From Zancudomyces culisetae HAW-14-8 (Eukaryota > Fungi > Kickxellomycota): a DNA stretch of 64,000 nt. The notes below the pieces were generated by a model. The model did not search any database and had not been told where the DNA came from. It saw nothing but the letters and a program-made list of their open reading frames with translations. The translations under genes were made by a program, and so were the position numbers. Shown here piece after piece: positions 1 to 64,000 of this stretch; within the stretch, counting starts at the first letter, position 1, and every line of letters begins with the position of its first letter. The stretch spans positions 372,001 through 436,000 of the forward strand of contig JBNJNM010000009.1 of assembly GCA_052426225.1 (NCBI GenBank). Reading direction: 5' to 3'.

Positions 1-660
1 GGTGTACTGAAAATCATTGATTTTGGCTGTGCCACCATATTTAGAAAACGTGTTATAAAATGTGCTGGAAATTCGTTTAAGATTATAAACACGCCGTTTG
101 ACGACTATAAAAAATTCCTATCAAACGTAAAAACACCATTTGATTCTGAAAATGGTGGTTTAGACTCCATATTTCAGGGTTTTGGCTCAAATGGCTATGA
201 TGATGTCAATTTTGGGAACCACATAGGTGAGGATTATGAAAATCATGGGTATATAGATATAAAATCAAGTGGGCTTTGCGGATCAGATCCATATATCGCT
301 CCCGAGGTATACACCAGAGATTGCTATGACGCGACAAAGGTGGATATCTGGGCGGCTGGGATTATTTTGCTTTCAATGTACAATCTACATTTCCCGTGGG
401 ACATCGCAAATCCAGAAAAGGACAAAGGGTTCTCCTCATACCTGAACAATCGCTCCGAATTTATCGATAATTGGCTAGCAGAAAAGTATGATTGTAACGG
501 TCTTATCAAAAACATCTTGAACCCAGTTCCTGATTTTCGTCCTGATACACAGACTATTTTTAATGCTCGTTGGTTCAAGAGTATTGAGATTTGTACCGAA
601 AATTCCGATTGTATATCTCATTCCCATTCAAGAATCCTTATTCAAAGGTTGGATCCGTAG
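1..660 (+). CDS. Ser/Thr protein kinase, HAL4/HRK1/NPR1-like (C-terminal part; 5' end outside window)
   Basis: Frame 1 is open from base 1: GVLKIIDFG ... GLCGSDPYIAPE ... KVDIWAAGII ... (kinase subdomains VII-XI). CGSDPYIAPE is typical of fungal HAL/NPR kinases. Stop at 658-660. Confidence 0.85.
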   Translation, partial: GVLKIIDFGCATIFRKRVIKCAGNSFKIINTPFDDYKKFLSNVKTPFDSENGGLDSIFQGFGSNGYDDVNFGNHIGEDYENHGYIDIKSSGLCGSDPYIAPEVYTRDCYDATKVDIWAAGIILLSMYNLHFPWDIANPEKDKGFSSYLNNRSEFIDNWLAEKYDCNGLIKNILNPVPDFRPDTQTIFNARWFKSIEICTENSDCISHSHSRILIQRLDP

Positions 661-1288
661 TTGGTTGATCGGTTTTTGGTGCCTCTACATCCGAAATCTG
701 ACTCAAAATATGCTTTGAGCATGCAGCTTGTTGTATTTATCACCCTCCTCAAGAAAATTAAAACACAATTAGATGATTTCATTTCTAACTCACCCTTCTT
801 TCTTCTGTAAATAAAAAGAAAACAATCATTTCAATATATCTATTTTGACATTTTGGACATCATTTCATCCATTATGTTGTTGAGATTTCAAGAGATTATT
901 TACCGAGTGGAGCTTTAAAGCAGTTTACTTGATGGATTATTGCATTTTCGACTAGGACCACGGCTTTAAGAGTATAATGGCGCGGTAGCGCAAGCAAAGT
1001 CTTCAAAAGTGTTCAGAATCAATATCGATGGGGCTTTACTGGTGTATCCTAGCTTGCACACACTGTTAAACAATATGCCATTCCTTTTTTTTATTGGAAA
1101 AAATGTCGTTAATGAAAAGATGAAAAATGAAATAAAAATGTAACAACTAGTGTAAGGAAACCCTGCTTATAATCTCTGTTTACTTGCTAGTTTATCTATA
1201 CTCTTAATTGAAACAGGAAACATTGCAGAGTCAGTTTAATGGTGATAGGATTCGTGATAGCGCATTGAATAGATCGAGGTGATAGAGA

Positions 1289-1870
1289 TTAGCATGTAGA
1301 AACGGTGGTAGTAGTAAAAATTGTGGTTTTGATGGTAGATGTGACCAAATTCGTAGCTCCGCTTGTCTTTCCATTTGCGGAGGTCACGTATACTGTATTT
1401 TCCCTAGTTACGTATAAAGGCTTTGTGATAGTTGTTGGCCGCGGGCATAAAGCCGTAACATGAATTGTTGATGAAACAACACGTTCAGTTACCCATGTGG
1501 AATAAATTGTTTGAAAAATTGGTTGGAAAAAGCCAAACAAGCCTCGATTCGAAACAGACTGTGGAGCCTGTGGAGCCTGGGTAACTGTGCGCCTCGTGGT
1601 CACGATTCTACTTTCTAGGTTGATATTGCTTTCTACATTCTGAGATTTAGCTTTGTTCTTGAGTTTCTTATAAATGTTAAAAGATTTGGGTTTCTGTGCA
1701 TTATTATCCCCAGGAATATTTCGTATTTTGTCGTCCTTTACGGCTCTTTCTTTGAGGATTGTCAAATTTTTGTCGTATATTTCGTCATTCCTACCGCTGA
1801 ATTGCGTTGTACACACTGTTGTTATAAAAAAAAGTGCGATGTATATGAGTGTTTTGGGGTCGAATTTCAT
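1289..1870 (-). CDS. Secreted Thr/Val-rich protein of unknown function
   Basis: 193 aa ORF with a hydrophobic signal peptide (MKFDPKTLIYIALFFITTVC), basic putative processing sites and a Thr-rich C-terminal half. Confidence 0.7.
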   Translation of the reverse strand: MKFDPKTLIYIALFFITTVCTTQFSGRNDEIYDKNLTILKERAVKDDKIRNIPGDNNAQKPKSFNIYKKLKNKAKSQNVESNINLESRIVTTRRTVTQAPQAPQSVSNRGLFGFFQPIFQTIYSTWVTERVVSSTIHVTALCPRPTTITKPLYVTRENTVYVTSANGKTSGATNLVTSTIKTTIFTTTTVSTC

Positions 1871-2495
1871 TTTATGCTTATCTATTAGTATATGAAAGAA
1901 AAAGTATGTTGGTATTTGATCAATTCCATTAAAGGATTTTTCTTCAAGATATACAAGGTTGGCTTTGCCTCAAATTATTTTTTTTTTGCAACCATTTTTT
2001 TTTGTAAGAATTGTTGATAATTTAATTTATAGCTTTTGTAAGATCTAAATACATTGGTTGTAACTTCCGGTGATTTTTTGATTTATTTTTTTAACGAAAT
2101 TTTGAATCGGTTTCTTCTATTAATAGAACATTTTGATTCTCTAATAAAAAACTTTGACATTGTACAACATCAATTCATACCAAATTATGACCGGTATTTT
2201 GAAGGTGCATAAAAATAAGCCAATATTATACTAACTTTCAATAGCAGAAAAAAAACACAAAACGATAATGTTTAAAAATATCAAAATAAAAAATCCGTTC
2301 TAGTAAAAAGACAAAAACCTTTACGAAACACCGCCCAGCATCCATCGGGAAAACCAAGGCTCCTACATTTTGAACACGCCTTTGCAAGCTTATCTTTCAA
2401 GTTATCATAAAAGTTTAAGGCGTGTTAGTGGTATTCGGTTTGGTTGGTTTTTTATTTTCAAGAGAAAATGATATCCTATTTATAAATTCTATAAT

Positions 2496-4274
2496 CTAGA
2501 AAAAGTAAACAGAGATAACAAGAATAAATAAATGCAAATACACAGAAAGGAAACCTGGCACAATATTCGCTGCAACATTAGTAATATTTTGGGGTGGCTG
2601 GATAACCAATCGTGTACCATCTGCATCTTGAAGATTGGCAAAGTATTTCAACAAATCAAGCATTTCCCTTGGCTTGTCGTAGCCAGCCATGTGACTAGCA
2701 TTATAAATTACAGAATATCCCAAACCTCTTTCTTCGTGATACCACCCTGAACTTTTACCAGGCACCAGCCAACCGCTATTACTAGTATACTCTCTTTTTG
2801 TAAAACCCCTGTAGCCATTCCAAGTCAGATTTCCAATGAGATATTGGTGTGATAATTTATTGCAAAGAAAATCTTGATCCCCATCAAAGAGTAATATTCT
2901 GGTATCCTTTAACAAACTTGGGAGTAGTGTGACAGATGGTGGCGTTGCGGTATCTCTTGACAACACCTCATTCACATCATCATTGCACTCGACCCAGGTT
3001 TGATTAACGTTTTCGGGAGCAATATTAAGTGCTAGTTGCACATCAATCCTTGAAGCATATTGTTTAAGTAGCTTAACGCTTGGTGGCCAGTTCATTCCAC
3101 ATGCAGGTATAGTATCCGTCAGTCTTACATCATAAATGTTGTAGCATTTACCAGCTTTATTGACTCCGGCTGCTAGGATAGTTTCAACAATGCTTTCGCA
3201 TTCCTCAACTATGATATTGTTGACGCTGTTATTGCTGTAGTGTTCCATGCAACTGTTGGTTGCAATATTTATTTTTTCGTTCCCTTCTGGTGTCATCTTT
3301 TTAACACTATTTATGAACGGACCGTATGATGCATAGGTACTTTTTGGATCAATCCAACCATTACCTATCATAACCCCACCCAAGTTTATTCCTAGCCTTT
3401 CTTTTTGTTTTAGCAAGCTTTGGGCCAAATATGGTAGGTAGGTTCCAGCCATACTTTCACCACTAATATATAGTTCTCTGCTTCTGTACTCTGGAAAGAT
3501 GTTGTAGAAGTTTTTTAAAAATCTCGTCAAATATGCTGTAGATTCGACATATGTTTTGACATAATTGGTAGAGTCGGTGTGACTGTAGCCTGTTCCAAAT
3601 GGCTGATCAATATAAAGAACGTCAACAAGGTCAGTAAAGGCATAATTCCTTTTAACTATGTTCCCATCTTCATTAAAAATATAGGGCCCGTTTGTAAGAA
3701 ATAGACCATCCAAGCTACTGCAACCCGGTCCACCATTTAACCACAATACAAACTTATCGTTATTGTATTCATTAGTTGTGTTTTTTAGAAGCCAAAAAAA
3801 CATTTTTTTAGAAGGACCCTCAAGTTCAATATGACCTGCATAGTTCTTTATTTCCTGCAGTCTGCTATCTACAATCCCAGGTAACTTGATTACCTCATAA
3901 TCCTTCTTTGTTTTCTTTGTGACATTTTTCTTTGGTTCATCGATGGTACTATCAAATATAAGATCACGTTTCAAGTTATAGATGCCATCACTTTTTTCCT
4001 TTTTAAAGTCAAATTCTTTTCTAGAATGTCTTTTCCATTTCACTTCTATTTGTTAAAATAAAAAAAAGCTCTTTTAAAGCAATTCTAATGTTTTTAATAA
4101 CACTTCACTGTTCTACTATCTTGTACCTAACACCCAAATGCCAGTAAATATATATATTTTTTTACATAAAAAGATAAATCTTTATGACTTACGTTTAAAC
4201 AGATCATTGTCGTGGGTTTGAACATCCGATGCCAAACATATGTATAGACATAGGAGTATAATGGGTATTAGCAT
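2496..4274 (-). CDS. KEX1: Serine carboxypeptidase S10, Kex1-like; 2 exons (4274-4193, 4045-2496)
   Basis: Motifs WLNGGPGCSS, YIDQPFGTGYS, GESMAG (Ser), GDQDFLC (Asp) and NASHM (His). Signal-peptide exon MLIPIILLCLYICLASD joins in frame via a GTAAGT...TAG intron (4192-4046). Hydrophobic C-terminus. Confidence 0.88.
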
Positions 4275-6598
4275 TATATCCTGTTTTTATTTAAGGTAGA
4301 ATTTTTAAAATGGGTTGACTTGACAAAAAAAAAAGTACAATACATCTGTATATAGGTATAAAAAAAATAATAACAACTGCTTTGAGTTTATGAGATGAGG
4401 TAATGTGACATGTATATATAACTGCTATTACAATTTATAGTTATATATATACATACACACACATGTTTCTATTTTTTATTTTTTACTTCTTGTGGTATAT
4501 TCAAAATTTCCTTATTTACATCGATGCCGCAAGTTTCTATCCTTTTTTTAATCTCAAAATGGTCTTATGCACAAAATCCCACAAGTTAGTATAAAAAAGG
4601 GAAAAAATAAGAAGAGTTTAGTGAAAAGGGTGAAAGTTATTTTCATAAAAAGCAGAATTTGGCACATAAAAGTCCAGCCTAATAAAGCAAAGAGAATAAC
4701 TATTACTTTTCTAGTTCTGGGTCGAGGGAATGTTATAGTGAACTCTTCTAGCCAGAGGATAATACTTTTAAAATTATTGTGATTTGTTTTTTTTTTTGTT
4801 TTTACAAACCCAAAAAAGGTTCACATTTGCATTGGTTAGTATCATATTTAAGGTGATTTTCAACATAGTTGAGGATATTCCCCCTTAAGCTATTTTTATT
4901 TGATTATTTCAAAACAATAACATGTGAATAGAATATAACCCTTGTACCAGTAGTGTAAAGATGTTGCTCTAGCTTGGTTGGCTATCGTTTTTCTCCTAAA
5001 TTTACAAGATAATCAACAATATCACATACACTCATTACTGAACCAGCGCTCCTTGCCAGGATTATTAATGGAAATGTCATATGGTGTTATTTTATTTCTT
5101 ATTCGTGCTAATTTATCGGTGGTTGGAAGTTGAAGAGAGGATATAGTGTGAAAACTAGAATAAATACGTATGGACAGCCTAAAACAATACATTAAAAATT
5201 CAGGTTTAAGAGAGTTGAAGGGCTTGGTAATTAACGAATAGCCTTGCTATGTGTCGAATGTGAGCATTATTGACTATTGTTGCATTCCGGAATTATTCAA
5301 AGTTTTACCCCAGATACAAGTCACAAAGTGTCTTGCTGAGAAATATGCACCCATGCATCATCATTATCTTGGAGGAAGTGTGGGAGCAAGAGAGCAAGAG
5401 AGTAAAAAGTTTGGAGTGGTATCAGTTGGAAAAATTAAATCTCCTGGGAAACTAGGTTGAGTTTTTTTGTTTTATTTTCTTGGATATAAATTATTCAGCC
5501 ATTGATATCTAAAACTCAATAGGTCAGGAGCTAGAACATAACTCACCACAATGAAGTTTGCACATGTAGCGTGTCTTGGTATAAAAGGAATATTTTATTC
5601 GTTTTTTTGTAAAGCTAGAACATCAACTGCCAATAAAATCCGAATTAGCAATTTTTCCTCAAAAAGATTGAGAAAGGAAGAATTTTTAGCAGTTAGTTGG
5701 AAAATACACAATGAGTATCACAGGACAAACAAGCAAAGGTATATTGCAGATTTAATGAGCGTAATGAATTAGCCAGCTTCCAATATTTTATATATAAAAA
5801 AGTAAAAACCACACTTGGGATAGAAAGTTTTATTTTTATCAGGCAGGGGTATTTGGTTATCAATTGTGGCCTATTCCGGTCGAAACCGTGATCGGAGGGT
5901 GGTGTGGTCCAGCTAAGATCAAATAAAATGATTTTATTGGTTTCTATAGCGAAAATTACTTAGATAAATGCAATTAGGCCGAATATGTGCTTGGTATACA
6001 TTTCTGGATGCTCCGAATTGTTTACCACTACCAAAATCGCTATTAGAATATAATTACAATATTCTCGTACCCAAGTCCAAAAAAGTACAGAGAGCTGTGC
6101 CATTGAGGAACAATTCTAGCAAGACTTACCAGCTTCGTTTCAACTGATATTTGTGTCTTTATTTGAAAACTGTAATTTTGTAGATATTTTACCAAACTAA
6201 AGGCGAGATGTTCATCATTCTAATTTTCTAAAAGAACATTTCTGCCTTCTACTTAATTCTATCATTGGAGTGGTTGATTTAATGTCCACATATAAAGTGT
6301 GATAGCTTTGATTGGTACTATGCACTAAAAAAGGATGAAGCTTACCATAAAGGTCAACTTGTATGCAAGAACCGGCCTAAAATGGAAGATGCATGTTACA
6401 ATAGAATCTAAAATGGAAGATACTAATAGTGTAGAAGAGTAAAGAGGCGTACTCATAGTAGTACGTTTCATTTTCAATCTTTCTGGAGACAGCAACGTTT
6501 AAATACTGCTTTCTTTCTTTTTATTCTCTTTACCGTTTATTGATTTTCGCTTAAGGATATAAAAAATAAAAGAGTCAGGGAAAGACTGAAGAATAAAA

Positions 6599-8394
6599 AT
6601 GGTAAGAGTTATAATATAATATGAATATGAATATGAATATGAGCTCACTTGGCTGAGTTGATTAGCACTGTTGAGCAATCTACCAATGAATATGTAACTT
6701 TTATTTTTATTTTGAGTACTAAACAAATAACTAGGAGCATATAATATTGACAAAGTATGAAAGAGCATATTTGATGGTGCTTAACAAACCACGCTCACTC
6801 AACAGCATAAACTCTGCAATGGCAAAAATAATTAAAAATAAGGTTAATGTATGTACTCTGAGAAATCTGTTTTTCTAATAGGAAAACACTCGCAATATGC
6901 GAATATGAAAACGAGCACATCTTATTGCATTGGCTTTAGATAGTGTTGCTATTCTTATTCATAGGAATGGGAGCAGTTAGAAGAGTGTAATGTGATGATA
7001 ATTAAATCATCCACACCAGGCATTTTTTGCGCGGGAGGCGACCTAATAGGTAAAATGAAGCCCACTATCTTACAATTAAAAAAAAAAGTTCTGCTTGGTA
7101 TATTTTTGTACGACCTGGGTTTAAATAGCCCACGTTCAAAGAGATGTGTAGGATATTTGGTAAACTTATTAAAATAAGCAAAAAATAATAGCGCACATTG
7201 CATCTTCTAGTATCCATGCGAAGCGTGAATTCTTCAAGGATTTATATCTGATGTGCTATACCGTAGGGGTTAGTAAAAAGCCTGTAGTTGCCCTGATTGA
7301 CGGGATAGCAAGTTAGTGTATTTATTGTGTTTGAGATTTTTTCCATTAAGGCTACTTTTTAAAAAAAGAGTATAGGTATAAATGTATGGCTATCAAAAAT
7401 AAATTTTATAGTGGGTGGTGGCTTAGGAATCAGCATACACGCACCCTTCCGCGTAGTGACAGAAAACTCTATTGTTGCAATGCCAGAAACACTTATTGGG
7501 CTTTTCCCGGATGTAGGTGCATCGTTTTTTCTATCAAGGCTGGATGGTGAATTGGGAACTTACATGGGCTTGATGGGACATAGGCTAAGGGCTCGTGATA
7601 TATTTTATGCGGGGATTGGAACACACTACGTAAAGTCAAAAAAATTGCCCGAACTAGAGGAGAGATTGGGAAGAATTCAACATAAGGATTATAACGCTAT
7701 CAACAAAGTGCTAGAGGAGTTTGTTGAGCCAGATGCAAATGCCTCACAAGGAAAAATATATACCTATTCGATGTTAAAGTATACTGATGTTATTAACAGA
7801 TGTTTTTGTTTCTCAACTATTGAAGACATCATGGACGCGCTGAAAAGAGAAACCGATATGCAAGAATGGGCTGTAGTAACGATTGAAGAAATAAAGAAAA
7901 GATCACCCACATCCTTAAAAGTTACTCTTGAGTTGCTTAGAAGAGGCAGAAACATGAGTTTAAAAGCATGTTTAGAGATGGAATCGCAAGTTGCGTGTAG
8001 GATAATTGAAGGCAGTGATTTTCGTGAAGGGGTGACCGAACTGCTGGTCACAAAAAAGAGGCAGCCAAAATGGAACCCATCTAGGTTAGATATGGTTGAT
8101 TTGGATAAAATTCAAAAGAAATTTTTTGGTCTACCAGATACTGACTATAGTTTAGCATTTCCTAGCGATATTGATTATATGCTCTCGCCTCACAGGAGGT
8201 TTACACTCCCTACTGATTTGGAAATTGATTACGTATGTACGAGAGTTCTAAATTACAACTATCCTGGAAACATAGCAAAAGCTAGGCTAGTAAGTATACT
8301 TGTTGAGAAATATGGAGGAAAGGATGGGGTTATTCAGAAAGTAATGCACTATTTACTGCGTATAGATCATGTGGGCTATTTTAGTAAACATTGA
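6599..8394 (+). CDS. 3-hydroxyisobutyryl-CoA hydrolase (HIBCH/Ehd3 family, crotonase fold); about 5 exons
   Basis: Spliced exons give LNKPRSLNSIN, FCAGGD, KPVVALIDGIAMGGGLG, AMPETLIGLFPDVG, SPTSLKVT and DFREGV...PKW. Exon 1 is proposed as the ATG alone (6599-6601, followed by GTAAGA). Confidence 0.85.
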
Positions 8395-8845
8395 GCATGT
8401 CTGAATATAGTTTCAATGCATTATTCGTATTCTTGTTTTTATATTCATATTTGTCTTTTTTCGTTACTTTAAACGTACCATAATATTAGTTATTCAGTAT
8501 TGATGCATATAAATCATAAAACAAACCGCGATTTTAGGATCGTATTTTAACATCCTCCACCACTTCATTGTTAACATACTGCTAGCAATTTTTATAATTC
8601 CTATTTTCCCCAGCGCGTAAAGGTGGCAAAACCATAAACGCTAATCAAAAAGAACTAAAAGTGTGAACAAGAGCATGTATGGCTGATATTTTATTTTTCA
8701 ATTCCTAAAAAACGTGAAAATTTTTGATCAGCTAGTAAAAATAAAAAAAGGGGGAACGAGGAATGAGGAATGAGGAATTACGCAAATAATACAAGTTGCA
8801 AAGCTCAATTGAATATAAAAGTTGGTGGTTCAAAAGTTGTATATA

Positions 8846-10702
8846 ATGGTAAGTCCATTTGCTCACACAATAATTGCCATATACAGAAAAAGTACAAGAG
8901 AAAAACGTGTTAACAAAAAAAAAATAGTCGACAAAAATAAATGTACCAAAGAATCTACGATTTACCGATCAAACCTTCGATATATCGTTGCATCCCTCAA
9001 AGAATCTTGTAGCAACGGGACTGTTGTCGGGCTATCTGTTTATGTAAGTACAACACAGTTTACTTTTGAGAACACCACACTGGGTTTTCGATATTAAAAT
9101 TTTGCGTTTTTTTTGCAAAACTCGATTCGGCTCAAAGACAAAGATTATTCATACTTTTATTGATAAACGTAGAAATAAATACAAAGAAAATGAATCAAAC
9201 GTGCGGGTTTACAAGAAAAAGGTTCATAGTAAAACGTGTAGAACACTGACTTTTTCGGTTGATGGAAAAGGTAACTAGAGTCCAGAACTTTTTTTTTTGA
9301 AACAATATCTAGACTTGACGTCCAAAAGTAGCAAAATAATAAGTTGGACCAAACGTTCTATAATAGGGATATATACAGGCTCAAAGGATAAAAGTTGGAA
9401 TTATATTGATTTGGAAAAAGCTGATGTGCTACACAGCCAGCTAGAGGCGCACAAGTAAGAATGAGACTTGTTATTCTTATTCATACATATGGTATCATCT
9501 GTACTATTGAAAAATTTAGCATATATATTCGGCGTATTAAAAAAAGATCAATGACTAATGGGCAATAAATAATAAACAAAAGGGCACCTATAAACCGACT
9601 GATGACGATAGACGAACACACCTTGGCGACCGGTGATGATAATGGCACAATAAAGGTATGTCTGAAAACATTACAATCATGATTACTCGGATTATAATAT
9701 GCAACACTCAAGTAAACACGCTTGAATCAAAATAAATTGGAATAGGTATGGGATGTTAGGAGCAAAAAACAGGCCCTCGTTTATAAGGAGCACGTCGATT
9801 ATATTTCAGACATGATATTTAACCAAAAAAAGAGAAATCTTATTGTTACGAGCGGTGATGGGTGTTTGTCAGTATATGATATACGTAAGACCACACCGAT
9901 AATGGTATCAGACAATCAAGATGAAGAGCTTTCGAGTGTAGCCCTAGTTAGGAACGGGTCTAAGGTGGCAGTGGGAACCCAGGAAGGCGTTTTGGGGTTG
10001 TTTAAATATGGACAATTCGGGGACGTTTCTGATAGATTTCCAGGAAACCCAAGCAGTATTGAGTCTCTTTGTAAAATCAATGAAAATACGTTGATCGCTG
10101 GAGGGGGAGATGGTCATATAAGAGTCATTAGTCTCTATCCCCATAGCTATTCAGGAAAGGTGGGGAAGCATGGAGCGTTGCCTGTTGAGAGAGTTTTATT
10201 GACATGGGACAAAAAATACTTGGTGAGTTTGGCACAAGATTCTAAAATCAAATTTTGGAACACATCCAGCATCTACCAAAAGTATGACCAAAAGATTTCT
10301 TTCAATTATGACTCAGATTTGTCATCGGGTACATCATCCAACTCGGATTCGGCCACAAGATCAGATTCGAGCTCTAACTCTGACTCTGACTCTGACTCTG
10401 GCTCGGATTCAGACACAAATTCTGCATTTGTTCCACCTACGGCTAACCCTAAGAAGAACACAAATGTAAAGAACACAAATGTAAACGCTGCTTCTGATTC
10501 TGACTCTGATTCTGGTTTTGGTTCTGATGCTAACTCTCATTCTGACTCTGAGTCTGGCTCTGAGTTTGTATCCACAACAATACCACAACCTGGCGTTTCG
10601 TCTTCTTTGCTCAACATTCCAGCCAAAAGAAAACAAACAGCCAAACCAAAGAATACATCAAAGGCAAAACTCAAGTCGTTTTTTAAAGACATTAATAAAT
10701 AG
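8846..10702 (+). CDS. WD40 protein WDR55/Jip5-like with Ser-Asp-rich tail; several 5' introns
   Basis: Exons encode FDISLHPSKNLVATGLLSG, LATGDDNGTIKVWDVR, EHVDYISDM, VTSGDGCLSVYDIRK, SDNQDEEL and DRFPG, with C-terminal SFFKDI. ATG at 8846 is followed directly by GTAAGT. Confidence 0.8.
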
Positions 10703-11000
10703 CCACTATTTTCGAGTTTTTGTATAGAATTTCACTGTTTGCTGGTTTTGCACCACCTTAATAAGTCATTAAAATGTGCTAATACACAAAAAACCTGCAA
10801 ATCTGGTAAAAAAAATCCCTTACCTGGATGTTCCAAACTTTTTGATCAATCAAAATTATCGATTACGTTTTGCTGAAATGAAAAAATATAAAATGCTGAA
10901 ATTTCCACCGAACTTTTCTTTAATCCCATATAATATAAAAAAGTCGATACTGAAAAACTAATAAACAGAATTTTCGTTGCGAAATACAAAGAAAAGAAAA

Positions 11001-11886
11001 ATGGAGAATCCAACAAAATCAAGGCTGGCGAAGATATCGAGAAAAACAAACGAAACCGATGTTTCTGTGTTTTTAAGAATAGGACCTTTCCACGAAACCA
11101 ATGATATCTTGTTTGACACACAGATCGATACTGGAATCGGTTTTCTTGATCATGTATGTCATTCTCCAAATTCACCATTTAACACCCCACCCCTATTAAT
11201 TGGCTCAACGCTGGTCTGCTATTTTTAAAGAATTATTTAATTCAAGTAATAGAAAAAAAACAATGTATAACAAATAGATGTACTATGCGCTTGCAAAACA
11301 TGCAAACTGGGAATTGCGATTGAATTGTGTGGGTGACATTCATATTGACGACCACCACACTGCCGAGGATACCGCCATAGCTCTAGGACAAGCGTTTAAG
11401 CAGGCTCTTGGGGAACCTCGAGGAATTAAACGATTCGGTTACGCATATTGCCCACTGGACGAGGTAAGTATATTGCACTAATCTTTCTACTAATTCGCAA
11501 CCTGTGCTTTTGGGTATTTCTGCGTAAATGAGTGTTAAATATTATGAAAACCGAATGCTAAATGAAACATTAAATATGATAAATGAAATATGAAATAAAT
11601 CAAGGCTTTATCAAGAGCAGTGGTGGATATATCTGGTCGTGGATATTGCCATGCAAACTTGTCGCTGAAGCGCGATATGATAGGACAGCTGTCATGTGAA
11701 ATGATTCCGCACGTAATATCTTCGTTTGCCACAAGCGCAGGGATTACAGTTCATGTAGACAACATCAGAGGGGACAATGACCACCATAAGGCTGAATCAG
11801 CATTTAAGGCGCTAGCGGTTGCACTTAAGCAGGCTGTTGAGCTAACTGGGGATACTAGCGTTCCCAGTACAAAAGGTGTTTTATAA
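11001..11886 (+). CDS. HIS3: Imidazoleglycerol-phosphate dehydratase; 3 exons
   Basis: Motifs [55 protein letters not shown] and VPSTKGVL, joined across two GT-AG introns. Confidence 0.95.
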
Positions 11887-12338
11887 GCCCCAAAAGCTTT
11901 GCATGCTCTTAGTTTTGTAGAGGTTTTTTTATTGTTTTTTACAAAGCAACTAGCCGCCATTTTGAAAGAAGTAGATTGGTACTTTTTAACGATTTATTCT
12001 TTTAGCTGTTTATTTGGTATTAATGTACAGGTTAACTTGAATTAACTATAAAAATATGTTGATATTGGTATATCATTTAGTGTTAGCTAAACGTTGCGTA
12101 CTTCAAACATACAACTATTTGTTTAAAGGTTAGTGATAATTTCTGGCTATTCATAAAACAGTTTGGGTATGCTGGGTTGAGTAGAGTTTAGAATTTTTTA
12201 ATTATTGCTCAATAACCATTAGACGACGCTGATAACAAATCTGTATTGATGTAAATGTGTACTGAGTTTAACAAAAAAAAATAATTAATTGTTAAACTGG
12301 TATAATATATATAAGCTTAATCTGATAAACAAAAAGAA

Positions 12339-12410
12339 TCCGCAATGGTCTAGTGGCTAGGATCCGACGCTCTCACCGTCGTGGCCGGGGTTCGATTCCC
12401 CGTTGCGGAA
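12339..12410 (+). tRNA. tRNA-Glu (CTC)
   Basis: Acceptor stem TCCGCAA/TTGCGGA, D arm TGGTCTAGTGGCTAGGA, anticodon arm CGACG-CTCTCAC-CGTCG, T loop GGTTCGATTCC. Confidence 0.95.
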
Positions 12411-12412
12411 AC

Positions 12413-12484
12413 AGCACCATAGCGCAGAGGAAGCGCGCAAGGCTCATAACCTTGAGGTCCCTAGATCGAAACTAGGTGGTGCTA
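12413..12484 (+). tRNA. Initiator tRNA-Met (CAT)
   Basis: A1:U72 acceptor AGCACCA/TGGTGCT, D arm AGCGCAGAGGAAGCGCG, anticodon loop CTCATAA, eukaryotic initiator-type T loop GATCGAAAC (A54, A60). Confidence 0.93.
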
Positions 12485-12487
12485 GCC

Positions 12488-12492
12488 TTTTT
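12488..12492 (+). terminator. RNA polymerase III oligo-T terminator for the tRNA pair
   Basis: A T-run lies 3 nt after tRNA-iMet; there is none between the two tRNAs. Confidence 0.7.
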
Positions 12493-13570
12493 GTTATTCT
12501 TTTGTATAAATACTATATTTTTAGATTTACATTTTGCTACTTGATGTATGTGTTCAAATAGTGGCATACTCATGATAAAACGTATTTATCTGATATGCTT
12601 TTCAACAAAGCTGATGTTTTTAGTCAAACTCATGATATCATTTGTTTAAATATTTAGCAGGTTAATTTAGTTCAAATAGCTTTTTTATTAATATTGACAT
12701 ACTATTATATAGATAATATCCCATAACCTTTTTTGATACCAACCACTCTTATACCTCTACCATAATAGCTTTTAGTAGGTATTATAACCTGTTTTTTGAA
12801 TTTGTAATGCTGCTCGCGTTATTATTAGCACTAAATTCCGATGTAAATCGTACATGATGGTTTGCTGCTAAAAAGGGTTGCTGTAGTCCAGTGTTGTATT
12901 TGAGAGATGGCTTGGCGGCAAGCTTTCTCTTCATCATGACTCGGTTATTCTTTCACATGTAAAGAAAGGCAAAGATGAATGTTGCCAACGGGAGGGTGTG
13001 GCGTTATTTCCACGTGTTCCGTTTGTTTTATCACTATGCTTGGGGTTGATTTATGTTTATGAAATGAAGAAATCAAAACGGATGGAAATGCGTTAAGGCT
13101 TGGTGAGTGAGGGTGAGGGTTTACTTTCATTGGCGGCAAATTCATTCTCGGCAAATAGCAGCAGGGTAAAAGCAAGTATTTTTAAATCAAACCCAAACAA
13201 ATTTGCCAAATCCCCTCCTAACCAAAAACACCAAGCCAAAGACCACGATTAAGATGTGAGAAATTTCTAGGCCAATTCAACAACTGGTCATAAATTAACG
13301 AAGGTAAATAAAATTGTAAAGCAAGTCTATTTACATACACTTAGAATTTAATGATGTGTGGAGCGTTGCAATTCTATAGGCGGACTTCAAAAGAATTGAT
13401 AAATAAAAGAAGGGGGTGGGGGTTATTAGTTGAACACAAAAATTATATATATAGAACAATACTATAAGCCCTAACTCTATTAAAACATTAGTTTCTTAAA
13501 ACTACAAAAAATATTTATTGACCGTGCTTGATCTAAACTAATTAGAAAAAAGAAAGAAAAGGATATTAAA

Positions 13571-15427
13571 ATGGAGAAAATAACTAAAATTACCAAAGAC
13601 ATTGGACAGAACATGACACCTGTGGCTGACCTTATAGGCTCGAACTTTACCCAGCTCAAGCAGGTGCGATACAGTTACATTACTTGATAGCGTTTTTTTT
13701 TTGACTATTGTAATTTTCATTCGTAATTATCACCTTAAAAAACATACTAAATTGAATACTTTGTTCAACAATGTAGATGGTTACAGAAAAAGTCAGCACA
13801 AACACAGAAGTTACAGCCCTTCCTGAAGAGTATCTGGAAATTGAAGAGGTAATTTATCACCTAACCTTGGTAGAAAAAATCAAAACTAAATAATTCACAT
13901 AGAGGTTATATAAAATAATTTTAATGTAACTATCTATAGAAATTCAAAACTATTATTAGCACATATAAACACTTTGAGTCATTAGCATACAAATATGTAA
14001 CAGAGGACAACAATTATGAAATGAAAAAGGTGCAAAATCAATTTGGAGATTTGTCGAATAATCTGGGTGATAAGTTTAACCAAATTACGAGTGGAGCGCA
14101 AAAAAAAGAAGCTGTGCAGAACCCCAGTGAAGGACGCTTCGAAGGAAATGGAATAGTTTCAGCACACCACAAGATATCTAAGCCTTGTGTTGAGCTTTCA
14201 GAAAAGATTGGTCTTGAAGAACCCGCAGGTAAGAGGAATATTATGGATGCATATGCATATGCATAAATATTATATATATGCTTAAATCATAATCTACTTT
14301 TTTGTGTATATCGATTGGAGTTTTGTGCTATGGGATAAGTTTATTGAAAAGAAATGTTTCAAGAAACCAAGGATTACAGCATATTGAAAATTATTAATGT
14401 AAAAATATTACCATATTATGTGATAGGCTCTGCATTGTTCAAATTCGGTTCCATTCAAGAAAAAGTTGGTGAATACAGCTTGAAGATGGTAAGAAAGAAA
14501 TCAATGTATTTTCTGAGGTGTATAACATCAACAAATGTAGATATAGAGGGGGGGGTTCCTAGATTGAAAATGTGATTTTAAAATTTCTGGAAAACGCTAT
14601 AGGATGATAGAATCATGGATGAGTCTATCAAGCCGGTAAAAAACATACTGAGAACGGATATCGGTGCGGCAATTGTAAGATTTTTTCTTTATAAATTGAA
14701 AATAAGTTTATTAGCGATTTTTTGTATGGAAATTTTGCAAGCAAGATATGCAACAGTTTGATCATTGTAATAATACAAGTATCTTAACAATAATAATAGC
14801 GAGCTGGAAAGGAGGTTAATAGATGTAGACTTCTACTTGATGCTTCTAAAGGTGCATTGAAGGGTAAAATGGGCGAAAGACTCGAAACTGTAAGATCTTT
14901 GGATAGATTCTATATTTTAACTATTCACAATGTGTTGAACGGATCTCGTCTCCCTTTATCTCTAGATAAAATGGTGACGGGTGTATTTTAGTTTTTACAC
15001 TAACTTCCAGGTCTAGATAAAAGTATGGATCGAGTAAATAGTACAAAAATTAAAATAATAATGTAGGCAAAGGCAGATGTTGAGCGAGCCGAAAACCATT
15101 TGGTATTTGCAATGGACGATGCAATGACAAAGATGAAGGCAATACTAGAATCGGTAAGTGATTTTTCTGAAGAAGAAAAGGAGGATGAGGAAGGAGCGGG
15201 GGTGGTGGTGGTGGTGGTGGTTGAAAAGGTGTTAACTATAAATGTGAATTAGTCTAACATAATGCTCTGAATTTTTATTCTGTTAGCCTGTGATACTAAG
15301 CTCAATTTCCAGTTTTGTGCAAGCTCAGTTGGATTATTTTAAGGATTCTGCGGAAATTTTGAACGATCTGAACGCCGACATTGAAGAGCTAAAGACGGTT
15401 CATGAAGGTTTACACGGCAGCAAATAG
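13571..15427 (+). CDS. GVP36: Gvp36-like BAR domain protein; 8 exons
   Basis: GT-AG splicing gives MEKITK...FTQLKQ|MVTEK...VTALPEEYLEIEE|KFKT...EEPAG|SALFKFGSIQEKVG...|DDRIMDE...|RAGKEVNRCRLLLDASK...|AKADVERAENHLV...|PVILSSISSFVQAQLDYFK...GSK*, all in frame. Confidence 0.8.
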
Positions 15428-16111
15428 TAATATCAAATGATATTACACTTATACGTTTTCCTGTTTTAAGTGCCAGTTTGAGGATGTTTTTATACTATTT
15501 TTAGTGCTTTTTAAAGCGTTTTTGAGATTTTTGAGATTTTTTGAATATAAAAATTAAATACAAATACTATATGTTAGTTGGGCTTGACAAGCTGATAAAC
15601 CGTCGATAGAGTGTGGGTGGGTAGGATTAGAGGGATAGGTGGGAGGTGTTGGTAGTGGTAGTGGGAGTGGTAGTGGTAGCGGAAGTACAGATATTTAAGC
15701 TATATCAAATGAGACGTGCTAGTTTTCCTGTTTAGATTCCCAAAAAGTACAGAGAAAAAGTTCAAGATAAAAAAAAGTAAAAAGCCCCAATAGTCGTGCA
15801 TTTGGAGGAATTGGAGGAATTGGAGGGTGGGGAGAGGGAGGGAGTGGAGTGTAAACAGTACATTTGAGGTCGAAGGTTTTTCAAAATGAAATTCTACATC
15901 CAGTACAAATGCAATAAATTACCGCAAAAATTGAACAATCAAATGAGGACAAAGAACAAAGTTTAAGGTGTTAGAATATGAACCAATTTACAAAGACCAA
16001 CAAATACCGCAAGTAGAAAATAAAGTAAGCGCCAGGAAATAGGAAAATAAGTTGAAAATAGGCAAGACGGGGATACAATATTTGGGAGTGGAATGAAGAT
16101 ACAGATTAGCA

Positions 16112-19063
16112 ATGTTTTATGTCTATGTGAGAAACGAGCCGAGGGAAGTGGCATTGGTTCCAGTTAGGAGTATCGAACGTATTATAGATGTTACCGAAAA
16201 AAAGGAAGAAGGGAGGGGAAAGTTTTTGACAGTGGGAGCTAGAAGAGTGGGAGAGAAAATTGTAGTCAAAGCACAGGTAAAAAGCGTGGAGAAGGATCTT
16301 GTTGGATACAATAAAATCGATCGCGAGCCGGTTTATGGGCTTGGGGGGCTTTTTGAAATTGAACAGGAAACATATGCTATATTGGTTGGAGAGAGTGATC
16401 GAGTTGGCAGAGAAGGGAGTGCAATGCGGGTTAGAAAGGTGGTGATCTTGTCGTTGAAGAATGATAGATATGACAGATTGGAAGGGGAGGTTCAAGAGCT
16501 TGACGTTGCAGGCGGATATAACCGCGCTGGAGGAGAGAATGTATATGGTAGGAAGGGAGTAACGGATAGATACAATAGGGGATGTGCAGAAATGATAAAA
16601 CTAATGGAGGCGGGGACATTTTATTTCAGCAAAACCGGAAACATAATAGATACGCAACAAGACATCCATACTATGGCACGGTTAGGAAAGGATCCGGCCT
16701 TCAGCAATGGGAGGATGAGAAAGACCAAAAAGGAGTACATATATAACAACTACTTGACCAAAGTGATTGACCAGTACCGAAAGGGATTGAGGGTAGAAGA
16801 AAAGAAACAGTTTGATGAGTATGGGTTTTTGATAAGAATGATCAAGGGAAGCGTAGAGGTAATAGAATTGGGGGAGTTGGGGAGAGTAAAAGTAGTGTCT
16901 AGATTGAGCTCAGGGAGGGCAGGAACGAGGTATCTAACTAGAGGACTTGGAGACAATGGGAATGTCGCGAACGAAAGCGAAACAGAAGTAATATGGGAGT
17001 ATGGGGATTATATCGTTAGTTACGTAATAGTTAGGGGGTCAGTTCCACTGTTTTGGAGTTCGGAAGGAGTTCAAATAGGAGGACATCGTGTTCAACTCAC
17101 AAGGAGTTTGGATGCGAGTGTAGATGCAACCAAGCTTCATTTCGGAAAATTGTTGACACGATATGGGAGTGTAAACATAGTGAATTTGCTCCGAATAAAT
17201 AATAGTTTGCGGATGGATACGAGTAGTACGCGGCATCAGACATACGATTTTTGGACGAGTAGCTGTAGTGAAGCGGAGTTGGGATTTTGCTACAAAGTTC
17301 AAATGACACAGAAAATAAAGAGTAGAATGATAACATATCGGGAATATAATTTCCACAATATAGTTAAGGGAGGCAATGGAGCAGAGAGTGTTAGAGAGAT
17401 GGTGGAGGGGATGGAGAAGATACTCAATGGACAAGGAATGTTTGTATATAATAGAAAGAAAGATAAAATCGAGAGAGTGCAGACGGGTGTTCATCGAGTG
17501 AACTGTTTGGATTGTTTGGATCGAACAAATGTAGTGCAATCGGAAATAACACGACAGGTGTTTGGGATGGCGCTAATAGCAATTTGTGGAGAATTTGTAG
17601 ACCAAGAGTTATACAACATGTTTGATTCATGCATTGGTACGTTGTTTGTAAGAAGTGGTAATGCGCTTTCGAAAATATATTCCGGAACCAACGCGTTAAA
17701 AACGGATTTGACGTCATCAGGAATGGGAGCACCGACAAATGCAGGAGCGGTGGGAATGTCATTTAGTTCAACAAGTGGAATGGGTTCTACAACAGGAATA
17801 CCGGCAAAGGGGAGTGGGAGTATAAGCGGGTTGACGAGCTTTTTATCAGATGCAAGTAAGAGTCTTTCACGATTCGTGCAGAGCAATTTTGGGGATAAGA
17901 ACAAACAGGAGGCAATGAACATCCTTACAGGGAAGGGTGCAGAACAGTCAGAGATGGATATGTTTGTTGAAGCAGAATTGGACGATGCAGAGACGATTGT
18001 TGAAGAAGTGTCCGAAGGGTATGACATAGAGGCGGCTGGAGGTAAATCTAAGCGAGATCTCCTGGAGATGGCCAAGCGACTGGAAAGTAAACGGGAAATC
18101 AAAGTGTTGGGAACAACGTACAATCTGCATGGACTTGGATGTGCGTCACAGAGCGAGCTAGGGAGCTGGCTGGAACTCAGCATAGACCAGAATGAGAGAC
18201 CGGATATTGTTATGGTGTGTTTACAGGAAATCGTTGAGCTAAGTGTGAAAGAGGTGCTGTCATCTAGCGGCGACAACCGTGACAAATGGACAGGGCTGAT
18301 TCTGGATAGGTTGAATAGCCAAATATCCTTGACGGATAATAACAAGTACAAACTGGTGGTGTCAGCGCAACTAGTTGGTGTGGCTGTTATTTTGATAGCG
18401 ACTGAGGATGTACTGCGGCTGTTGTCGCGGGTGGAAATCGTGAAAATCAAGACGGGGTTGATTGGCGGATTGGCAGGAAACAAAGGCGGAGTCATTACCA
18501 AGCTGAATATCGGTTACAACACAGTCTGTATTGTTGGGAGCCATTTTGCCAGTGGCGCTACAAAGGATTTGGAGCGAAACAACGACTACCACGCCATCAA
18601 CTCACGACTTAGTGCGCTGATCAAGCGAAGCAACCGCGAACGCACAAACATTGTGTGGCTAGGCGATTTGAACTACCGTGTGGAGCTGCCATATCAGGAT
18701 GCAAAGGCTCTGATTCAGCAGAACAACTTGCCTTCGTTGTTTTTGTACGACCAGTTGAGTTACCAAATGCTGACCAACGGTATTTTTGATGGCTTTAGCG
18801 AGCTACCTATTGGGTTTGCGCCGACATACAAGTTTGATTTGGGCACAGGTTTGTATGACACCTCGGAAAAGGCACGGGTTCCATCATGGACCGACCGAAT
18901 ACTGTTTAAGAACATGTACTGCCACTACTACAATGCACACAATGAGGTGCGATTCAGCGATCACAGACCGGTGACTGCCTTGTTTACTTTTATTACCGAG
19001 TATAATCATTTATATTTGCCTAGAAACAAGTTGTTTGATTTGTTTTTATCATGTGAAAAATAA
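16112..19063 (+). CDS. Synaptojanin-like phosphoinositide phosphatase (SAC1 domain + inositol 5-phosphatase; Inp52/Inp53 family)
   Basis: SAC motifs RAGTRYLTRG, RGSVPLFW and RVNCLDCLDRTN. 5-phosphatase motifs GNKGGV, WLGDLNYR, PTYKFD...PSWTDRIL and SDHRPV. Confidence 0.93.
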   Translation: MFYVYVRNEPREVALVPVRSIERIIDVTEKKEEGRGKFLTVGARRVGEKIVVKAQVKSVEKDLVGYNKIDREPVYGLGGLFEIEQETYAILVGESDRVGREGSAMRVRKVVILSLKNDRYDRLEGEVQELDVAGGYNRAGGENVYGRKGVTDRYNRGCAEMIKLMEAGTFYFSKTGNIIDTQQDIHTMARLGKDPAFSNGRMRKTKKEYIYNNYLTKVIDQYRKGLRVEEKKQFDEYGFLIRMIKGSVEVIELGELGRVKVVSRLSSGRAGTRYLTRGLGDNGNVANESETEVIWEYGDYIVSYVIVRGSVPLFWSSEGVQIGGHRVQLTRSLDASVDATKLHFGKLLTRYGSVNIVNLLRINNSLRMDTSSTRHQTYDFWTSSCSEAELGFCYKVQMTQKIKSRMITYREYNFHNIVKGGNGAESVREMVEGMEKILNGQGMFVYNRKKDKIERVQTGVHRVNCLDCLDRTNVVQSEITRQVFGMALIAICGEFVDQELYNMFDSCIGTLFVRSGNALSKIYSGTNALKTDLTSSGMGAPTNAGAVGMSFSSTSGMGSTTGIPAKGSGSISGLTSFLSDASKSLSRFVQSNFGDKNKQEAMNILTGKGAEQSEMDMFVEAELDDAETIVEEVSEGYDIEAAGGKSKRDLLEMAKRLESKREIKVLGTTYNLHGLGCASQSELGSWLELSIDQNERPDIVMVCLQEIVELSVKEVLSSSGDNRDKWTGLILDRLNSQISLTDNNKYKLVVSAQLVGVAVILIATEDVLRLLSRVEIVKIKTGLIGGLAGNKGGVITKLNIGYNTVCIVGSHFASGATKDLERNNDYHAINSRLSALIKRSNRERTNIVWLGDLNYRVELPYQDAKALIQQNNLPSLFLYDQLSYQMLTNGIFDGFSELPIGFAPTYKFDLGTGLYDTSEKARVPSWTDRILFKNMYCHYYNAHNEVRFSDHRPVTALFTFITEYNHLYLPRNKLFDLFLSCEK

Positions 19064-19246
19064 TTCATGATATTCGCATGGTTTGTTTTATTTGTTATTG
19101 TTATTCTTATTCTATGGGTTAGTAATAAAGTTATAAATGATGAATTATTTACTACATTTTAATTTTAAAAGAAAAGAAAAAAAAACAGTAGGATAGTGTA
19201 GCTGTGTAGATTATAATATCGTTTCTCTACTTGTCCCCCTTTTTTT

Positions 19247-19747
19247 TTACTCTTGTTTTTCTTGTTGTTTAGGTTCTTGTTGTTGTTCAAGCTGTTTGGT
19301 GACAATGATATTCTGCAAAACCTTGAGGTTCTTTTGTTTTTCGTTGATGGTTTTCAACAATTTCACACTATTTTCTTGTACATAGTCGATTTTTCCTTCA
19401 TAAAACTTGACAGTCTCATCTAGTGTCTTTGATACATAGTATCCAGTTCCAACATCAACAATCAGGCAATCATCATTTTCGCCCGATTCTGCATCCTTAT
19501 CGCTGGTCGTTTTGATGTTTAATGTCGCATCTACGTATAAGGAATTTGTCAATGGAACCATAACTTGGGTGTTTTCTGCCTTGTGCAATTCGAGAGCAGA
19601 AGTCTTGCACTGATTGTATTTGTTTTGTGCATCTTTTAGCTTGGAGTAGTACACGGACAGATTGTTAATTTCGGTTTGCAGCGATTCCAATACAGATTTA
19701 AGTTGATCGATACTTAGATCCTCAATCTTTATATTTCCTTCTTCCAT
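19247..19747 (-). CDS. GIM5: Prefoldin subunit 5
   Basis: Coiled coils flank the beta-hairpin motifs MVPLTNSLYV and IVDVGTGYYVSK. Confidence 0.9.
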   Translation of the reverse strand: MEEGNIKIEDLSIDQLKSVLESLQTEINNLSVYYSKLKDAQNKYNQCKTSALELHKAENTQVMVPLTNSLYVDATLNIKTTSDKDAESGENDDCLIVDVGTGYYVSKTLDETVKFYEGKIDYVQENSVKLLKTINEKQKNLKVLQNIIVTKQLEQQQEPKQQEKQE

Positions 19748-21512
19748 GATGAACTGGATGATATTTATGTTAAAATTTGAATTTGAATTTGAATTTGAAT
19801 ACGAATTACTTGTTGTGTGTGATTATGTTTATCCAAAAGCTTCGAGGGTATTAATCATAAATCAAAAGATATGAAAGAAAAGCTTGATGTTATTGCGTGT
19901 TTATTTTATTGTAAACATGAATACAGCTGCAAACACAAACACAAATGTCCGGAAAAAAAAAAGATTCGATTTTAATGTTTATTATTTTTTTCCTTCAAGT
20001 TTTGAGTTTGTGGTATTCGGGAAATACAAGTAAAGAAAAGAAAAGAAAAGAAAAGAAAGAAAAGACAAGACAAAAACCAAAATCTGGGTTTACCAAGCTT
20101 TGGTGGGAACAAAAAAGAAAGAAACAAAATAGTGGAAGGAATGGAAAGAGTGGAAAGAGAGGAAAAAGCGGACCAAAATAATATTTCACTTGATAATTTG
20201 ATCTTTAAAGAGTTACAAAGTGGGTATTAGCACCACGTTTTGTCCTTTTCTTTGCAATCTTGTAAATTATAGGTACCACATAATGACTCAAACTAAAGTA
20301 GAAATAGTTTGGTGTTTTGTATTTGGTTTTCGGTGTTGTGTGTTGTGTGTTGTGTGGTGTACACAACATTCTACGATTTACAAAGTTCTGATCTATTTAT
20401 TAAAAAGCCAAGAAAATAGAAACAAGGCATATATTATATTCTATGATGACAATTAGCAACTCAACATGTCTGTCATGTTGTGTCCACTACCACCAAAGGT
20501 ATTCAAATTTTAAAGTGCAAAAAGAAGAGTGTAATGGTTAAAGACAGAACCATACTGAGAATTAAAAAGGCGCAGCAAGCTATTGTGTTGTTATATACGA
20601 TTCTTGGAGCTGTATTTTGTCACTAAAAGTAATGATCAATCTACTTGGTTGAGTATCTCTTTTAGCCTCATTTCTTCAGAATAAAAAAAAACAATTTTTC
20701 AAAATTATGGCTTGCAAGTGGGTTTAATTCTTGGTACCATGTAACTATGACTCTTTTGATTACAAATGTAATTCAAATTAGATTTAGACTCTCACTATCC
20801 CAGTATAATTCGACGGTTTTACTAGATTTCAACTGAAACCTCGAGACGGGAAACTGGGGAAATAAGAAAAAAAGAACGGACTGGGAATTCATTATCTTGT
20901 TGTATGTTTATTGACCTATCCCCATTCGAAAAAAAAGAATGGTATTGAAAATAAAGCTTGCTAATTTTCATGTTCATAAAAGATTGCGATAATATCGAGA
21001 TATGGAGTGGCAAACAGGAAAAGGGGAAAGCGGTAAGGGGGTGATGTGGAGAGGTAGGGACATGGAGAGAGTAAAGAGAGTGGAGAGAGTGGGGAGAATA
21101 TGTGAGTTTTTTTTTCTCTATTTTTCTGTATTTACAGGTGAAAAAAAAAATCTCGGCAATATCACAGTAGTCGATAATACTTTTTTTTTCAAGATTGTTT
21201 TAAAATGGAAGAAACAAGTGTGACAAATCAATAAGATTCACTGTGAGCATTACCTAAAAAAAAACGTATAAAACCGTTAACAATAGAATTTAGTTTGTTG
21301 ATTGAAAAAAAAAACTCGAGAAAAACCACAGAGTGATCCCCTGGCTAATTCTCTTATCCAGAACTCCTAAAACTGCATAATCACAGTCTTTTAAGACCAA
21401 GTTTGAAATATTTATCTTTGAAAGAATTTACAACTCTAAATTCTAAAATAGAAAATTTATTGAATAGAAAACCCAAAAGGAAGGTAAAGCAACAAAAAAA
21501 AAAGTAGCAAAA

Positions 21513-23363
21513 ATGCGGGTGGACAAGAACAAGTTAATAATATTTGATACTACACTAAGAGACGGAGAGCAATCTCCAGGAGTGACTCTCAACACTGAGG
21601 AAAAAGTGCTGATTGCCAAGCAACTATCTAGACTTGGAGTAGATGTTCTCGAAGCAGGATTTCCAATAGCATCTCCAGGAGATTTCCATGCCGTGCAGCG
21701 GATTGCGCAGGAAGTAGGAGAGCTGATGGAGGGACGTGAGAAAATAGGAAAACCAATAGTGGTATGTGGGCTGGCTAGAGCAAACGAGAAGGACATCAAG
21801 ACAGCGTATGAGGCAGTCAAGGATGCTAGATGCCACCGAATCCACACGTTTTTGGCCACAAGTGACATACATTTAGAGCACAAGCTAAAGCTGACAAGAG
21901 AACAATGTCTGGAGAAGGCAGTTCAGGCAGTCAAATATGCCAAGAGTTTGTGTGAGGATGTAGAATTTTCACCAGAGGATGCAGCTCGTTCTGATCCAGC
22001 GTTTTTGGTGCAAATATTATCAGCAGTTATTGAGGCAGGGGCACTGACCCTAAATATCCCAGATACAGTTGGGTACAAGACACCATCAGAGTTTGGTAAT
22101 CTGATAAAGTATTTGATAGATAACACCAAAGGCTCAGATAAGGTGACATGGTCTGCACATTGCCACAATGACTTGGGTTTGGCAACAGCGAACACATTAT
22201 CGGGAATTCTGAACGGTGTGAGACAAGTTGAAGTGACAATAAACGGAATAGGTGAGCGGGCAGGAAACACAGCGATGGAAGAGGTGGTGATGAATATCCA
22301 AACACATCAAAACACCTACAGCCCAGTGTACCACACCATTAACACCAGACTTTTTTCATCTACATCGCGTATGGTTTCCGACCTGTCTGGCATGGTTGTT
22401 CAGCCAAACAAGGCTATTGTTGGAAAAAATGCATTCTTGCACGAGTCAGGAATCCATCAAGATGGAGTTCTGAAAAATAAAGAAACATACGAGATCATCA
22501 GACCCGAGGATGTTGGTGTATATACCACCAACATTTTGCTTGGAAAGCATTCAGGTAGACATGCTATTAAGAGCAGACTTGAGGAAATCGGATACTCAGG
22601 CTCTTCACTTACGGCAGAACAGAACAGCGAGATCTTTGTGCGATTCAAGCAGCTAGCCGATAAGAAAAAGACACCAATCACTGATGAGGATCTACATGCG
22701 ATTGTAGCTGACGTCATGTCACAAATTATCTCGAGCAATCTTAAGCAAGGGGAAGAACAAGACAAACAAAACAAGGAGGACGAAGAGCAAAAGGAAATCC
22801 AACAAGCACCAAGCCCTCTTCTTAACGGAGATCACCATCGCGCAGCTGCAGCAACCAGTGGCGCTACCGCCAAGGACAAGGTATTTTATCAACTTGAACA
22901 CCTTCAGGTGTTTAACGGAACTGGGATTCTTTCCACAGCAACAGTTTCACTTCGCGAAGTGTCTACCAACCAGGTAGTTACAGATGCAGCACTGGCTAAA
23001 TCCGGAGCAGTTGAAGCCATTTTCAACGCAATCAAGCGGATCATAGGTTTAGATACCAAGCTGAAATCATACAATCTATCTGCCACTTCAGCTGGTAGCG
23101 ACTCGGCTTGCAAAGCCACTATCAGATTGGCGCTTAATAAAGAAACAGCTCCTGGCGCAACCCAGGCTGAGCTTGATGCAGATTCAGTTTCACCTGCAAC
23201 TGAAGACCAACTTATCACATTTACAGGAATTGGTGTTGATAGCGATGTTCTGCGTGCTAGTGCCATTTCGTATGTTTCAGCAGTTAACAGACTCTTATCA
23301 GCAGTTCATTCTGATCCCAAACACTTGCGCTCAAGTAGAAAGGACAGATTGATTAATGTTTAG
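21513..23363 (+). CDS. leuA: 2-isopropylmalate synthase, bacterial/plant (LeuA type 1) subfamily, with C-terminal regulatory domain
   Basis: Motifs IFDTTLRDGEQSPG, HCHNDLGLA, NGIGERAGN, PNKAIVGKNAFLHESGIHQDG and LGKHSGRHA, plus C-terminal GAVEAIFNAI and DVLRASAISY. Confidence 0.92.
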   Translation: MRVDKNKLIIFDTTLRDGEQSPGVTLNTEEKVLIAKQLSRLGVDVLEAGFPIASPGDFHAVQRIAQEVGELMEGREKIGKPIVVCGLARANEKDIKTAYEAVKDARCHRIHTFLATSDIHLEHKLKLTREQCLEKAVQAVKYAKSLCEDVEFSPEDAARSDPAFLVQILSAVIEAGALTLNIPDTVGYKTPSEFGNLIKYLIDNTKGSDKVTWSAHCHNDLGLATANTLSGILNGVRQVEVTINGIGERAGNTAMEEVVMNIQTHQNTYSPVYHTINTRLFSSTSRMVSDLSGMVVQPNKAIVGKNAFLHESGIHQDGVLKNKETYEIIRPEDVGVYTTNILLGKHSGRHAIKSRLEEIGYSGSSLTAEQNSEIFVRFKQLADKKKTPITDEDLHAIVADVMSQIISSNLKQGEEQDKQNKEDEEQKEIQQAPSPLLNGDHHRAAAATSGATAKDKVFYQLEHLQVFNGTGILSTATVSLREVSTNQVVTDAALAKSGAVEAIFNAIKRIIGLDTKLKSYNLSATSAGSDSACKATIRLALNKETAPGATQAELDADSVSPATEDQLITFTGIGVDSDVLRASAISYVSAVNRLLSAVHSDPKHLRSSRKDRLINV

Positions 23364-23719
23364 GTTTTGTTTTTCCTTTTTCATTTTCAATTCAGTTTTC
23401 CATAGTATAACAGGTATTTGTTGTTTTGGTTACTATGCGTGAGGCGGTAGGGAGTTTTATAAATAATAAAAGTTTTGGCCTCTTGACTAAATTAGCTGGT
23501 TATTAAATATAATAAAAGTAAATATGAATTAAAAAAACTCAATGCGAAATGTTGGGCAAATTTGACTATTTTTTTTTTTTAGCAAAGAAAATTTGCTAAC
23601 AAGTAATTTATTTCCTTGCTACTAAAAGCTTGAATGCATTTAAAGCTCGAAAAATAAATAAAGTGGAAGTATACTATTTTCGACTTGATAAACCGAATTA
23701 AAAGAGGATATAGTTAGAT

Positions 23720-25235
23720 ATGGCCAGTAAAAAACGAGTGACGTACTTTTATGATGGTAAGGACACAGCCTAATATGTATATATTATATATCCACCGAAA
23801 ACAAAAACAAAAACAAAAACAAAAATAACCGTAATGAAAAATAGATTTGGTGGGTAGCTATAACTTTGGATATGGCCACCCAATGAAGCCGTTTAGAATG
23901 AAAATGGCACATAGTCTGATAACAGCATATGGGCTAGACAAATATATGGAGGTAATAAGGCCAGTACCAGCCAGCGATTTGGAAATGACGCGGTTTCATT
24001 CAGATGACTACATTGAGTATTTGAAGCGAGCCAGTCCGGAATTTGCCGAACGGCACCCAGTACATACACTACGATACTTGCCAGGAGAAGACTGTCCACC
24101 TTTTGATGGGATATATGAATTCTGTACACTTTCGGCAGGCGGTTCAATATGCGGAGCACAACGATTGAATCAAGGCGAAGCAGATATAGTTGTAAATTGG
24201 TCAGGCGGGTTGCACCATGCCAAAAAATCAGAGGCTTCGGGCTTTTGCTATGTAAATGACATCAACTTGGCAATTCTGGAACTATTAAAGTACCACCAGC
24301 GGGTATTGTACCTGGACATTGATGTCCATCACGGTGATGGGGTGGAGGAGGCGTTTTATAGCAACAATCGGGTAATGTCAGTATCGTTTCATAAATTTGG
24401 TGATTTCTTTCCAGGAACTGGCGATATCCGAGATATTGGAATCGGCAAGGGCAAGTACCACAGCATCAACGTACCACTCCGCGATGGAATCGACGATGAA
24501 AGCTACCAGTATATTTTCCGGCCAGTGATGACCAAAGTAATGCAGACGTTCCGGCCCGGGGCCATTGTTATGCAGTGTGGCACCGACTCGCTTTCTGGCG
24601 ACCGTCTTGGCTGCTTTAACCTGTCGATGGCGGGCCATGCGAGCTGTGTCGAGTTTATGAAGAGATTCAATGTGCCACTAATATGTGTGGGAGGAGGAGG
24701 CTACTCTATCCGTAATGTATCACGTACATGGGCGTACGAAACGTCGGTTTTGCTTGAAAAGAAAGTGTCGCCTATGCTTCCATACACCGACTACTATGAC
24801 TTTTATGGCCCTGAATATGTCCTGGATGTTCCGAGCTGTAATATGGACAACCTGAATTCCAGAGCCTACCTAGACAACCTAATTACCATTATTTATCAAT
24901 ATTTAAACTCTATAGAAATTGCACCCTCAGCCCACTCCTCATTCCTGATGAATGATCCTTGTCAAACGGATGCCTTTGCTGAGTACCAACAGAACCCGCT
25001 GTGTCCCTGGCCAGGTGCCGAAGCCGAAAAGGCGCGTGATGACCTGGAGTCTGATCTCAATGCTGATAATCGAGCCGATGCCTCCACCAGATTCCAGGAT
25101 AAACATGTTGCTAGATATACCGAACTTGCCACCGATAATGTCAACCCTGCCGTTGACTCTACGCAAGTCTCTGCCAGTGAAAACGGTGCTTCTAAAAAGG
25201 ATGGCCGCGCTGCTGCTACTGTCGAAGCTACCTAA
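23720..25235 (+). CDS. RPD3: Class I histone deacetylase, Rpd3/Clr6-like; 2 exons
   Basis: Exon 1 MASKKRVTYFYD splices to DLVGSYNFGYGHPMKP. Motifs GGLHHAKKSEASGFCY, DIDVHHGDGVEEAF and GGGGY. Confidence 0.9.
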
Positions 25236-25615
25236 TTTTAATTACCCTTGTCAACCCCCTTTTTTTAATCGTTTTTTTCATTTATTTATTTTCGAATTTG
25301 TATATTTATTTTGTTCGTTTATATACCAGCTATAATCTCAGTCATATATATACATATATGCGTATATACACTTAATTGAATATATCATGTGATTTAGTCA
25401 ATCACTCTCTTTATTTGCACCACGTTTTTCCGGTGCCATTTCGTTAATTTCGTTAAATTGCTCTACCTTTTCATTCGCTTGTTTTAGTTGTATTGTATTT
25501 GTTTTAATATTTAAAATTGTTTCGCACTTTCCTTGTCTATACATATAAACATATTATACAGATATACATACATGACGAATACACCTTGAAGAATATATAC
25601 ATAAATGTACATAAA

Positions 25616-26897
25616 ATGATGCAGCGAGATAACTGTTCAAAAGTTGAATTCAACCGTGATATCAAAGTAGAATATAATGTAAGAAATCCACTTCATACAC
25701 TCAAACGCATGTATACGCATACTAAAATTACCATGTTTTTATTAGAGCATTTTATTATTCCTCTCTATAACATAAACAAACCTTTTAATAGATTTTACTA
25801 CTATCTTATTTCTTGTCTTATACTATTATTATTATTTTTAATGAATAAAACTGTCTTAAAAACACGAATAGGATCGAGAAAACCAAATCTTTGGGTGCGA
25901 ACATTACCAACGAAATGCCAAAATCCTAGCACCTTGTTGCAACCAATGGGTGAGCTGTAGATTCTGCCACGATAACACTCTAACACCTACTATTTCAAAG
26001 GACACGAAAAAGGTTCTGCATGAACAGTTAGACCGTAAAACCGTGGACACCATGTGTTGTTTATATTGCAAGGCTGTTCAGCCCATAGGCCAGACTTGTG
26101 TAAATTGTTTGCGGGTTATGGGTGTTTACTATTGTGACGAGTGCCGGTTTTTAGACAACGCTCCTGGAAAGGATATTTATCATTGTTCCAAATGTGGGAT
26201 TTGTCGAAGGGGTAAACAAAGCGATTATTTTCACTGTGATGGTTGTTCAGCCTGTTTGTCCATTGAGCTGTTAGATAACGACGATACGGATAGCGAGAGT
26301 GGTGATGGAATTAAAAAGGGAACTAGGGGACATGTTTGTATTGATAGAATGCTGGATAGCAAGTGTGCAATTTGTTTGGAATATCTATTTACAAGCATAC
26401 TTGATATTATTATTATGAAGTGTGGACATCCCATCCACAAAGACTGTTTTGGACAGCTGTTGAGACACCACGATATCATTTTGAATACCAACAGTGGCAG
26501 TGGCAGTGGCAGTGGTGGTAACAGTGGTGGTGATGGTGAGGCTGATGGTGGTCGTGGAAACAACGGTATTGGCACTAATACCAATACTGATGACAGTGAT
26601 AATCTCCTAAATAATAATGATAATAATAGCAATAATAATCATTATAACATCTATTCAGCGACCACTATTACCTGTCCTCTTTGCCACAAGTCATTATCTT
26701 GTAATGAATATTACACAGCAGAGCTAGACAAACTAATGGAAACTCAGAAAATGCCACCAGAATATGCACACATGAAAAGTCACATCAGCTGCAACGACTG
26801 CAGCCAGAGAAGTATTGTCCCATATCACTTTGTGTATCATAAATGTAAACATTGCGGATCATATAATACCTTTGTTAGATCATCCGAAACTCAATAG
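25616..26897 (+). CDS. CHY zinc finger / RING-H2 ubiquitin ligase (Pirh2/RCHY1-like); 2 exons
   Basis: GCEHYQRNAKILAPCC...CRFCHD (CHY domain), CTCHY Cys array, RING CAICLEYLF...CGHPIH...C...CPLC, and C-terminal MPPEY...CNDC...KCKHCGSYNT. Confidence 0.88.
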
Positions 26898-27022
26898 CTG
26901 TTTTTTGCTTTGTTTTGTTTTGTTTTACTTTGCTTTGCTTTGATAAAAAGTTGATTTCTAAATTAGATTATACTAGCTGATTAAACAAAGAAAAAAAAAT
27001 TATAATAAATATTTATAAATGT

Positions 27023-27863
27023 CTAAAGGTAAGCTATCACTGACAATGAGAATAACAACATGAATAAAGATATCAGCTTCGAAGGTGTAGTCGAGATAGC
27101 ACTACTAGGATCATACCCCTTAGGTACGCCATCATTGGTCTGGTCATATCGCGATCTAAACATGGAAAAAGTAAGAGTGTTGGGGTACAGCCGGCCTTCA
27201 ACAACTTTGTAGCTTTCTGGAATGCCAGCATCTCCATCATAAAATATAATGGTATATCCTGTTCCCTCCGCCAAAACAATACCTTGAGGAGTGTTCTTGG
27301 AGGTGTCCCAAGAGTATTTTGTAGCTCCCCCTGTAAGATTCGATGCAATATTCCATGTATATGGCTTTTTGGTATTTGGGTCCGTATATCTTGGATCATT
27401 TGGCATTGTTCCAACTATCATCAGCTTTGCGGGTGGTGATGTCGTAAAATTATCGTAGGACCATTCCAACTGAACTATCCCATTAAGTTCAAACAGCGGA
27501 TTTCTGTTGGTTGCTGCTGGTGATTTCATCACCATTCTTCCTGGCTGCCCGCTTCCCGTAGATTGGTCACTATCGTCATTATTTCCGGTGTTGGTGCTAC
27601 TACTGCTTGATGTAGCTGTGGAGCTGGGTTTGGATGTTCCGGTTGATCTGCTGGTTGCGCTTGTATTCGAGCCTAGTGTTTGTATTTATAGAATAGTAGT
27701 CTTATGTTTGATGCTTGTAACCCTATATTTAATCGCTGGATTTGTTAATTCTAAAGATTTCTGTTCACTTACTTGAATTCTGTGCCCCAACCAGGCCCAT
27801 TCCCCCCTTTTCTCCAATTATTGTTACAGCAATGATCGACAGCACTAGATTTAACAGCTTCAT
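27023..27863 (-). CDS. Putative GPI-anchored cell-surface protein; 2 exons (27863-27773, 27672-27023)
   Basis: Signal exon MKLLNLVLSIIAVTII splices in frame (GTAAGT...TAG) to a Ser/Thr-rich linker, a beta-rich domain, then PSSA and a hydrophobic C-terminal tail. Confidence 0.78.
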
Positions 27864-29844
27864 TTTATATCGTTGTGTTGATTATTAATCTTTTGCGCCC
27901 TCTATTTCTATTTCCAATTCTGGTATTTTGATGTACAATTATTCGACTTTGCAGTCTTGATCCTTGGTGTGTTGATTCTGGATTTGTTTTCTTAAAAAGC
28001 AACAAATTGTGTCGAAATACTATTACTTGAATTTGCTTTTTGTAAAATGAATGTCGCGAATCTAGCTGGTAAAATCAAAAAATATTACAAATACTACAAC
28101 TATATTTAACTTTTTTCAATATTGTAGTTTCTGTACTGTTGGGGATACTGTCTGGTTATTCTTAACGTCTCCGTAGATTTTCTAGTTACTTGGTTTGTTA
28201 TTTTTTTAATATACAAATTACAATTTGGTGTCTTGTTTCTCATATCTTTTTACAAAAATCATCAAATCTTTGTAAAGCAACAAAATACGTGAACATAAAT
28301 CGTAATTTGCGATAATTCTTGATTTCATTTTCTTGTTAGCAAATCCAGTTCGCTTCTATTTTTTTTTCCTGCTCTTTAAGCCAACCCAATCCTTGTTTTA
28401 TTTTCATGTCTTATTCTCTCCATTCCCCCAACTTACTTTGCCAATAATAAATAAATGGAATATTTTCACCAATGTTCAATAACTTTTACAAGAAAATGAA
28501 AAAAATAAAATAACCAAACTTTTTCTTTAGCTTGGCTCACAGGTTACTCAATATTGTAATCCTATTACAACACCTGTGCGAGTTTATGTGAGGTAAAGTA
28601 TTGCTAATTCCGCAACTTTTATATTTATTTATGGACTGAAAAAACTAACAATTGTCAATGACTTTTTTTCCTTTTGATTAGCCTTTCTCCCCCAATAATT
28701 GGGTTTATTTTTGCCGTTCGAATTATTATCCGGCAGTGAATGGACGAGCAAACGCCAATAAAAATAGCTTGATTTCCGGCTCACCAATTGTTAAATGGAT
28801 TTTTAAAAAAGGGAAATAATAAGTGTAAATAGAAATCCAACAATAACCACTTTATAAGCCCGGTATATTATTATCTTCAATTAATTACAATTTCCACTCG
28901 CCAGTATTTCTGTATTTAAAACAACGCCCAAAACATTATGTATAAACTCTGAATTTGCAATTAATATATTTGTATCTAAATCAAAATATACATTACATCT
29001 ATCATATCTCCTTTGAGCATCTTTTACTCCCCAACGTCATACATTAGCTCAACACACAATTAAAAGCACCAAATAAACTCAAAATACTATACCCTTTTTC
29101 TATATTTCTATGAAACACCAAGCCATCTCACTTGTATGTAACTGGGAAAGTCAATGTTATTATTGGCTGATATTTTTATTATAACAATATAAAAAGTGAC
29201 TATATAGTTTGAGTTTACCAAAACAGTTTTGATGACTAAACTGACTTTGAGCAAGAATATGTTTTCTGGAAATATCCAATTACACAAGATACAACACGAC
29301 ACCTGAGCACAAGTATCTTGAGCTAATTATAATGACAAGTATTGGCGTATATACGTGCACAAACTTTGCTCTGGAAACTATTCAAATATTTTTTACTGTA
29401 ACTACGTTCCCTTACCCTTCAAATTGGCATCTCTCAGGGCCATCAAATAGTTATTACTTCATCATCTAGTAGCATTCCGACTTTATTTATTTCTGTTCAA
29501 AAATAAAACAAGATAAATCAAAAAAGAAAAAAAGAAACGAGCAAAGTCAAAAAATGTCAAAAGATAATAGGGTTTGTGTTGGATTGTGTTGAATTGCTTT
29601 TTACACCCTCTTGCTTATATTTAACCGTAGTTTAGGCGGAAAACATCGTTCTGGACAAACCAGGTGCTTGGTCCCTCGCTAACCAAGTGGAACACCTGTG
29701 AAAAGCCCAATGGGTTGCTTTCGTTTTCGGTCTAGAGATTTTAATCATTTGCAAGATTATTGCCATTTATCACATTCAGGTGATTTTTAACTTTTGTTCT
29801 GTTTGAGACAAAATAGGCACCTCAACAATAACACAAGTTTACAA

Positions 29845-30290
29845 ATGAGTAGTACTACTAATAAAAAGAAGCAAGACTTACGATAAGTTGACCAGTAACC
29901 ATAACTATAATTCCTGACATGGTTGAGTTTGATGGTTGAATATCCATGGTTAAAACTCTGTGCTCTACCTTTGCGAATGGAAGAGACTATGTTTCATAAT
30001 AGCACTTTTATGTTAGTTCTGCGCATCCACCTTGTTCTCAAGAAAAACAAATGGTAATATCTGATACTTACTGCAAGCTTGTTGATGATTTCACCACTGC
30101 CAAGGATCTGTTGTCCCTCAAAGGTCAGCATAGAACCAGCCCTCTACAGCGAAATAATTTACATTAGTATTCAATCAAGCTGACCGAGTTTTGTTTTTTT
30201 AAAAAGAATCAAAGAAAAGAGTTATATATTGCTTCTTTGTCTCTTCTTCCGTATTTTAGTGAAAAGAGGGGGTGGGGGTTGAGTGTTCAG
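29845..30290 (+). mobile_element. Possible highly degenerate Ty1/copia gag remnant
   Basis: A stop-interrupted frame contains MVISDTYCKLVDDFTTAKDLLSLK, which resembles the copia gag TAKELW motif. A purine tract AAAAGAGGGGG lies near 30262. No LTRs or pol were recognised. Confidence 0.22.
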
Positions 30291-30935
30291 ATTTTTCTGA
30301 AAAATAAAATCTAACTATGCGAACTCAAGCAAATTATCAAAAAAAGCAACCCGAAATTAAGAGTAATCTAAACTTACATATAGTGGAGTCAGCTGATTAC
30401 GATCGACATCAAAAGTCTTGTAGTAGAATTCTATAAATTCCTTTCCAATTCCCTCCATTTCGCTTAATGATTTAGTTCGATTCTGAAACTTAGATCTTGT
30501 CTACTTTCAAAGTCTTTACTCAAAACTTGTATTTTGTCAAATTTGTGATTAAAAATATTGCTTGAAAAAAAAAATAAAATCTAAAAAAATTTTTTGTTAG
30601 GTAAAAAAAAAGTACATTGGACCAAACCAGACTCGGCTGTTCCTGCAAGACCAAAAATATACGTTCATTCTCGAATAGCCTGGCTAACAATAACATAGGC
30701 TGTGAATTTATTTATTTTCATTGTTTGGTTAAATGTGTTGAAATATTGCTCTTATTGTTCATCCTTATATTGATATTTGCTCATAGTTTTATCGTTTGGA
30801 ATTTTGTAGTGAAATATCATGAAGAACAGTAAGTTTATATTTGAAATAGGTATAGGCGTTATAGCCTCTTTGTTTATTTTATATCTGTCTTAATAGGAAA
30901 ACGGAATTATTGGCAAAAAATAATGAAAAGTACAA

Positions 30936-32183
30936 CTAGAAGGTTCTGTATGGGAGAAACTTCCCATCCAAAGTTATTACTACACGATCACCTTCCGGAT
31001 TTTGCACCTACAAAATTATTATTTTTGCTCTTGAGATGTATCTAATATTTGGTTGTATCACCATTTATCCATCAAAAACGCAACCACAAACAAGTACAAC
31101 ACTGTACTAAAAAGCAAAACTTTTTTTACTCACCTTTTCTACGTTTGCTGTAAAATCAATGGCACTCATAATTCCATCGCCAAACTTTTCTTGTATCACG
31201 CTTCTTATTCCAGGTCCATATACCTAAGTTTAGAATTGGTGTTAGAGTTAGAGTTAGAGTTAGAGTTTGCGGTGCTTATTTAGTCGGTTGCAAAGCTTAG
31301 CTTGAAGCGAATGATAATATTCGATCACTAGACTTACCATTAAGGCCTCATGTAATCTATATAGAAGTGGGTCAGATGGAATCTTGGCTCCTTCTTTTCC
31401 ACTCCTGTCTGGATATCCCGCAACCTCAAAGTCATGAAGCAGAGATTCTTCTGAAAGATTGAGTATGCTTGAAAGCTTCGTTATATCAGATCTGCTCGGT
31501 AGGGCCTATTGAGTTTGATTAATAAATACGATGGTAATTAAGGTTTAATATCGACCCTGTATCTTTCGCTATATCCATTCAAGGAAAAAAGAGATGGTAT
31601 AAGAGACTATACACATGGCCAACAGAAAATATAAAAATTACAGTAATATTTGCACTTTTGCGCTCTAGGGACCAATATTTAAAGCGTATCTCTACTATAT
31701 TATATATATGAGTTCCTTACTTTTCCAAAAAACAAGGTCGCAATCCAAACTTCATTGTGTCCGGTCTTTTGTGCAATCTCTTCAAAACTAAAACCCAATA
31801 GCAAGGTCTTTTGTTAGTAAATAAAACACATCTAACCAACCTGGCTCAGTATTGGCACATTCATGTTATTATAATAGCGATACCTTTGTCGGACAGTTAG
31901 AATTGTACATATAAACAGGTTACAGAAAAGGTAAATTCTTAAAATAAAGCAAAATATACATTACGTGATACCAAGATTCTTTTTGGCCTCCAAAAGGCGA
32001 TAACAGGCTAGTGAGTGTTTTTGCTATTAAATGTTGAATAGCATTGAAAAAGGGATTAAAAATACGAGGATATTCTGCCAAAAACATGGCTTGTAAAAGT
32101 AAGCTAGTATAAACCTGTGTCTTAAAAGAGTATTACTAGAATGCGATCAGTAACCAGAATAAACCAGAAATAATTACCTCCAT
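30936..32183 (-). CDS. CYN1: Cyanate hydratase (cyanase), 153 aa; 6 exons (32183-32178, 32023-31965, 31787-31721, 31505-31338, 31223-31134, 31007-30936)
   Basis: Spliced protein: ME|[20 protein letters not shown]|[22 protein letters not shown]|...[14 protein letters not shown]|[24 protein letters not shown]...|...[17 protein letters not shown]. All introns are GT-AG with compatible phases. Catalytic R, E and S are present. Confidence 0.95.
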
Positions 32184-33004
32184 TTGAATCGAGTATATCT
32201 TTGTCGGTTTCTTTGTAGCTGGAGTACTATTCTGATGTGATGTAGTGTGTAGATTCTGATAATAATAGCGAACAATGAGCTTTTCCTTTTATTTGGGTTA
32301 ATTAAAAAGATTTCAAAGGCTTTGCAGAGGGGAGCGTGTATATAACATGTACTTGTATTTCTTTTTTTACAAAGTTCGTTGTGCATAACTTGCTTATTTG
32401 GTTCTTATTCGACAACATCTTCAAAATTGTCTTTAATTTGTTTGAAATGCAGCAAATAATTTGAAGAAAAAGATCAACAGAGATTAAATTAGCGAGTTTC
32501 AGAAAAATACAGGATAATTTAGACTATTTCTTGCCATGGTGGAGACCAAAAATCGATGGGAAATCCACATTAGGTGTGTTTTAGTTTCACTTTTGTACGT
32601 AACACCCAGCGAAATGTCATTATGCGCAAGTGCACTCATGGGTATCACGTGTTCGGTGCTATTCACCAGTTGGTTGGTGGGTGCGATGATAGCATAAAGC
32701 AGGGACAGGCGGAAATGACTGTCTTGCGAACGGGCATTTGCTCTGCCATTTCTGCTGGCTTTTTGTTGGGTTCCAAGGAGGAAATCAAACAATATGGATC
32801 TGGTAAGAATGCTGTACACCATCAGACTGTACAACTTTGGGTTGTAGCGCTAATTGGGATAATTCAACTGAGATCCATGCATCAGTCTCAATGTTATAAA
32901 GCACTTTATAAAGTACTAAAAAGAAAACACCAACCAAAAGAAAAAAGTGAAGAGTATAATAAACAAACCTACAAGTTAAAAAACAAAAGGACTAGATATA
33001 TGAC

Positions 33005-33598
33005 TTATTTTTCAACAGGGTGTTGAGGAACTCTAAAGAAGTAGTATGGCAAGCCGGCTTCGAAAGTTGGGTTCTTGTCGGATACGTATCTGAATAGTCT
33101 CATGTAGTGTCCACGCTCTGGGCGCAGGGCTTCAGTCCAGATCAGAGCCATTGTTCTTCTTTTACTTACAGTGAACATTCTCTTGTCTCTGTGCCAGATT
33201 TCGCTCTCGCGCTTTTCAATAAATTTAATGTCGTTAACTCTGAGATCACGTTTACCCAAGGCGGTTTTATCCTGGCTGAGCCTTTCCAAATATGCTTTCC
33301 AGCTCTCGCCTCTCTTGGGGTTGTAGTCGGTTTCTAGAGTACGCCATACAAGAATAATAAAATCGGATAGCAATTCTGAGCTGAGAATGCGGAGTCCTTC
33401 CTTGTGGCTCTCGTTTTCGGCAGTAAGGGCCTTGACTTGATCATCTAGGATGCGGACGGCGTTGGCAAGAGTTTCGAGCGAAAGGGGCTTCTCCAACTCC
33501 ATTTGGACGGCTGAAGCCTTTTCAACCTCTTTGGTGTGGGTTTCTCCTCCTTCGACGTTTTCTGCGTGGGTTGCTAGCTTTGGGCTTTCTTGTTCCAT
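33005..33598 (-). CDS. Hypothetical coiled-coil protein (197 aa)
   Basis: Clean ATG-initiated ORF, more GC-rich than its flanks, with a heptad-like stretch LANAVRILDDQVKALTAENESHKEGL. No family recognised. Confidence 0.6.
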   Translation of the reverse strand: MEQESPKLATHAENVEGGETHTKEVEKASAVQMELEKPLSLETLANAVRILDDQVKALTAENESHKEGLRILSSELLSDFIILVWRTLETDYNPKRGESWKAYLERLSQDKTALGKRDLRVNDIKFIEKRESEIWHRDKRMFTVSKRRTMALIWTEALRPERGHYMRLFRYVSDKNPTFEAGLPYYFFRVPQHPVEK

Positions 33599-36546
33599 GA
33601 TTGATTCAAGATGTTCAACAAGATCAAGGTGTGGGAATCTGAAGTGTAGATTAACAGAGTGTGGTTGCGTGGAAAGTGAGATTGTAATTTCCTGAATTCC
33701 TTTTTAAAAGTAAAAAAAGCTTGCAAAGAAACTAAAAGGAACTGAAATAGAAATGGTGAATTTAGATATTTTTGGGATTACAAAAAAAAATAAGTGGCAA
33801 TTTAATGCTTTTGCTTTTACTTTTACTTTTGCTTTTGTTGATATAAATCATAAATAAGCTGACGTGAAATAAAAAAGCGAAAAAAACAGGTAAAAACTGA
33901 ATTCCCAACCTATACAGAAAGCGAACAAAAATGGAACAAGTAAAAACTGGTCATGAAATCATCACCATAACGGGTGGGTGGTTTATTTTAATACATCGCT
34001 TTCTTCTGGTCAGCCATTTCTAATTGGCTTGATTTGGGTATTTGTTGGCGCATTTGCTCAAAAAAAAATTTTTTATATTTCCAAGCCAATAAACATAGAC
34101 ACAAAATGCCAAATTAGCGTGGAAACATTCGGGTTTTTTGGTATAAAGGGAAATGTATGTATTTAAACTAATCTGGATTGTACATCAAATTCTTTGGGAA
34201 CAATAATTTATTTTTAATTTTTAATTTTTATGTCTGAAAATACAAAGCGTAAAAATTAAAAACGCAATCAGAACCTAACTGGGCATTGTTTACATTTTAG
34301 TTTGTTTTTCTAATTATATTTTACTGCGCTATTATAAACCCTAATTGGAATTAGTTCATAAAAGTCATATATTATAAATATGTTGTAAAAGTTGGCTAAG
34401 ACGAAAATTTGGAAAAAGCGAAATTAAGCAAATCGCTGCTAAATAGTATGCAACTGATGTCTATAGGCAAAGAATGTTGCTAAGGTTTATACCTAAAGTA
34501 TGCTCTATATTTTTCGTTTGTTTCTTATTTCACTCCTATTCAAGCTGTTTTATGCTTTCCCAAAACATTTGAGATATGAATTGTAGCGAGGATGGCTATA
34601 TTTTTATTTTTTTCAGATTCACATGTTGTTCCAAGTATAATCTAGATTACATAATTTGGTATATAAGTATCTGAATATCACATTTTTAAAAGAAAAACAA
34701 AACAAATCATATTTCTCCAGTGCGTTCAAATATTTAGGTTGTACAGTGTTTAAATCTGATACATTAAATTCAATTTAAAATTGTATAATATAGTATAAAG
34801 TATGAGGAACATTCAGGACCATCTTGTAGTGACGATTTTTTAATACCAACATTATTGCTATTATTCGTATGTTTGTTTACAATTTCAGTAATTGGTAAAG
34901 GGAAAGAAACTTGAAGAATAATGGAAATGATGTATTGTTCAAGAAGATTACATTCTTTTAAGGTTCAAGACTGCAATGGTATTTTGATTGTAGTAACATT
35001 TTTATTTGAGTATGAATAGTGTTTTAAGGAAAATAAAGTTGCTTTATTACCACAAATGTTAAGCATAGTTATATAACATATCAGTCTTATTCTGAAAACA
35101 AGCGGAGCTAATACTATTTATGAAATAAGTTAGTTTTCCAACACAGCCCGTTCTCTCGTTTCTAAAAGTTCTCTTTCTTCATTTTTAACTCATTTCAACC
35201 AAGTTACTGAATGATAAAATATGGCTAAATATGACAATAAATACTTATAAACCTAAGTCTGTTCACCCAGACCATCAGGCTCTTTGTGCTTAAGTGATAT
35301 TGATTTTGGGTCGTTGTAAAACCCTTTGACACTATTCTGAATAAAATCTACCAGCCTTTCTAGCTCTATCAACTTCATGATGAAATTCAACCAGCCGAGG
35401 TCACAAAAATTCCTTAATTACACTAGTAATGTAAATGATGGCTCTGTTTTAATTCCTTGTCATATAGTTTTTTGTGTTTTAGCATTCAAGGAGTTGGTTG
35501 TAGTTTTAGTACTATAGTTTTGTGTACTGAAGTAAAGCAACTTCAAAGTATACTAGTATCTGGTTTTCCATTTTTCAACACACTTTATTATTTCATCCAA
35601 CAGTAAAAGTGTAAACCAGAAAGCTAATCAAATACCGAATAGTGCATTTATCTTCTACTCCAGTTTCTAAATACGCACCTCCAAGGTATAATACAATCAG
35701 TATTATCTCAATACCCACAATTAAAAGAAATGTGCTATATTAACTCGTTTTACTATTATCTTTATAGAAAACGGGGTTATCACAAAAGCTTAAACCAAAA
35801 AAAAGTGATAAACCTCATACTAAATCGAGTCACAAACACAACTAACTCCAAAATACTTCACTACTTTTTTTAGGTATATTGTTAATTTGTTACAAAACCA
35901 CATAAATCATAAATAAGCTTGAAGCTCGATATACTACTACTCATAATTGTGTGTTTGGTATGCACCCCAGACAACTTCAATTGACCAAACCCTCTGAGTT
36001 TTACTGATCATTTGTGCTTTTCAACCAACTCCCACGTTCCGCATTGAACTGATGGTCTGGATGGTATATGGTTTTTACAAAGATATAACCGATCAGCCAG
36101 GTTCATACTTCGTAGATCATCTGTACATTTTGGATGATATTTGTTTGGAACATTTGAAAGCACTAAAAACAGTGCCACGATTGAAAAATGGAATTTGCAG
36201 CTAGAACTGGCTTTGACATTGGAATGAAATTGACACATGAAAAAGACGCCTTTTTCCGTTTTAATATTTTATTTCCACACACTCTAGATTTCACAGGTCA
36301 TTTGTTTTACAACTTTCAACTAAATAGAGTTTTCAAGTTTTTTTAAAAACCTGTCAAATCTAGGTATCCTATTAACACAAATATAAATAATCATCATTAT
36401 ACTATATTTGATACCAAAAATTGGCGTTTATTTTAGTTGAGCTTTTAACTTTTTAGAATTGACAGCGTAAATCACATCTTTTTACATTTCAACATATAGG
36501 TATATAAAACGAATAAAAAACTAATCCAAAAACTTTTGTGTCATAT

Positions 36547-38106
36547 TCATGATTGAGCGATATTTCGTACAATATATGAATTCGTACTATATAGTATTAC
36601 CCTTCTTAAAAGTTCCAAAATATAATACGAAAAATTTCTCGCATCAGGACTTTCGATCAAATCTAGTTCATCCTCAAACAACACAAGTTTTGTTACCAGA
36701 TTCGGTAAGTCGTGTGTAGCGTTCTCTCCCTTTTCATGGTTCTTTAGATTGTGTATTATCTTTGTCTCTATCTCCTCATTAAAGGTCGCCTTGTAAATAC
36801 AAGGTGTTAGTCCTTGAAAAAGGATTCCGTATACAGTAACATCATTGGATTCTTCTGTGCGGAGATACTTGCTATTTTTAAGGTGGCTTAAGTACAAAAC
36901 AAACATCTCTCCGATTAGCTGCGCTTCGCCGTTGGAACCATCAGTACTTCTGTCTACCTTGTTTTCAATTGCGATGTTACAATAAAATCCAAACTCGTTA
37001 TATATCGCCACATCAATTTCGGATACAATATGAATTTCAGAATCATCTATTTTTAGATATAGCTGTGCTATCTTTAATGCGGTATTTTTATTAAATCTGA
37101 AGATATCCAGTATGTTTTGTACATAACTGTTTACTACAGACTCATACGTTTTATTATCTCTCATACTCCTTAATACTGGTACAATACACTCATATATATG
37201 ATTAGTATTAGCCTCATTCATTAATTGTGTTATTTCGTATCTACTGTGTACCCATGAGTTAAGTAGAGTCAAAATCAACTTTTTTGATTTGTTTATATGA
37301 GGGTATTGCGTTTCTATATAATTCAATCCAGAAAAACTCATGTTTTCATCTTCATTAATACTTTCAAGCTCACTCTTGGAGCGAATATAGGTCTCTTCTA
37401 GTTTATCGTAGAAGTCCATCAACGACAACGACAGAATATATTTAATTTTGTTTTTGTCCTCCTTTTCCATACCAAAGAACTCCATAAATAGCTTTTTAGC
37501 TTCGTTTAAAGATTCGGAATTCACACCAAATATTTCACTGTCTGTGAAATCAGTTTTTCGAAATATTATTCTAAGATTTCCATTTTCATATATAACACGT
37601 TTACCCTCAAATAACACAACATTAGATTTGAGCATACGTTTAACAGTGGTTGCAATCGTATCTTTGTAGTTTGGATTGATAGTTTTGTTTTTAGCCAATT
37701 CCTCTAATTGGGTTTCGTTGATGCAAAGCTTTTGCATTAATTCATCCTTGGTCATTCTACGAAATCTCTTGCACATTTTCTTCAGATAATATCCGATTTC
37801 TTTGTTGTATTTACGTATGCTATCTTCATCAGATTGATATTTTAACTCGTGCTTGTTTACACCCATCAACAAATCCTCAGTAATATACTTCACAGTCCAT
37901 TTGCTTGTTGAGTTAATCTTTGTACTAGAAGTCCTGCTAGCACTTCCAACACTATCCTTTCTAGCCCTCTTTCCTCTGCTTGACCCTTCTGTCAATGATC
38001 CAATATCTTCCATTCTGTTACAAAATGCACACTTTTCACACTCTTCACACTTTTCACACTTAATACACCCTATACACATATATAACCTTTGATGTTTATG
38101 TGGCAT
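36547..38106 (-). CDS. Repeat-encoded protein copy 1: (CxxC)n + NLS-like N-terminus, C-terminal PD-(D/E)XK nuclease-like domain
   Basis: 519 aa intact ORF with CIGCIKCEKCEECEKCAFC, RGKRARK and TYESVVNSYV...EIDVAIY...IAIENK...EAQLIGEM...VYGIL. Confidence 0.75.
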   Translation of the reverse strand: MPHKHQRLYMCIGCIKCEKCEECEKCAFCNRMEDIGSLTEGSSRGKRARKDSVGSASRTSSTKINSTSKWTVKYITEDLLMGVNKHELKYQSDEDSIRKYNKEIGYYLKKMCKRFRRMTKDELMQKLCINETQLEELAKNKTINPNYKDTIATTVKRMLKSNVVLFEGKRVIYENGNLRIIFRKTDFTDSEIFGVNSESLNEAKKLFMEFFGMEKEDKNKIKYILSLSLMDFYDKLEETYIRSKSELESINEDENMSFSGLNYIETQYPHINKSKKLILTLLNSWVHSRYEITQLMNEANTNHIYECIVPVLRSMRDNKTYESVVNSYVQNILDIFRFNKNTALKIAQLYLKIDDSEIHIVSEIDVAIYNEFGFYCNIAIENKVDRSTDGSNGEAQLIGEMFVLYLSHLKNSKYLRTEESNDVTVYGILFQGLTPCIYKATFNEEIETKIIHNLKNHEKGENATHDLPNLVTKLVLFEDELDLIESPDARNFSYYILELLRRVILYSTNSYIVRNIAQS

Positions 38107-40303
38107 CTTCTTTCAAGTTACTTTGCTTTTATTTTATCTAGACGAACGTCTCTCTGTTTCGTATATCCTAAAAACAATAGAATTGTAGATTTTCTCTATC
38201 AACAATTGTGCACTATATGCTCTCTTTATTTTACTACAAACTGGCTAATATACGATGTATGCTTTAATCCACCATACAATCCTTGTACTCAATACAATGT
38301 AGTATTTACGAGTTCATTCAAGAGTTTCTAACTATTTATGCTTTTATTCAACCCTCATTGCCAAACACCACACTTCACGCTATAACATTTGCGTTGGGTG
38401 TTAGTATTTCACCAATATATTTAATACTGCAATTATAGATATATTGTATATGTGGTTGTTTGGAATTCGTAACCATTTTTCCAAAACAAAATACACAATA
38501 ACGCATACAAAAGTAAGCAAAAAGAACTGCTATGGTTTGTATAGCTATCTATTAATAAACATGATGTTTGACGTGATAAACCATTTGCATTAGTTTGTGG
38601 TGTAAATAGGTAAACAAATATGCATGTATTAACCAACACAGTCATAAAAACAGCACTTATTATTACTTTTTGAACTTGAGCATTATTACTAACTGACACA
38701 CACACAAAAGGTAGCTCGACATGAATATTCACATAATCAAAGCTAGTATTAACATTTTCAATAATAAGTAAATGACTCAGATGTTACTAAGCTGGAACAA
38801 CAAACTAGAATGGGGTTGACAATAGCATACTTGAACACACAAACTGAAGCCAACTGGAGTAAATAAACATTGAATGTCTAGGTCTATTCAATGTGTTTGT
38901 TAAACCATGAAGTACACAAACTAAAAATTGTATAGCCTCAAGTATCAGCATACTAAACTACAACACTGATTAACTGGTATAATATCTTTCCACCATTAAC
39001 TGTTGGATAACAATATTATCACCAACTAACAATGCAAATATTAACTCTGTTTTAATTTCTTGTCATATTGTTTTTTGTGTTTTAGCATTCAAGGAGGTGA
39101 AGGTAACTTTGATACTATAGTTTTGTGTACTGAAGTAAAGCAACATCAAAGTATACTAGTATCTGGTTTTCCATTTTTCAACACACTTTATTATTTCATC
39201 CAACAGTAAAAGTGTAAACCAGAAAGCTAATCAAATACCGAATAGTGCATTTATCTTCTACTCCAGTTTCTAAATACGCACCTCCAAGGTATAATACAAT
39301 CAGTATTATCTCAATACTCACAATTAAAAGAAATGTGCTATATTAACTCGTTTTACTATTATCTTTATAAAAATGATACCACACAAAAGTTTAACCAAAA
39401 AAAAGTGATAAACTTAATACTAAATCGAGTCACAAACACAACTAACTCCAAAATACTTCACTACTTTTTTTAGGTATATTGTTAATTTGTTACAAAACCA
39501 CATAAATCATAAATAAGCTTGAAGCTCGATATACTACTACTCATAATTGTGTGTTTGGTATGCACCCCAGACAACTTCAATTGACCAAACCCTCTGAGTT
39601 TTACTGATCATTTGTGCTTTTCAACCAACTCCCACGTTCCGCATTGAACTGATGGTCTGGATGGTATATGGTTTTTACAAAGATATAACCGATCAGCCAG
39701 GTTCATACTTCGTAGATCATCTGTACATTTTGGATGATATTTGTTTGGAACATTTGAAAGCATTAAAAACAATACCACGATTGAAACATAGAATTTGCAG
39801 CTAGAACTGGCTTTGACATTGAAATGAAATTGACACATGAAAAAGACAATTTTCCTTTCCGTTTTAATATTTTATTTCCACACACTCTAGATTTCACAGG
39901 TCATTTGTTTTACAACTTTCATCCTGGAACGCGTAGATTTTTTTTAGAGAGGATAGAAAAAAACTAATCCCGGTTAAAGATGCTCTAAAAGCGACCAAAC
40001 AGAACTTCATTGCATACGAATACACAGCCATTCATTTGTTGCTGCTACTCCTCATTCCGGGATCGTGAATGTTTAAGTCGAGTTAAAATTACATCTATAT
40101 TGCGTAGATTTACAGTTTGTAGAATATTCAATATATTTGATAAGCGTTGACTATAAAACCGGATATTCAAGTAGTAATCATTATCTCTATTCAAAATCAT
40201 TCATATTTTTCTTTCATTTTTCAAGAAAGAAACTAAACACACAAAATAGTATATCAAAAAAAAACCATTACAGTTACTTTACAAACGAGAAAAAACCACA
40301 AAT

Positions 40304-42118
40304 ATGCTGTTTCTTATGGAGCTAAAAGTGCCAGAACCCTCGCCACAGACAACCCTTAACAATGAAAGAAAAAACGGCTTCTTTCCTGTGGAGGACATGG
40401 GATTGTTTATTAACGGCGAAGAGGCTGTTGCGCAAAGAGAGAAGGTGCTGAAAATTGTACGCGCGGAACCAGAAATCTTTGGTATGAAAGAGATATACCA
40501 TATGAGTAGAACAGAAAAAATTGAACACTTATTGAAGCAGGAGCTTAGAATGGTAGAGTTACTAAGGGAGGATAAGCTTACCTCAGATGATATGCTTTTG
40601 GGTATGTCTACAGTTATTGGACTTTCAGGACCATATCGTTTAACCAGAAGCAATTTTATCCTCAGTTGAAAATCAATCAAATCCAGAGCAAATTGAAAAG
40701 TTTGTTAAACCGCTAGAAGAATATAGAATCATTTGATGCTATGCACAAACCGAATTGAACTAAACATAATGGGTAATGGATAATGGATATCTACACCTCA
40801 ACTATGTAGCGTACATTTAATTAATCTGTTACAAAAATACATAAACGTTTCACGAGATGGGACGTTTAGTCGGATAAAAAGTGCCGATCCCCGAATGACA
40901 TATATTTCAATGGTTCAGTTGAGAACAGGAATAGCCTCTGGGATGGGTGTTCTTTTGGCAAGAGCCGTTACTGTTGCCACCAGATACACTGCTGTACGCC
41001 GACAGTTTGGAAAGGTAGGAAAACCAGAAACGCCAGTAATAGATTACGAAATTGTCCAGCATCGAATAATCCCACTGATTGCTCAGGCCTATGCCATGAT
41101 CGGAATGACTCATGAACTTAAGAATCAATTTGTAAGAACCACAGATGCAATCGCAAAGAATGACTTTAGTTTGTTGAAAGAAATGCACGCAACAAGTGCT
41201 GGTCTAAAGAAGTGGAGTACAACAATAAGCATCTATGGAATTGATACCTGTCGTCATGTATGTGGTGGCCATGGATACTCGCAGTTCTCTGGATTGAACC
41301 AACTGTTTACAGATAATTATCCTGGTATTATATACGAAGGCGATAATTACATTCTTGCTCAGCAAACCACAAGATATGTACTAAATATTGCTGGGGATTT
41401 ACTTAAGGGGAGCAGTGACATTGAAAATAATGATACAACCAGGTATATGCAGCGATTCATCACTAAGAGTAATGTCAGTCCTAGTACATCAGCGTTGACT
41501 TGGGTTGGAAGAACTGCCAACCAATTAATTTCAAACAGAACCACACTTATTGATCTTCTGGCATATCGCCTGGCATCTATGACCTCAGATTTGGCACAAA
41601 AAATACACTTTAAGGGACATAAGTTTGAAGATTCTCTTGTAACCGCTCAAGTGATATCAATGGCACATTCAGAGTTTATAGTCGCCCTGTACTTTGACCG
41701 CTACCTCAAAACACTTCCACAAAGTTCACCACTAGCACCAATCCTCGATTTGATATTTGTCATATCGGCGCTGACTTTCTTGACCAGAAATATTGGAGAA
41801 TTACTGCTATTGCCAGCAGAGGCATAAATAAACAAGCAATTTATTGAAGACCTGGAAAGTGAGTATGCCAAAAGGATAAAGGAAGCTAGAGAACAAGCTG
41901 TACCACTCGTTGATGCATTTGATATTCCTGATGAAATATTAAACTCGAGTTTGGGCCGTTACGATGGTGATGTATACAGAGACCATGTCAGGAGAGCATT
42001 AAAAGAACCGCTTAACAGCGAGAAATTTGGAAATGAAATCCGTACAAAATTCTACAACGAGTATACAAGGACAGTACTTTCTAGCGGAAATAGCACCATG
42101 GGAAGTGCAAAGCTTTAA
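40304..42118 (+). pseudogene. Peroxisomal acyl-CoA oxidase pseudogene inserted in repeat unit 2
   Basis: ACOX motifs LNNERKNG, II*CYAQTEL (Gly codon is TGA), MDNGYL, RYTAVRRQFG, CGGHGYS, YEGDNYIL and LVDAFD...LNSSLGRYDGDVY, ending SAKL* (PTS1). It has a broken frame near 40670, an in-frame TAA at 41825-41827, and lacks the middle domain between YAQTEL and MDNG. Confidence 0.9.
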
Positions 42119-42357
42119 CTAACATTTGAATGTACGGCTTTTTGCATCCCACTTACCCTTGAAACAACTTACTGGTATATCTGTTACTCCTCAACCTTTT
42201 ATAACCGGCTTTATTGGAAAGTGAATGAGATGTGTATCCTAGATGCATCAAAAACAAGTAGGTAGATGTTGTGTAAACATTTGGTTTTTAAAGATGCTAT
42301 TAAGATATAAAATATATAAAACGAATAAAAAACTTATTCAAAACCTCCATGTCATAT

Positions 42358-43953
42358 TCATGATTGAGCGATATTGCACACCAAGTGTGAATTGGAATCA
42401 TACAAGACAACTCTTCGTAATAGTTCGATTATGTAATAAGAATAATTACGAGCACCTGGGCTCGTAATTAAATTTGGATTTCCCTTAAACAGTACAAACT
42501 TTGATATCAAATTCAAAAATTTGACTGGAGGCGTTTTCATCTCTTTAATATTCTTTTGATTTTGTAGAATCTGGTTTGCTACCTCTCGGGTAAAGTGACC
42601 CTTGTATATAGTTGGTCTTAGACCAATAAATAAAATCCCGTATACAGTTTTTTCGTTACACTTCTCTATATCTACTCCATCTTCAGAACTGAATAAATCT
42701 AAGAAATATGCAAACATTTCACCAATAATTTGGGCTTTTGCGTTTGTGCCATTAGTTGGATTTTGGGTCTTATCCTCTATGACAAGGTTTCCTTTATAGG
42801 AATCCTTGTCGTATAACATAACATCTACGCCAGATGCTATACTTATACTTGAGCTGCGTATGTTGAAGTTTAAGCTCCCTATTTTTATTTTGTGACTTTT
42901 GTTAAAGCTAAGGATTCCTAGTATGCTTTTTACATAGTCATCAATGAACTTTTCATTGTTTTCATCGCCTATAATAGCCCTTAATGTTGGTAGAATACAT
43001 TGGTATGAGTCGTTTCTGTCTGACTCGCTCATTAACTGCAATATTTCATTTTCGCTAATTGCTCTCGAGTTCAGGAGAGTTAGAATCGATTTTTTTGATC
43101 CACTTATACGAGTATACTCAGTTTCTATATCATCCAATCCGTGAAAGCACAAAAGCTTATGTTCATCTTCCTCCTTCTCCTTCTCCTTCTCCTTTTTCTG
43201 TTTTCCCTTTGCAAGTTCACTCTTAGAGCGAATATAGGATTCCTCCAATTTTTTATAAAATTCTATGAGTGTTAGAGAAAGTATATACTTAATTTTGTTA
43301 TTCTTATCTTTTTCCCTGCTTATGAATTTAATAAAGTTTTCTTTAGCTGAGTGTAGAAATTCGCTATCTACACCAAACACCTCTTCATCTGAAAATGTAG
43401 TCCTAAAACTTTCCAATATTAGTTCTCCATTGTCATATATCAATTGTTCACAGTCAACTAAAACAACATAATACGAAAGTATGGCTTCAGCAACGGTTGC
43501 GTCGATACCGTTGTAGTCGGGCTTAATCTTTTTATTCTTAGTTAATTCTTCATATTGCGTTTTGTTGATGCAAAACTTTTGCATTAATTCATCCTTGGTC
43601 ATTCTAACTGTTCTCTTGTCTATATAATCTTTATAACGACCGAGTTCCTTGTTTACTATACATCTGTTGTGTAAATCGGTTGGGTATAGTGAATCGAACC
43701 TTTTTATGTCTACTGGAAAATCATCAGTAATATACTTCACAGTCCATTTGCTTGTTGAGTTAATCTTTGTACTAGAAGTCCTGCTATCACTTCCAACACT
43801 ATCCTTTCTAGCCCTCTTTCCTCTGCTTGACCCTTCTGTCAATGATCCAATATCTTCCATTCTGTTACAAAATGCACACTTTTCACACTCTTCACACTTT
43901 TCACACTTAATACACCCTATACACATATATAACCTTTGATGTTTATGTGGCAT
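42358..43953 (-). CDS. Repeat-encoded protein copy 2 (PD-(D/E)XK nuclease-like)
   Basis: 531 aa; first ~75 aa almost identical to copy 1; NNEKFIDDYV...GVDVMLY...LVIEDK...KAQIIGEM...VYGIL. Confidence 0.75.
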   Translation of the reverse strand: MPHKHQRLYMCIGCIKCEKCEECEKCAFCNRMEDIGSLTEGSSRGKRARKDSVGSDSRTSSTKINSTSKWTVKYITDDFPVDIKRFDSLYPTDLHNRCIVNKELGRYKDYIDKRTVRMTKDELMQKFCINKTQYEELTKNKKIKPDYNGIDATVAEAILSYYVVLVDCEQLIYDNGELILESFRTTFSDEEVFGVDSEFLHSAKENFIKFISREKDKNNKIKYILSLTLIEFYKKLEESYIRSKSELAKGKQKKEKEKEKEEDEHKLLCFHGLDDIETEYTRISGSKKSILTLLNSRAISENEILQLMSESDRNDSYQCILPTLRAIIGDENNEKFIDDYVKSILGILSFNKSHKIKIGSLNFNIRSSSISIASGVDVMLYDKDSYKGNLVIEDKTQNPTNGTNAKAQIIGEMFAYFLDLFSSEDGVDIEKCNEKTVYGILFIGLRPTIYKGHFTREVANQILQNQKNIKEMKTPPVKFLNLISKFVLFKGNPNLITSPGARNYSYYIIELLRRVVLYDSNSHLVCNIAQS

Positions 43954-45974
43954 CTTCTTTCAAGTTACTTTGCTTTTATTTTATCTAGACGAACGTCTCT
44001 CTGTTTCGTATATCCCAAAAACAATAGTGCAGTATATGTTCTCTTTATTCTATTACAAACTGGCTAATATATGATGTATGCTTTAATTCACCATACAATC
44101 CTTGTACTCAATACAATGTAGTATTTACGAGTTCATTCAAGAATCCCTAACTATTTATGCTTTTATTCAACTCTGATTGTCAAACACCACACTTCACGCT
44201 ATAACATTTGCGTTGGGTGTTAGTATTTCACCAATATATTTAATACTGCAATTATAGATATATTGTATATGTGGTTGTTTGGAATTCGTAACCATTTTTC
44301 CAAAACAAAATACACAATAACGCATACAAAAGTAAGCAAAAAGAACTGCTATGGTTTGTATAGCTATCTATTAATAAACAATATGTTTGATGTGATAAAC
44401 CATTTGCATTAGTTTGTGGTGTAAATAGGTAAACAAGTATGCATGTATTAACCAACACAGTCATAAAAACAGCACTTATTATTACTTGTTGAACTTGAAA
44501 AATGATAACCAACTGACACACACACAAGGTAACTCGACATGAATATTTACATATTCAAAGCCGGTATTAACATTTTCAATAATGAGTAGATGACTCAGAT
44601 GTTACTAAGCTGGAACAACAAACTAAAATTAGGTTTACAATAGCATACTTGAACACACAAACTGAAGCCAACTGGAGTAAATAAACATTGAATGTCTAGG
44701 TCTATTCAATGTGTTTGTTAAACCATGAAGTACACAAACTAAAAATTGTATAGCCTCAAGTATCAGCATACTAAGCTACAACACTGATTAGCTGGTATAA
44801 TATCACCTCACCATTAACTGTTGGATAACAATATTATCACCAACTAACAATGTAAATATTAACTCTGTTTTAATTTCTTGTCATATTGTTTTTTGTGTTT
44901 TAGCATTCAAGGAGTTGGTTGTAGTTTTAGTACTATAGTTTTGTGTAACTGAAGTAAAGCAACTTCAAAGTGTACTAGCAACTGGTTTTCCATTTTTCAA
45001 CACACTTTATTATTTCATCCAACAGTAAAAGTGTAAACCAGAAAGCTAATCAAATACCGAATAGTGCATTTATCTTCTACTCCAGTTTCTAAATACGCAC
45101 CTCCAAGGTATAATACAATCAGTAATATCTCAATACCCACAATTAAAAGAAATGTGCTATATTAACTCGTTTCACCATTATCTTTATAAAAATGATACCA
45201 CACAAAAGCTTAAACCAAAAAAAAGTGATAAACCTCATACTAAATCGAGTCACAAACACAACTAACTCCACAATACTTCACTACATCTTTTTAGGTAGAT
45301 TATTAGTTTGTTACAAAACCACATAAATCATAAATAAGCTTGAAGCTCGATATACTACTACTCATAATTGTGTGTTTGGTATGCACCCCAGACAACTTCA
45401 ATTGACCAAACCCTTTGAGTTTTACTGATCATTTGTGCTTTTCAACCAACTCCCACCTTTCACATTGAACTGATGGTCTGGATAGTATATGGTTTTTACA
45501 AAGATATAACCGATCAGCCAGGCTCATACTTCGTAGATCATCTGTCCAGTTTGGATGATATTTGTTTGGAACAGTTGACAGCACTAAAAACAGTGCCACG
45601 ATTGAAACATAGAATTTGCAGCTAGAACTGGCTTTGACATTGAAATGAAATTGACATGAAAAAGACGCCTTTTTCCGTTTTAATATTTTATTTCCACACA
45701 CTCTAGATTTCACAGGTCATTTGTTTTACAACTTTCATATTCATAGAGTTTTCAAGTTTTTTTAAAAACCTGTCAAATCTAGGTATCCTATATAACACAT
45801 AAACATATAAATAATCATCAATATACTATATTTGATACCAAAAATTGGCGTTTATTTTAGTTGAGCTTTTAACTTTTAAGAATTGACAGCGTAAATCACA
45901 CCTTTTTAAATTTCAACATATAGGTATATAAAACGAATAAAACTAATCCAAAAACTTTTGTGTCATATTCATGA

Positions 45975-47600
45975 TTAAGCGATATTGCACACCAAGTGTG
46001 AATTGGAGTCATGCAAGACAACTCTTCTAAACAACTCTATAATAAAGTAGGAATAATTACGAGCACCTGGGCTCGTAATTAAGTTCTCTATGCCTTTAAA
46101 AAGCACAAGCTTTGATACCACATTCGATACTTTTTCTGTAATCTCCTCGTAGTTCTGATACTTTTTATGATTTTTTATGATCAGCTCTGCTGTTTTACTG
46201 TCGAAAGTAGCTTTATAAAACGTTGGTCTTAAACCGATAAAAACAATCCCGTAAACTGTTTTTTCCTTTAACCTATCCAAATTGATTTTATTATCCACAG
46301 TGAATTGGCTCATATATACGGAGAACATCTCTCCAATAATCTGCGCTTCAGCGTTTTTGATATTGTATCCTGTGTCTGTTTTGTCTTCGACACCGAAGCA
46401 ATAGTTAGTTACATTTTCTTTGAATAGACTCACATCCACTTGGGATGATAGGCTTACGTTATTGGTGTTAATCCTGAGATTTAAGCTACCAATGTTTATA
46501 CTGTTGTTTTTGTTATAGGAAAAGATTCCTAATATGCTTTTTACGTAGTCGTCAATGACTTTTTCATCCTTTTTATTGCCTGTCATAGCCCTTAGTGTTG
46601 GTAGAACACACTGATATGAGTCGTTTCTGTCAGCTTCATTCATCAGCTCGATCATTTCATCTTTGTTTTTTACTCTTGAGTTCAGAAGAGTCAAAATTGA
46701 TTTTTTTGATCCGTTTATGTGGGTGTATTCTGCTTCTATATTATCCAATTTAGAAGAACTCATTTTTTTATCTTCATTTTCATCCTCATCCTCATCCTCA
46801 TCCTCATCCTCATCCTCATCCTCATCCTCATCCTCATCCTCATCCTCATCCTCATCCTCATTAATCCTTTCAAGCTCACTCTTGGAGCGAATATAGGTCT
46901 CTTCTAGTTTATCGTAGAAGTCCATCAACGACAACGACAGAATATATTCAATTTTGTTTTTGTCATCTTTATCATCGTTTATGAACTTAATAAATTCTTC
47001 CTTTGCTTGATCCAGACTTTTTTTACGAACACCGAATATTTTACTGTCTGTGAAATTAGTTTTTCGATATATTAATCTAAGATTTCCATTTTCATATATA
47101 ACACGCTTACCCTCAAATAACACAACACTAGATGTGAGATTACGTTTAACAATGATTGCAATCGTATCTTTGTAGTTTGGATTGATAGTTTTGTTTTTAG
47201 CCAATTCCTCTAATTGGGTTTCATCAATGTAAAGATAAAGCGAGAGTACGTCTTGAGCCATGTTAATGGTTCCTTTGCTCAATTCTTCCCTATAACGCCT
47301 GAGTTTGTTTATTTTTATACACTCGATTTGTAAATCGTCTGGATATAATATCTTGTGCTCAGGAAATGTTGAAAAACAAGCTTCAATACTCTCCATAGTC
47401 CATCTACAAGTAGAGTCAAGCTTTTTACTAGAAATGCTGCTGTCACCTTCAACACTATCCTTTCTAGCCCTCTTTCCTCTGCTTGACCCTTCTGTAGATG
47501 ACCCAATATCTGACATTCTGTTACAAAATTCACACTCTTCACACTCTTCACACTCTTCACACCTTATACATATATATAACCTTTGATGTTTATGTGGCAT
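45975..47600 (-). CDS. Repeat-encoded protein copy 3 (PD-(D/E)XK nuclease-like) with poly-(ED) linker
   Basis: 541 aa; CIRCEECEECEECEFC, RGKRARK and KDEKVIDDYV...QVDVSLF...FGVEDK...EAQIIGEM...VYGIV. Confidence 0.75.
   Translation of the reverse strand: MPHKHQRLYICIRCEECEECEECEFCNRMSDIGSSTEGSSRGKRARKDSVEGDSSISSKKLDSTCRWTMESIEACFSTFPEHKILYPDDLQIECIKINKLRRYREELSKGTINMAQDVLSLYLYIDETQLEELAKNKTINPNYKDTIAIIVKRNLTSSVVLFEGKRVIYENGNLRLIYRKTNFTDSKIFGVRKKSLDQAKEEFIKFINDDKDDKNKIEYILSLSLMDFYDKLEETYIRSKSELERINEDEDEDEDEDEDEDEDEDEDEDEDEDENEDKKMSSSKLDNIEAEYTHINGSKKSILTLLNSRVKNKDEMIELMNEADRNDSYQCVLPTLRAMTGNKKDEKVIDDYVKSILGIFSYNKNNSINIGSLNLRINTNNVSLSSQVDVSLFKENVTNYCFGVEDKTDTGYNIKNAEAQIIGEMFSVYMSQFTVDNKINLDRLKEKTVYGIVFIGLRPTFYKATFDSKTAELIIKNHKKYQNYEEITEKVSNVVSKLVLFKGIENLITSPGARNYSYFIIELFRRVVLHDSNSHLVCNIA
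46780..46861. repeat. (TCATCC)n hexanucleotide microsatellite encoding the poly-ED tract of copy 3
   Basis: About 13 direct tandem copies of catcct. Confidence 0.95.
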
Positions 47601-49049
47601 CTTCTTTCAAGTTACTTTGCTTTTATTTTATCTAGACGAACGTCTCTCTGTTTCGTATATCCTAAAAACAATAGAATTGTAGATTTTCTCTATCAACAAT
47701 TGTGCACTATATGCTCTCTTTATTCTATTACAAACTGGCTAATATATGATGTATGCTTTAATTCACCATACAATCCTTGTACTCAATACAATGTAGTATT
47801 TACGAGTTCATTCAAGAGTTTCTAACTATTTATGCTTTTATTCAACCCTCATTGCCAAACACCACACTTCACGCTATAACATTTGTGTTGGGTATTAATA
47901 TTGCAACAGTATATTTAATGCCGCATTTATAGATATATTGTATATGTGGTTGTTTGGAATTCGTAACCATTTTTCCAAAACAAAATACACAATAACGCAT
48001 ACAAAAGTAAGCAAAAAGAACTGCTATGGTTTGTATAGCTATCTATTAATAAACAATATGTTTGATGTGATAAACCATTTTTATTAGTTTGTGGTGTAAA
48101 TAGGTAAACAAATATGCATGTATTAGCCAACACAACCACAAAAACAGCACTTATCACCTTTTTGAACTTGAAGAATGATAACCAACTGACACACATACAC
48201 AAGGTAACTCGACATGAATATTCACATAATCAAAGCTAGTATTAACATTTTCAATAATGAGTAAATGACTCGGATGTTACTAAGCTGGAACAACAAACTA
48301 AAATTAGGTTTACAATAGCATACATGGACACACAAACTGAAGTCAACTGGAGTAAATAAACATTGAATGTCTGGGTCTATTCAACGTGTTTGTTAAACCA
48401 TGAAATACACAAACTAAAAATGACATGGTAAATAAAATGACATGGCCTCAAGTATCAGCATACTAATCTGCGTCATTCTGATTAAATGGTGTAATATCCC
48501 TCCCACCCTCCATTAACTGCTTAATATTAATTCAACTTCTAAATAGTGTAGTAAAAAAAAAGGTTGCTTTATGACCACAAGGGTTAACTATAATTATATA
48601 ATATATCATTCTTGATTTCAAATATAAGCTAAGTCAATAGATCGAAAAGAATAAATATGGATTTTTACAAATAAGTAAAGCCACCAGCAGAGTGGAAAGA
48701 GAGAAAATGAGCACAAAGTCGCAAAAGTAACTTATTGTTCACATTATATTCAACAAATAATTTACCCCCTCTTTTTTTTGAAAGTATAGTGATAATGAAT
48801 ACACTCTACCTGTCCAAAGTGTTTAATCAAACAAGAAGGAATAGATATCTAAAATCGAATACTTGTTTAGGGATATCACACTCTTGTATCATTATGGTAT
48901 TCGTTTGATTTTAGTTACCCAATTACTCGAGTGTTTAATTATTGGGTTGTTGGTAGTAAATATATAAAAATTATGACATTTAAAAAATAATGGATAATGA
49001 ATAAAAATGATAGTTAAGTATACAAGGAGGAGGTAACAAAAAAGAAAGA

Positions 49050-50039
49050 CTATACAGACATGTTCATTGAAATTTTCGGATGAGGATTATAATTTTCAAG
49101 AGTGAAATCTTCAAATTGGAAATCCTCAATATTGGTAACAGTTCTATTGATACGAAGAGTTGGGAAAGGATTTGGAATGCGCTCAAGCTGGATATTTAGA
49201 GCATCTACATGGTCCAAATACACATGAGCATCACCCATACAATAAATCAATTTTCCAGGCTTAAGGTTGGTTACATGAGCAATCATAATAGTCAATAGGG
49301 CGTAAGAGGCAATGTTAAAAGGAACGCCTAGGCCTGTATCACATGAGCGCTGATAAAACTGGCAAGAGAGAGCGGCTTTCTCTGGATCATCAGGGTTGGA
49401 TACATAGAACTGAGCAAACATATGGCATGGAGGTAGTGCCATAATATGCAAATCGGCAGGGTTCCAGGCTGACAGGATTAGTCGGCGATCGTACGGGTTG
49501 GATCTGATCTTGTTGATAATGTGCGCAAGTTGATCATATCCCATTCCTGAATAATTCGCATCACAACTGGTGTAAGGAGCACCAAAATGACGCCATTGGA
49601 AACCATATACAGGTCCCAGATCATTCTCTCTCCGATCGTGCAATCCGATACTGTCAAGATATTCACGTGAACCGTTACCGTCCCAAATACGTACACCCTT
49701 CTTTTGGAGAATAGTGGCGTCAGTCTGGCCACGGATAAAGAACAGCAATTCTTCAACTATTGCGCGGAAAAAGACCCGTTTTGTTGTCAACAAAGGAAGT
49801 GAAATACACCCAGTATCGCTGTTGGAGAGATCGAAGCGTAGTTGCTGTGGTGCAAAGATCGAGATTGTTCCAGTGTTTGTCCGATCGATTCGCTTTTCGC
49901 CATGTTGTAGGATTTGACGGATAAGGTCTAGATATTGGTTTTCCTCATTGTTGACGGGTGTGGTAGATTCAGAAACTTTCAAAGCAGTGGTGGTGGGTGG
50001 CAATTCGGATGGAATTGGATCGTTTTGTGATTGTAACAT
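49050..50039 (-). CDS. CDC21: Thymidylate synthase
   Basis: Motifs [66 protein letters not shown] and GDAHVY. Confidence 0.97.
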
Positions 50040-50738
50040 TTTGTTTATTTTCTAATTTTGACTAGTTTTTTCTGTTGCTGTTGTTATTGAATGTTATATA
50101 TTGTTGAAAGATATATATAATCTATACTAAAAAATATATATTTGAGAGGAACGAGGAGGGAAAGGAAAGAGATAATATTTTTTGATTCTTGCATTTCGGC
50201 AAATAGGATGGTAGAATTGGAATAACATGTGTACTTTTTATTGTTCTGGCTGAAAAGAAATGAAATTGATTGGAACAATTAAAATAAACAAGGATGGCGA
50301 ATAGATGAAGAGTGAGATGATGAAAATAAGAAAATAGGAAAATAAAATGGGTAAATCAGCGAGTAAAAGATAAACAAAACAAAAAAAACTAAAGTGATTT
50401 AACAAGTAAAAAGAAGGAGTGTAGGAGAAAAAGGATAGAGGTAAACAGGTTGGAAATATTATGGTTTTTGTTTTTATTATTTATTGATGTTGGTTGATGT
50501 AAAAGAGAAAAAGTGCGATATATTTGTTTACAAATTTAGAATTGAAAAACTAGTTTTTTAACAGATAAAACAAACAAACAAACAAACAAACAAATATAAT
50601 AAAATAAATATACACTGAAAGGAACAGACAGAATACAATAATAATAGCAATATAATAGTAGTAGTAGTAGTTGAGCGATAAAAATAATTAACAAGACTTG
50701 TAAAAATATAAACAAAAACAGAGATAGAATAGAATAAT

Positions 50739-52982
50739 ATGAGTACAGAGGGTTGGGATAAAGGAGAGACATATGTTAGAAACATATTTGAAGGGAAGCC
50801 AGAAAACAGGGTGAAAAGCAACAATATCCAAGAACTGTATGATTTTATTGAGAATTTTAGGGATGAAAATGTGTTTATATACAAAGAGCAACTGAGAAGC
50901 AACTTGGGGGTTGGGAAGGGGATGTTGAGAGTAGATTTACAGGATGTGGCGAGATATGATGGAAACCTGGCACAAAAGATAGTAAATGAGCCGACAGAGA
51001 TGTTGGGGTTGTTTGAAGAGGCAGCCAAGTACAGTGCCAGAAATATGGCTATAGGAGGAGTAGAAGTAGAGGGAGGACATGGTGAAGGAGAGGAAAATGG
51101 GTACTTGCAAGGTCAAGGACAGGGACAGGGACAGGGACAGGGACAAGGCAGCAGAGCTGGAAAGATTCAAGTTATACTAGATTCTAAGGCTAATGAGATG
51201 AAGATACGGGATCTGAATGCAGGGTACATATCCAAGCTGATTAGTGTGGCAGGAATAGTAATTGGAACATCAACGCTTACATCTAAGGCCAGAAAAGTGT
51301 ATTTGCAATGCAAGCACTGCAAGCATGTAAGAATTGAAAGTGTTGGGGGAGGATACAGCGGAGTGTTGATACCTCGCAACTGTGAAAAGCCACAGACACA
51401 GGATGCAGAGAGGTGTGGACTTGATCCATACGAAATAATAGCAGACAAGAGTGAGTTTATTGATCAACAAACGCTGAAGCTGCAGGAACTGCCAGATAAC
51501 ATACCAGTGGGAGAATTGCCCCGACACCTGGTGATGAGTAGTGAAGAGTACTTGGTGAACCGGGTGTACCCAGGAGCACGAGTGCGGATAACGGGAGTAT
51601 TCTCGGTGTACCAAAGCAAGCGAACAGGAAAAGGTGGTGGAGGAGCAGTGGCAATTCGTAATCCATATGTAAGAGTAGTTGGGATGGAGGTTCTAAAATC
51701 CGGGAATAGTAAGACGGCAGCGGCATTCTCGCAGCAAGAGGAGAATGAAATAATAGAGCTGTCGCGAAGACCAGATATATACCAGATGTTTACGAGCAGC
51801 ATTGCACCCTCGATCTATGGAAACGTAGATGTGAAGAAAGCGATAGCATGTTTGCTATTTGGGGGATCAAAGAAAGTGTTACCAGATGGGATGCGACTTC
51901 GAGGAGACATCAACGTATTGCTGCTGGGTGACCCGGGAACAGCCAAGAGTCAGCTGTTAAAGTTTACAGAAAAGGTGGCGCCAATATCAATCTACACAAG
52001 TGGAAAGGGTAGTAGTGCGGCGGGATTAACAGCTTCGGTGATCCGCGACCCGAGCACGCGCGAGTTGTACCTGGAAGGCGGAGCAATGGTGCTTGCAGAC
52101 GGCGGGGTGGTGTGTATTGATGAGTTTGACAAGATGCGCGATGAGGACCGAGTAGCAATCCACGAAGCAATGGAGCAGCAAACAATTTCGATAGCCAAGG
52201 CCGGAATTACATCGGTGTTGAATTCGCGGACATCAGTGTTGGCAGCAGCCAATCCAGTGTTTGGTAGATACGATGAGACCAAAGCAGCTGGAGACAATAT
52301 TGATTTTCAAACAACGATTTTGTCGCGTTTTGATTGTATCTTTGTGTTAAAAGACCAACACGATGAGGCCTACGACCGCACCATTGCGCGCCATGTGATT
52401 GATGTCCATACCGACAACGTTGCCAAGATTGATGCCGACATGGATCTTGGGCTGATGACGCGATACCTGGCATACTGTCGTGCAAAATGTGCGCCACGTC
52501 TGTCGCCACAAGCTGCTGAGCGGCTGGCCAGTTTCTATGTATCGATGCGTAGCCAGTTGGCGCAGTACGAGCGGGATACAGCGGAGCGGTCTTCGATTCC
52601 CATTACAGTGCGCCAGCTGGAAGCTATAGTGCGATTGTCTGAGGCACTAGCCAAAATGTCATTAACACCGGTTGCGGGGCTAGATCATGTTGAAGAGGCT
52701 ATTCGGTTGTTCCGGGTATCTACGATCCAAGCAGCACAGAATTCGACCAATGTGGATGGCGTTTCGCGAACCGAGTTTGTTGGGCAGCTACGCAAAATCG
52801 AAACGGAAATCCGGCGGCGTTTGCCAGTGGGCTCAACGGTTGCAGTGCGGTTGTTGAAGGGTGAGTTTGTTAAGCAAGGATTTTCGATTCGGGCAATTGA
52901 CCATGCGATTTATGCAATGGTTAGACAGGATACTCTGCAATATAAAAACCAACGCTTCTCTATTCAACGTGTTGGTGCTTGA
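50739..52982 (+). CDS. MCM5: DNA replication licensing factor MCM5
   Basis: Motifs MSTEGWD, VPVGE-type IPVGELPRH, LFGGSKKVLPDGMRLRGDINVLLLGDPGTAKSQLLK, IDEFDKMRDEDRVAIHEAMEQQTIS and IPITVRQLEAIVR. Confidence 0.96.
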   Translation: MSTEGWDKGETYVRNIFEGKPENRVKSNNIQELYDFIENFRDENVFIYKEQLRSNLGVGKGMLRVDLQDVARYDGNLAQKIVNEPTEMLGLFEEAAKYSARNMAIGGVEVEGGHGEGEENGYLQGQGQGQGQGQGQGSRAGKIQVILDSKANEMKIRDLNAGYISKLISVAGIVIGTSTLTSKARKVYLQCKHCKHVRIESVGGGYSGVLIPRNCEKPQTQDAERCGLDPYEIIADKSEFIDQQTLKLQELPDNIPVGELPRHLVMSSEEYLVNRVYPGARVRITGVFSVYQSKRTGKGGGGAVAIRNPYVRVVGMEVLKSGNSKTAAAFSQQEENEIIELSRRPDIYQMFTSSIAPSIYGNVDVKKAIACLLFGGSKKVLPDGMRLRGDINVLLLGDPGTAKSQLLKFTEKVAPISIYTSGKGSSAAGLTASVIRDPSTRELYLEGGAMVLADGGVVCIDEFDKMRDEDRVAIHEAMEQQTISIAKAGITSVLNSRTSVLAAANPVFGRYDETKAAGDNIDFQTTILSRFDCIFVLKDQHDEAYDRTIARHVIDVHTDNVAKIDADMDLGLMTRYLAYCRAKCAPRLSPQAAERLASFYVSMRSQLAQYERDTAERSSIPITVRQLEAIVRLSEALAKMSLTPVAGLDHVEEAIRLFRVSTIQAAQNSTNVDGVSRTEFVGQLRKIETEIRRRLPVGSTVAVRLLKGEFVKQGFSIRAIDHAIYAMVRQDTLQYKNQRFSIQRVGA

Positions 52983-53099
52983 GCTTTTCTTTTCTTTTGT
53001 TTTTGTTTTTGTTTTTTTTCAGTCATTTGTTTTAATATTTGTTTATTTATATATCAATATAAAAATAGTAGTAAGAATAATAGTAATATAAATTATGGA

Positions 53100-55328
53100 T
53101 TATAACCAAGATTGCCAACCTACAAACATTCTACATAATCTTGCAGGATCAGTTGCTTCCATAAGCAATTCGTTGACATGACAATCGAGTTGAATGTTGG
53201 AGTTGGACAATTTGTTTGAAATCTCCAAAATTACACGTTCAGCATCAGAATTAATCGTATTAAAAACTAGGCTGTCTTCCACCAAATTCTCGGCGTTATT
53301 ATTGGCATTACCACGTGATGATAGAGAATTAGTGGTTGGAGCATAGATGGAAAGAAGAGCGTTGTATTGCTTGTTGAATGTGACTTTGAAGGAGTCGGAC
53401 CAGTTGTACAACGGGTCCAGTCGTAATACATTGAGGATAGTGATGATGAGGGGCTTTATGGAGGTGAGAAGTGATAGGGATGAAGAGCAGTGGGAAGCAA
53501 AGGGACTATTACAAAGTTGAGTTTCCATGGCATGTTCATCATTATAATTATCCAATTCATCATCATTATTATTATTGTTGTTGTTGTTGTTGTTGTTGTT
53601 GGTGTTACCATATGATAAATATGAAGATGAAGATATTGATAAAATTCCCAAAGCATCAACCATATTTCTAGTTAATCGGAACGGAACCAATTCAGGGACA
53701 GGCAAGAGTTTTCCATACCCAAAGGCAATACCCAAATCAATCATGACCAATTCACACGATCCACAATCCAACAAAATGTTTTGGCAATGCCGGTCACCGA
53801 TTCCCAACATCCACCCCACCATGCTGCTTATTGCCAAGCTCTGGCTATATCTAGTTTGGTTGGTAATGTAATCTAGGCTGGTTTTTGCACTTGAAATTAT
53901 GAATTGTCGGAATTTTGGTGTAATAGACTTAGTCAAGTTTATAAATGTATTTTTTAACTCTTCATCTTTATTACTGCTCTTTGTTGTTGTTGCTGTAGTT
54001 GTTGTTGTTGTTGTTGTTGTTGTTGTATTTGAATTTGATTTTTGTTGGGCTTGAATCATTAATCTTCGATATTGTTGAATATCCTTCATATTATATAATT
54101 TTGTAGATAAATATGTTCCATAAGGAATAGTATTACCAACAAATTGTAACACTCCACATTGACTAGTTATGGGAATTACTATATAAGTACGGATTCGCAT
54201 TTGTCCTTTTCCTTTACCTTTACCTTTTCCTGTTGAACTGAAATTACTATTATTATTGCTGTTGCTGTTGCTGTCACTGTTTTGGTTAATTAAACTAAAT
54301 ACTTGCTCTATAACTGCATCTTGTCTAATATCATCCTTTCCTTTAACCACTTGTTTATGTATAATTCCATCACTTCCCAAAATACTAATTATTTTTGGTA
54401 AGTTTATTCCACCTGCCAATTCATAATGTTGATATATTTGTTCTATATACACTATCCCTCCTCCTTCTCCTCCACCACTAGTGTTGTTATAGTGTGTATT
54501 TTGTACAACATTATCAAAGAAATACGGATTGTTTTCGGTAATAATGGGAATCTTAGTCCTTAGAACTCCTTCTGGTTTTCCCATGTTGGCTATTCGGTTG
54601 ATTTTCCAATTACTTGGAAACTTGATTTTGTCGGTTGTTGATGTACTTGATGGTTTGGAATTCGACATTTCAATATACGAGGATATTAACAAGTCGAAAT
54701 TGCTAATCATGTCATGATATTCCGAACCTCCAAAACCAGAATTCCCGTCATTCTTAATATTAGCATTGGTATTGGTATTTGTATTTGTATTTGTGTTGCC
54801 ACTTGATGAGTAATAAACACGTTGTAATTTATCTAGCAAAATACTTGCTACGCATTCACTCCCATTCCCATTACTATTACTACTACTATTCCCATTACTA
54901 TTACTACTATTACTTTTGTTAGTAAAAGTTTTCTGTTTAAGCGATATTTCGTTTGTGGTATTTCTCAATTTAATGGAGAAAATGGTAGATAAAGTTAAAT
55001 GGGGCAGTTTGGTACAAACTTTATAAACCAATCGAAAGAGTAATTCCAAAAACCGATTACTATTACTCTTATTTTTATCTTTTACATGATTTGGATTTGG
55101 GTTTGGGTTTGGATTTGGGTTTGGATTAGAATAGGTATCTTGGTAAAGAACATTTAATTTGGCACACAATTGAGTAAATACAACTAACCATTTATGACTT
55201 TTTATTCGAGAGTGTAAACCGACTCTTTCCCAAATTCCATCGATTTTATTATTGATTCCTCCAAAAGTCAAGAGTAATTTTGTAATTACAATAATTGCAT
55301 AACTATCACTTGCAACTCGATTATTATT

Positions 55329-55369
<41 letters not shown>

Positions 55370-56902
55370 GAATTAGGTACCTTGCAAAGTACCATAGACT
55401 GCTTGTTAGGTAATAATCCAAATCCTTGGTTTTATCAGCTAGTAGGTTTTCATCCATACTGATTTGTTGTCGTAATTTATCAATTCGTCTCTTTAAATTA
55501 GCAGCCTTAGCAGCAATGACCTTACTACTAACATTAGCATCATTTTTCCCACCAATATTACTGGGATTGATATTGATATTGACAGTAATAGATGATAGCT
55601 CAGCAATTAACCCTTCCATTTCTCGTTTCTTTTCCTTTAAGACCAAATCCAAAATCTTGTTGTTTTCGGTAATATCTCGTGATATTAACTCGAGTTGTGA
55701 ATCTGCATATTTTGCCAGCGAAAACATTATATCCACAACCATGTTATTATCCTCACCACCACTATTACTACTGGCTGTATCTAGTAATTGGATCGCATTG
55801 CTATAATATGCCTTAATAATCTCTTTGGGCCTTGCTTGTCGTTGATTTGCTAACCATTCAGATGCCAGATAGTACATTTCAGCCATTTGTTTTACATTTA
55901 CATTTACATTTACATTTAAATTTGCATTTGCATTGTTGTTGTTGCTGTTGTTGTTGTTTTTATTTTTATTAAGAATTAAAAGTTGTTCTTTCGAGGTATT
56001 AATGTTGGATAATATCATGGATAATGCCATTTCATGTTTACCACCCATATACAAACATTTGGCCTGTAATGTCTTGACCATAGTGCAATCCAATTGGACT
56101 TTTGACGTCAGCCGGTTTATAGTTTTCATGGCAGTAGTACTAAAATAAAGATATTCATTGCCAATTCCACCAAATGAAGAATTCCCCCTTTTATTCAAGT
56201 AGCCGCCACTATAATTCCCATCAAAATTATTACTATTAGTATTAGTATTAGTATTAGTATTGGTATTATTATCAAAATAGGAATTGTTGGCAATATTGTT
56301 GTTGATTATCAATAGCGATGCAGTTTTATATCCCTCGACTATTCGAGGATGTTTTGGATATTTGTTGATCAGAATTTCCCATAATATTAGGTTGAATTCG
56401 TAATTGTAGTTTTTGACATCCACATTCACTTTTCCGGCACCGGCACCGGCACCGACACCGACACCGACACCGACACCATTATTATTGAATGACGAGGATG
56501 AACATGATTTTAAAAATTGTTGGATTTCTAATAAATCATCTATAAACCGTTCGGTTAAAAACATTGGTTTGTAGGTAGTTAGAATATATCCAAACATACT
56601 TGTAATATCTGCGACCACTTTACTATCTTTGGTATTGTTACTGTTACTGTTATTGCTATTGCTATTGCTATTGTTGTTATTATTTGCTCCACCATAAACA
56701 TAGCCATAGCCATAGCCATAGCCATAGCCATTATTGCGTTTATTTTTGCTTAGTGTTTTGTTTAGGTTGAGTAATTCAATGTTGGAAAATGCAATATTTC
56801 TGTTCCAGTAATTTAATAATGAATAAATTACTTTATTCTTGTCGAAATATTGTTGATTAGAAATATTTTGAGGCGTGAGTAATAGTTGAAATGTTGGTAG
56901 TA

Positions 56903-56946
<44 letters not shown>

Positions 56947-59900
56947 TCAGCCAGAACTGGTTTTGGATCTGATAGTGGAATTGAAGTTCTAGCTAATAAA
57001 ACGGGATTATGGTAGATCGGTAATGAATCCCAATTAGATAACCGCCAAGCACTAGCATAATCATAGTCGATACTATAATTTTTTACTTGAATTTCTTTTT
57101 GAGAGTTAGTAGAAATAGGCCTGGAAACACCATGGTCATGATAACTATTGTTGTTGTAAAGATTGCCAAAAGTACTTGTCGGATCAGTTGCAAAATCCAT
57201 GGAATTTTGTTGTTCCAAGGTCAGCAATAGTTCAAAGTATTGGCGATCAACCATGTTTGAAGAATGCCCAAGTTTGTAGTATACATCGCTAATGTTATTT
57301 GTTGGAATCAGCGAATCGACCAAATCAAAATCATGGATATGCCTCAATTCCTCACTACTCACTATAAACGAGTTGATTATGGCTTGTTGCCTTCCATGAT
57401 GGCTATAGTCTTGAGTTGTTGAGATCAAGTTGTGGTAGGAATATGGTATAATTTCGACAACTTGGTTATTATTATTATTATTATCGGTATTTCTTTTTTG
57501 ACTCCTAGTAGTATTACCACTACTACTCTGTTGCGTTGCATTGCTATCCAAATCAAATTTATAAAACATAAGGTTGCCAAACATAAAACTAGCAGTATAC
57601 AATCCCAACTTTTCACTCATAACCACCAAGTTTTGGTAATCCAACGGTAATATAATTGGTTCATTATTTGAACTTGTTTGTGATTTTTCAATCATTTCAA
57701 AGACCATTTTTTCCAATCCCAAAATCACCAATTTACAAGATTCTTCATCCAAAAATATTCTGTATTCGTTACTAAATGTTCTTTTGTCTTTGGTAATACT
57801 CGTTTCGTTATTGATTGTTGATTGTGGGTTTATAGGTGTTGAATTTAGAGAAAATGAAATTAAATTGCACAACTTGTAACCATATTCTTTTACAGTCTTG
57901 TAATATTCCCGTATATTACTATCATTAGTATTAGTATTAGCATTAGTATTATTGTTGGCCAGTGGATTAATAAACAGTCTACTCAACATATCTCTATGGT
58001 AGAGATTGATTAGAGTTGGATTTAGTTGTAGTATAAACTGTTTAAAAAGTTCCAGGACCTTTTTCTCTCTCAGTACCAATGACGAACTTGGTACTGATAC
58101 CGAAATGCTTTGAATAAGCGTTTCTAATAAAACCAGTCCAAGGATATTTTTATTATTAATTTTGAATGAAATCCTGGAATCACTAGTATTAGTATTAGTA
58201 CTAGTATTAGTACTGATGCGGTTGTTGTTATTAATGTTATTAATGTTATTATTGCTGTTGTAATTAAATTGTGACAATATTTGGTCATCCAATAACCCGT
58301 ATAATTCTAAATTATTTGTCCTTTGGGTAGTCGGGGTATAGGTGGAGGTTAAAATAGTAGATTTGAAGAGTTTAACTGTATCTTGTTTGCTACCCTGACT
58401 TGGTCCATGTTGTTTATCAAATGCGTTAATAGTTGGGTTTGAGTTTGAGTTTGAGTTTGATTTTGAGTTTGATTTTGAGTTTGATTTGATTGGTTTTTGA
58501 ATGTTTAGAATTTGGATTAGAAACTGCAAAATAATAGTAAAATCATTAGAATTCCAAATAATTTCACTTTCTTTAAACACTTCTCCTCCACTAACATTGT
58601 TATTATTACAGCCAGCTTGATTGTCTGCAACTATTACCAAGTGGTAAACAAGTAGCTCAAACAACTCGATGGGATTGTCAATAGACAAATCCAAAAATCC
58701 AATATCATTTAGCTGGCACCCTTTATCTCCATACCCACTGTGGTTGTAAACAGACTCTGGTATATTATTATTATTATTATTGGTATTACAGAGTTTAGAC
58801 TTCAAGACTACCAAGTTTTTCAATGTATAAAGCTTGCTCTCGAGAATGTTGGTTTTACTATATCCACCCATTCTGCTACTCACACTCATCAGTGCACAGG
58901 TGTTTGAGTTATTTGTCATTAAGTAAGTCTTTAAGGCCAATAGTTTTATTAAATATTCGAGTCTGTTGTATATCAAATCATAAAATATCTGGTTGCCAAC
59001 TGTATTAGCATTGTTACTGTTATTGATATTGGTATTGTTATTGTTATTGTTATTGTAGATGAATTTGTGGATTTGTTCAATAATGTAGATCGAGTAGTTT
59101 GGATAATTCAAATTCACACTGTCCAACAACCTAACTAAAAAGGCTGTATCAATGTCGTTTATATCAATTGTATCAAATGCGAATAAAAAGCTCTGGCTAT
59201 TCAACAAATCATACAAATAATCATTTTCACTTTTATTTTCATGTTGGCAGTAGTAATAAGTTTCGTAAATCACAGAGTTTATCAAGTCTGTAAACTTGGT
59301 TTCAAAGGGATGATTTTCCATATATAAAAGCAGATACTTTATCAAATTGAGCCCATTCAAATCTCCATTTTTCTTTTCTTCTTGCTTCATTTCATGCTCA
59401 GAAATATTGTGTGCTTGGTTGGTTTTAACGTTCTTGTATACTGTCAATGCTAGCAACATTAGATAAAACATCACAAATTCATCACATTTTCCATTATCCA
59501 GAGTAAAAACGAACGCTAGAATACTCAGTATTTTGCTCGCTTGGTCCAATTTCCCTCTTTCAACATACCCCCTGTGCACTTCACATAGGTAAAACAATTG
59601 GTTACTATTGATAATATTGAAGAGATTGTTGAAAATATCATTTAAATGTTCAATTTCCATCTCATCACGATCGAGACCAAACAAAGTTGTTACAATATCC
59701 AGAGTAAAGTCCTTGGCGATATTAATGTCCTTTTTCTTGTCACTATTATAATATTGATCAATTTTACTAATGTATTTGTTGCAATCAAAATGTACAGATA
59801 CTTTTTCAATCAGTTTTAACCATACTGGATGACTATACTTTTGCAACAAGCCGTTAAACTCCCTGTCGCTATTGACATTATCAAGAATAGCTGTGTTGAA

Positions 59901-62900
59901 TACCGAGTTGAACATCTCTACATTGTGACGAGTTTCCATAACTCTTTGTGGAGTTTGTGGAGTTTGTAAAGTTTTTGTAGTGAATTTAGCTTCAATTTCA
60001 CTGCTTGATAATAATAGCCCAGTTATTGCAACTATTAAATCACTTTGGATTATATTTGGTAGTATTAACCGTTGGGTATTTTTGTTTGTTTGTAGCAGGT
60101 TGCAGCTAAATTGTTTGTAGTATTCACTAGTTGATCCAAAATAATACATTATATAAACCCACAACCTGAATATTAGAGTTAAAAAGACTCTTTCATTTTT
60201 ACTTGACTTTATAATGTTGTTGATATTATTGTTATTACTATTGTTGTTGGTAAGAGTTGATATCAGATACTCGAGTATGCAAGATATATTTCTAACTTTG
60301 GTGGTATCACCAATATGATGATAACGAAATAGAGTTTCTATTATATTTGGAATTTCATCAACCAATTCGATTAAACACAACTCACAACTCGCTTTATCAT
60401 ATTCATCATTACCATTACCATTACCATTACCATTAATATTGTCAAGTGTCAAGGCAAATTTATAAAGTTTTAGAACACTGGTATTTGTAGTATTGGAATT
60501 ATTGGCTTGTAAAACATCGATTCCATATAACAACACTTCAAAATCATATTTGGATAGTGTATTATTGTCGAGCAAGTGATCGATAATAATTGAATTACCC
60601 ATCAATAATTCATAAAAGTCAAGACCACTACTATTACTATTACTACCTCCATTACTGCTGTTGAATTTGAATTTGGATTTGGATTTGGATTTGGATTTGG
60701 ATTTGGATTTGGATTCAGATAAAAAGTTTATAATGGAATATCGAACCATTTCTGAATATTTGCAATCAACCAAAATCTCCATCAAAATAAGATATGGATT
60801 AATATTGAGTTTATCGAGTTTTGCCACTAGTGAATGGTTTTGGTATACTGATAGTGTTATAAGAATTGGAATTAACCCATCAACCATCAACTCGTTCCCG
60901 CATTCATACATAAACGTGCTTTTGTTGTAAAATAAACTAAGCAAGTACCCAATTAACTTGATTTCCATTTCAGTACTATCATCCTCACGATTTTCATTTC
61001 GATTTCGATTTCGAGTTAAATTTAAATTGGTTGTTCGTAGTAAACTTTCAAAGCCTTGATAAATATTTACTAGCAATTTGTAACTCAAGCCACTACCAAG
61101 AGTAGATAATAACTGTCCATACTTTGATACAATGTTGTCTTTCACGTTTACTAGCGTATTGAGGTTTGTCAATTGTCTGAAATCCACTTGAATACTATTT
61201 CTGTCTTTGTTTTTAGTAAAGAATTCAAAATCGTCGAGTATAAATGTTGGTTTTGATAAATTGACAATTTCATTTATTATAGTCTCAATACGTCTTGTAT
61301 TACTTGTATTACTACTACTATTAGTACTGGTATTAGTACCTGTATTAGTACCTGTATTAGTACTGGTAGTAAGAGTAAGAGAAAGAGAAAGAGAAGAGGC
61401 ATTGGAATTTAACTGCAATATATCGATAACAAGATGCCGAATATTTTCTATAAATAACTCGGTAATATCCAACCGGTTAGCAGAACGATACGACATGTTT
61501 TCTCCATAAATATCCTGGTTTGAGAAAGGGTTTGGTAAGCCAAATAAATTGGTGATAAAACTGGTTCTTTTATCGATGGTAGATAATTTGGATTGAAACT
61601 TGGCTACAACCAACTTGTACAATACATTGTTGTTGTTGTTGTTGTTGTTGGAGATTATTTCAACAATTTGGTACAAATAAAATCCCAAATCAATTCCATC
61701 TCTATCAATCTCATTATGATTATGATTATGATTATGATTATGATTGTTTGGTAAAATATTTTCTACCAGGTTTTCCACAACTAGTGTTAATAATTCTTTA
61801 TATTCCGTGTTGTTTTCGTATATTTCAAGGATATCAATATTACAAAACTCTTTTACACTCGAAATCAGCCACAGTAATACCAAATTCGTAAATGCATCAG
61901 TTGTCTTTCCACCCTCTTCCAATCCACCAACACTACCAGCATTTCTGTTGTTTTCAGAGCTTTTCAGTCGAGTCTGATCAAGAATTACATTTACTAAAAG
62001 CATCAATTGCTGTGGATCAATAAACACCTTGTCAGTATCTCGAAGTACGTTGTATATTCTAGTTGTGGTATGTAATGGAACCATATCTTTACGAGCTATA
62101 CCAAACCCTAGCCCTAACCCAAAACCAAAAAAAAAGTCATCATCATTATTACTCTTCTTTTTGTCAAACTTGTAATAATCCGACCATCCAATCGTCGTAC
62201 TCGATGATATATACTTGCCCTCAACACCACATTTATTATTTCTGGTAATTGTATCATTATTGTCAATTCCAAAACAATATCTTATACATTTAAGCATTTC
62301 CATGCTGCGAATTATAACGGTATCTTTACAACTCGAATCAAACAACGTATCCACCATATATCCAAGGTACCGAGCCAAGACCTCAAGTGTATCTTGTTTG
62401 CATCTTTCCTGACGTTTATTCTGATTTTGATTTTGATTTTGATTTTGATTTTGATTTTGATTTTGATTTTGATTTTGATTCTGCTGTTGCATTATAATAT
62501 CCTTGCAAATGGAACTGGTATTATGATTATTCTGAAATGTCAATGTTACAAGTAGTGATAGTGTTGGTAAATGATGTGAACTGCTAATTCTTCCTATTCC
62601 AGATACATCCTGTCCCGATATTTCGGTGCTTGCAAGTAGCTTTTCCTTTTCCAGAATAATATTGTATATCGTTGATTTGTAGCTGTCTGTATCTATATTC
62701 CGCGTGTATTTCTGTTGGTTGGTATCCTTGGTCAAAAATAATAGCAGGTAATTAACTATATATATTGAATTTGAACCATGTAGAGTAGTCATGTTCTTGA
62801 TAGCATAGTCCAGAACCATTATACAAACCTTTGAACTATTATTATTATTATTATTATTATTATCATTGATAAAGTAATTTGTATATATTATTATCAACAA

Positions 62901-64000
62901 TAATACCAACACATTTTCCCATTTTTTAATCCGATTGCTATATTTGCTACTCATAATGCTAGCCGGCTGAGTCTGGCTAGTTATTTTCGTTAATATCCCA
63001 ACACAACCTTCTGCGCTCAATAAATATAGCCTGTCATTCACACTGCCTGCCACAACTGCCCACAAATGTACTGTTTTCAACAACACTACCGCCAATGTTT
63101 GAACACTAACCAGTCTCCGTTTGATCTGTTCGGTATCAAAACCATTGGTATCGACTATCTCTCCAATCAGCTCTTGTAAACAGCTTGGTTCATCTTGCTC
63201 TTGCCCGTCATTGCCCCGCCTGAAGGTATTTTGATCTTTATTATGCTTGTTGGTTTGTTGATGTAATTGTAGTTTTAATTGTAATTGTTGTTGTGTTTTA
63301 TAATTTAGTATTACAATATCGCTTGCAATTTCCAAATACAACCACTCAAAGACTGTATTGTTCAGAACGATAACATCACCACTGCTCTCAATCATTATAT
63401 ATTTCAACACGTTGTCCCATACATTGCCACCCACCAGTCTCGCCAATCCCAATGTCATTTGTTCATAGCTATGTGAAGGATTAAATAGTTCGTACACAAA
63501 CACTTCATTGATTTTCTCAAAACTTGTCGTTTCTCCAAACATCGAATGATCCAAATTAACGAGTCTATTTACCAATGCCTTGTTTTCAAGAATCTCACGC
63601 TCCAAAACTATTTCATAATCCTTTTCTTCCTCACTTTTAACAGCCGGGCTACCACAAAACAATGTCGGAATTGTTGGTCCCTTGAGCCACCGTCCATATA
63701 TATACGCCAATTTTAAACTCATCAACTGAATGTCCATGTTATACGAACTGGAATACTTCATTATTGTATGCTTAATCCCTTTTGATACAAGTTTTAAAAG
63801 CTTTGTTCTGTTTTTTCTAGTCTCCTTCAACTTCATTATTGAACTATAAAACACTTTTAAAATATTTAATTGTACTGCTCCTTCACGTCGACCCCCAAAA
63901 CTACCAAAACTACCACCACCACCATTGCCTCCAATACTACTACCTCCAATACCAACTCCAACTCCAACACTACCTCTCCCTTCACTCCCACTTTTACTAA
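53100..64000 (-). CDS. TEL1: PIKK kinase Tel1/ATM (5' end beyond window)
   Basis: Motifs AGGINLPK, KGKDDIRQDAVIEQVF, LGIGDRHCQNIL, IDLGIAF and PELVPFRLTR, with FATC ATDPARLCRMFVGWQSWL. The frame stays open upstream of 63854 to the window end. Confidence 0.9.
62421..62480. repeat. (TGATTT)n microsatellite encoding a QN repeat in Tel1
   Basis: Direct tandem hexamers; one of many such coding microsatellites in this gene. Confidence 0.9.

Follow-up and report, generated by a model that had tools for sequence, protein, structure and literature searches.

What kind of protein is encoded by three strongly diverged genes lying in tandem within nearly identical intergenic DNA, and how such a pattern arose, were the questions raised by this locus of the mosquito-gut fungus Zancudomyces culisetae HAW-14-8. 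The analysis covered a stretch of 64,000 nucleotides (GCA_052426225.1, JBNJNM010000009.1:372001-436000), called the window below, and all positions are counted from its first letter. Based on direct-repeat families spaced 3.6 and 5.8 kb, unit alignment, and a blastn search of the window with unit A, the whole tandem array was delimited at 35422-48520 (no strand assigned), and each of its three head-to-tail units carried one intact ORF on the minus strand. The earlier note had described three head-to-tail units of ~3.6 kb; the number and the orientation were reproduced, but the lengths from unit alignment were 3603 bp for unit A (35422-39024), 5819 bp for unit B (39025-44843) and about 3650 bp for unit C (44844-about 48520). 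Unit B, the longest, contained ~2.3 kb of additional DNA with an acyl-CoA-oxidase-like relic (40250-42115, plus strand) that was present in this unit only; the N-terminal, C-alpha1 and C-terminal domains of the relic were recognised, the middle domain was absent, and the frame was interrupted (Pfam, frame survey). The copy-number check by tBLASTn that the note had called for was run on the whole window together with blastn of the unit, and exactly three copies were returned, every one within 35422-48520. The genes flanking the array were housekeeping genes by Pfam, and no Rfam family, tRNA or inverted repeat was found within the array.

The ORFs of copy 1 (36547-38106, minus strand), copy 2 (42358-43953, minus strand) and copy 3 (45975-47600, minus strand) encoded 519, 531 and 541 aa, all open in ORF calling, in agreement with the intact 520-540 aa ORFs reported previously. 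As each ORF was uninterrupted, the genes are plausibly intronless. The pairwise identity among the three proteins was 54%, and copy 2 was ~99% identical to the public Z. culisetae model P0001 over the shared part. The CxxC-repeat N-terminus and the RGKRARK motif claimed for all three proteins were both recovered by motif scan in 3/3 copies: five or six overlapping CxxC motifs lay at residues 11-29, and RGKRARK began at residue 44, 44 and 41 in copies 1, 2 and 3 (37957-37977; 43804-43824, minus strand; 47460-47480). A patch of the RGKRARK type fits the monopartite pattern of nuclear localization signals, and nuclear import of the proteins through it may be expected. The putative CxxC leader was written by a 9-bp tandem repeat detected by TRF in copy 1 (38028-38061), copy 2 (43875-43908, minus strand) and copy 3 (47529-47562), and the public gene models of four paralogues begin at a Met downstream of the Cys-rich leader. 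The proteins are predicted to be soluble and ~490-540 aa long. The zf-CXXC domain (PF02008) was considered for this region and rejected, with scores of 12.4-13.8 bits against a cut-off of 26.5 and a Cys spacing that stems from the 9-bp repeat. Neither a signal peptide nor a membrane segment was predicted in the three proteins, and the absence of a signal peptide stated before was thereby borne out.

The basic patch was followed by a species-specific N-terminal and middle region, a charged low-complexity linker of variable length and a C-terminal nuclease-fold domain. In copy 3 only, a (TCATCC)13.7 microsatellite (46780-46861, minus strand; TRF, protein alignment) encoded a long Glu/Asp tract. 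When copy 2 was modelled at full length, confidence was high (pLDDT 70-90) only in a compact module of three helices and a three-stranded sheet at residues about 110-190 (43384-43626, minus strand). Profile search found no relatives of this module outside Z. culisetae, and Foldseek gave no informative match for the full-length model. The modelled region, confined to the Zancudomyces proteins, is possibly a DNA-binding or specificity module.

The C-terminal domain was recognised in all three proteins by the profile A5, built from non-Zancudomyces relatives only, at residues 275-466 of copy 1 (36709-37284, minus strand; E 5.9e-17), 303-468 of copy 2 (42550-43047, minus strand; E 4.7e-23) and 302-492 of copy 3 (46125-46697, minus strand; E 1.2e-26). 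The E...D-x(~14)-E-x-K core proposed from the first reading was present in 3/3 copies, but the gap from D to E was 15 residues: motif scan gave D-x15-E-x-K followed by Q, with D365, E381 and K383 in copy 1, E334, D377, E393, K395 and Q408 in copy 2, and D389, E405 and K407 in copy 3. The further claim that the putative catalytic residues were kept in all copies held for the array and extended to the wider family, in which the E/D/E/K/Q columns were kept in 121/130/116/130/131 of 149 aligned domains, 11-19 domains being gapped in each core column so that roughly 135 were scorable. The AlphaFold model of the domain of copy 2 (pLDDT 74, pTM 0.75) contained, in domain numbering, a helix at 63-76, strands at 85-95, 100-111 and 117-124, a helix at 134-148, and strands at 164-172 and 175-183, which matched the core alpha-beta-beta-beta-alpha-beta topology of the PD-(D/E)XK superfamily. 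D106 was placed on the second core strand and E122-x-K124 on the third; in protein numbering, E334 was modelled on a helix, D377 and E393/K395 on adjacent strands, and Q408 on the next helix. As read from the topology of the model, these residues would form the active site.

The top Foldseek matches of the domain in the PDB were Cas4 SSO0001, the restriction-endonuclease-like protein 3ijm, MGME1, Cas4, DrdV, NucC, McrC, RecB/AdnAB and CinB, and those in BFVD were RecB/Cas4/PD-(D/E)XK proteins; the matches of this fold were weak (E 3e-3 to 1e-1, none below 1e-3; TM-score 0.25-0.43). Sub-threshold matches to PD-(D/E)XK profiles were obtained with three different relatives (HSDR_N_2, 0.004; Cas_Cas4, 0.03; PADLOC PD_DExK, 6.7e-4). 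Nuclease profiles gave no direct match to the window's own three proteins, and nothing was found by a PDB sequence-profile search. The modelled topology, together with neighbours that were almost all of the restriction-endonuclease fold, none of them significant, supported the fold assignment of the earlier note, and the C-terminal domain probably adopts the PD-(D/E)XK restriction-endonuclease fold. With the E / D / ExK / Q set complete, it is predicted to be a metal-dependent nuclease. Among known systems, it resembled the nucleases of the Cas4-RecB-MGME1 type, which headed its Foldseek matches in PDB and BFVD alike, at non-significant scores. The resemblance lies in the predicted helix, three-strand, helix, strand core and in the placement of the conserved residues: an acidic one in the first helix, D in a strand, ExK in the strand after it and Q in the helix that follows. 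The array domain differed in having no Cys cluster for an iron-sulphur centre, and its helix motif was Q-x3-E, whereas that of the RecB type is Q-x3-Y (cited in PMC6660238).

The domain belongs to a large unnamed family. Its members were found in fungi and a small number of other eukaryotes as well as on contigs resembling viruses or plasmids, and diverged paralogues often lie clustered. Full-length relatives were Z. culisetae proteins only, with 45-94% identity in profile search. With the A5 profile, all three window proteins were matched at E-values from 5e-17 to 5e-27, and in an exhaustive HMMER search the relatives outside Z. culisetae were mostly stand-alone proteins of ~260 aa, none above 330 aa. 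These occurred in mushroom-forming fungi, a chytrid, the zoopagomycete Conidiobolus, Selaginella and soil metagenomes, with at least 150 confirmed family loci in the latter; no member was found in bacteria or archaea. The family had been called possibly undescribed, and no Pfam model for it was found in the window proteins or their relatives, but a widespread ~260-aa family is not a local invention. More than one copy was carried by 12/79 kept metagenome loci, and among the six loci with two or more long copies, most pairs were 20-69% identical and one pair 89%. Five compact family-bearing contigs encoded family-B DNA polymerase, RNA-polymerase subunits, UDG or Rpb5, and one IMG/VR contig bore a family copy; some members lie on compact contigs that are virus- or plasmid-like. 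APH-fold kinase ORFs adjoined family copies on compact metagenome contigs. Three distant relatives (P0019, P0021, P0030) are named "Fungal-type protein kinase" (FunK1) in UniRef; this assignment was rejected, as the relatives so named gave no match to FunK1 / Pkinase_fungal (PF17667) even at E up to 10 and the fold neighbours of the modelled domain were nucleases, not kinases. Pfam kinase models did not match the other family members either.

Two known groups of eukaryotic proteins were weighed against this distribution. Crinkler/CR proteins commonly carry a C-terminal toxin domain of the restriction-endonuclease fold (PMC5289972; PMC6131194), and the toxin domain families CR-REase 1-9 were defined by Zhang et al. 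2016, as reported in these two papers. The array domain was like them in being a eukaryotic domain of this fold, C-terminal in a modular, paralogue-rich protein, and in a sporadic distribution that includes a chytrid, Conidiobolus and Selaginella; unlike them, the array proteins had no header domain and no NTPase or kinase partner, the CR-REase families being compared by description only. A Crinkler-type effector would be delivered from the fungus into insect cells and act in the host nucleus, which would suit the NLS-like patch and the insect-gut habitat of Z. culisetae (PMC12611240). Against it, no signal peptide, Ubl header or LFLAK/HVLV-type motif was present, and a host-directed effector is hard to reconcile with relatives that abound in soil metagenomes and mushroom-forming fungi and also lie on virus-like contigs. 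Crinkler membership was not supported, with no header match in Pfam, no LFLAK-type motif and no Crinkler protein among the matches of the exhaustive profile search; the lack of a CRN ubiquitin-like header, which the note had remarked on, was confirmed by Pfam and motif scan. Host delivery is thus a very improbable role for these proteins.

The SPOK proteins of Podospora are intracellular, multicopy and unevenly distributed, their PD-(D/E)XK catalytic Lys is required for killing, and a kinase domain and a Cys cluster lie C-terminal to their nuclease domain (PMC6660238). A killer or meiotic driver of this kind, one intracellular protein that uses its nuclease to kill cells or spores lacking the gene, would agree with array proteins that are multicopy, patchy and putatively intracellular, with an NLS-like patch and a PD-(D/E)XK domain of the kind required for SPOK killing; the kinase ORFs beside family copies on compact contigs also echo the nuclease-plus-kinase pairing. 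However, the array proteins end ~90 residues past the core and had neither a kinase domain nor a Cys cluster behind the nuclease, and no antidote function was evident in the array. Profile search gave no protein above 330 aa outside Z. culisetae, and therefore no SPOK-like protein was found. Membership in the SPOK family was not supported: no kinase model matched, the sole Cys cluster was the N-terminal repeat-derived leader, and no homology was detectable in the exhaustive profile search. The note had likened the catalytic core to that of Crinkler-related effectors and Spok; kinship with either group was not detected, and a Spok-like driver is considered unlikely.

The divergence among the units was then compared between coding and intergenic DNA. 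Intergenic DNA was about 95% identical between units (93-100% per 100 nt), as in the homogenised stretch upstream of copy 1 (38107-39024, no strand assigned), which shared 94-96% identity with its counterparts in units B and C; in the unit alignment, the interior of the ORFs was 50-65% identical per 100 nt. Synonymous sites in the ORFs were near saturation, with dS about 1 and pS 0.52-0.58 overall, rising to 0.6-0.9 in the C-terminal half. The dN/dS among copies was 0.30-0.37, and only at codons about 81-120 was pN about equal to pS. As dN/dS was about 0.3, the gene bodies are under purifying selection. Identity shifted in blocks, from ~50% to 85-93%, and different copy pairs shared different blocks. 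The grouping of the copies changed along the gene (site-pattern heterogeneity chi2 178.8, p = 1.7e-27; reached in 0/1000 permutations), and block regrouping was also found among eight paralogues. Some public paralogue models (P0003, P0004) derive from short-read contigs of 2-5 kb and may be chimeras of assembly. The flanks of ~95% identity, the near-saturated dS and the shifting grouping together showed that the gene bodies represent old lineages which recombination has shuffled, with blocks exchanged between copies. The "conflict-driven diversification" of the earlier note, understood as recent point substitution, was contradicted by the saturated dS, the dN/dS of about 0.3, the ~95% flanks and the mosaic copies.

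If the unit had been triplicated recently and the ORFs had then mutated at a locally raised rate (targeted hypermutation), this could account for the ~20-fold contrast between a flank divergence of about 0.05 and a synonymous divergence of about 1. Identity blocks specific to copy pairs are not produced by hypermutation, and the ORFs stayed open with intact core residues; this history of the array is hardly credible. Alternatively, the nuclease could belong to a transposon or a free-standing homing-type endonuclease gene, with the flanks homogenised through co-conversion during repair-mediated copying, a view agreeing with near-identical flanks around divergent gene bodies, the patchy family distribution, copies on virus- or plasmid-like contigs and the gene relic inside one unit. 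Yet the unit had no terminal inverted repeats, long terminal repeats, transposase, integrase or reverse-transcriptase domain, the window copies were confined to a head-to-tail array between housekeeping genes, and the relatives were short stand-alone ORFs, so that a mobile-element nuclease seems improbable. The transposable element as a candidate for the array was rejected on the lack of inverted repeats and of transposase, integrase and reverse-transcriptase domains, and on copies in the array only within the window.

A nuclease of DNA repair or recombination might simply have expanded in this lineage, with concerted evolution of the non-coding DNA and no conflict. This view would draw on the same purifying selection (dN/dS about 0.3), on the housekeeping chromosomal setting and on fold neighbours that include the repair nucleases MGME1, RecB and AdnAB. 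However, other sequenced Harpellales and most fungi gave no detectable orthologue, and the single-copy syntenic orthologues with a housekeeping role that would speak for it were not found. In addition, the family was patchy and clustered, with co-located paralogues mostly 20-69% identical, and saturated gene bodies within 95%-identical flanks need selection against coding homogenisation. Ordinary expansion is accordingly rated a minor possibility.

The explanation we prefer is a chain of steps. The protein would enter the nucleus, where its C-terminal domain would cut nucleic acid by metal-dependent PD-(D/E)XK chemistry, and the variable N-terminal half would set the specificity for a target or partner. 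Gene conversion would homogenise the flanks and reshuffle the blocks, selection would keep the gene bodies different while the flanks homogenise, and the outcome would be a maintained repertoire of nuclease variants. Such a repertoire would most likely serve intracellular genetic conflict, as a defence against invading DNA or as a toxin-like selfish gene; roles as secreted effectors or housekeeping enzymes would be less likely. The chain as a whole, from nuclear nuclease variants through a recombination-maintained repertoire to use in genetic conflict, is held at evenly balanced confidence. The patchy distribution, the clustered diverged paralogues and the virus-like contigs suggest the conflict role by analogy, and the labels "effector/toxin" and "selfish element" attached to the array earlier would be readings of function of the same kind. 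A pattern of old recombined gene bodies in near-identical flanks is typical of genetic-conflict genes; an overall dN/dS below 1 speaks against a conflict role.

More speculatively, and with rather low probability, the array may be one locus of a recombination-driven repertoire, in which selection keeps old, divergent nuclease cassettes separate and gene conversion re-assorts them within homogenised frames. It would then act as a variable nucleus-acting restriction-like defence or addiction module, and its family would have been exchanged with giant-virus-like or linear-plasmid-like elements, there paired with small kinase genes. If this repertoire reading is true, an early-diverging fungus would possess a variable restriction-like nuclear defence, or an addiction module.

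Three intact ORFs were found on the minus strand within AT-rich eukaryotic DNA (30-43% G+C), encoding proteins of 519 aa (copy 1, 36547-38106), 531 aa (copy 2, 42358-43953) and 541 aa (copy 3, 45975-47600). The units that carry them are arranged head to tail: unit A spans 35422-39024 (3603 bp), unit B spans 39025-44843 (5819 bp), and unit C extends from 44844 to about 48520. The array described in the earlier note was thereby recovered, and the observation as a whole, in its ORFs, units and motifs, was confirmed. The unit size of about 3.6 kb proposed there held for unit A but not for unit B, which is longer because the ~2.3 kb 3' of its ORF contains an acyl-CoA-oxidase-like relic (40250-42115, plus strand) present in this unit only. 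The relic gave matches to the N-terminal, C-alpha1 and C-terminal domains but is missing the middle domain, and its frame is broken; it may be either an ancestral neighbour or a later insertion. The copy number was checked by tblastn within the window, as had been suggested, and exactly three copies were obtained; blastn and tblastn together revealed no fourth copy elsewhere in it. Scans across the array found no Rfam families, tRNAs or inverted repeats, and no transposon hallmarks were found for the array unit.

The array is set among housekeeping genes, with synaptojanin-like, isopropylmalate/homocitrate-synthase-like, histone deacetylase and CHY-RING protein genes on one side and thymidylate synthase, MCM5 and a 3584-aa PI3K-related kinase on the other. 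The kinase is encoded by one unbroken ORF (53100-63854, minus strand) and was recognized by its C-terminal PI3_PI4_kinase and FATC domains. Given the long ORFs in the window, the genes here therefore have few or no introns. At 12339-12484 (plus strand), tRNA-Glu(CUC) and tRNA-Met(CAU) genes with 2 bases between them were also detected, and this pair may be dicistronic.

The C-terminal part of the proteins was characterized through its relatives. A Zancudomyces-weighted paralogue profile, run exhaustively with HMMER against 1.84 billion representatives, returned only 24 proteins. Apart from Z. culisetae paralogues and fragments, these were 20 relatives 160-330 aa long, each aligning at profile positions ~250-440, the region with the D/ExK/Q motif. 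K124 and Y179 were invariant across the joint alignment, and E63, D106, Q137 and G173 were at least 90% conserved (domain numbering; E63, D106, K124 and Q137 are E334, D377, K395 and Q408 of copy 2). The domain was modelled by AlphaFold with this alignment (pLDDT 74, pTM 0.75), and the predicted order of a Glu helix, a strand, the Asp strand, the ExK strand, the Gln helix and two strands is, in the model, that of a textbook PD-(D/E)XK core. Foldseek with the domain model gave zero matches at E < 1e-3; the best PDB matches were nearly all REase-fold proteins, in a list with Cas4 SSO0001, 3ijm, MGME1, type I-C Cas4, DrdV, NucC, McrC, RecB/AdnAB and CinB, and the best named viral matches were RecB/Cas4/PD-(D/E)XK proteins. 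The fold check by AlphaFold and Foldseek thus returned an REase-type topology with REase-fold proteins as best neighbours. When the window proteins themselves were queried against Pfam, PADLOC and PDB sequences, nothing usable resulted; three relatives each matched a different PD-(D/E)XK model, all below threshold. A profile built from non-Zancudomyces relatives only (A5) matched all three window proteins, with E-values of 5e-17 to 5e-27, and the core columns E/D/E/K/Q were kept in 121/130/116/130/131 of 149 aligned domains, the remaining cases being mostly gaps. Based on the AlphaFold topology, Foldseek neighbours, sub-threshold matches, A5 matches and column conservation, an REase fold with an intact putative active-site set is well supported at the superfamily level, in line with the assignment made from the sequence alone. 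We hold this nuclease-fold part of the explanation to be probable, and infer enzymatic (nuclease) activity for the domain.

Three of the relatives (P0019, P0021 and P0030) bear the UniRef name "Fungal-type protein kinase domain-containing protein". This label suggested reading the D...ExK...Q stretch as a kinase N-lobe, a reading rejected on the nuclease fold neighbours, the lack of a second lobe and the silence of the kinase models; kinase and Pkinase_fungal models in the Pfam copy used gave no match to the three proteins. The label may stem from an older, longer gene model.

The N-terminal half had no relatives outside Z. culisetae in the same HMMER search of 1.84 billion representatives. 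Overlapping CxxC motifs at residues 11-29 and RGKRARK at residue 41 or 44 were present in all three window proteins, as was D-x15-ExK followed by Q, so the motif set first noticed by eye is borne out. The CxxC leader is encoded by a 9-bp tandem repeat (38028-38061, 43875-43908 and 47529-47562), with one unit fewer in copy 3. The CxxC run scored far under the cut-off of the zf-CXXC model, and in all but one of the five public paralogue models the start is a downstream Met past the leader; the leader is treated here as putative coding sequence. No signal peptide or membrane segment was found, the Kyte-Doolittle mean being at most 1.41 in every 19-residue window, which agrees with the earlier claim that a signal peptide is absent. 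The full-length AlphaFold model was weak (pLDDT 45), with the exception of residues ~110-190, where three helices and a small sheet were predicted, and Foldseek with this model gave no meaningful match. The two halves are joined by a charged low-complexity linker whose length differs in all three copies; only copy 3 has a long Glu/Asp tract, which is encoded by a perfect (TCATCC)13.7 hexanucleotide microsatellite (46780-46861). Ser-x-Trp and Phe-Phe-Gly stretches of the short relatives aligned with Zancudomyces residues 64-87 and 208-233 without significance (i-E 0.5 and 0.13), giving only a hint that the Zancudomyces-specific module might be an insertion.

The locus is most unusual in the contrast between its ORF interiors and flanks. 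Intergenic identity between units was 93-100% per 100-nt window and ~95% overall, and nucleotide identity fell to 50-65% inside the ORFs. By Nei-Gojobori counting, pS was 0.52-0.58 over the whole ORF (dS 0.9-1.1) and 0.6-0.9 in the C-terminal half, with pN of 0.26-0.27 and dN/dS of 0.30-0.37; pN approached pS in codons ~81-120 only. High identity returned between copies 1 and 2 across the first ~75 codons, between copies 1 and 3 in a 200-nt block (92-93%) and between copies 2 and 3 in a 100-nt block (85%). The two-versus-one grouping of sites shifted along the gene from 1+2 to 1+3 to 2+3, and this heterogeneity (chi2 178.8, p 1.7e-27) was reached by 0 of 1000 permutations. Among eight paralogues, the nuclease domain fell into four discrete types, among which the N-terminal blocks were re-assorted. 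The identity contrast, the substitution counts and the block and site patterns indicate that the ORF interiors are much older than the flanks, are held by purifying selection and have exchanged blocks. Recent triplication followed by point-mutational diversification, as implied by the earlier note, is at odds with the saturated synonymous sites, and local hypermutation with the block pattern. Most simply, the flanks would be made uniform and blocks moved by gene conversion or unequal exchange, with some force holding the gene bodies back from homogenisation. The earlier idea of diversification under conflict is therefore retained in part: diversity is maintained and reshuffled, but the saturated synonymous sites mark it as old rather than freshly made by substitution.

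Full-length relatives were limited to five Z. culisetae "hypothetical proteins" among 5.8 billion clustered proteins searched, at 45-94% identity; copy 2 was near-identical to one of them (P0001) across the shared part. These public models probably derive from strain COL-18-3 (PMC5026252), and a long-read assembly of strain HAW-14-8 exists (PMC12611240). Two of the relatives, P0002 and P0006, lie on one 73-kb contig, and P0003 and P0004 on contigs of 2-5 kb. The former seem to mark a second Z. culisetae locus, at which a full copy lies two genes away from a 150-aa fragment. Short-read contigs that carry counterparts of the array are very small, as would follow if the assembly was broken by the repeated flanks, and the models P0003 and P0004 may be chimeric.

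Relatives of the domain were widespread. They came from the chytrid Boothiomyces, Selaginella, Conidiobolus and unnamed metagenome proteins, from the mushroom-forming genera Sparassis, Amanita, Hypsizygus and Tricholoma, and further from Hohenbuehelia, Russula and Gymnopus. One degenerate pattern from A5 identified at least 150 confirmed family loci in JGI metagenomes and zero relatives in bacteria or archaea (185,579 species, one genome each). The metagenome ORFs were unbroken (median length 270 aa) and included no long fusions; a word-index search for proteins of 292-929 aa, with 8000 word-sharing candidates scored, likewise gave no longer fusions. Multi-copy loci made up 12 of the 79 kept, with a maximum of five full-length copies in 10.5 kb. 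Six loci had two or more long copies, and the pairs within a locus were mostly 20-69% identical, with one pair at 89%; clusters of diverged paralogues are therefore a trait of the family.

Five loci were compact, long ORFs occupying 75-85% of their length. Among the compact contigs, L024 and L034 encode a family-B DNA polymerase and Rpb2-like and Rpb1-like proteins, and L023 encodes Rpb1, Rpb5, UDG and DUF5757. One to several family copies were located toward the contig end in four metagenome contigs (L023, L024, L034 and L053) and in L080 from IMG/VR, where one contig with a family copy was found; the genes on this set include family-B DNA polymerase, RNA-polymerase subunit homologues, UDG, Rpb5 or GH18 chitinase. 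The compact family-bearing contigs are virus- or linear-plasmid-like elements. ORFs of APH/choline-kinase fold lie by or between family copies on L038 (3910-4656 and 7649-8398) and L024 (8549-9523), an adjacency that is a lead and not a finding.

Compared with known systems, the array domain resembles PD-(D/E)XK nucleases at the level of the predicted fold. In Crinkler/CR effectors an REase domain is frequently C-terminal (PMC5289972; PMC6131194), but their defining header is absent from the array proteins, as the earlier note had stated, and no Crinkler protein was among the 24 matches of the exhaustive HMMER search. SPOK proteins kill by means of a PD-(D/E)XK domain, with resistance conferred by a kinase domain (PMC6660238). 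The array proteins, in contrast, have no kinase, no Cys cluster downstream and no detectable homology to SPOK; the nuclease/kinase gene neighbourhoods on L038 and L024 nevertheless recall that domain pair.

The array may thus represent a repertoire of REase-fold nucleases that would act in the nucleus and belong to a widespread, unnamed, conflict-type family. A conflict role for the array is an evenly balanced proposition, and the labels effector, toxin and selfish element are unproven. What is new is the unannotated family and the architecture, the superfamily itself being already known. Were the proteins ordinary repair nucleases instead, the locus would still be useful as a case of concerted evolution that halts at coding boundaries. 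If the proposed reading is true, a large eukaryotic REase-fold family, numbering hundreds across fungi and soil metagenomes and with copies on virus-like contigs too, would stand entirely without annotation and would behave like conflict genes, being patchy, clustered and diversified. The locus would then be an unusually clean case of keeping a repertoire diverse, in which recombination shuffles old gene bodies and the DNA around them stays uniform, and the family would offer a concrete place to seek self/non-self systems that work through nucleases, both in early-diverging fungi and in their viruses.

Follow-up and report, generated by a model that had tools for sequence, protein, structure and literature searches.

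Analysis of the window, a 64,000-nt stretch of the PacBio HiFi assembly of the gut fungus (eukaryote) Zancudomyces culisetae HAW-14-8, revealed three tandem genes of a multigene family in which ectopic exchange has probably homogenised the flanks and reshuffled ancient coding classes. Mosaicism of the copies, saturated dS with low dN/dS, and the replacement of one class by another at the same locus in a second isolate were observed, and structural modelling of the protein showed a predicted nuclease fold with its catalytic motif. The biological role may be allorecognition, defence, or that of a selfish element.

Self-BLAST and alignment of the three units showed that units of ~3.6 kb are repeated between positions 35422 and 48519. 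The features of the array and its surroundings were as follows:

35422–39024: unit U1
35422–36546, minus strand: copy of the distal "upstream-type" non-coding segment X, downstream of ORF1
36547–38106, minus strand: ORF1, 519 aa, C-terminal class A
38107–39921, minus strand: spacer 1, the 1.8-kb non-coding region upstream of ORF1, made up of the proximal 0.9 kb and the distal segment X
39025–44842: unit U2, carrying a 2.4-kb insertion
39922–42312, no strand assigned: the 2.4-kb insertion in U2, with a C-terminal acyl-CoA oxidase (ACOX) fragment
42358–43953, minus strand: ORF2, 531 aa, core of class B
43954–45974, minus strand: spacer 2, the 2.0-kb non-coding region upstream of ORF2
44843–48519: unit U3
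45975–47600, minus strand: ORF3, 541 aa, mosaic
47601–48519, minus strand: proximal upstream region of ORF3, where homology to the other units stops at ~48519
49050–50039, minus strand: thymidylate synthase gene, beyond the array end

All three ORFs were intact. The segment X copy at 35422–36546, which was 89–95% identical to 39025–39921 and 44843–46129, had no gene beyond it and forms the boundary of the array on its low-coordinate side; in the dispersed copies of the family, segment X sits upstream of the proximal promoter region. Spacer 1 matched the upstream region of ORF2 at 93% identity over 1785 nt, and no conserved ORF was found in it. Spacer 2 was present in the genome in nine copies at 88–95% identity, always adjoining family members, and its older copies beside pseudogenes were 71–72% identical. 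An independent repeat or transposable element was rejected as the identity of the spacer, since it occurs only beside family genes. No defined transposon termini (TIR, LTR or TSD) were found, the upstream homology stopping at a different point in each copy (1431, 1535, 1615 or 1785 nt). A small spacer ORF was likewise discarded as a partner or antidote, because most copies carry a frameshift or a stop in it, and no partner ORF was found to be conserved beside the family genes. The ACOX fragment corresponded to an ORF on the plus strand (40895–41827; Pfam ACOX_C_alpha1, E 3.8e-58), convergent with ORF2. The same arrangement of family gene plus ACOX was found at C11a, a copy on contig C11 (86% over 5 kb), and at the C15 locus of a second isolate, COL-18-3. 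The window genes thus adjoined only each other, the ACOX fragment and the thymidylate synthase gene.

The non-coding DNA and the first ~200 nt of the coding sequence (CDS) were ~93–94% identical among units (90–100% by window). In 100-nt windows, the spacers were mostly 90–100% identical, with a few windows at 83–88%, and the ~180 nt preceding each ATG-proximal boundary were 86–100% identical. Over the upstream 960 nt, the window trio averaged 94.4% identity and the full set of eight genomic copies 93.1%, with a transition/transversion ratio (ts/tv) of ~2.1–2.4. The first ~200 nt of the CDS averaged 93.4% in the trio; U1 and U2 were 99.4% identical there, and U3 reached ~90% and carried an indel in a 9-bp CxxC repeat. 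The CDS cores, in contrast, were 50–65% identical by window and 61–66% overall (mean 63.5%; 45–51% at the amino acid level), with a ts/tv of 1.0, indicating saturation. Patches of high identity were present inside the core, between U1 and U3 (92–93% at 37524–37724) and between U2 and U3 (85% at 42919–43019). The sequence-only reading of this DNA, according to which the coding part is more diverged than the spacers and heavily replaced with no stops or frameshifts, was confirmed on both points. Its statement that spacers and 5′ coding ends match base for base held only as very high similarity and not literally.

That reading had offered two sources of the divergence, strong diversifying selection (dN/dS > 1) or an exchange in which old, divergent cassettes of coding sequence are swapped into a homogenised scaffold. 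Selection was quantified as pairwise omega by segment. Between classes, pS was saturated (0.65–0.82) and dN/dS was 0.13–0.3; within classes, dS was 0–0.3 and omega was also below 1. Only in codons 37–80, a disordered N-terminal segment, did some pairs reach an omega of 1.2–1.5. Strong diversifying selection therefore found no support: the core divergence did not arise by rapid positive selection, and the combination of high pS with low dN/dS favoured exchange among old alleles, as did the block-wise switches of nearest neighbour and the conflicting trees described below. RIP-like or otherwise targeted hypermutation was rejected, since the flanks were spared, the core showed no excess of transitions (ts/tv 1.0) and the classes were common to several loci.

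The window genes belonged to a Z. culisetae-specific multigene family with eight intact copies on four contigs and at least eight decayed copies. The closest matches of the window proteins were Z. culisetae proteins only, and no full-length relative from outside this species was found among 1.84 billion representatives. Two of the eight "intact" copies, C11a and C11c, had a change in the 9-bp repeat that put the first ATG out of frame, so that translation would begin at Met32. In a protein alignment, in which all classes were homologous throughout their length, the eight intact paralogues appeared as block mosaics, the nearest neighbour switching block by block along the gene, with some blocks 97–100% identical between chromosomes. 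The C-terminal class A of ORF1 was common to copies on contigs C11 (two copies), C8 and C15, and its last 153 codons differed from the C15 copy by a dS of 0.000. The class B core of ORF2 was private to this gene within the HAW-14-8 genome. ORF3 resembled the C8/U1 type in its middle and was 97.4% identical to C11a over its last 849 nt (dS 0.011 over the last 151 codons). Segment trees were significantly incongruent in the AU test: a clade of U3 and C11a had 100/100 support in codons 285–553 and was rejected in codons 80–200 (p-AU 1.8e-4). Monophyly of the array copies was rejected by the CDS (p 3e-42 and 6e-57) but not by the upstream region (p 0.48), and the tree of the upstream region plus the first ~70 codons was shallow and star-like, its copies being ~93% identical. 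Since their end points vary, the exchanged blocks are gene-conversion tracts and not fixed cassettes.

Two isolates were compared, HAW-14-8 and COL-18-3 (an Illumina assembly), with the divergence of flanking DNA (98.3–100% identical) as baseline, since looking up the exact sequences of the window proteins had produced no match. At the C15 locus, the unique flanks were 99.5–100% identical and the family upstream region 90–99%, whereas the CDS was only 54–66% identical (45% at the amino acid level). Here COL-18-3 held a different class from HAW-14-8 and an extra ACOX gene, on a contig free of Ns; a chimeric contig is unlikely, as it would need two wrong joins. Discrete, deeply diverged classes thus occupied one locus between near-identical flanks, which points to the reshuffling of old coding classes by ectopic gene conversion. 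At the C8 locus, the flanks were 99–100% identical and the 5′ two-thirds of the CDS 58–79%. ORF2 was 98.3% identical in nucleotides (94% in amino acids) to COL-18-3 gene P0001. The COL-18-3 scaffold L058 seemed to lack unit 3, but the join is a 303-N gap and hence uninformative.

The protein comprised a length-variable (CxxC)n tip (nt 43864–43926 in ORF2), a basic NLS-like patch, a middle domain, an acidic linker and a C-terminal domain predicted to be of the PD-(D/E)XK type (residues ~330–520 of ORF2; nt 42394–42966). The whole-protein AlphaFold model was poor (pLDDT 50), and Foldseek and VIA searches with it were uninformative. The model of the C-terminal domain (pLDDT 77.6; element order H-E-E-E-H-E-E-H) contained the alpha-beta-beta-beta-alpha-beta core of PD-(D/E)XK nucleases, strands 2 and 3 bearing the catalytic D ... 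(D/E)-x-K. VIA-align gave Z-scores of 11.1 for BpuSI (154 aligned residues, rmsd 3.6), 9.4 for DrdV, 8.5 for HsdR and 7.2 for NucC, and the top Foldseek matches, individually weak (E 4e-3 to 0.1), all belonged to the PD-(D/E)XK superfamily. Residues D377, E393, K395, Q408 and E412 (ORF2 numbering) were invariant in all eight copies. The model thus showed a PD-(D/E)XK nuclease fold with an intact catalytic motif, from which cleavage activity is predicted; together with the NLS-like patch, this suggests a nuclear, nuclease-like protein. Foldseek and VIA found no fold match for the locally confident middle domain (residues ~115–235). Pfam, PADLOC and PDB sequence searches of the three ORFs gave nothing significant, and an ESM Atlas feature search yielded a weak lead to HSDR_N and otherwise only fungal clusters without names.

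The C-terminal domain was related to a ~270-aa fungal family (hhalign probability 99%, E 4e-18) with 596 matches, mostly in fungi, which had neither annotation nor a Pfam model and shared the motif PD ... Q/E-E-D-K ... E-A-Q-L. Members occurred on plasmid- or virus-like contigs, and many others lay among ordinary nuclear genes; no yeast was among the sources of those remote matches for which the source name was checked. Within the HAW-14-8 genome, a homologue of 398 aa was located on a killer-plasmid-like element of 26 kb (contig C24), near a chitinase-DNase fusion gene, although a different ORF, of 155 aa, directly followed the toxin gene. A distant homologue on an IMG/VR contig (L051) adjoined a GH18 chitinase and a secreted Cys-rich ORF of 144 aa. 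Adjacency to a toxin or chitinase gene was therefore seen for the IMG/VR homologue and, loosely, for the C24 copy, but not for the window genes. A connection with the toxin cluster of Panaeolus described by Heneghan et al. was rejected, the homologue lying on a different contig. The hallmark motifs of the family were absent from the Pezizomycotina Imm sequences (supplement of 10.1101/2024.10.25.620242), and no Pfam or HMM match linked the family to Imm.

Under the explanation that we favour, sequence would continue to pass between the copies through recombination and ectopic (non-allelic) gene conversion. The 1.5–2 kb upstream region and the first ~70 codons would form one homogenised pool, possibly the very source of homology that enables exchange, and codons ~80–520 would represent a few ancient sequence classes persisting under purifying selection. 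These classes would pass between loci in blocks with variable end points, and sometimes a whole gene would be replaced, so that one chromosomal locus carries different classes in different isolates. The classes may be held apart by selection for diversity, each with its own specificity, and the putative nuclear nuclease might serve in self/non-self discrimination or in conflict with plasmid-like elements; by analogy, the pattern would be typical of genes with such roles. We suggest tentatively that the genes constitute a nuclease-based self/non-self system, for allorecognition or for defence against, or addiction to, killer-plasmid-like elements, in which balancing selection acts together with conversion across homogenised promoters.

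Selection for diversity might be dispensable if old paralogue lineages were involved, in which conversion starts in the flanks and aborts at diverged sequence (a mismatch-repair barrier), so that the flanks homogenise, or are constrained as a long promoter or 5′UTR, while the cores drift under purifying selection. Heteroduplex rejection between diverged cores could by itself separate the classes as the flanks homogenise, and the conservation of the upstream 1–2 kb could be partly functional (a long 5′UTR or regulatory RNA) rather than due to conversion alone. The omega values of 0.13–0.35 everywhere, the variable end points of the conversion tracts, a flank divergence (K ~0.06–0.1) close to within-class dS, and the lower identity (71–72%) of the flanks of older decayed copies all agree with this account. 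We nevertheless regard it as rather unlikely, because conversion does cross the core, as seen in the whole-core replacement between isolates and in the near-identical core blocks shared between chromosomes, so that without selection the classes should erode; it also gives no reason why non-coding DNA should from the outset have been, or should have remained, so much closer in sequence than synonymous positions. If a recent tandem duplication had been followed by strong positive (diversifying) selection acting on the coding sequence, near-identical flanks around very different cores would likewise be expected, and the elevated omega of 1.2–1.5 in codons 37–80 of some pairs would be in line with this. 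Such a history is scarcely tenable given the saturated synonymous sites of the core, where omega was 0.13–0.3 and ts/tv fell to 1.0, and given that the classes were common to copies on other chromosomes and in another isolate. Identical spacers produced by assembly collapse or consensus polishing, the least credible explanation, had nothing positive in their favour, though the older Illumina scaffold L058 has its 303-N gap exactly in the repeat. Collapse, which the sequence-only reading had named as a possible refutation, is made unlikely by unit-specific differences in spacers and cores, by the same architecture at five dispersed loci, two of them also in the independent assembly of COL-18-3, and by the agreement of our assembly in size and largest contig with the published PacBio HiFi assembly of 48x coverage (PMC12611240).

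The genes might instead be selfish, acting like Spok or wtf as drivers that rely on a nuclease, or in the manner of homing genes. They would spread to new loci, and their own nuclease may start the conversions; differences in copy number and position between isolates would then reflect drive. Such behaviour would suit a species-restricted, multi-copy and dispersed family with decayed copies, an intact predicted nuclease domain, isolate-specific gene content at a locus and relatives on mobile plasmid-like elements, and in Spok genes, too, a nuclease domain is found together with conversion between paralogous copies (PMC6660238, PMC9972908). We consider it improbable, since no defined termini, no kinase or other antidote domain (Pfam negative) and no conserved partner ORF were found, and an omega that stays under 1 on every segment indicates that protein function has been maintained. 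Very improbable, too, are orphan immunity genes, nuclear copies neutralising killer-plasmid-like toxins such as the chitinase-DNase fusion of the 26-kb element, each class guarding against a different toxin variant, as proposed for nuclear yeast Imm genes. The homologue near that fusion gene, the IMG/VR homologue beside a GH18 chitinase and the 144-aa secreted ORF, and the diverse nuclear Imm paralogues without adjacent toxins reported by Heneghan et al. (PMC11848437) are compatible with such a function. However, catalytic residues as strictly conserved as these suggest an enzyme and not a binding protein, the hallmark motifs were lacking in the Pezizomycotina Imm sequences, no Pfam or HMM link to Imm was found, the gene directly after the toxin of the 26-kb element was the 155-aa ORF, and many homologues lay among ordinary nuclear genes.

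To our knowledge, nothing is known of allorecognition, drive or anti-plasmid defence in Zoopagomycota. The array is a concrete candidate for a conflict or recognition locus in this group: its putative nuclease family is intact and related to a gene found on killer-plasmid-like elements, gene conversion is active between chromosomes, and one class replaces another between the two isolates in an idiomorph-like manner. An unannotated PD-(D/E)XK family with hundreds of fungal members and no Pfam model was also defined, and the analysis provided a clean example of concerted evolution of regulatory DNA alongside long-term coding diversity in one gene family. A self/non-self nuclease system, if true, would be a eukaryotic counterpart of the shuffling of restriction-specificity and immunity cassettes in bacteria, built in an early-diverging fungus on an unannotated family that is widespread in fungi and fungal plasmid-like elements.

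The nuclease domains of type IIG, IIL and I restriction enzymes (BpuSI 3s1s, DrdV 7lo5, HsdR 3h1t) and NucC share the predicted core fold and the D...E-x-K motif on consecutive strands. Identity to them was only 10–13%, and the Z. culisetae protein, which is eukaryotic, has an NLS-like patch and a Cys-rich tip, and lacks methyltransferase and helicase modules. Bacterial polymorphic-toxin and orphan-immunity arrays and restriction-specificity shufflons are alike in their conserved homology regions flanking divergent tandem modules and in the possibility of recombinational swapping. Here, in a eukaryote, the classes are full-length homologues of one fold, with no toxin-immunity pairing, site-specific recombinase or fixed cassette border. 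The earlier suggestion of a polymorphic toxin fails on this architecture: the combination of a constant N-terminal trunk, C-terminal toxin domains unrelated to one another and a matching immunity gene was not found, the only small spacer ORF was mostly broken, and no partner ORF was conserved.

The Imm family of killer plasmids (VLE) and nuclear captured plasmid genes (PMC11848437, PMC13348850, PMC13556262) resemble the present family in having both plasmid-like and diversified nuclear homologues and in their setting of conflict. They differ in that Pfam scans and the motif comparison with Pezizomycotina Imm sequences gave no link to canonical Imm proteins (such as pGKL1 ORF3, pPac1-2 ORF4 and pWR1A ORF5), the catalytic residues are conserved here, and no toxin or chitinase gene adjoins the window genes. 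The Spok spore-killer genes of Podospora (PMC6660238; PMC9972908) are likewise a multi-copy fungal family whose members carry a nuclease domain, undergo gene conversion with their paralogues and differ between strains in number and position. The Z. culisetae genes, in contrast, showed no kinase (antidote) domain in a Pfam scan of the three ORFs, no detectable sequence relationship to Spok and far deeper class divergence.

Fungal allorecognition and heterokaryon-incompatibility loci, such as het, doc, cwr and rcd-1 of Neurospora (PMC4540973), share with this family an island of deep divergence with sharp borders between near-identical flanks, and a few discrete classes under purifying selection rather than a continuum. 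In the present case, the classes are spread over a multi-copy family in which ectopic conversion carries them from locus to locus, the predicted domain is a PD-(D/E)XK nuclease and thus distinct from HET, NLR and any further het determinant known, and the host is a gut symbiont of the Zoopagomycota. As a likeness of sequence pattern, the analogy with an incompatibility locus fits.

The window is eukaryotic and codes for MCM5, thymidylate synthase, a fragment of acyl-CoA oxidase (ACOX) and a PI3K/FATC kinase of 3584 aa. The last is a single, unusually long ORF without introns (53100–63854, minus strand) with PI3/PI4-kinase and FATC domains (Tel1/ATM-like). tRNA-Glu(CTC) and tRNA-Met(CAT) stand in tandem, 2 nt apart, at 12339–12484, an arrangement that suggests a dicistronic tRNA pair. 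Protein matches of the three array ORFs were confined to Zancudomyces culisetae. The genome searched was the 27.1-Mb, 25-contig assembly, in which the window is C9:372001–436000; this PacBio HiFi assembly of HAW-14-8 has been published (PMC12611240). Units were delimited by self-BLAST and by alignment of the three units:

35422–39024: unit 1 (U1), with ORF1 at 36547–38106, minus strand
39025–44842: unit 2 (U2), with ORF2 at 42358–43953, minus strand, and a 2.4-kb insertion at 39922–42312
44843–48519: unit 3 (U3), with ORF3 at 45975–47600, minus strand

The array genes lie on the minus strand, so that a spacer constitutes the upstream region of the gene on its lower-coordinate side. The insertion in U2 holds the C-terminal half of an ACOX gene, convergent with ORF2, and the same layout of gene plus ACOX was found at C11a, one of three family copies on contig C11.

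The sequence-only reading had described coding regions far more diverged than the spacers, and identity by segment bore this out. Among the three units, non-coding parts were mostly 90–100% identical in 100-nt windows; mean identity was 94.4% over the upstream 960 nt and 93.4% over the first ~200 nt of the CDS (U1 and U2 nearly identical, U3 about 90%). Identity in the remaining CDS (the core) was 61–66% (nucleotides) and 45–51% (amino acids), and all three ORFs were open. Assembly collapse, raised in the same reading as a possible cause, was excluded by the differences between units, the like architecture at five dispersed loci and the independent assembly of a second isolate, COL-18-3. The dispersed copies (C11a–c and one each on contigs C8 and C15) carry the same 1.4–1.8 kb upstream of the gene, and the outer end of this homology varies from copy to copy. 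In the genome, spacer sequence occurred solely beside family members, which together with its variable ends ruled out an independent repeat or transposon with defined ends. The spacer contained no conserved ORF, its one small ORF being present in some copies and frameshifted or stopped in most. Because it is restricted to family neighbourhoods and lacks a conserved ORF, the spacer belongs to the gene unit. Decayed copies on C21, C13 and C6 adjoin spacer versions that are 71–72% identical. These older copies (C21:912977–915318, C21:1259436–1261778, C13, C6; working loci L009–L016 and L022–L030) have many stop codons and 28–35% amino acid identity, and their upstream region is still recognisable.

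Two explanations had been offered for this pattern, diversifying selection on the core and the swapping of old divergent cassettes into a homogenised scaffold, with high dS at low dN/dS named as favouring exchange among old alleles over positive selection. Nei–Gojobori estimates on the codon alignment of the eight intact paralogues gave this outcome: between classes, pS was 0.65–0.82 (saturated), dN 0.35–0.5 and omega 0.13–0.3, and within classes dS was 0–0.3 and omega 0.2–0.35. Positive selection on the core was thus not favoured; the core classes are old and under purifying selection. The transition/transversion ratio was 1.0 for the core, against about 2.1–2.4 for the flanks.

Class membership of blocks changed along the gene in the protein alignment of the eight paralogues. 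In the C-terminal ~250 residues, U1, C11b, C11c, C8 and C15 formed class A, U2 class B, and U3 and C11a class C; residues 100–200 grouped otherwise (U1/U3/C8; U2/C11a/C11b/C11c; C15 alone). A sliding nearest-neighbour scan found blocks that match a copy from a different contig at 97–100% identity directly beside blocks that match that copy at just 55–65%. U3 and C11a shared 97.4% identity over 849 nt (dS 0.011), and dS between U1 and C15 was 0.000 across 153 codons. Maximum-likelihood trees of three segments were in conflict; the groups compared had been named after the alignment was viewed. (U3,C11a) had 100/100 support in codons 285–553 and was rejected in codons 80–200 (p-AU 1.8e-4). (U1,U3,C8) was acceptable in codons 80–200, and both the C-terminal segment (7e-38) and the upstream region (3e-5) rejected it. 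Each coding segment also rejected a clade of the three array copies, which the upstream region allowed (p 0.48); the tree of that region was shallow and poorly resolved. Since block end points vary, what the copies exchange are tracts of gene conversion and not cassettes with fixed borders. These sequence comparisons indicate that ectopic conversion is ongoing in flanks and cores alike.

The older Illumina assembly GCA_001969505.1 represents a different isolate, COL-18-3, and comparing isolates, as the sequence-only reading had proposed, revealed a different class at the C15 locus. Here, contig LSSK01000006.1, which is free of Ns, runs collinear with HAW-14-8; identity was 99.5–100% in the unique flanks, 90–99% in the family upstream region and 54–66% (45% at the amino acid level) over the whole CDS, which shows that the class at this locus has been replaced between isolates. 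COL-18-3 also has ~1.7 kb extra there with a 416-aa ACOX gene (L057:11775–13083), which HAW-14-8 lacks at this locus, and ~100% identity resumes past the insert. Given its position beside the family gene at U2, C11a and this locus, ACOX sequence travels with the family gene. At the C8 locus, identity was 99–100% in the flanks, 90–96% upstream, 58–79% in the 5′ two-thirds of the CDS and 98.5% at its 3′ end; the COL-18-3 allele was 91% identical (aa) to the HAW-14-8 C15 copy vs. 76% to the C8 allele. COL-18-3 family proteins were 85–94% identical to particular HAW-14-8 copies, and one (P0002) had no counterpart above 57%. Unit 3 seems absent from the COL-18-3 scaffold adjacent to thymidylate synthase (LSSK01000252.1), which is uninformative as to unit 3 in that isolate because the join between unit 3 upstream region and unit 2 is a 303-N scaffold gap (L058:4323–4625).

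Pfam, PADLOC and PDB sequence searches of the array ORFs gave no match. The N-terminus carries a (CxxC)n run of variable length, coded by 9-bp repeats, followed by a basic patch resembling an NLS and by a Ser-rich stretch. In C11a and C11c, otherwise intact, a change in repeat length shifts the first ATG out of the reading frame, so that translation would start at Met32 and the Cys-rich tip might be dispensable. Among 1.84 billion representatives, a profile search returned full-length relatives in Z. culisetae only, plus ~15 remote matches of 160–330 aa aligned to the C-terminal part. Adding these to the alignment gave a model of the C-terminal 232 residues with pLDDT 77.6. The best structural matches were PD-(D/E)XK nuclease domains (BpuSI, Z 11.1, 154 aligned residues, rmsd 3.6; DrdV, Z 9.4; HsdR, Z 8.5; NucC, Z 7.2), with two mitoribosomal proteins likewise at Z about 10; top Foldseek matches were weak and of the same superfamily. 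D377, E393, K395, Q408 and E412 were invariant in all eight copies. Model and invariant residues together indicate a PD-(D/E)XK fold whose motif is intact; the protein would be an active nuclear nuclease.

Comparison by hhalign linked the window family (probability 99%, E 4e-18) to a ~270-aa PD-(D/E)XK-like family with at least 596 members by profile/word search (P0008–P0138 among them) in chytrids, Zoopagomycota, Mucoromycota, many Basidiomycota and also Selaginella. All are annotated as hypothetical, without a Pfam domain. Motifs are conserved in the family, which also has S-x-S-x-W in its N-terminal part and no Pfam model. Some lie among ordinary nuclear genes and others on plasmid- or virus-like contigs: a Boothiomyces homologue adjoins a protein-primed PolB, and another, on an 87-kb metagenomic contig, has RNA-polymerase subunits and an SNF2 helicase as its neighbours. 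A distant homologue of the nuclease domain in IMG/VR UViG_3300036715_003133 (L051:4703–8861) stands in divergent orientation beside a secreted Cys-rich ORF of 144 aa and a GH18 chitinase, a layout resembling killer-toxin clusters. Within the HAW-14-8 genome, contig C24 (116 kb; L017, L041–L048) is a concatemer in which a 26,032-bp unit of 27% GC is repeated head to tail and in inverted orientation. The unit encodes PolB, a 398-aa window-family homologue (35% identity, E 2e-15), a lectin/LysM/chitin-binding/GH18 protein that continues into a fused NucA/NucB DNase domain, a fused Rpb2/Rpb1-type RNA polymerase, DUF5483, DUF5906 and an SNF2/DEAD helicase. By this gene content it is a killer-plasmid-like element, a type recently described from Zoopagomycota and Mucoromycota (PMC13348850, PMC13556262); the assembly paper (PMC12611240) does not mention it. 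The plasmid copy grouped with the nuclear family in a small tree (weak support, 50/42), and by homology the window family is akin to plasmid-borne genes.

Yeast nuclei hold diversified paralogues of the killer-plasmid immunity protein Imm (Heneghan et al., PMC11848437), which would fit the pattern of the window family. However, no Pfam or HMM connection to Imm was found, the Imm sequences supplied with 10.1101/2024.10.25.620242 lacked the hallmark motifs of the family, and the ORF directly after the toxin-like gene of the C24 element (155 aa) is other than the family homologue. The strictly conserved catalytic residues point instead to an enzyme. By analogy with allorecognition or conflict loci, we infer that the classes persist through different specificities, with diversity favoured. 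Their persistence could alternatively mean that diverged cores merely resist conversion. The closest known patterns are the Neurospora-type allorecognition haplogroups (PMC4540973) and Spok, a conversion-prone selfish family (PMC6660238, PMC9972908), the likeness being one of pattern rather than of membership.
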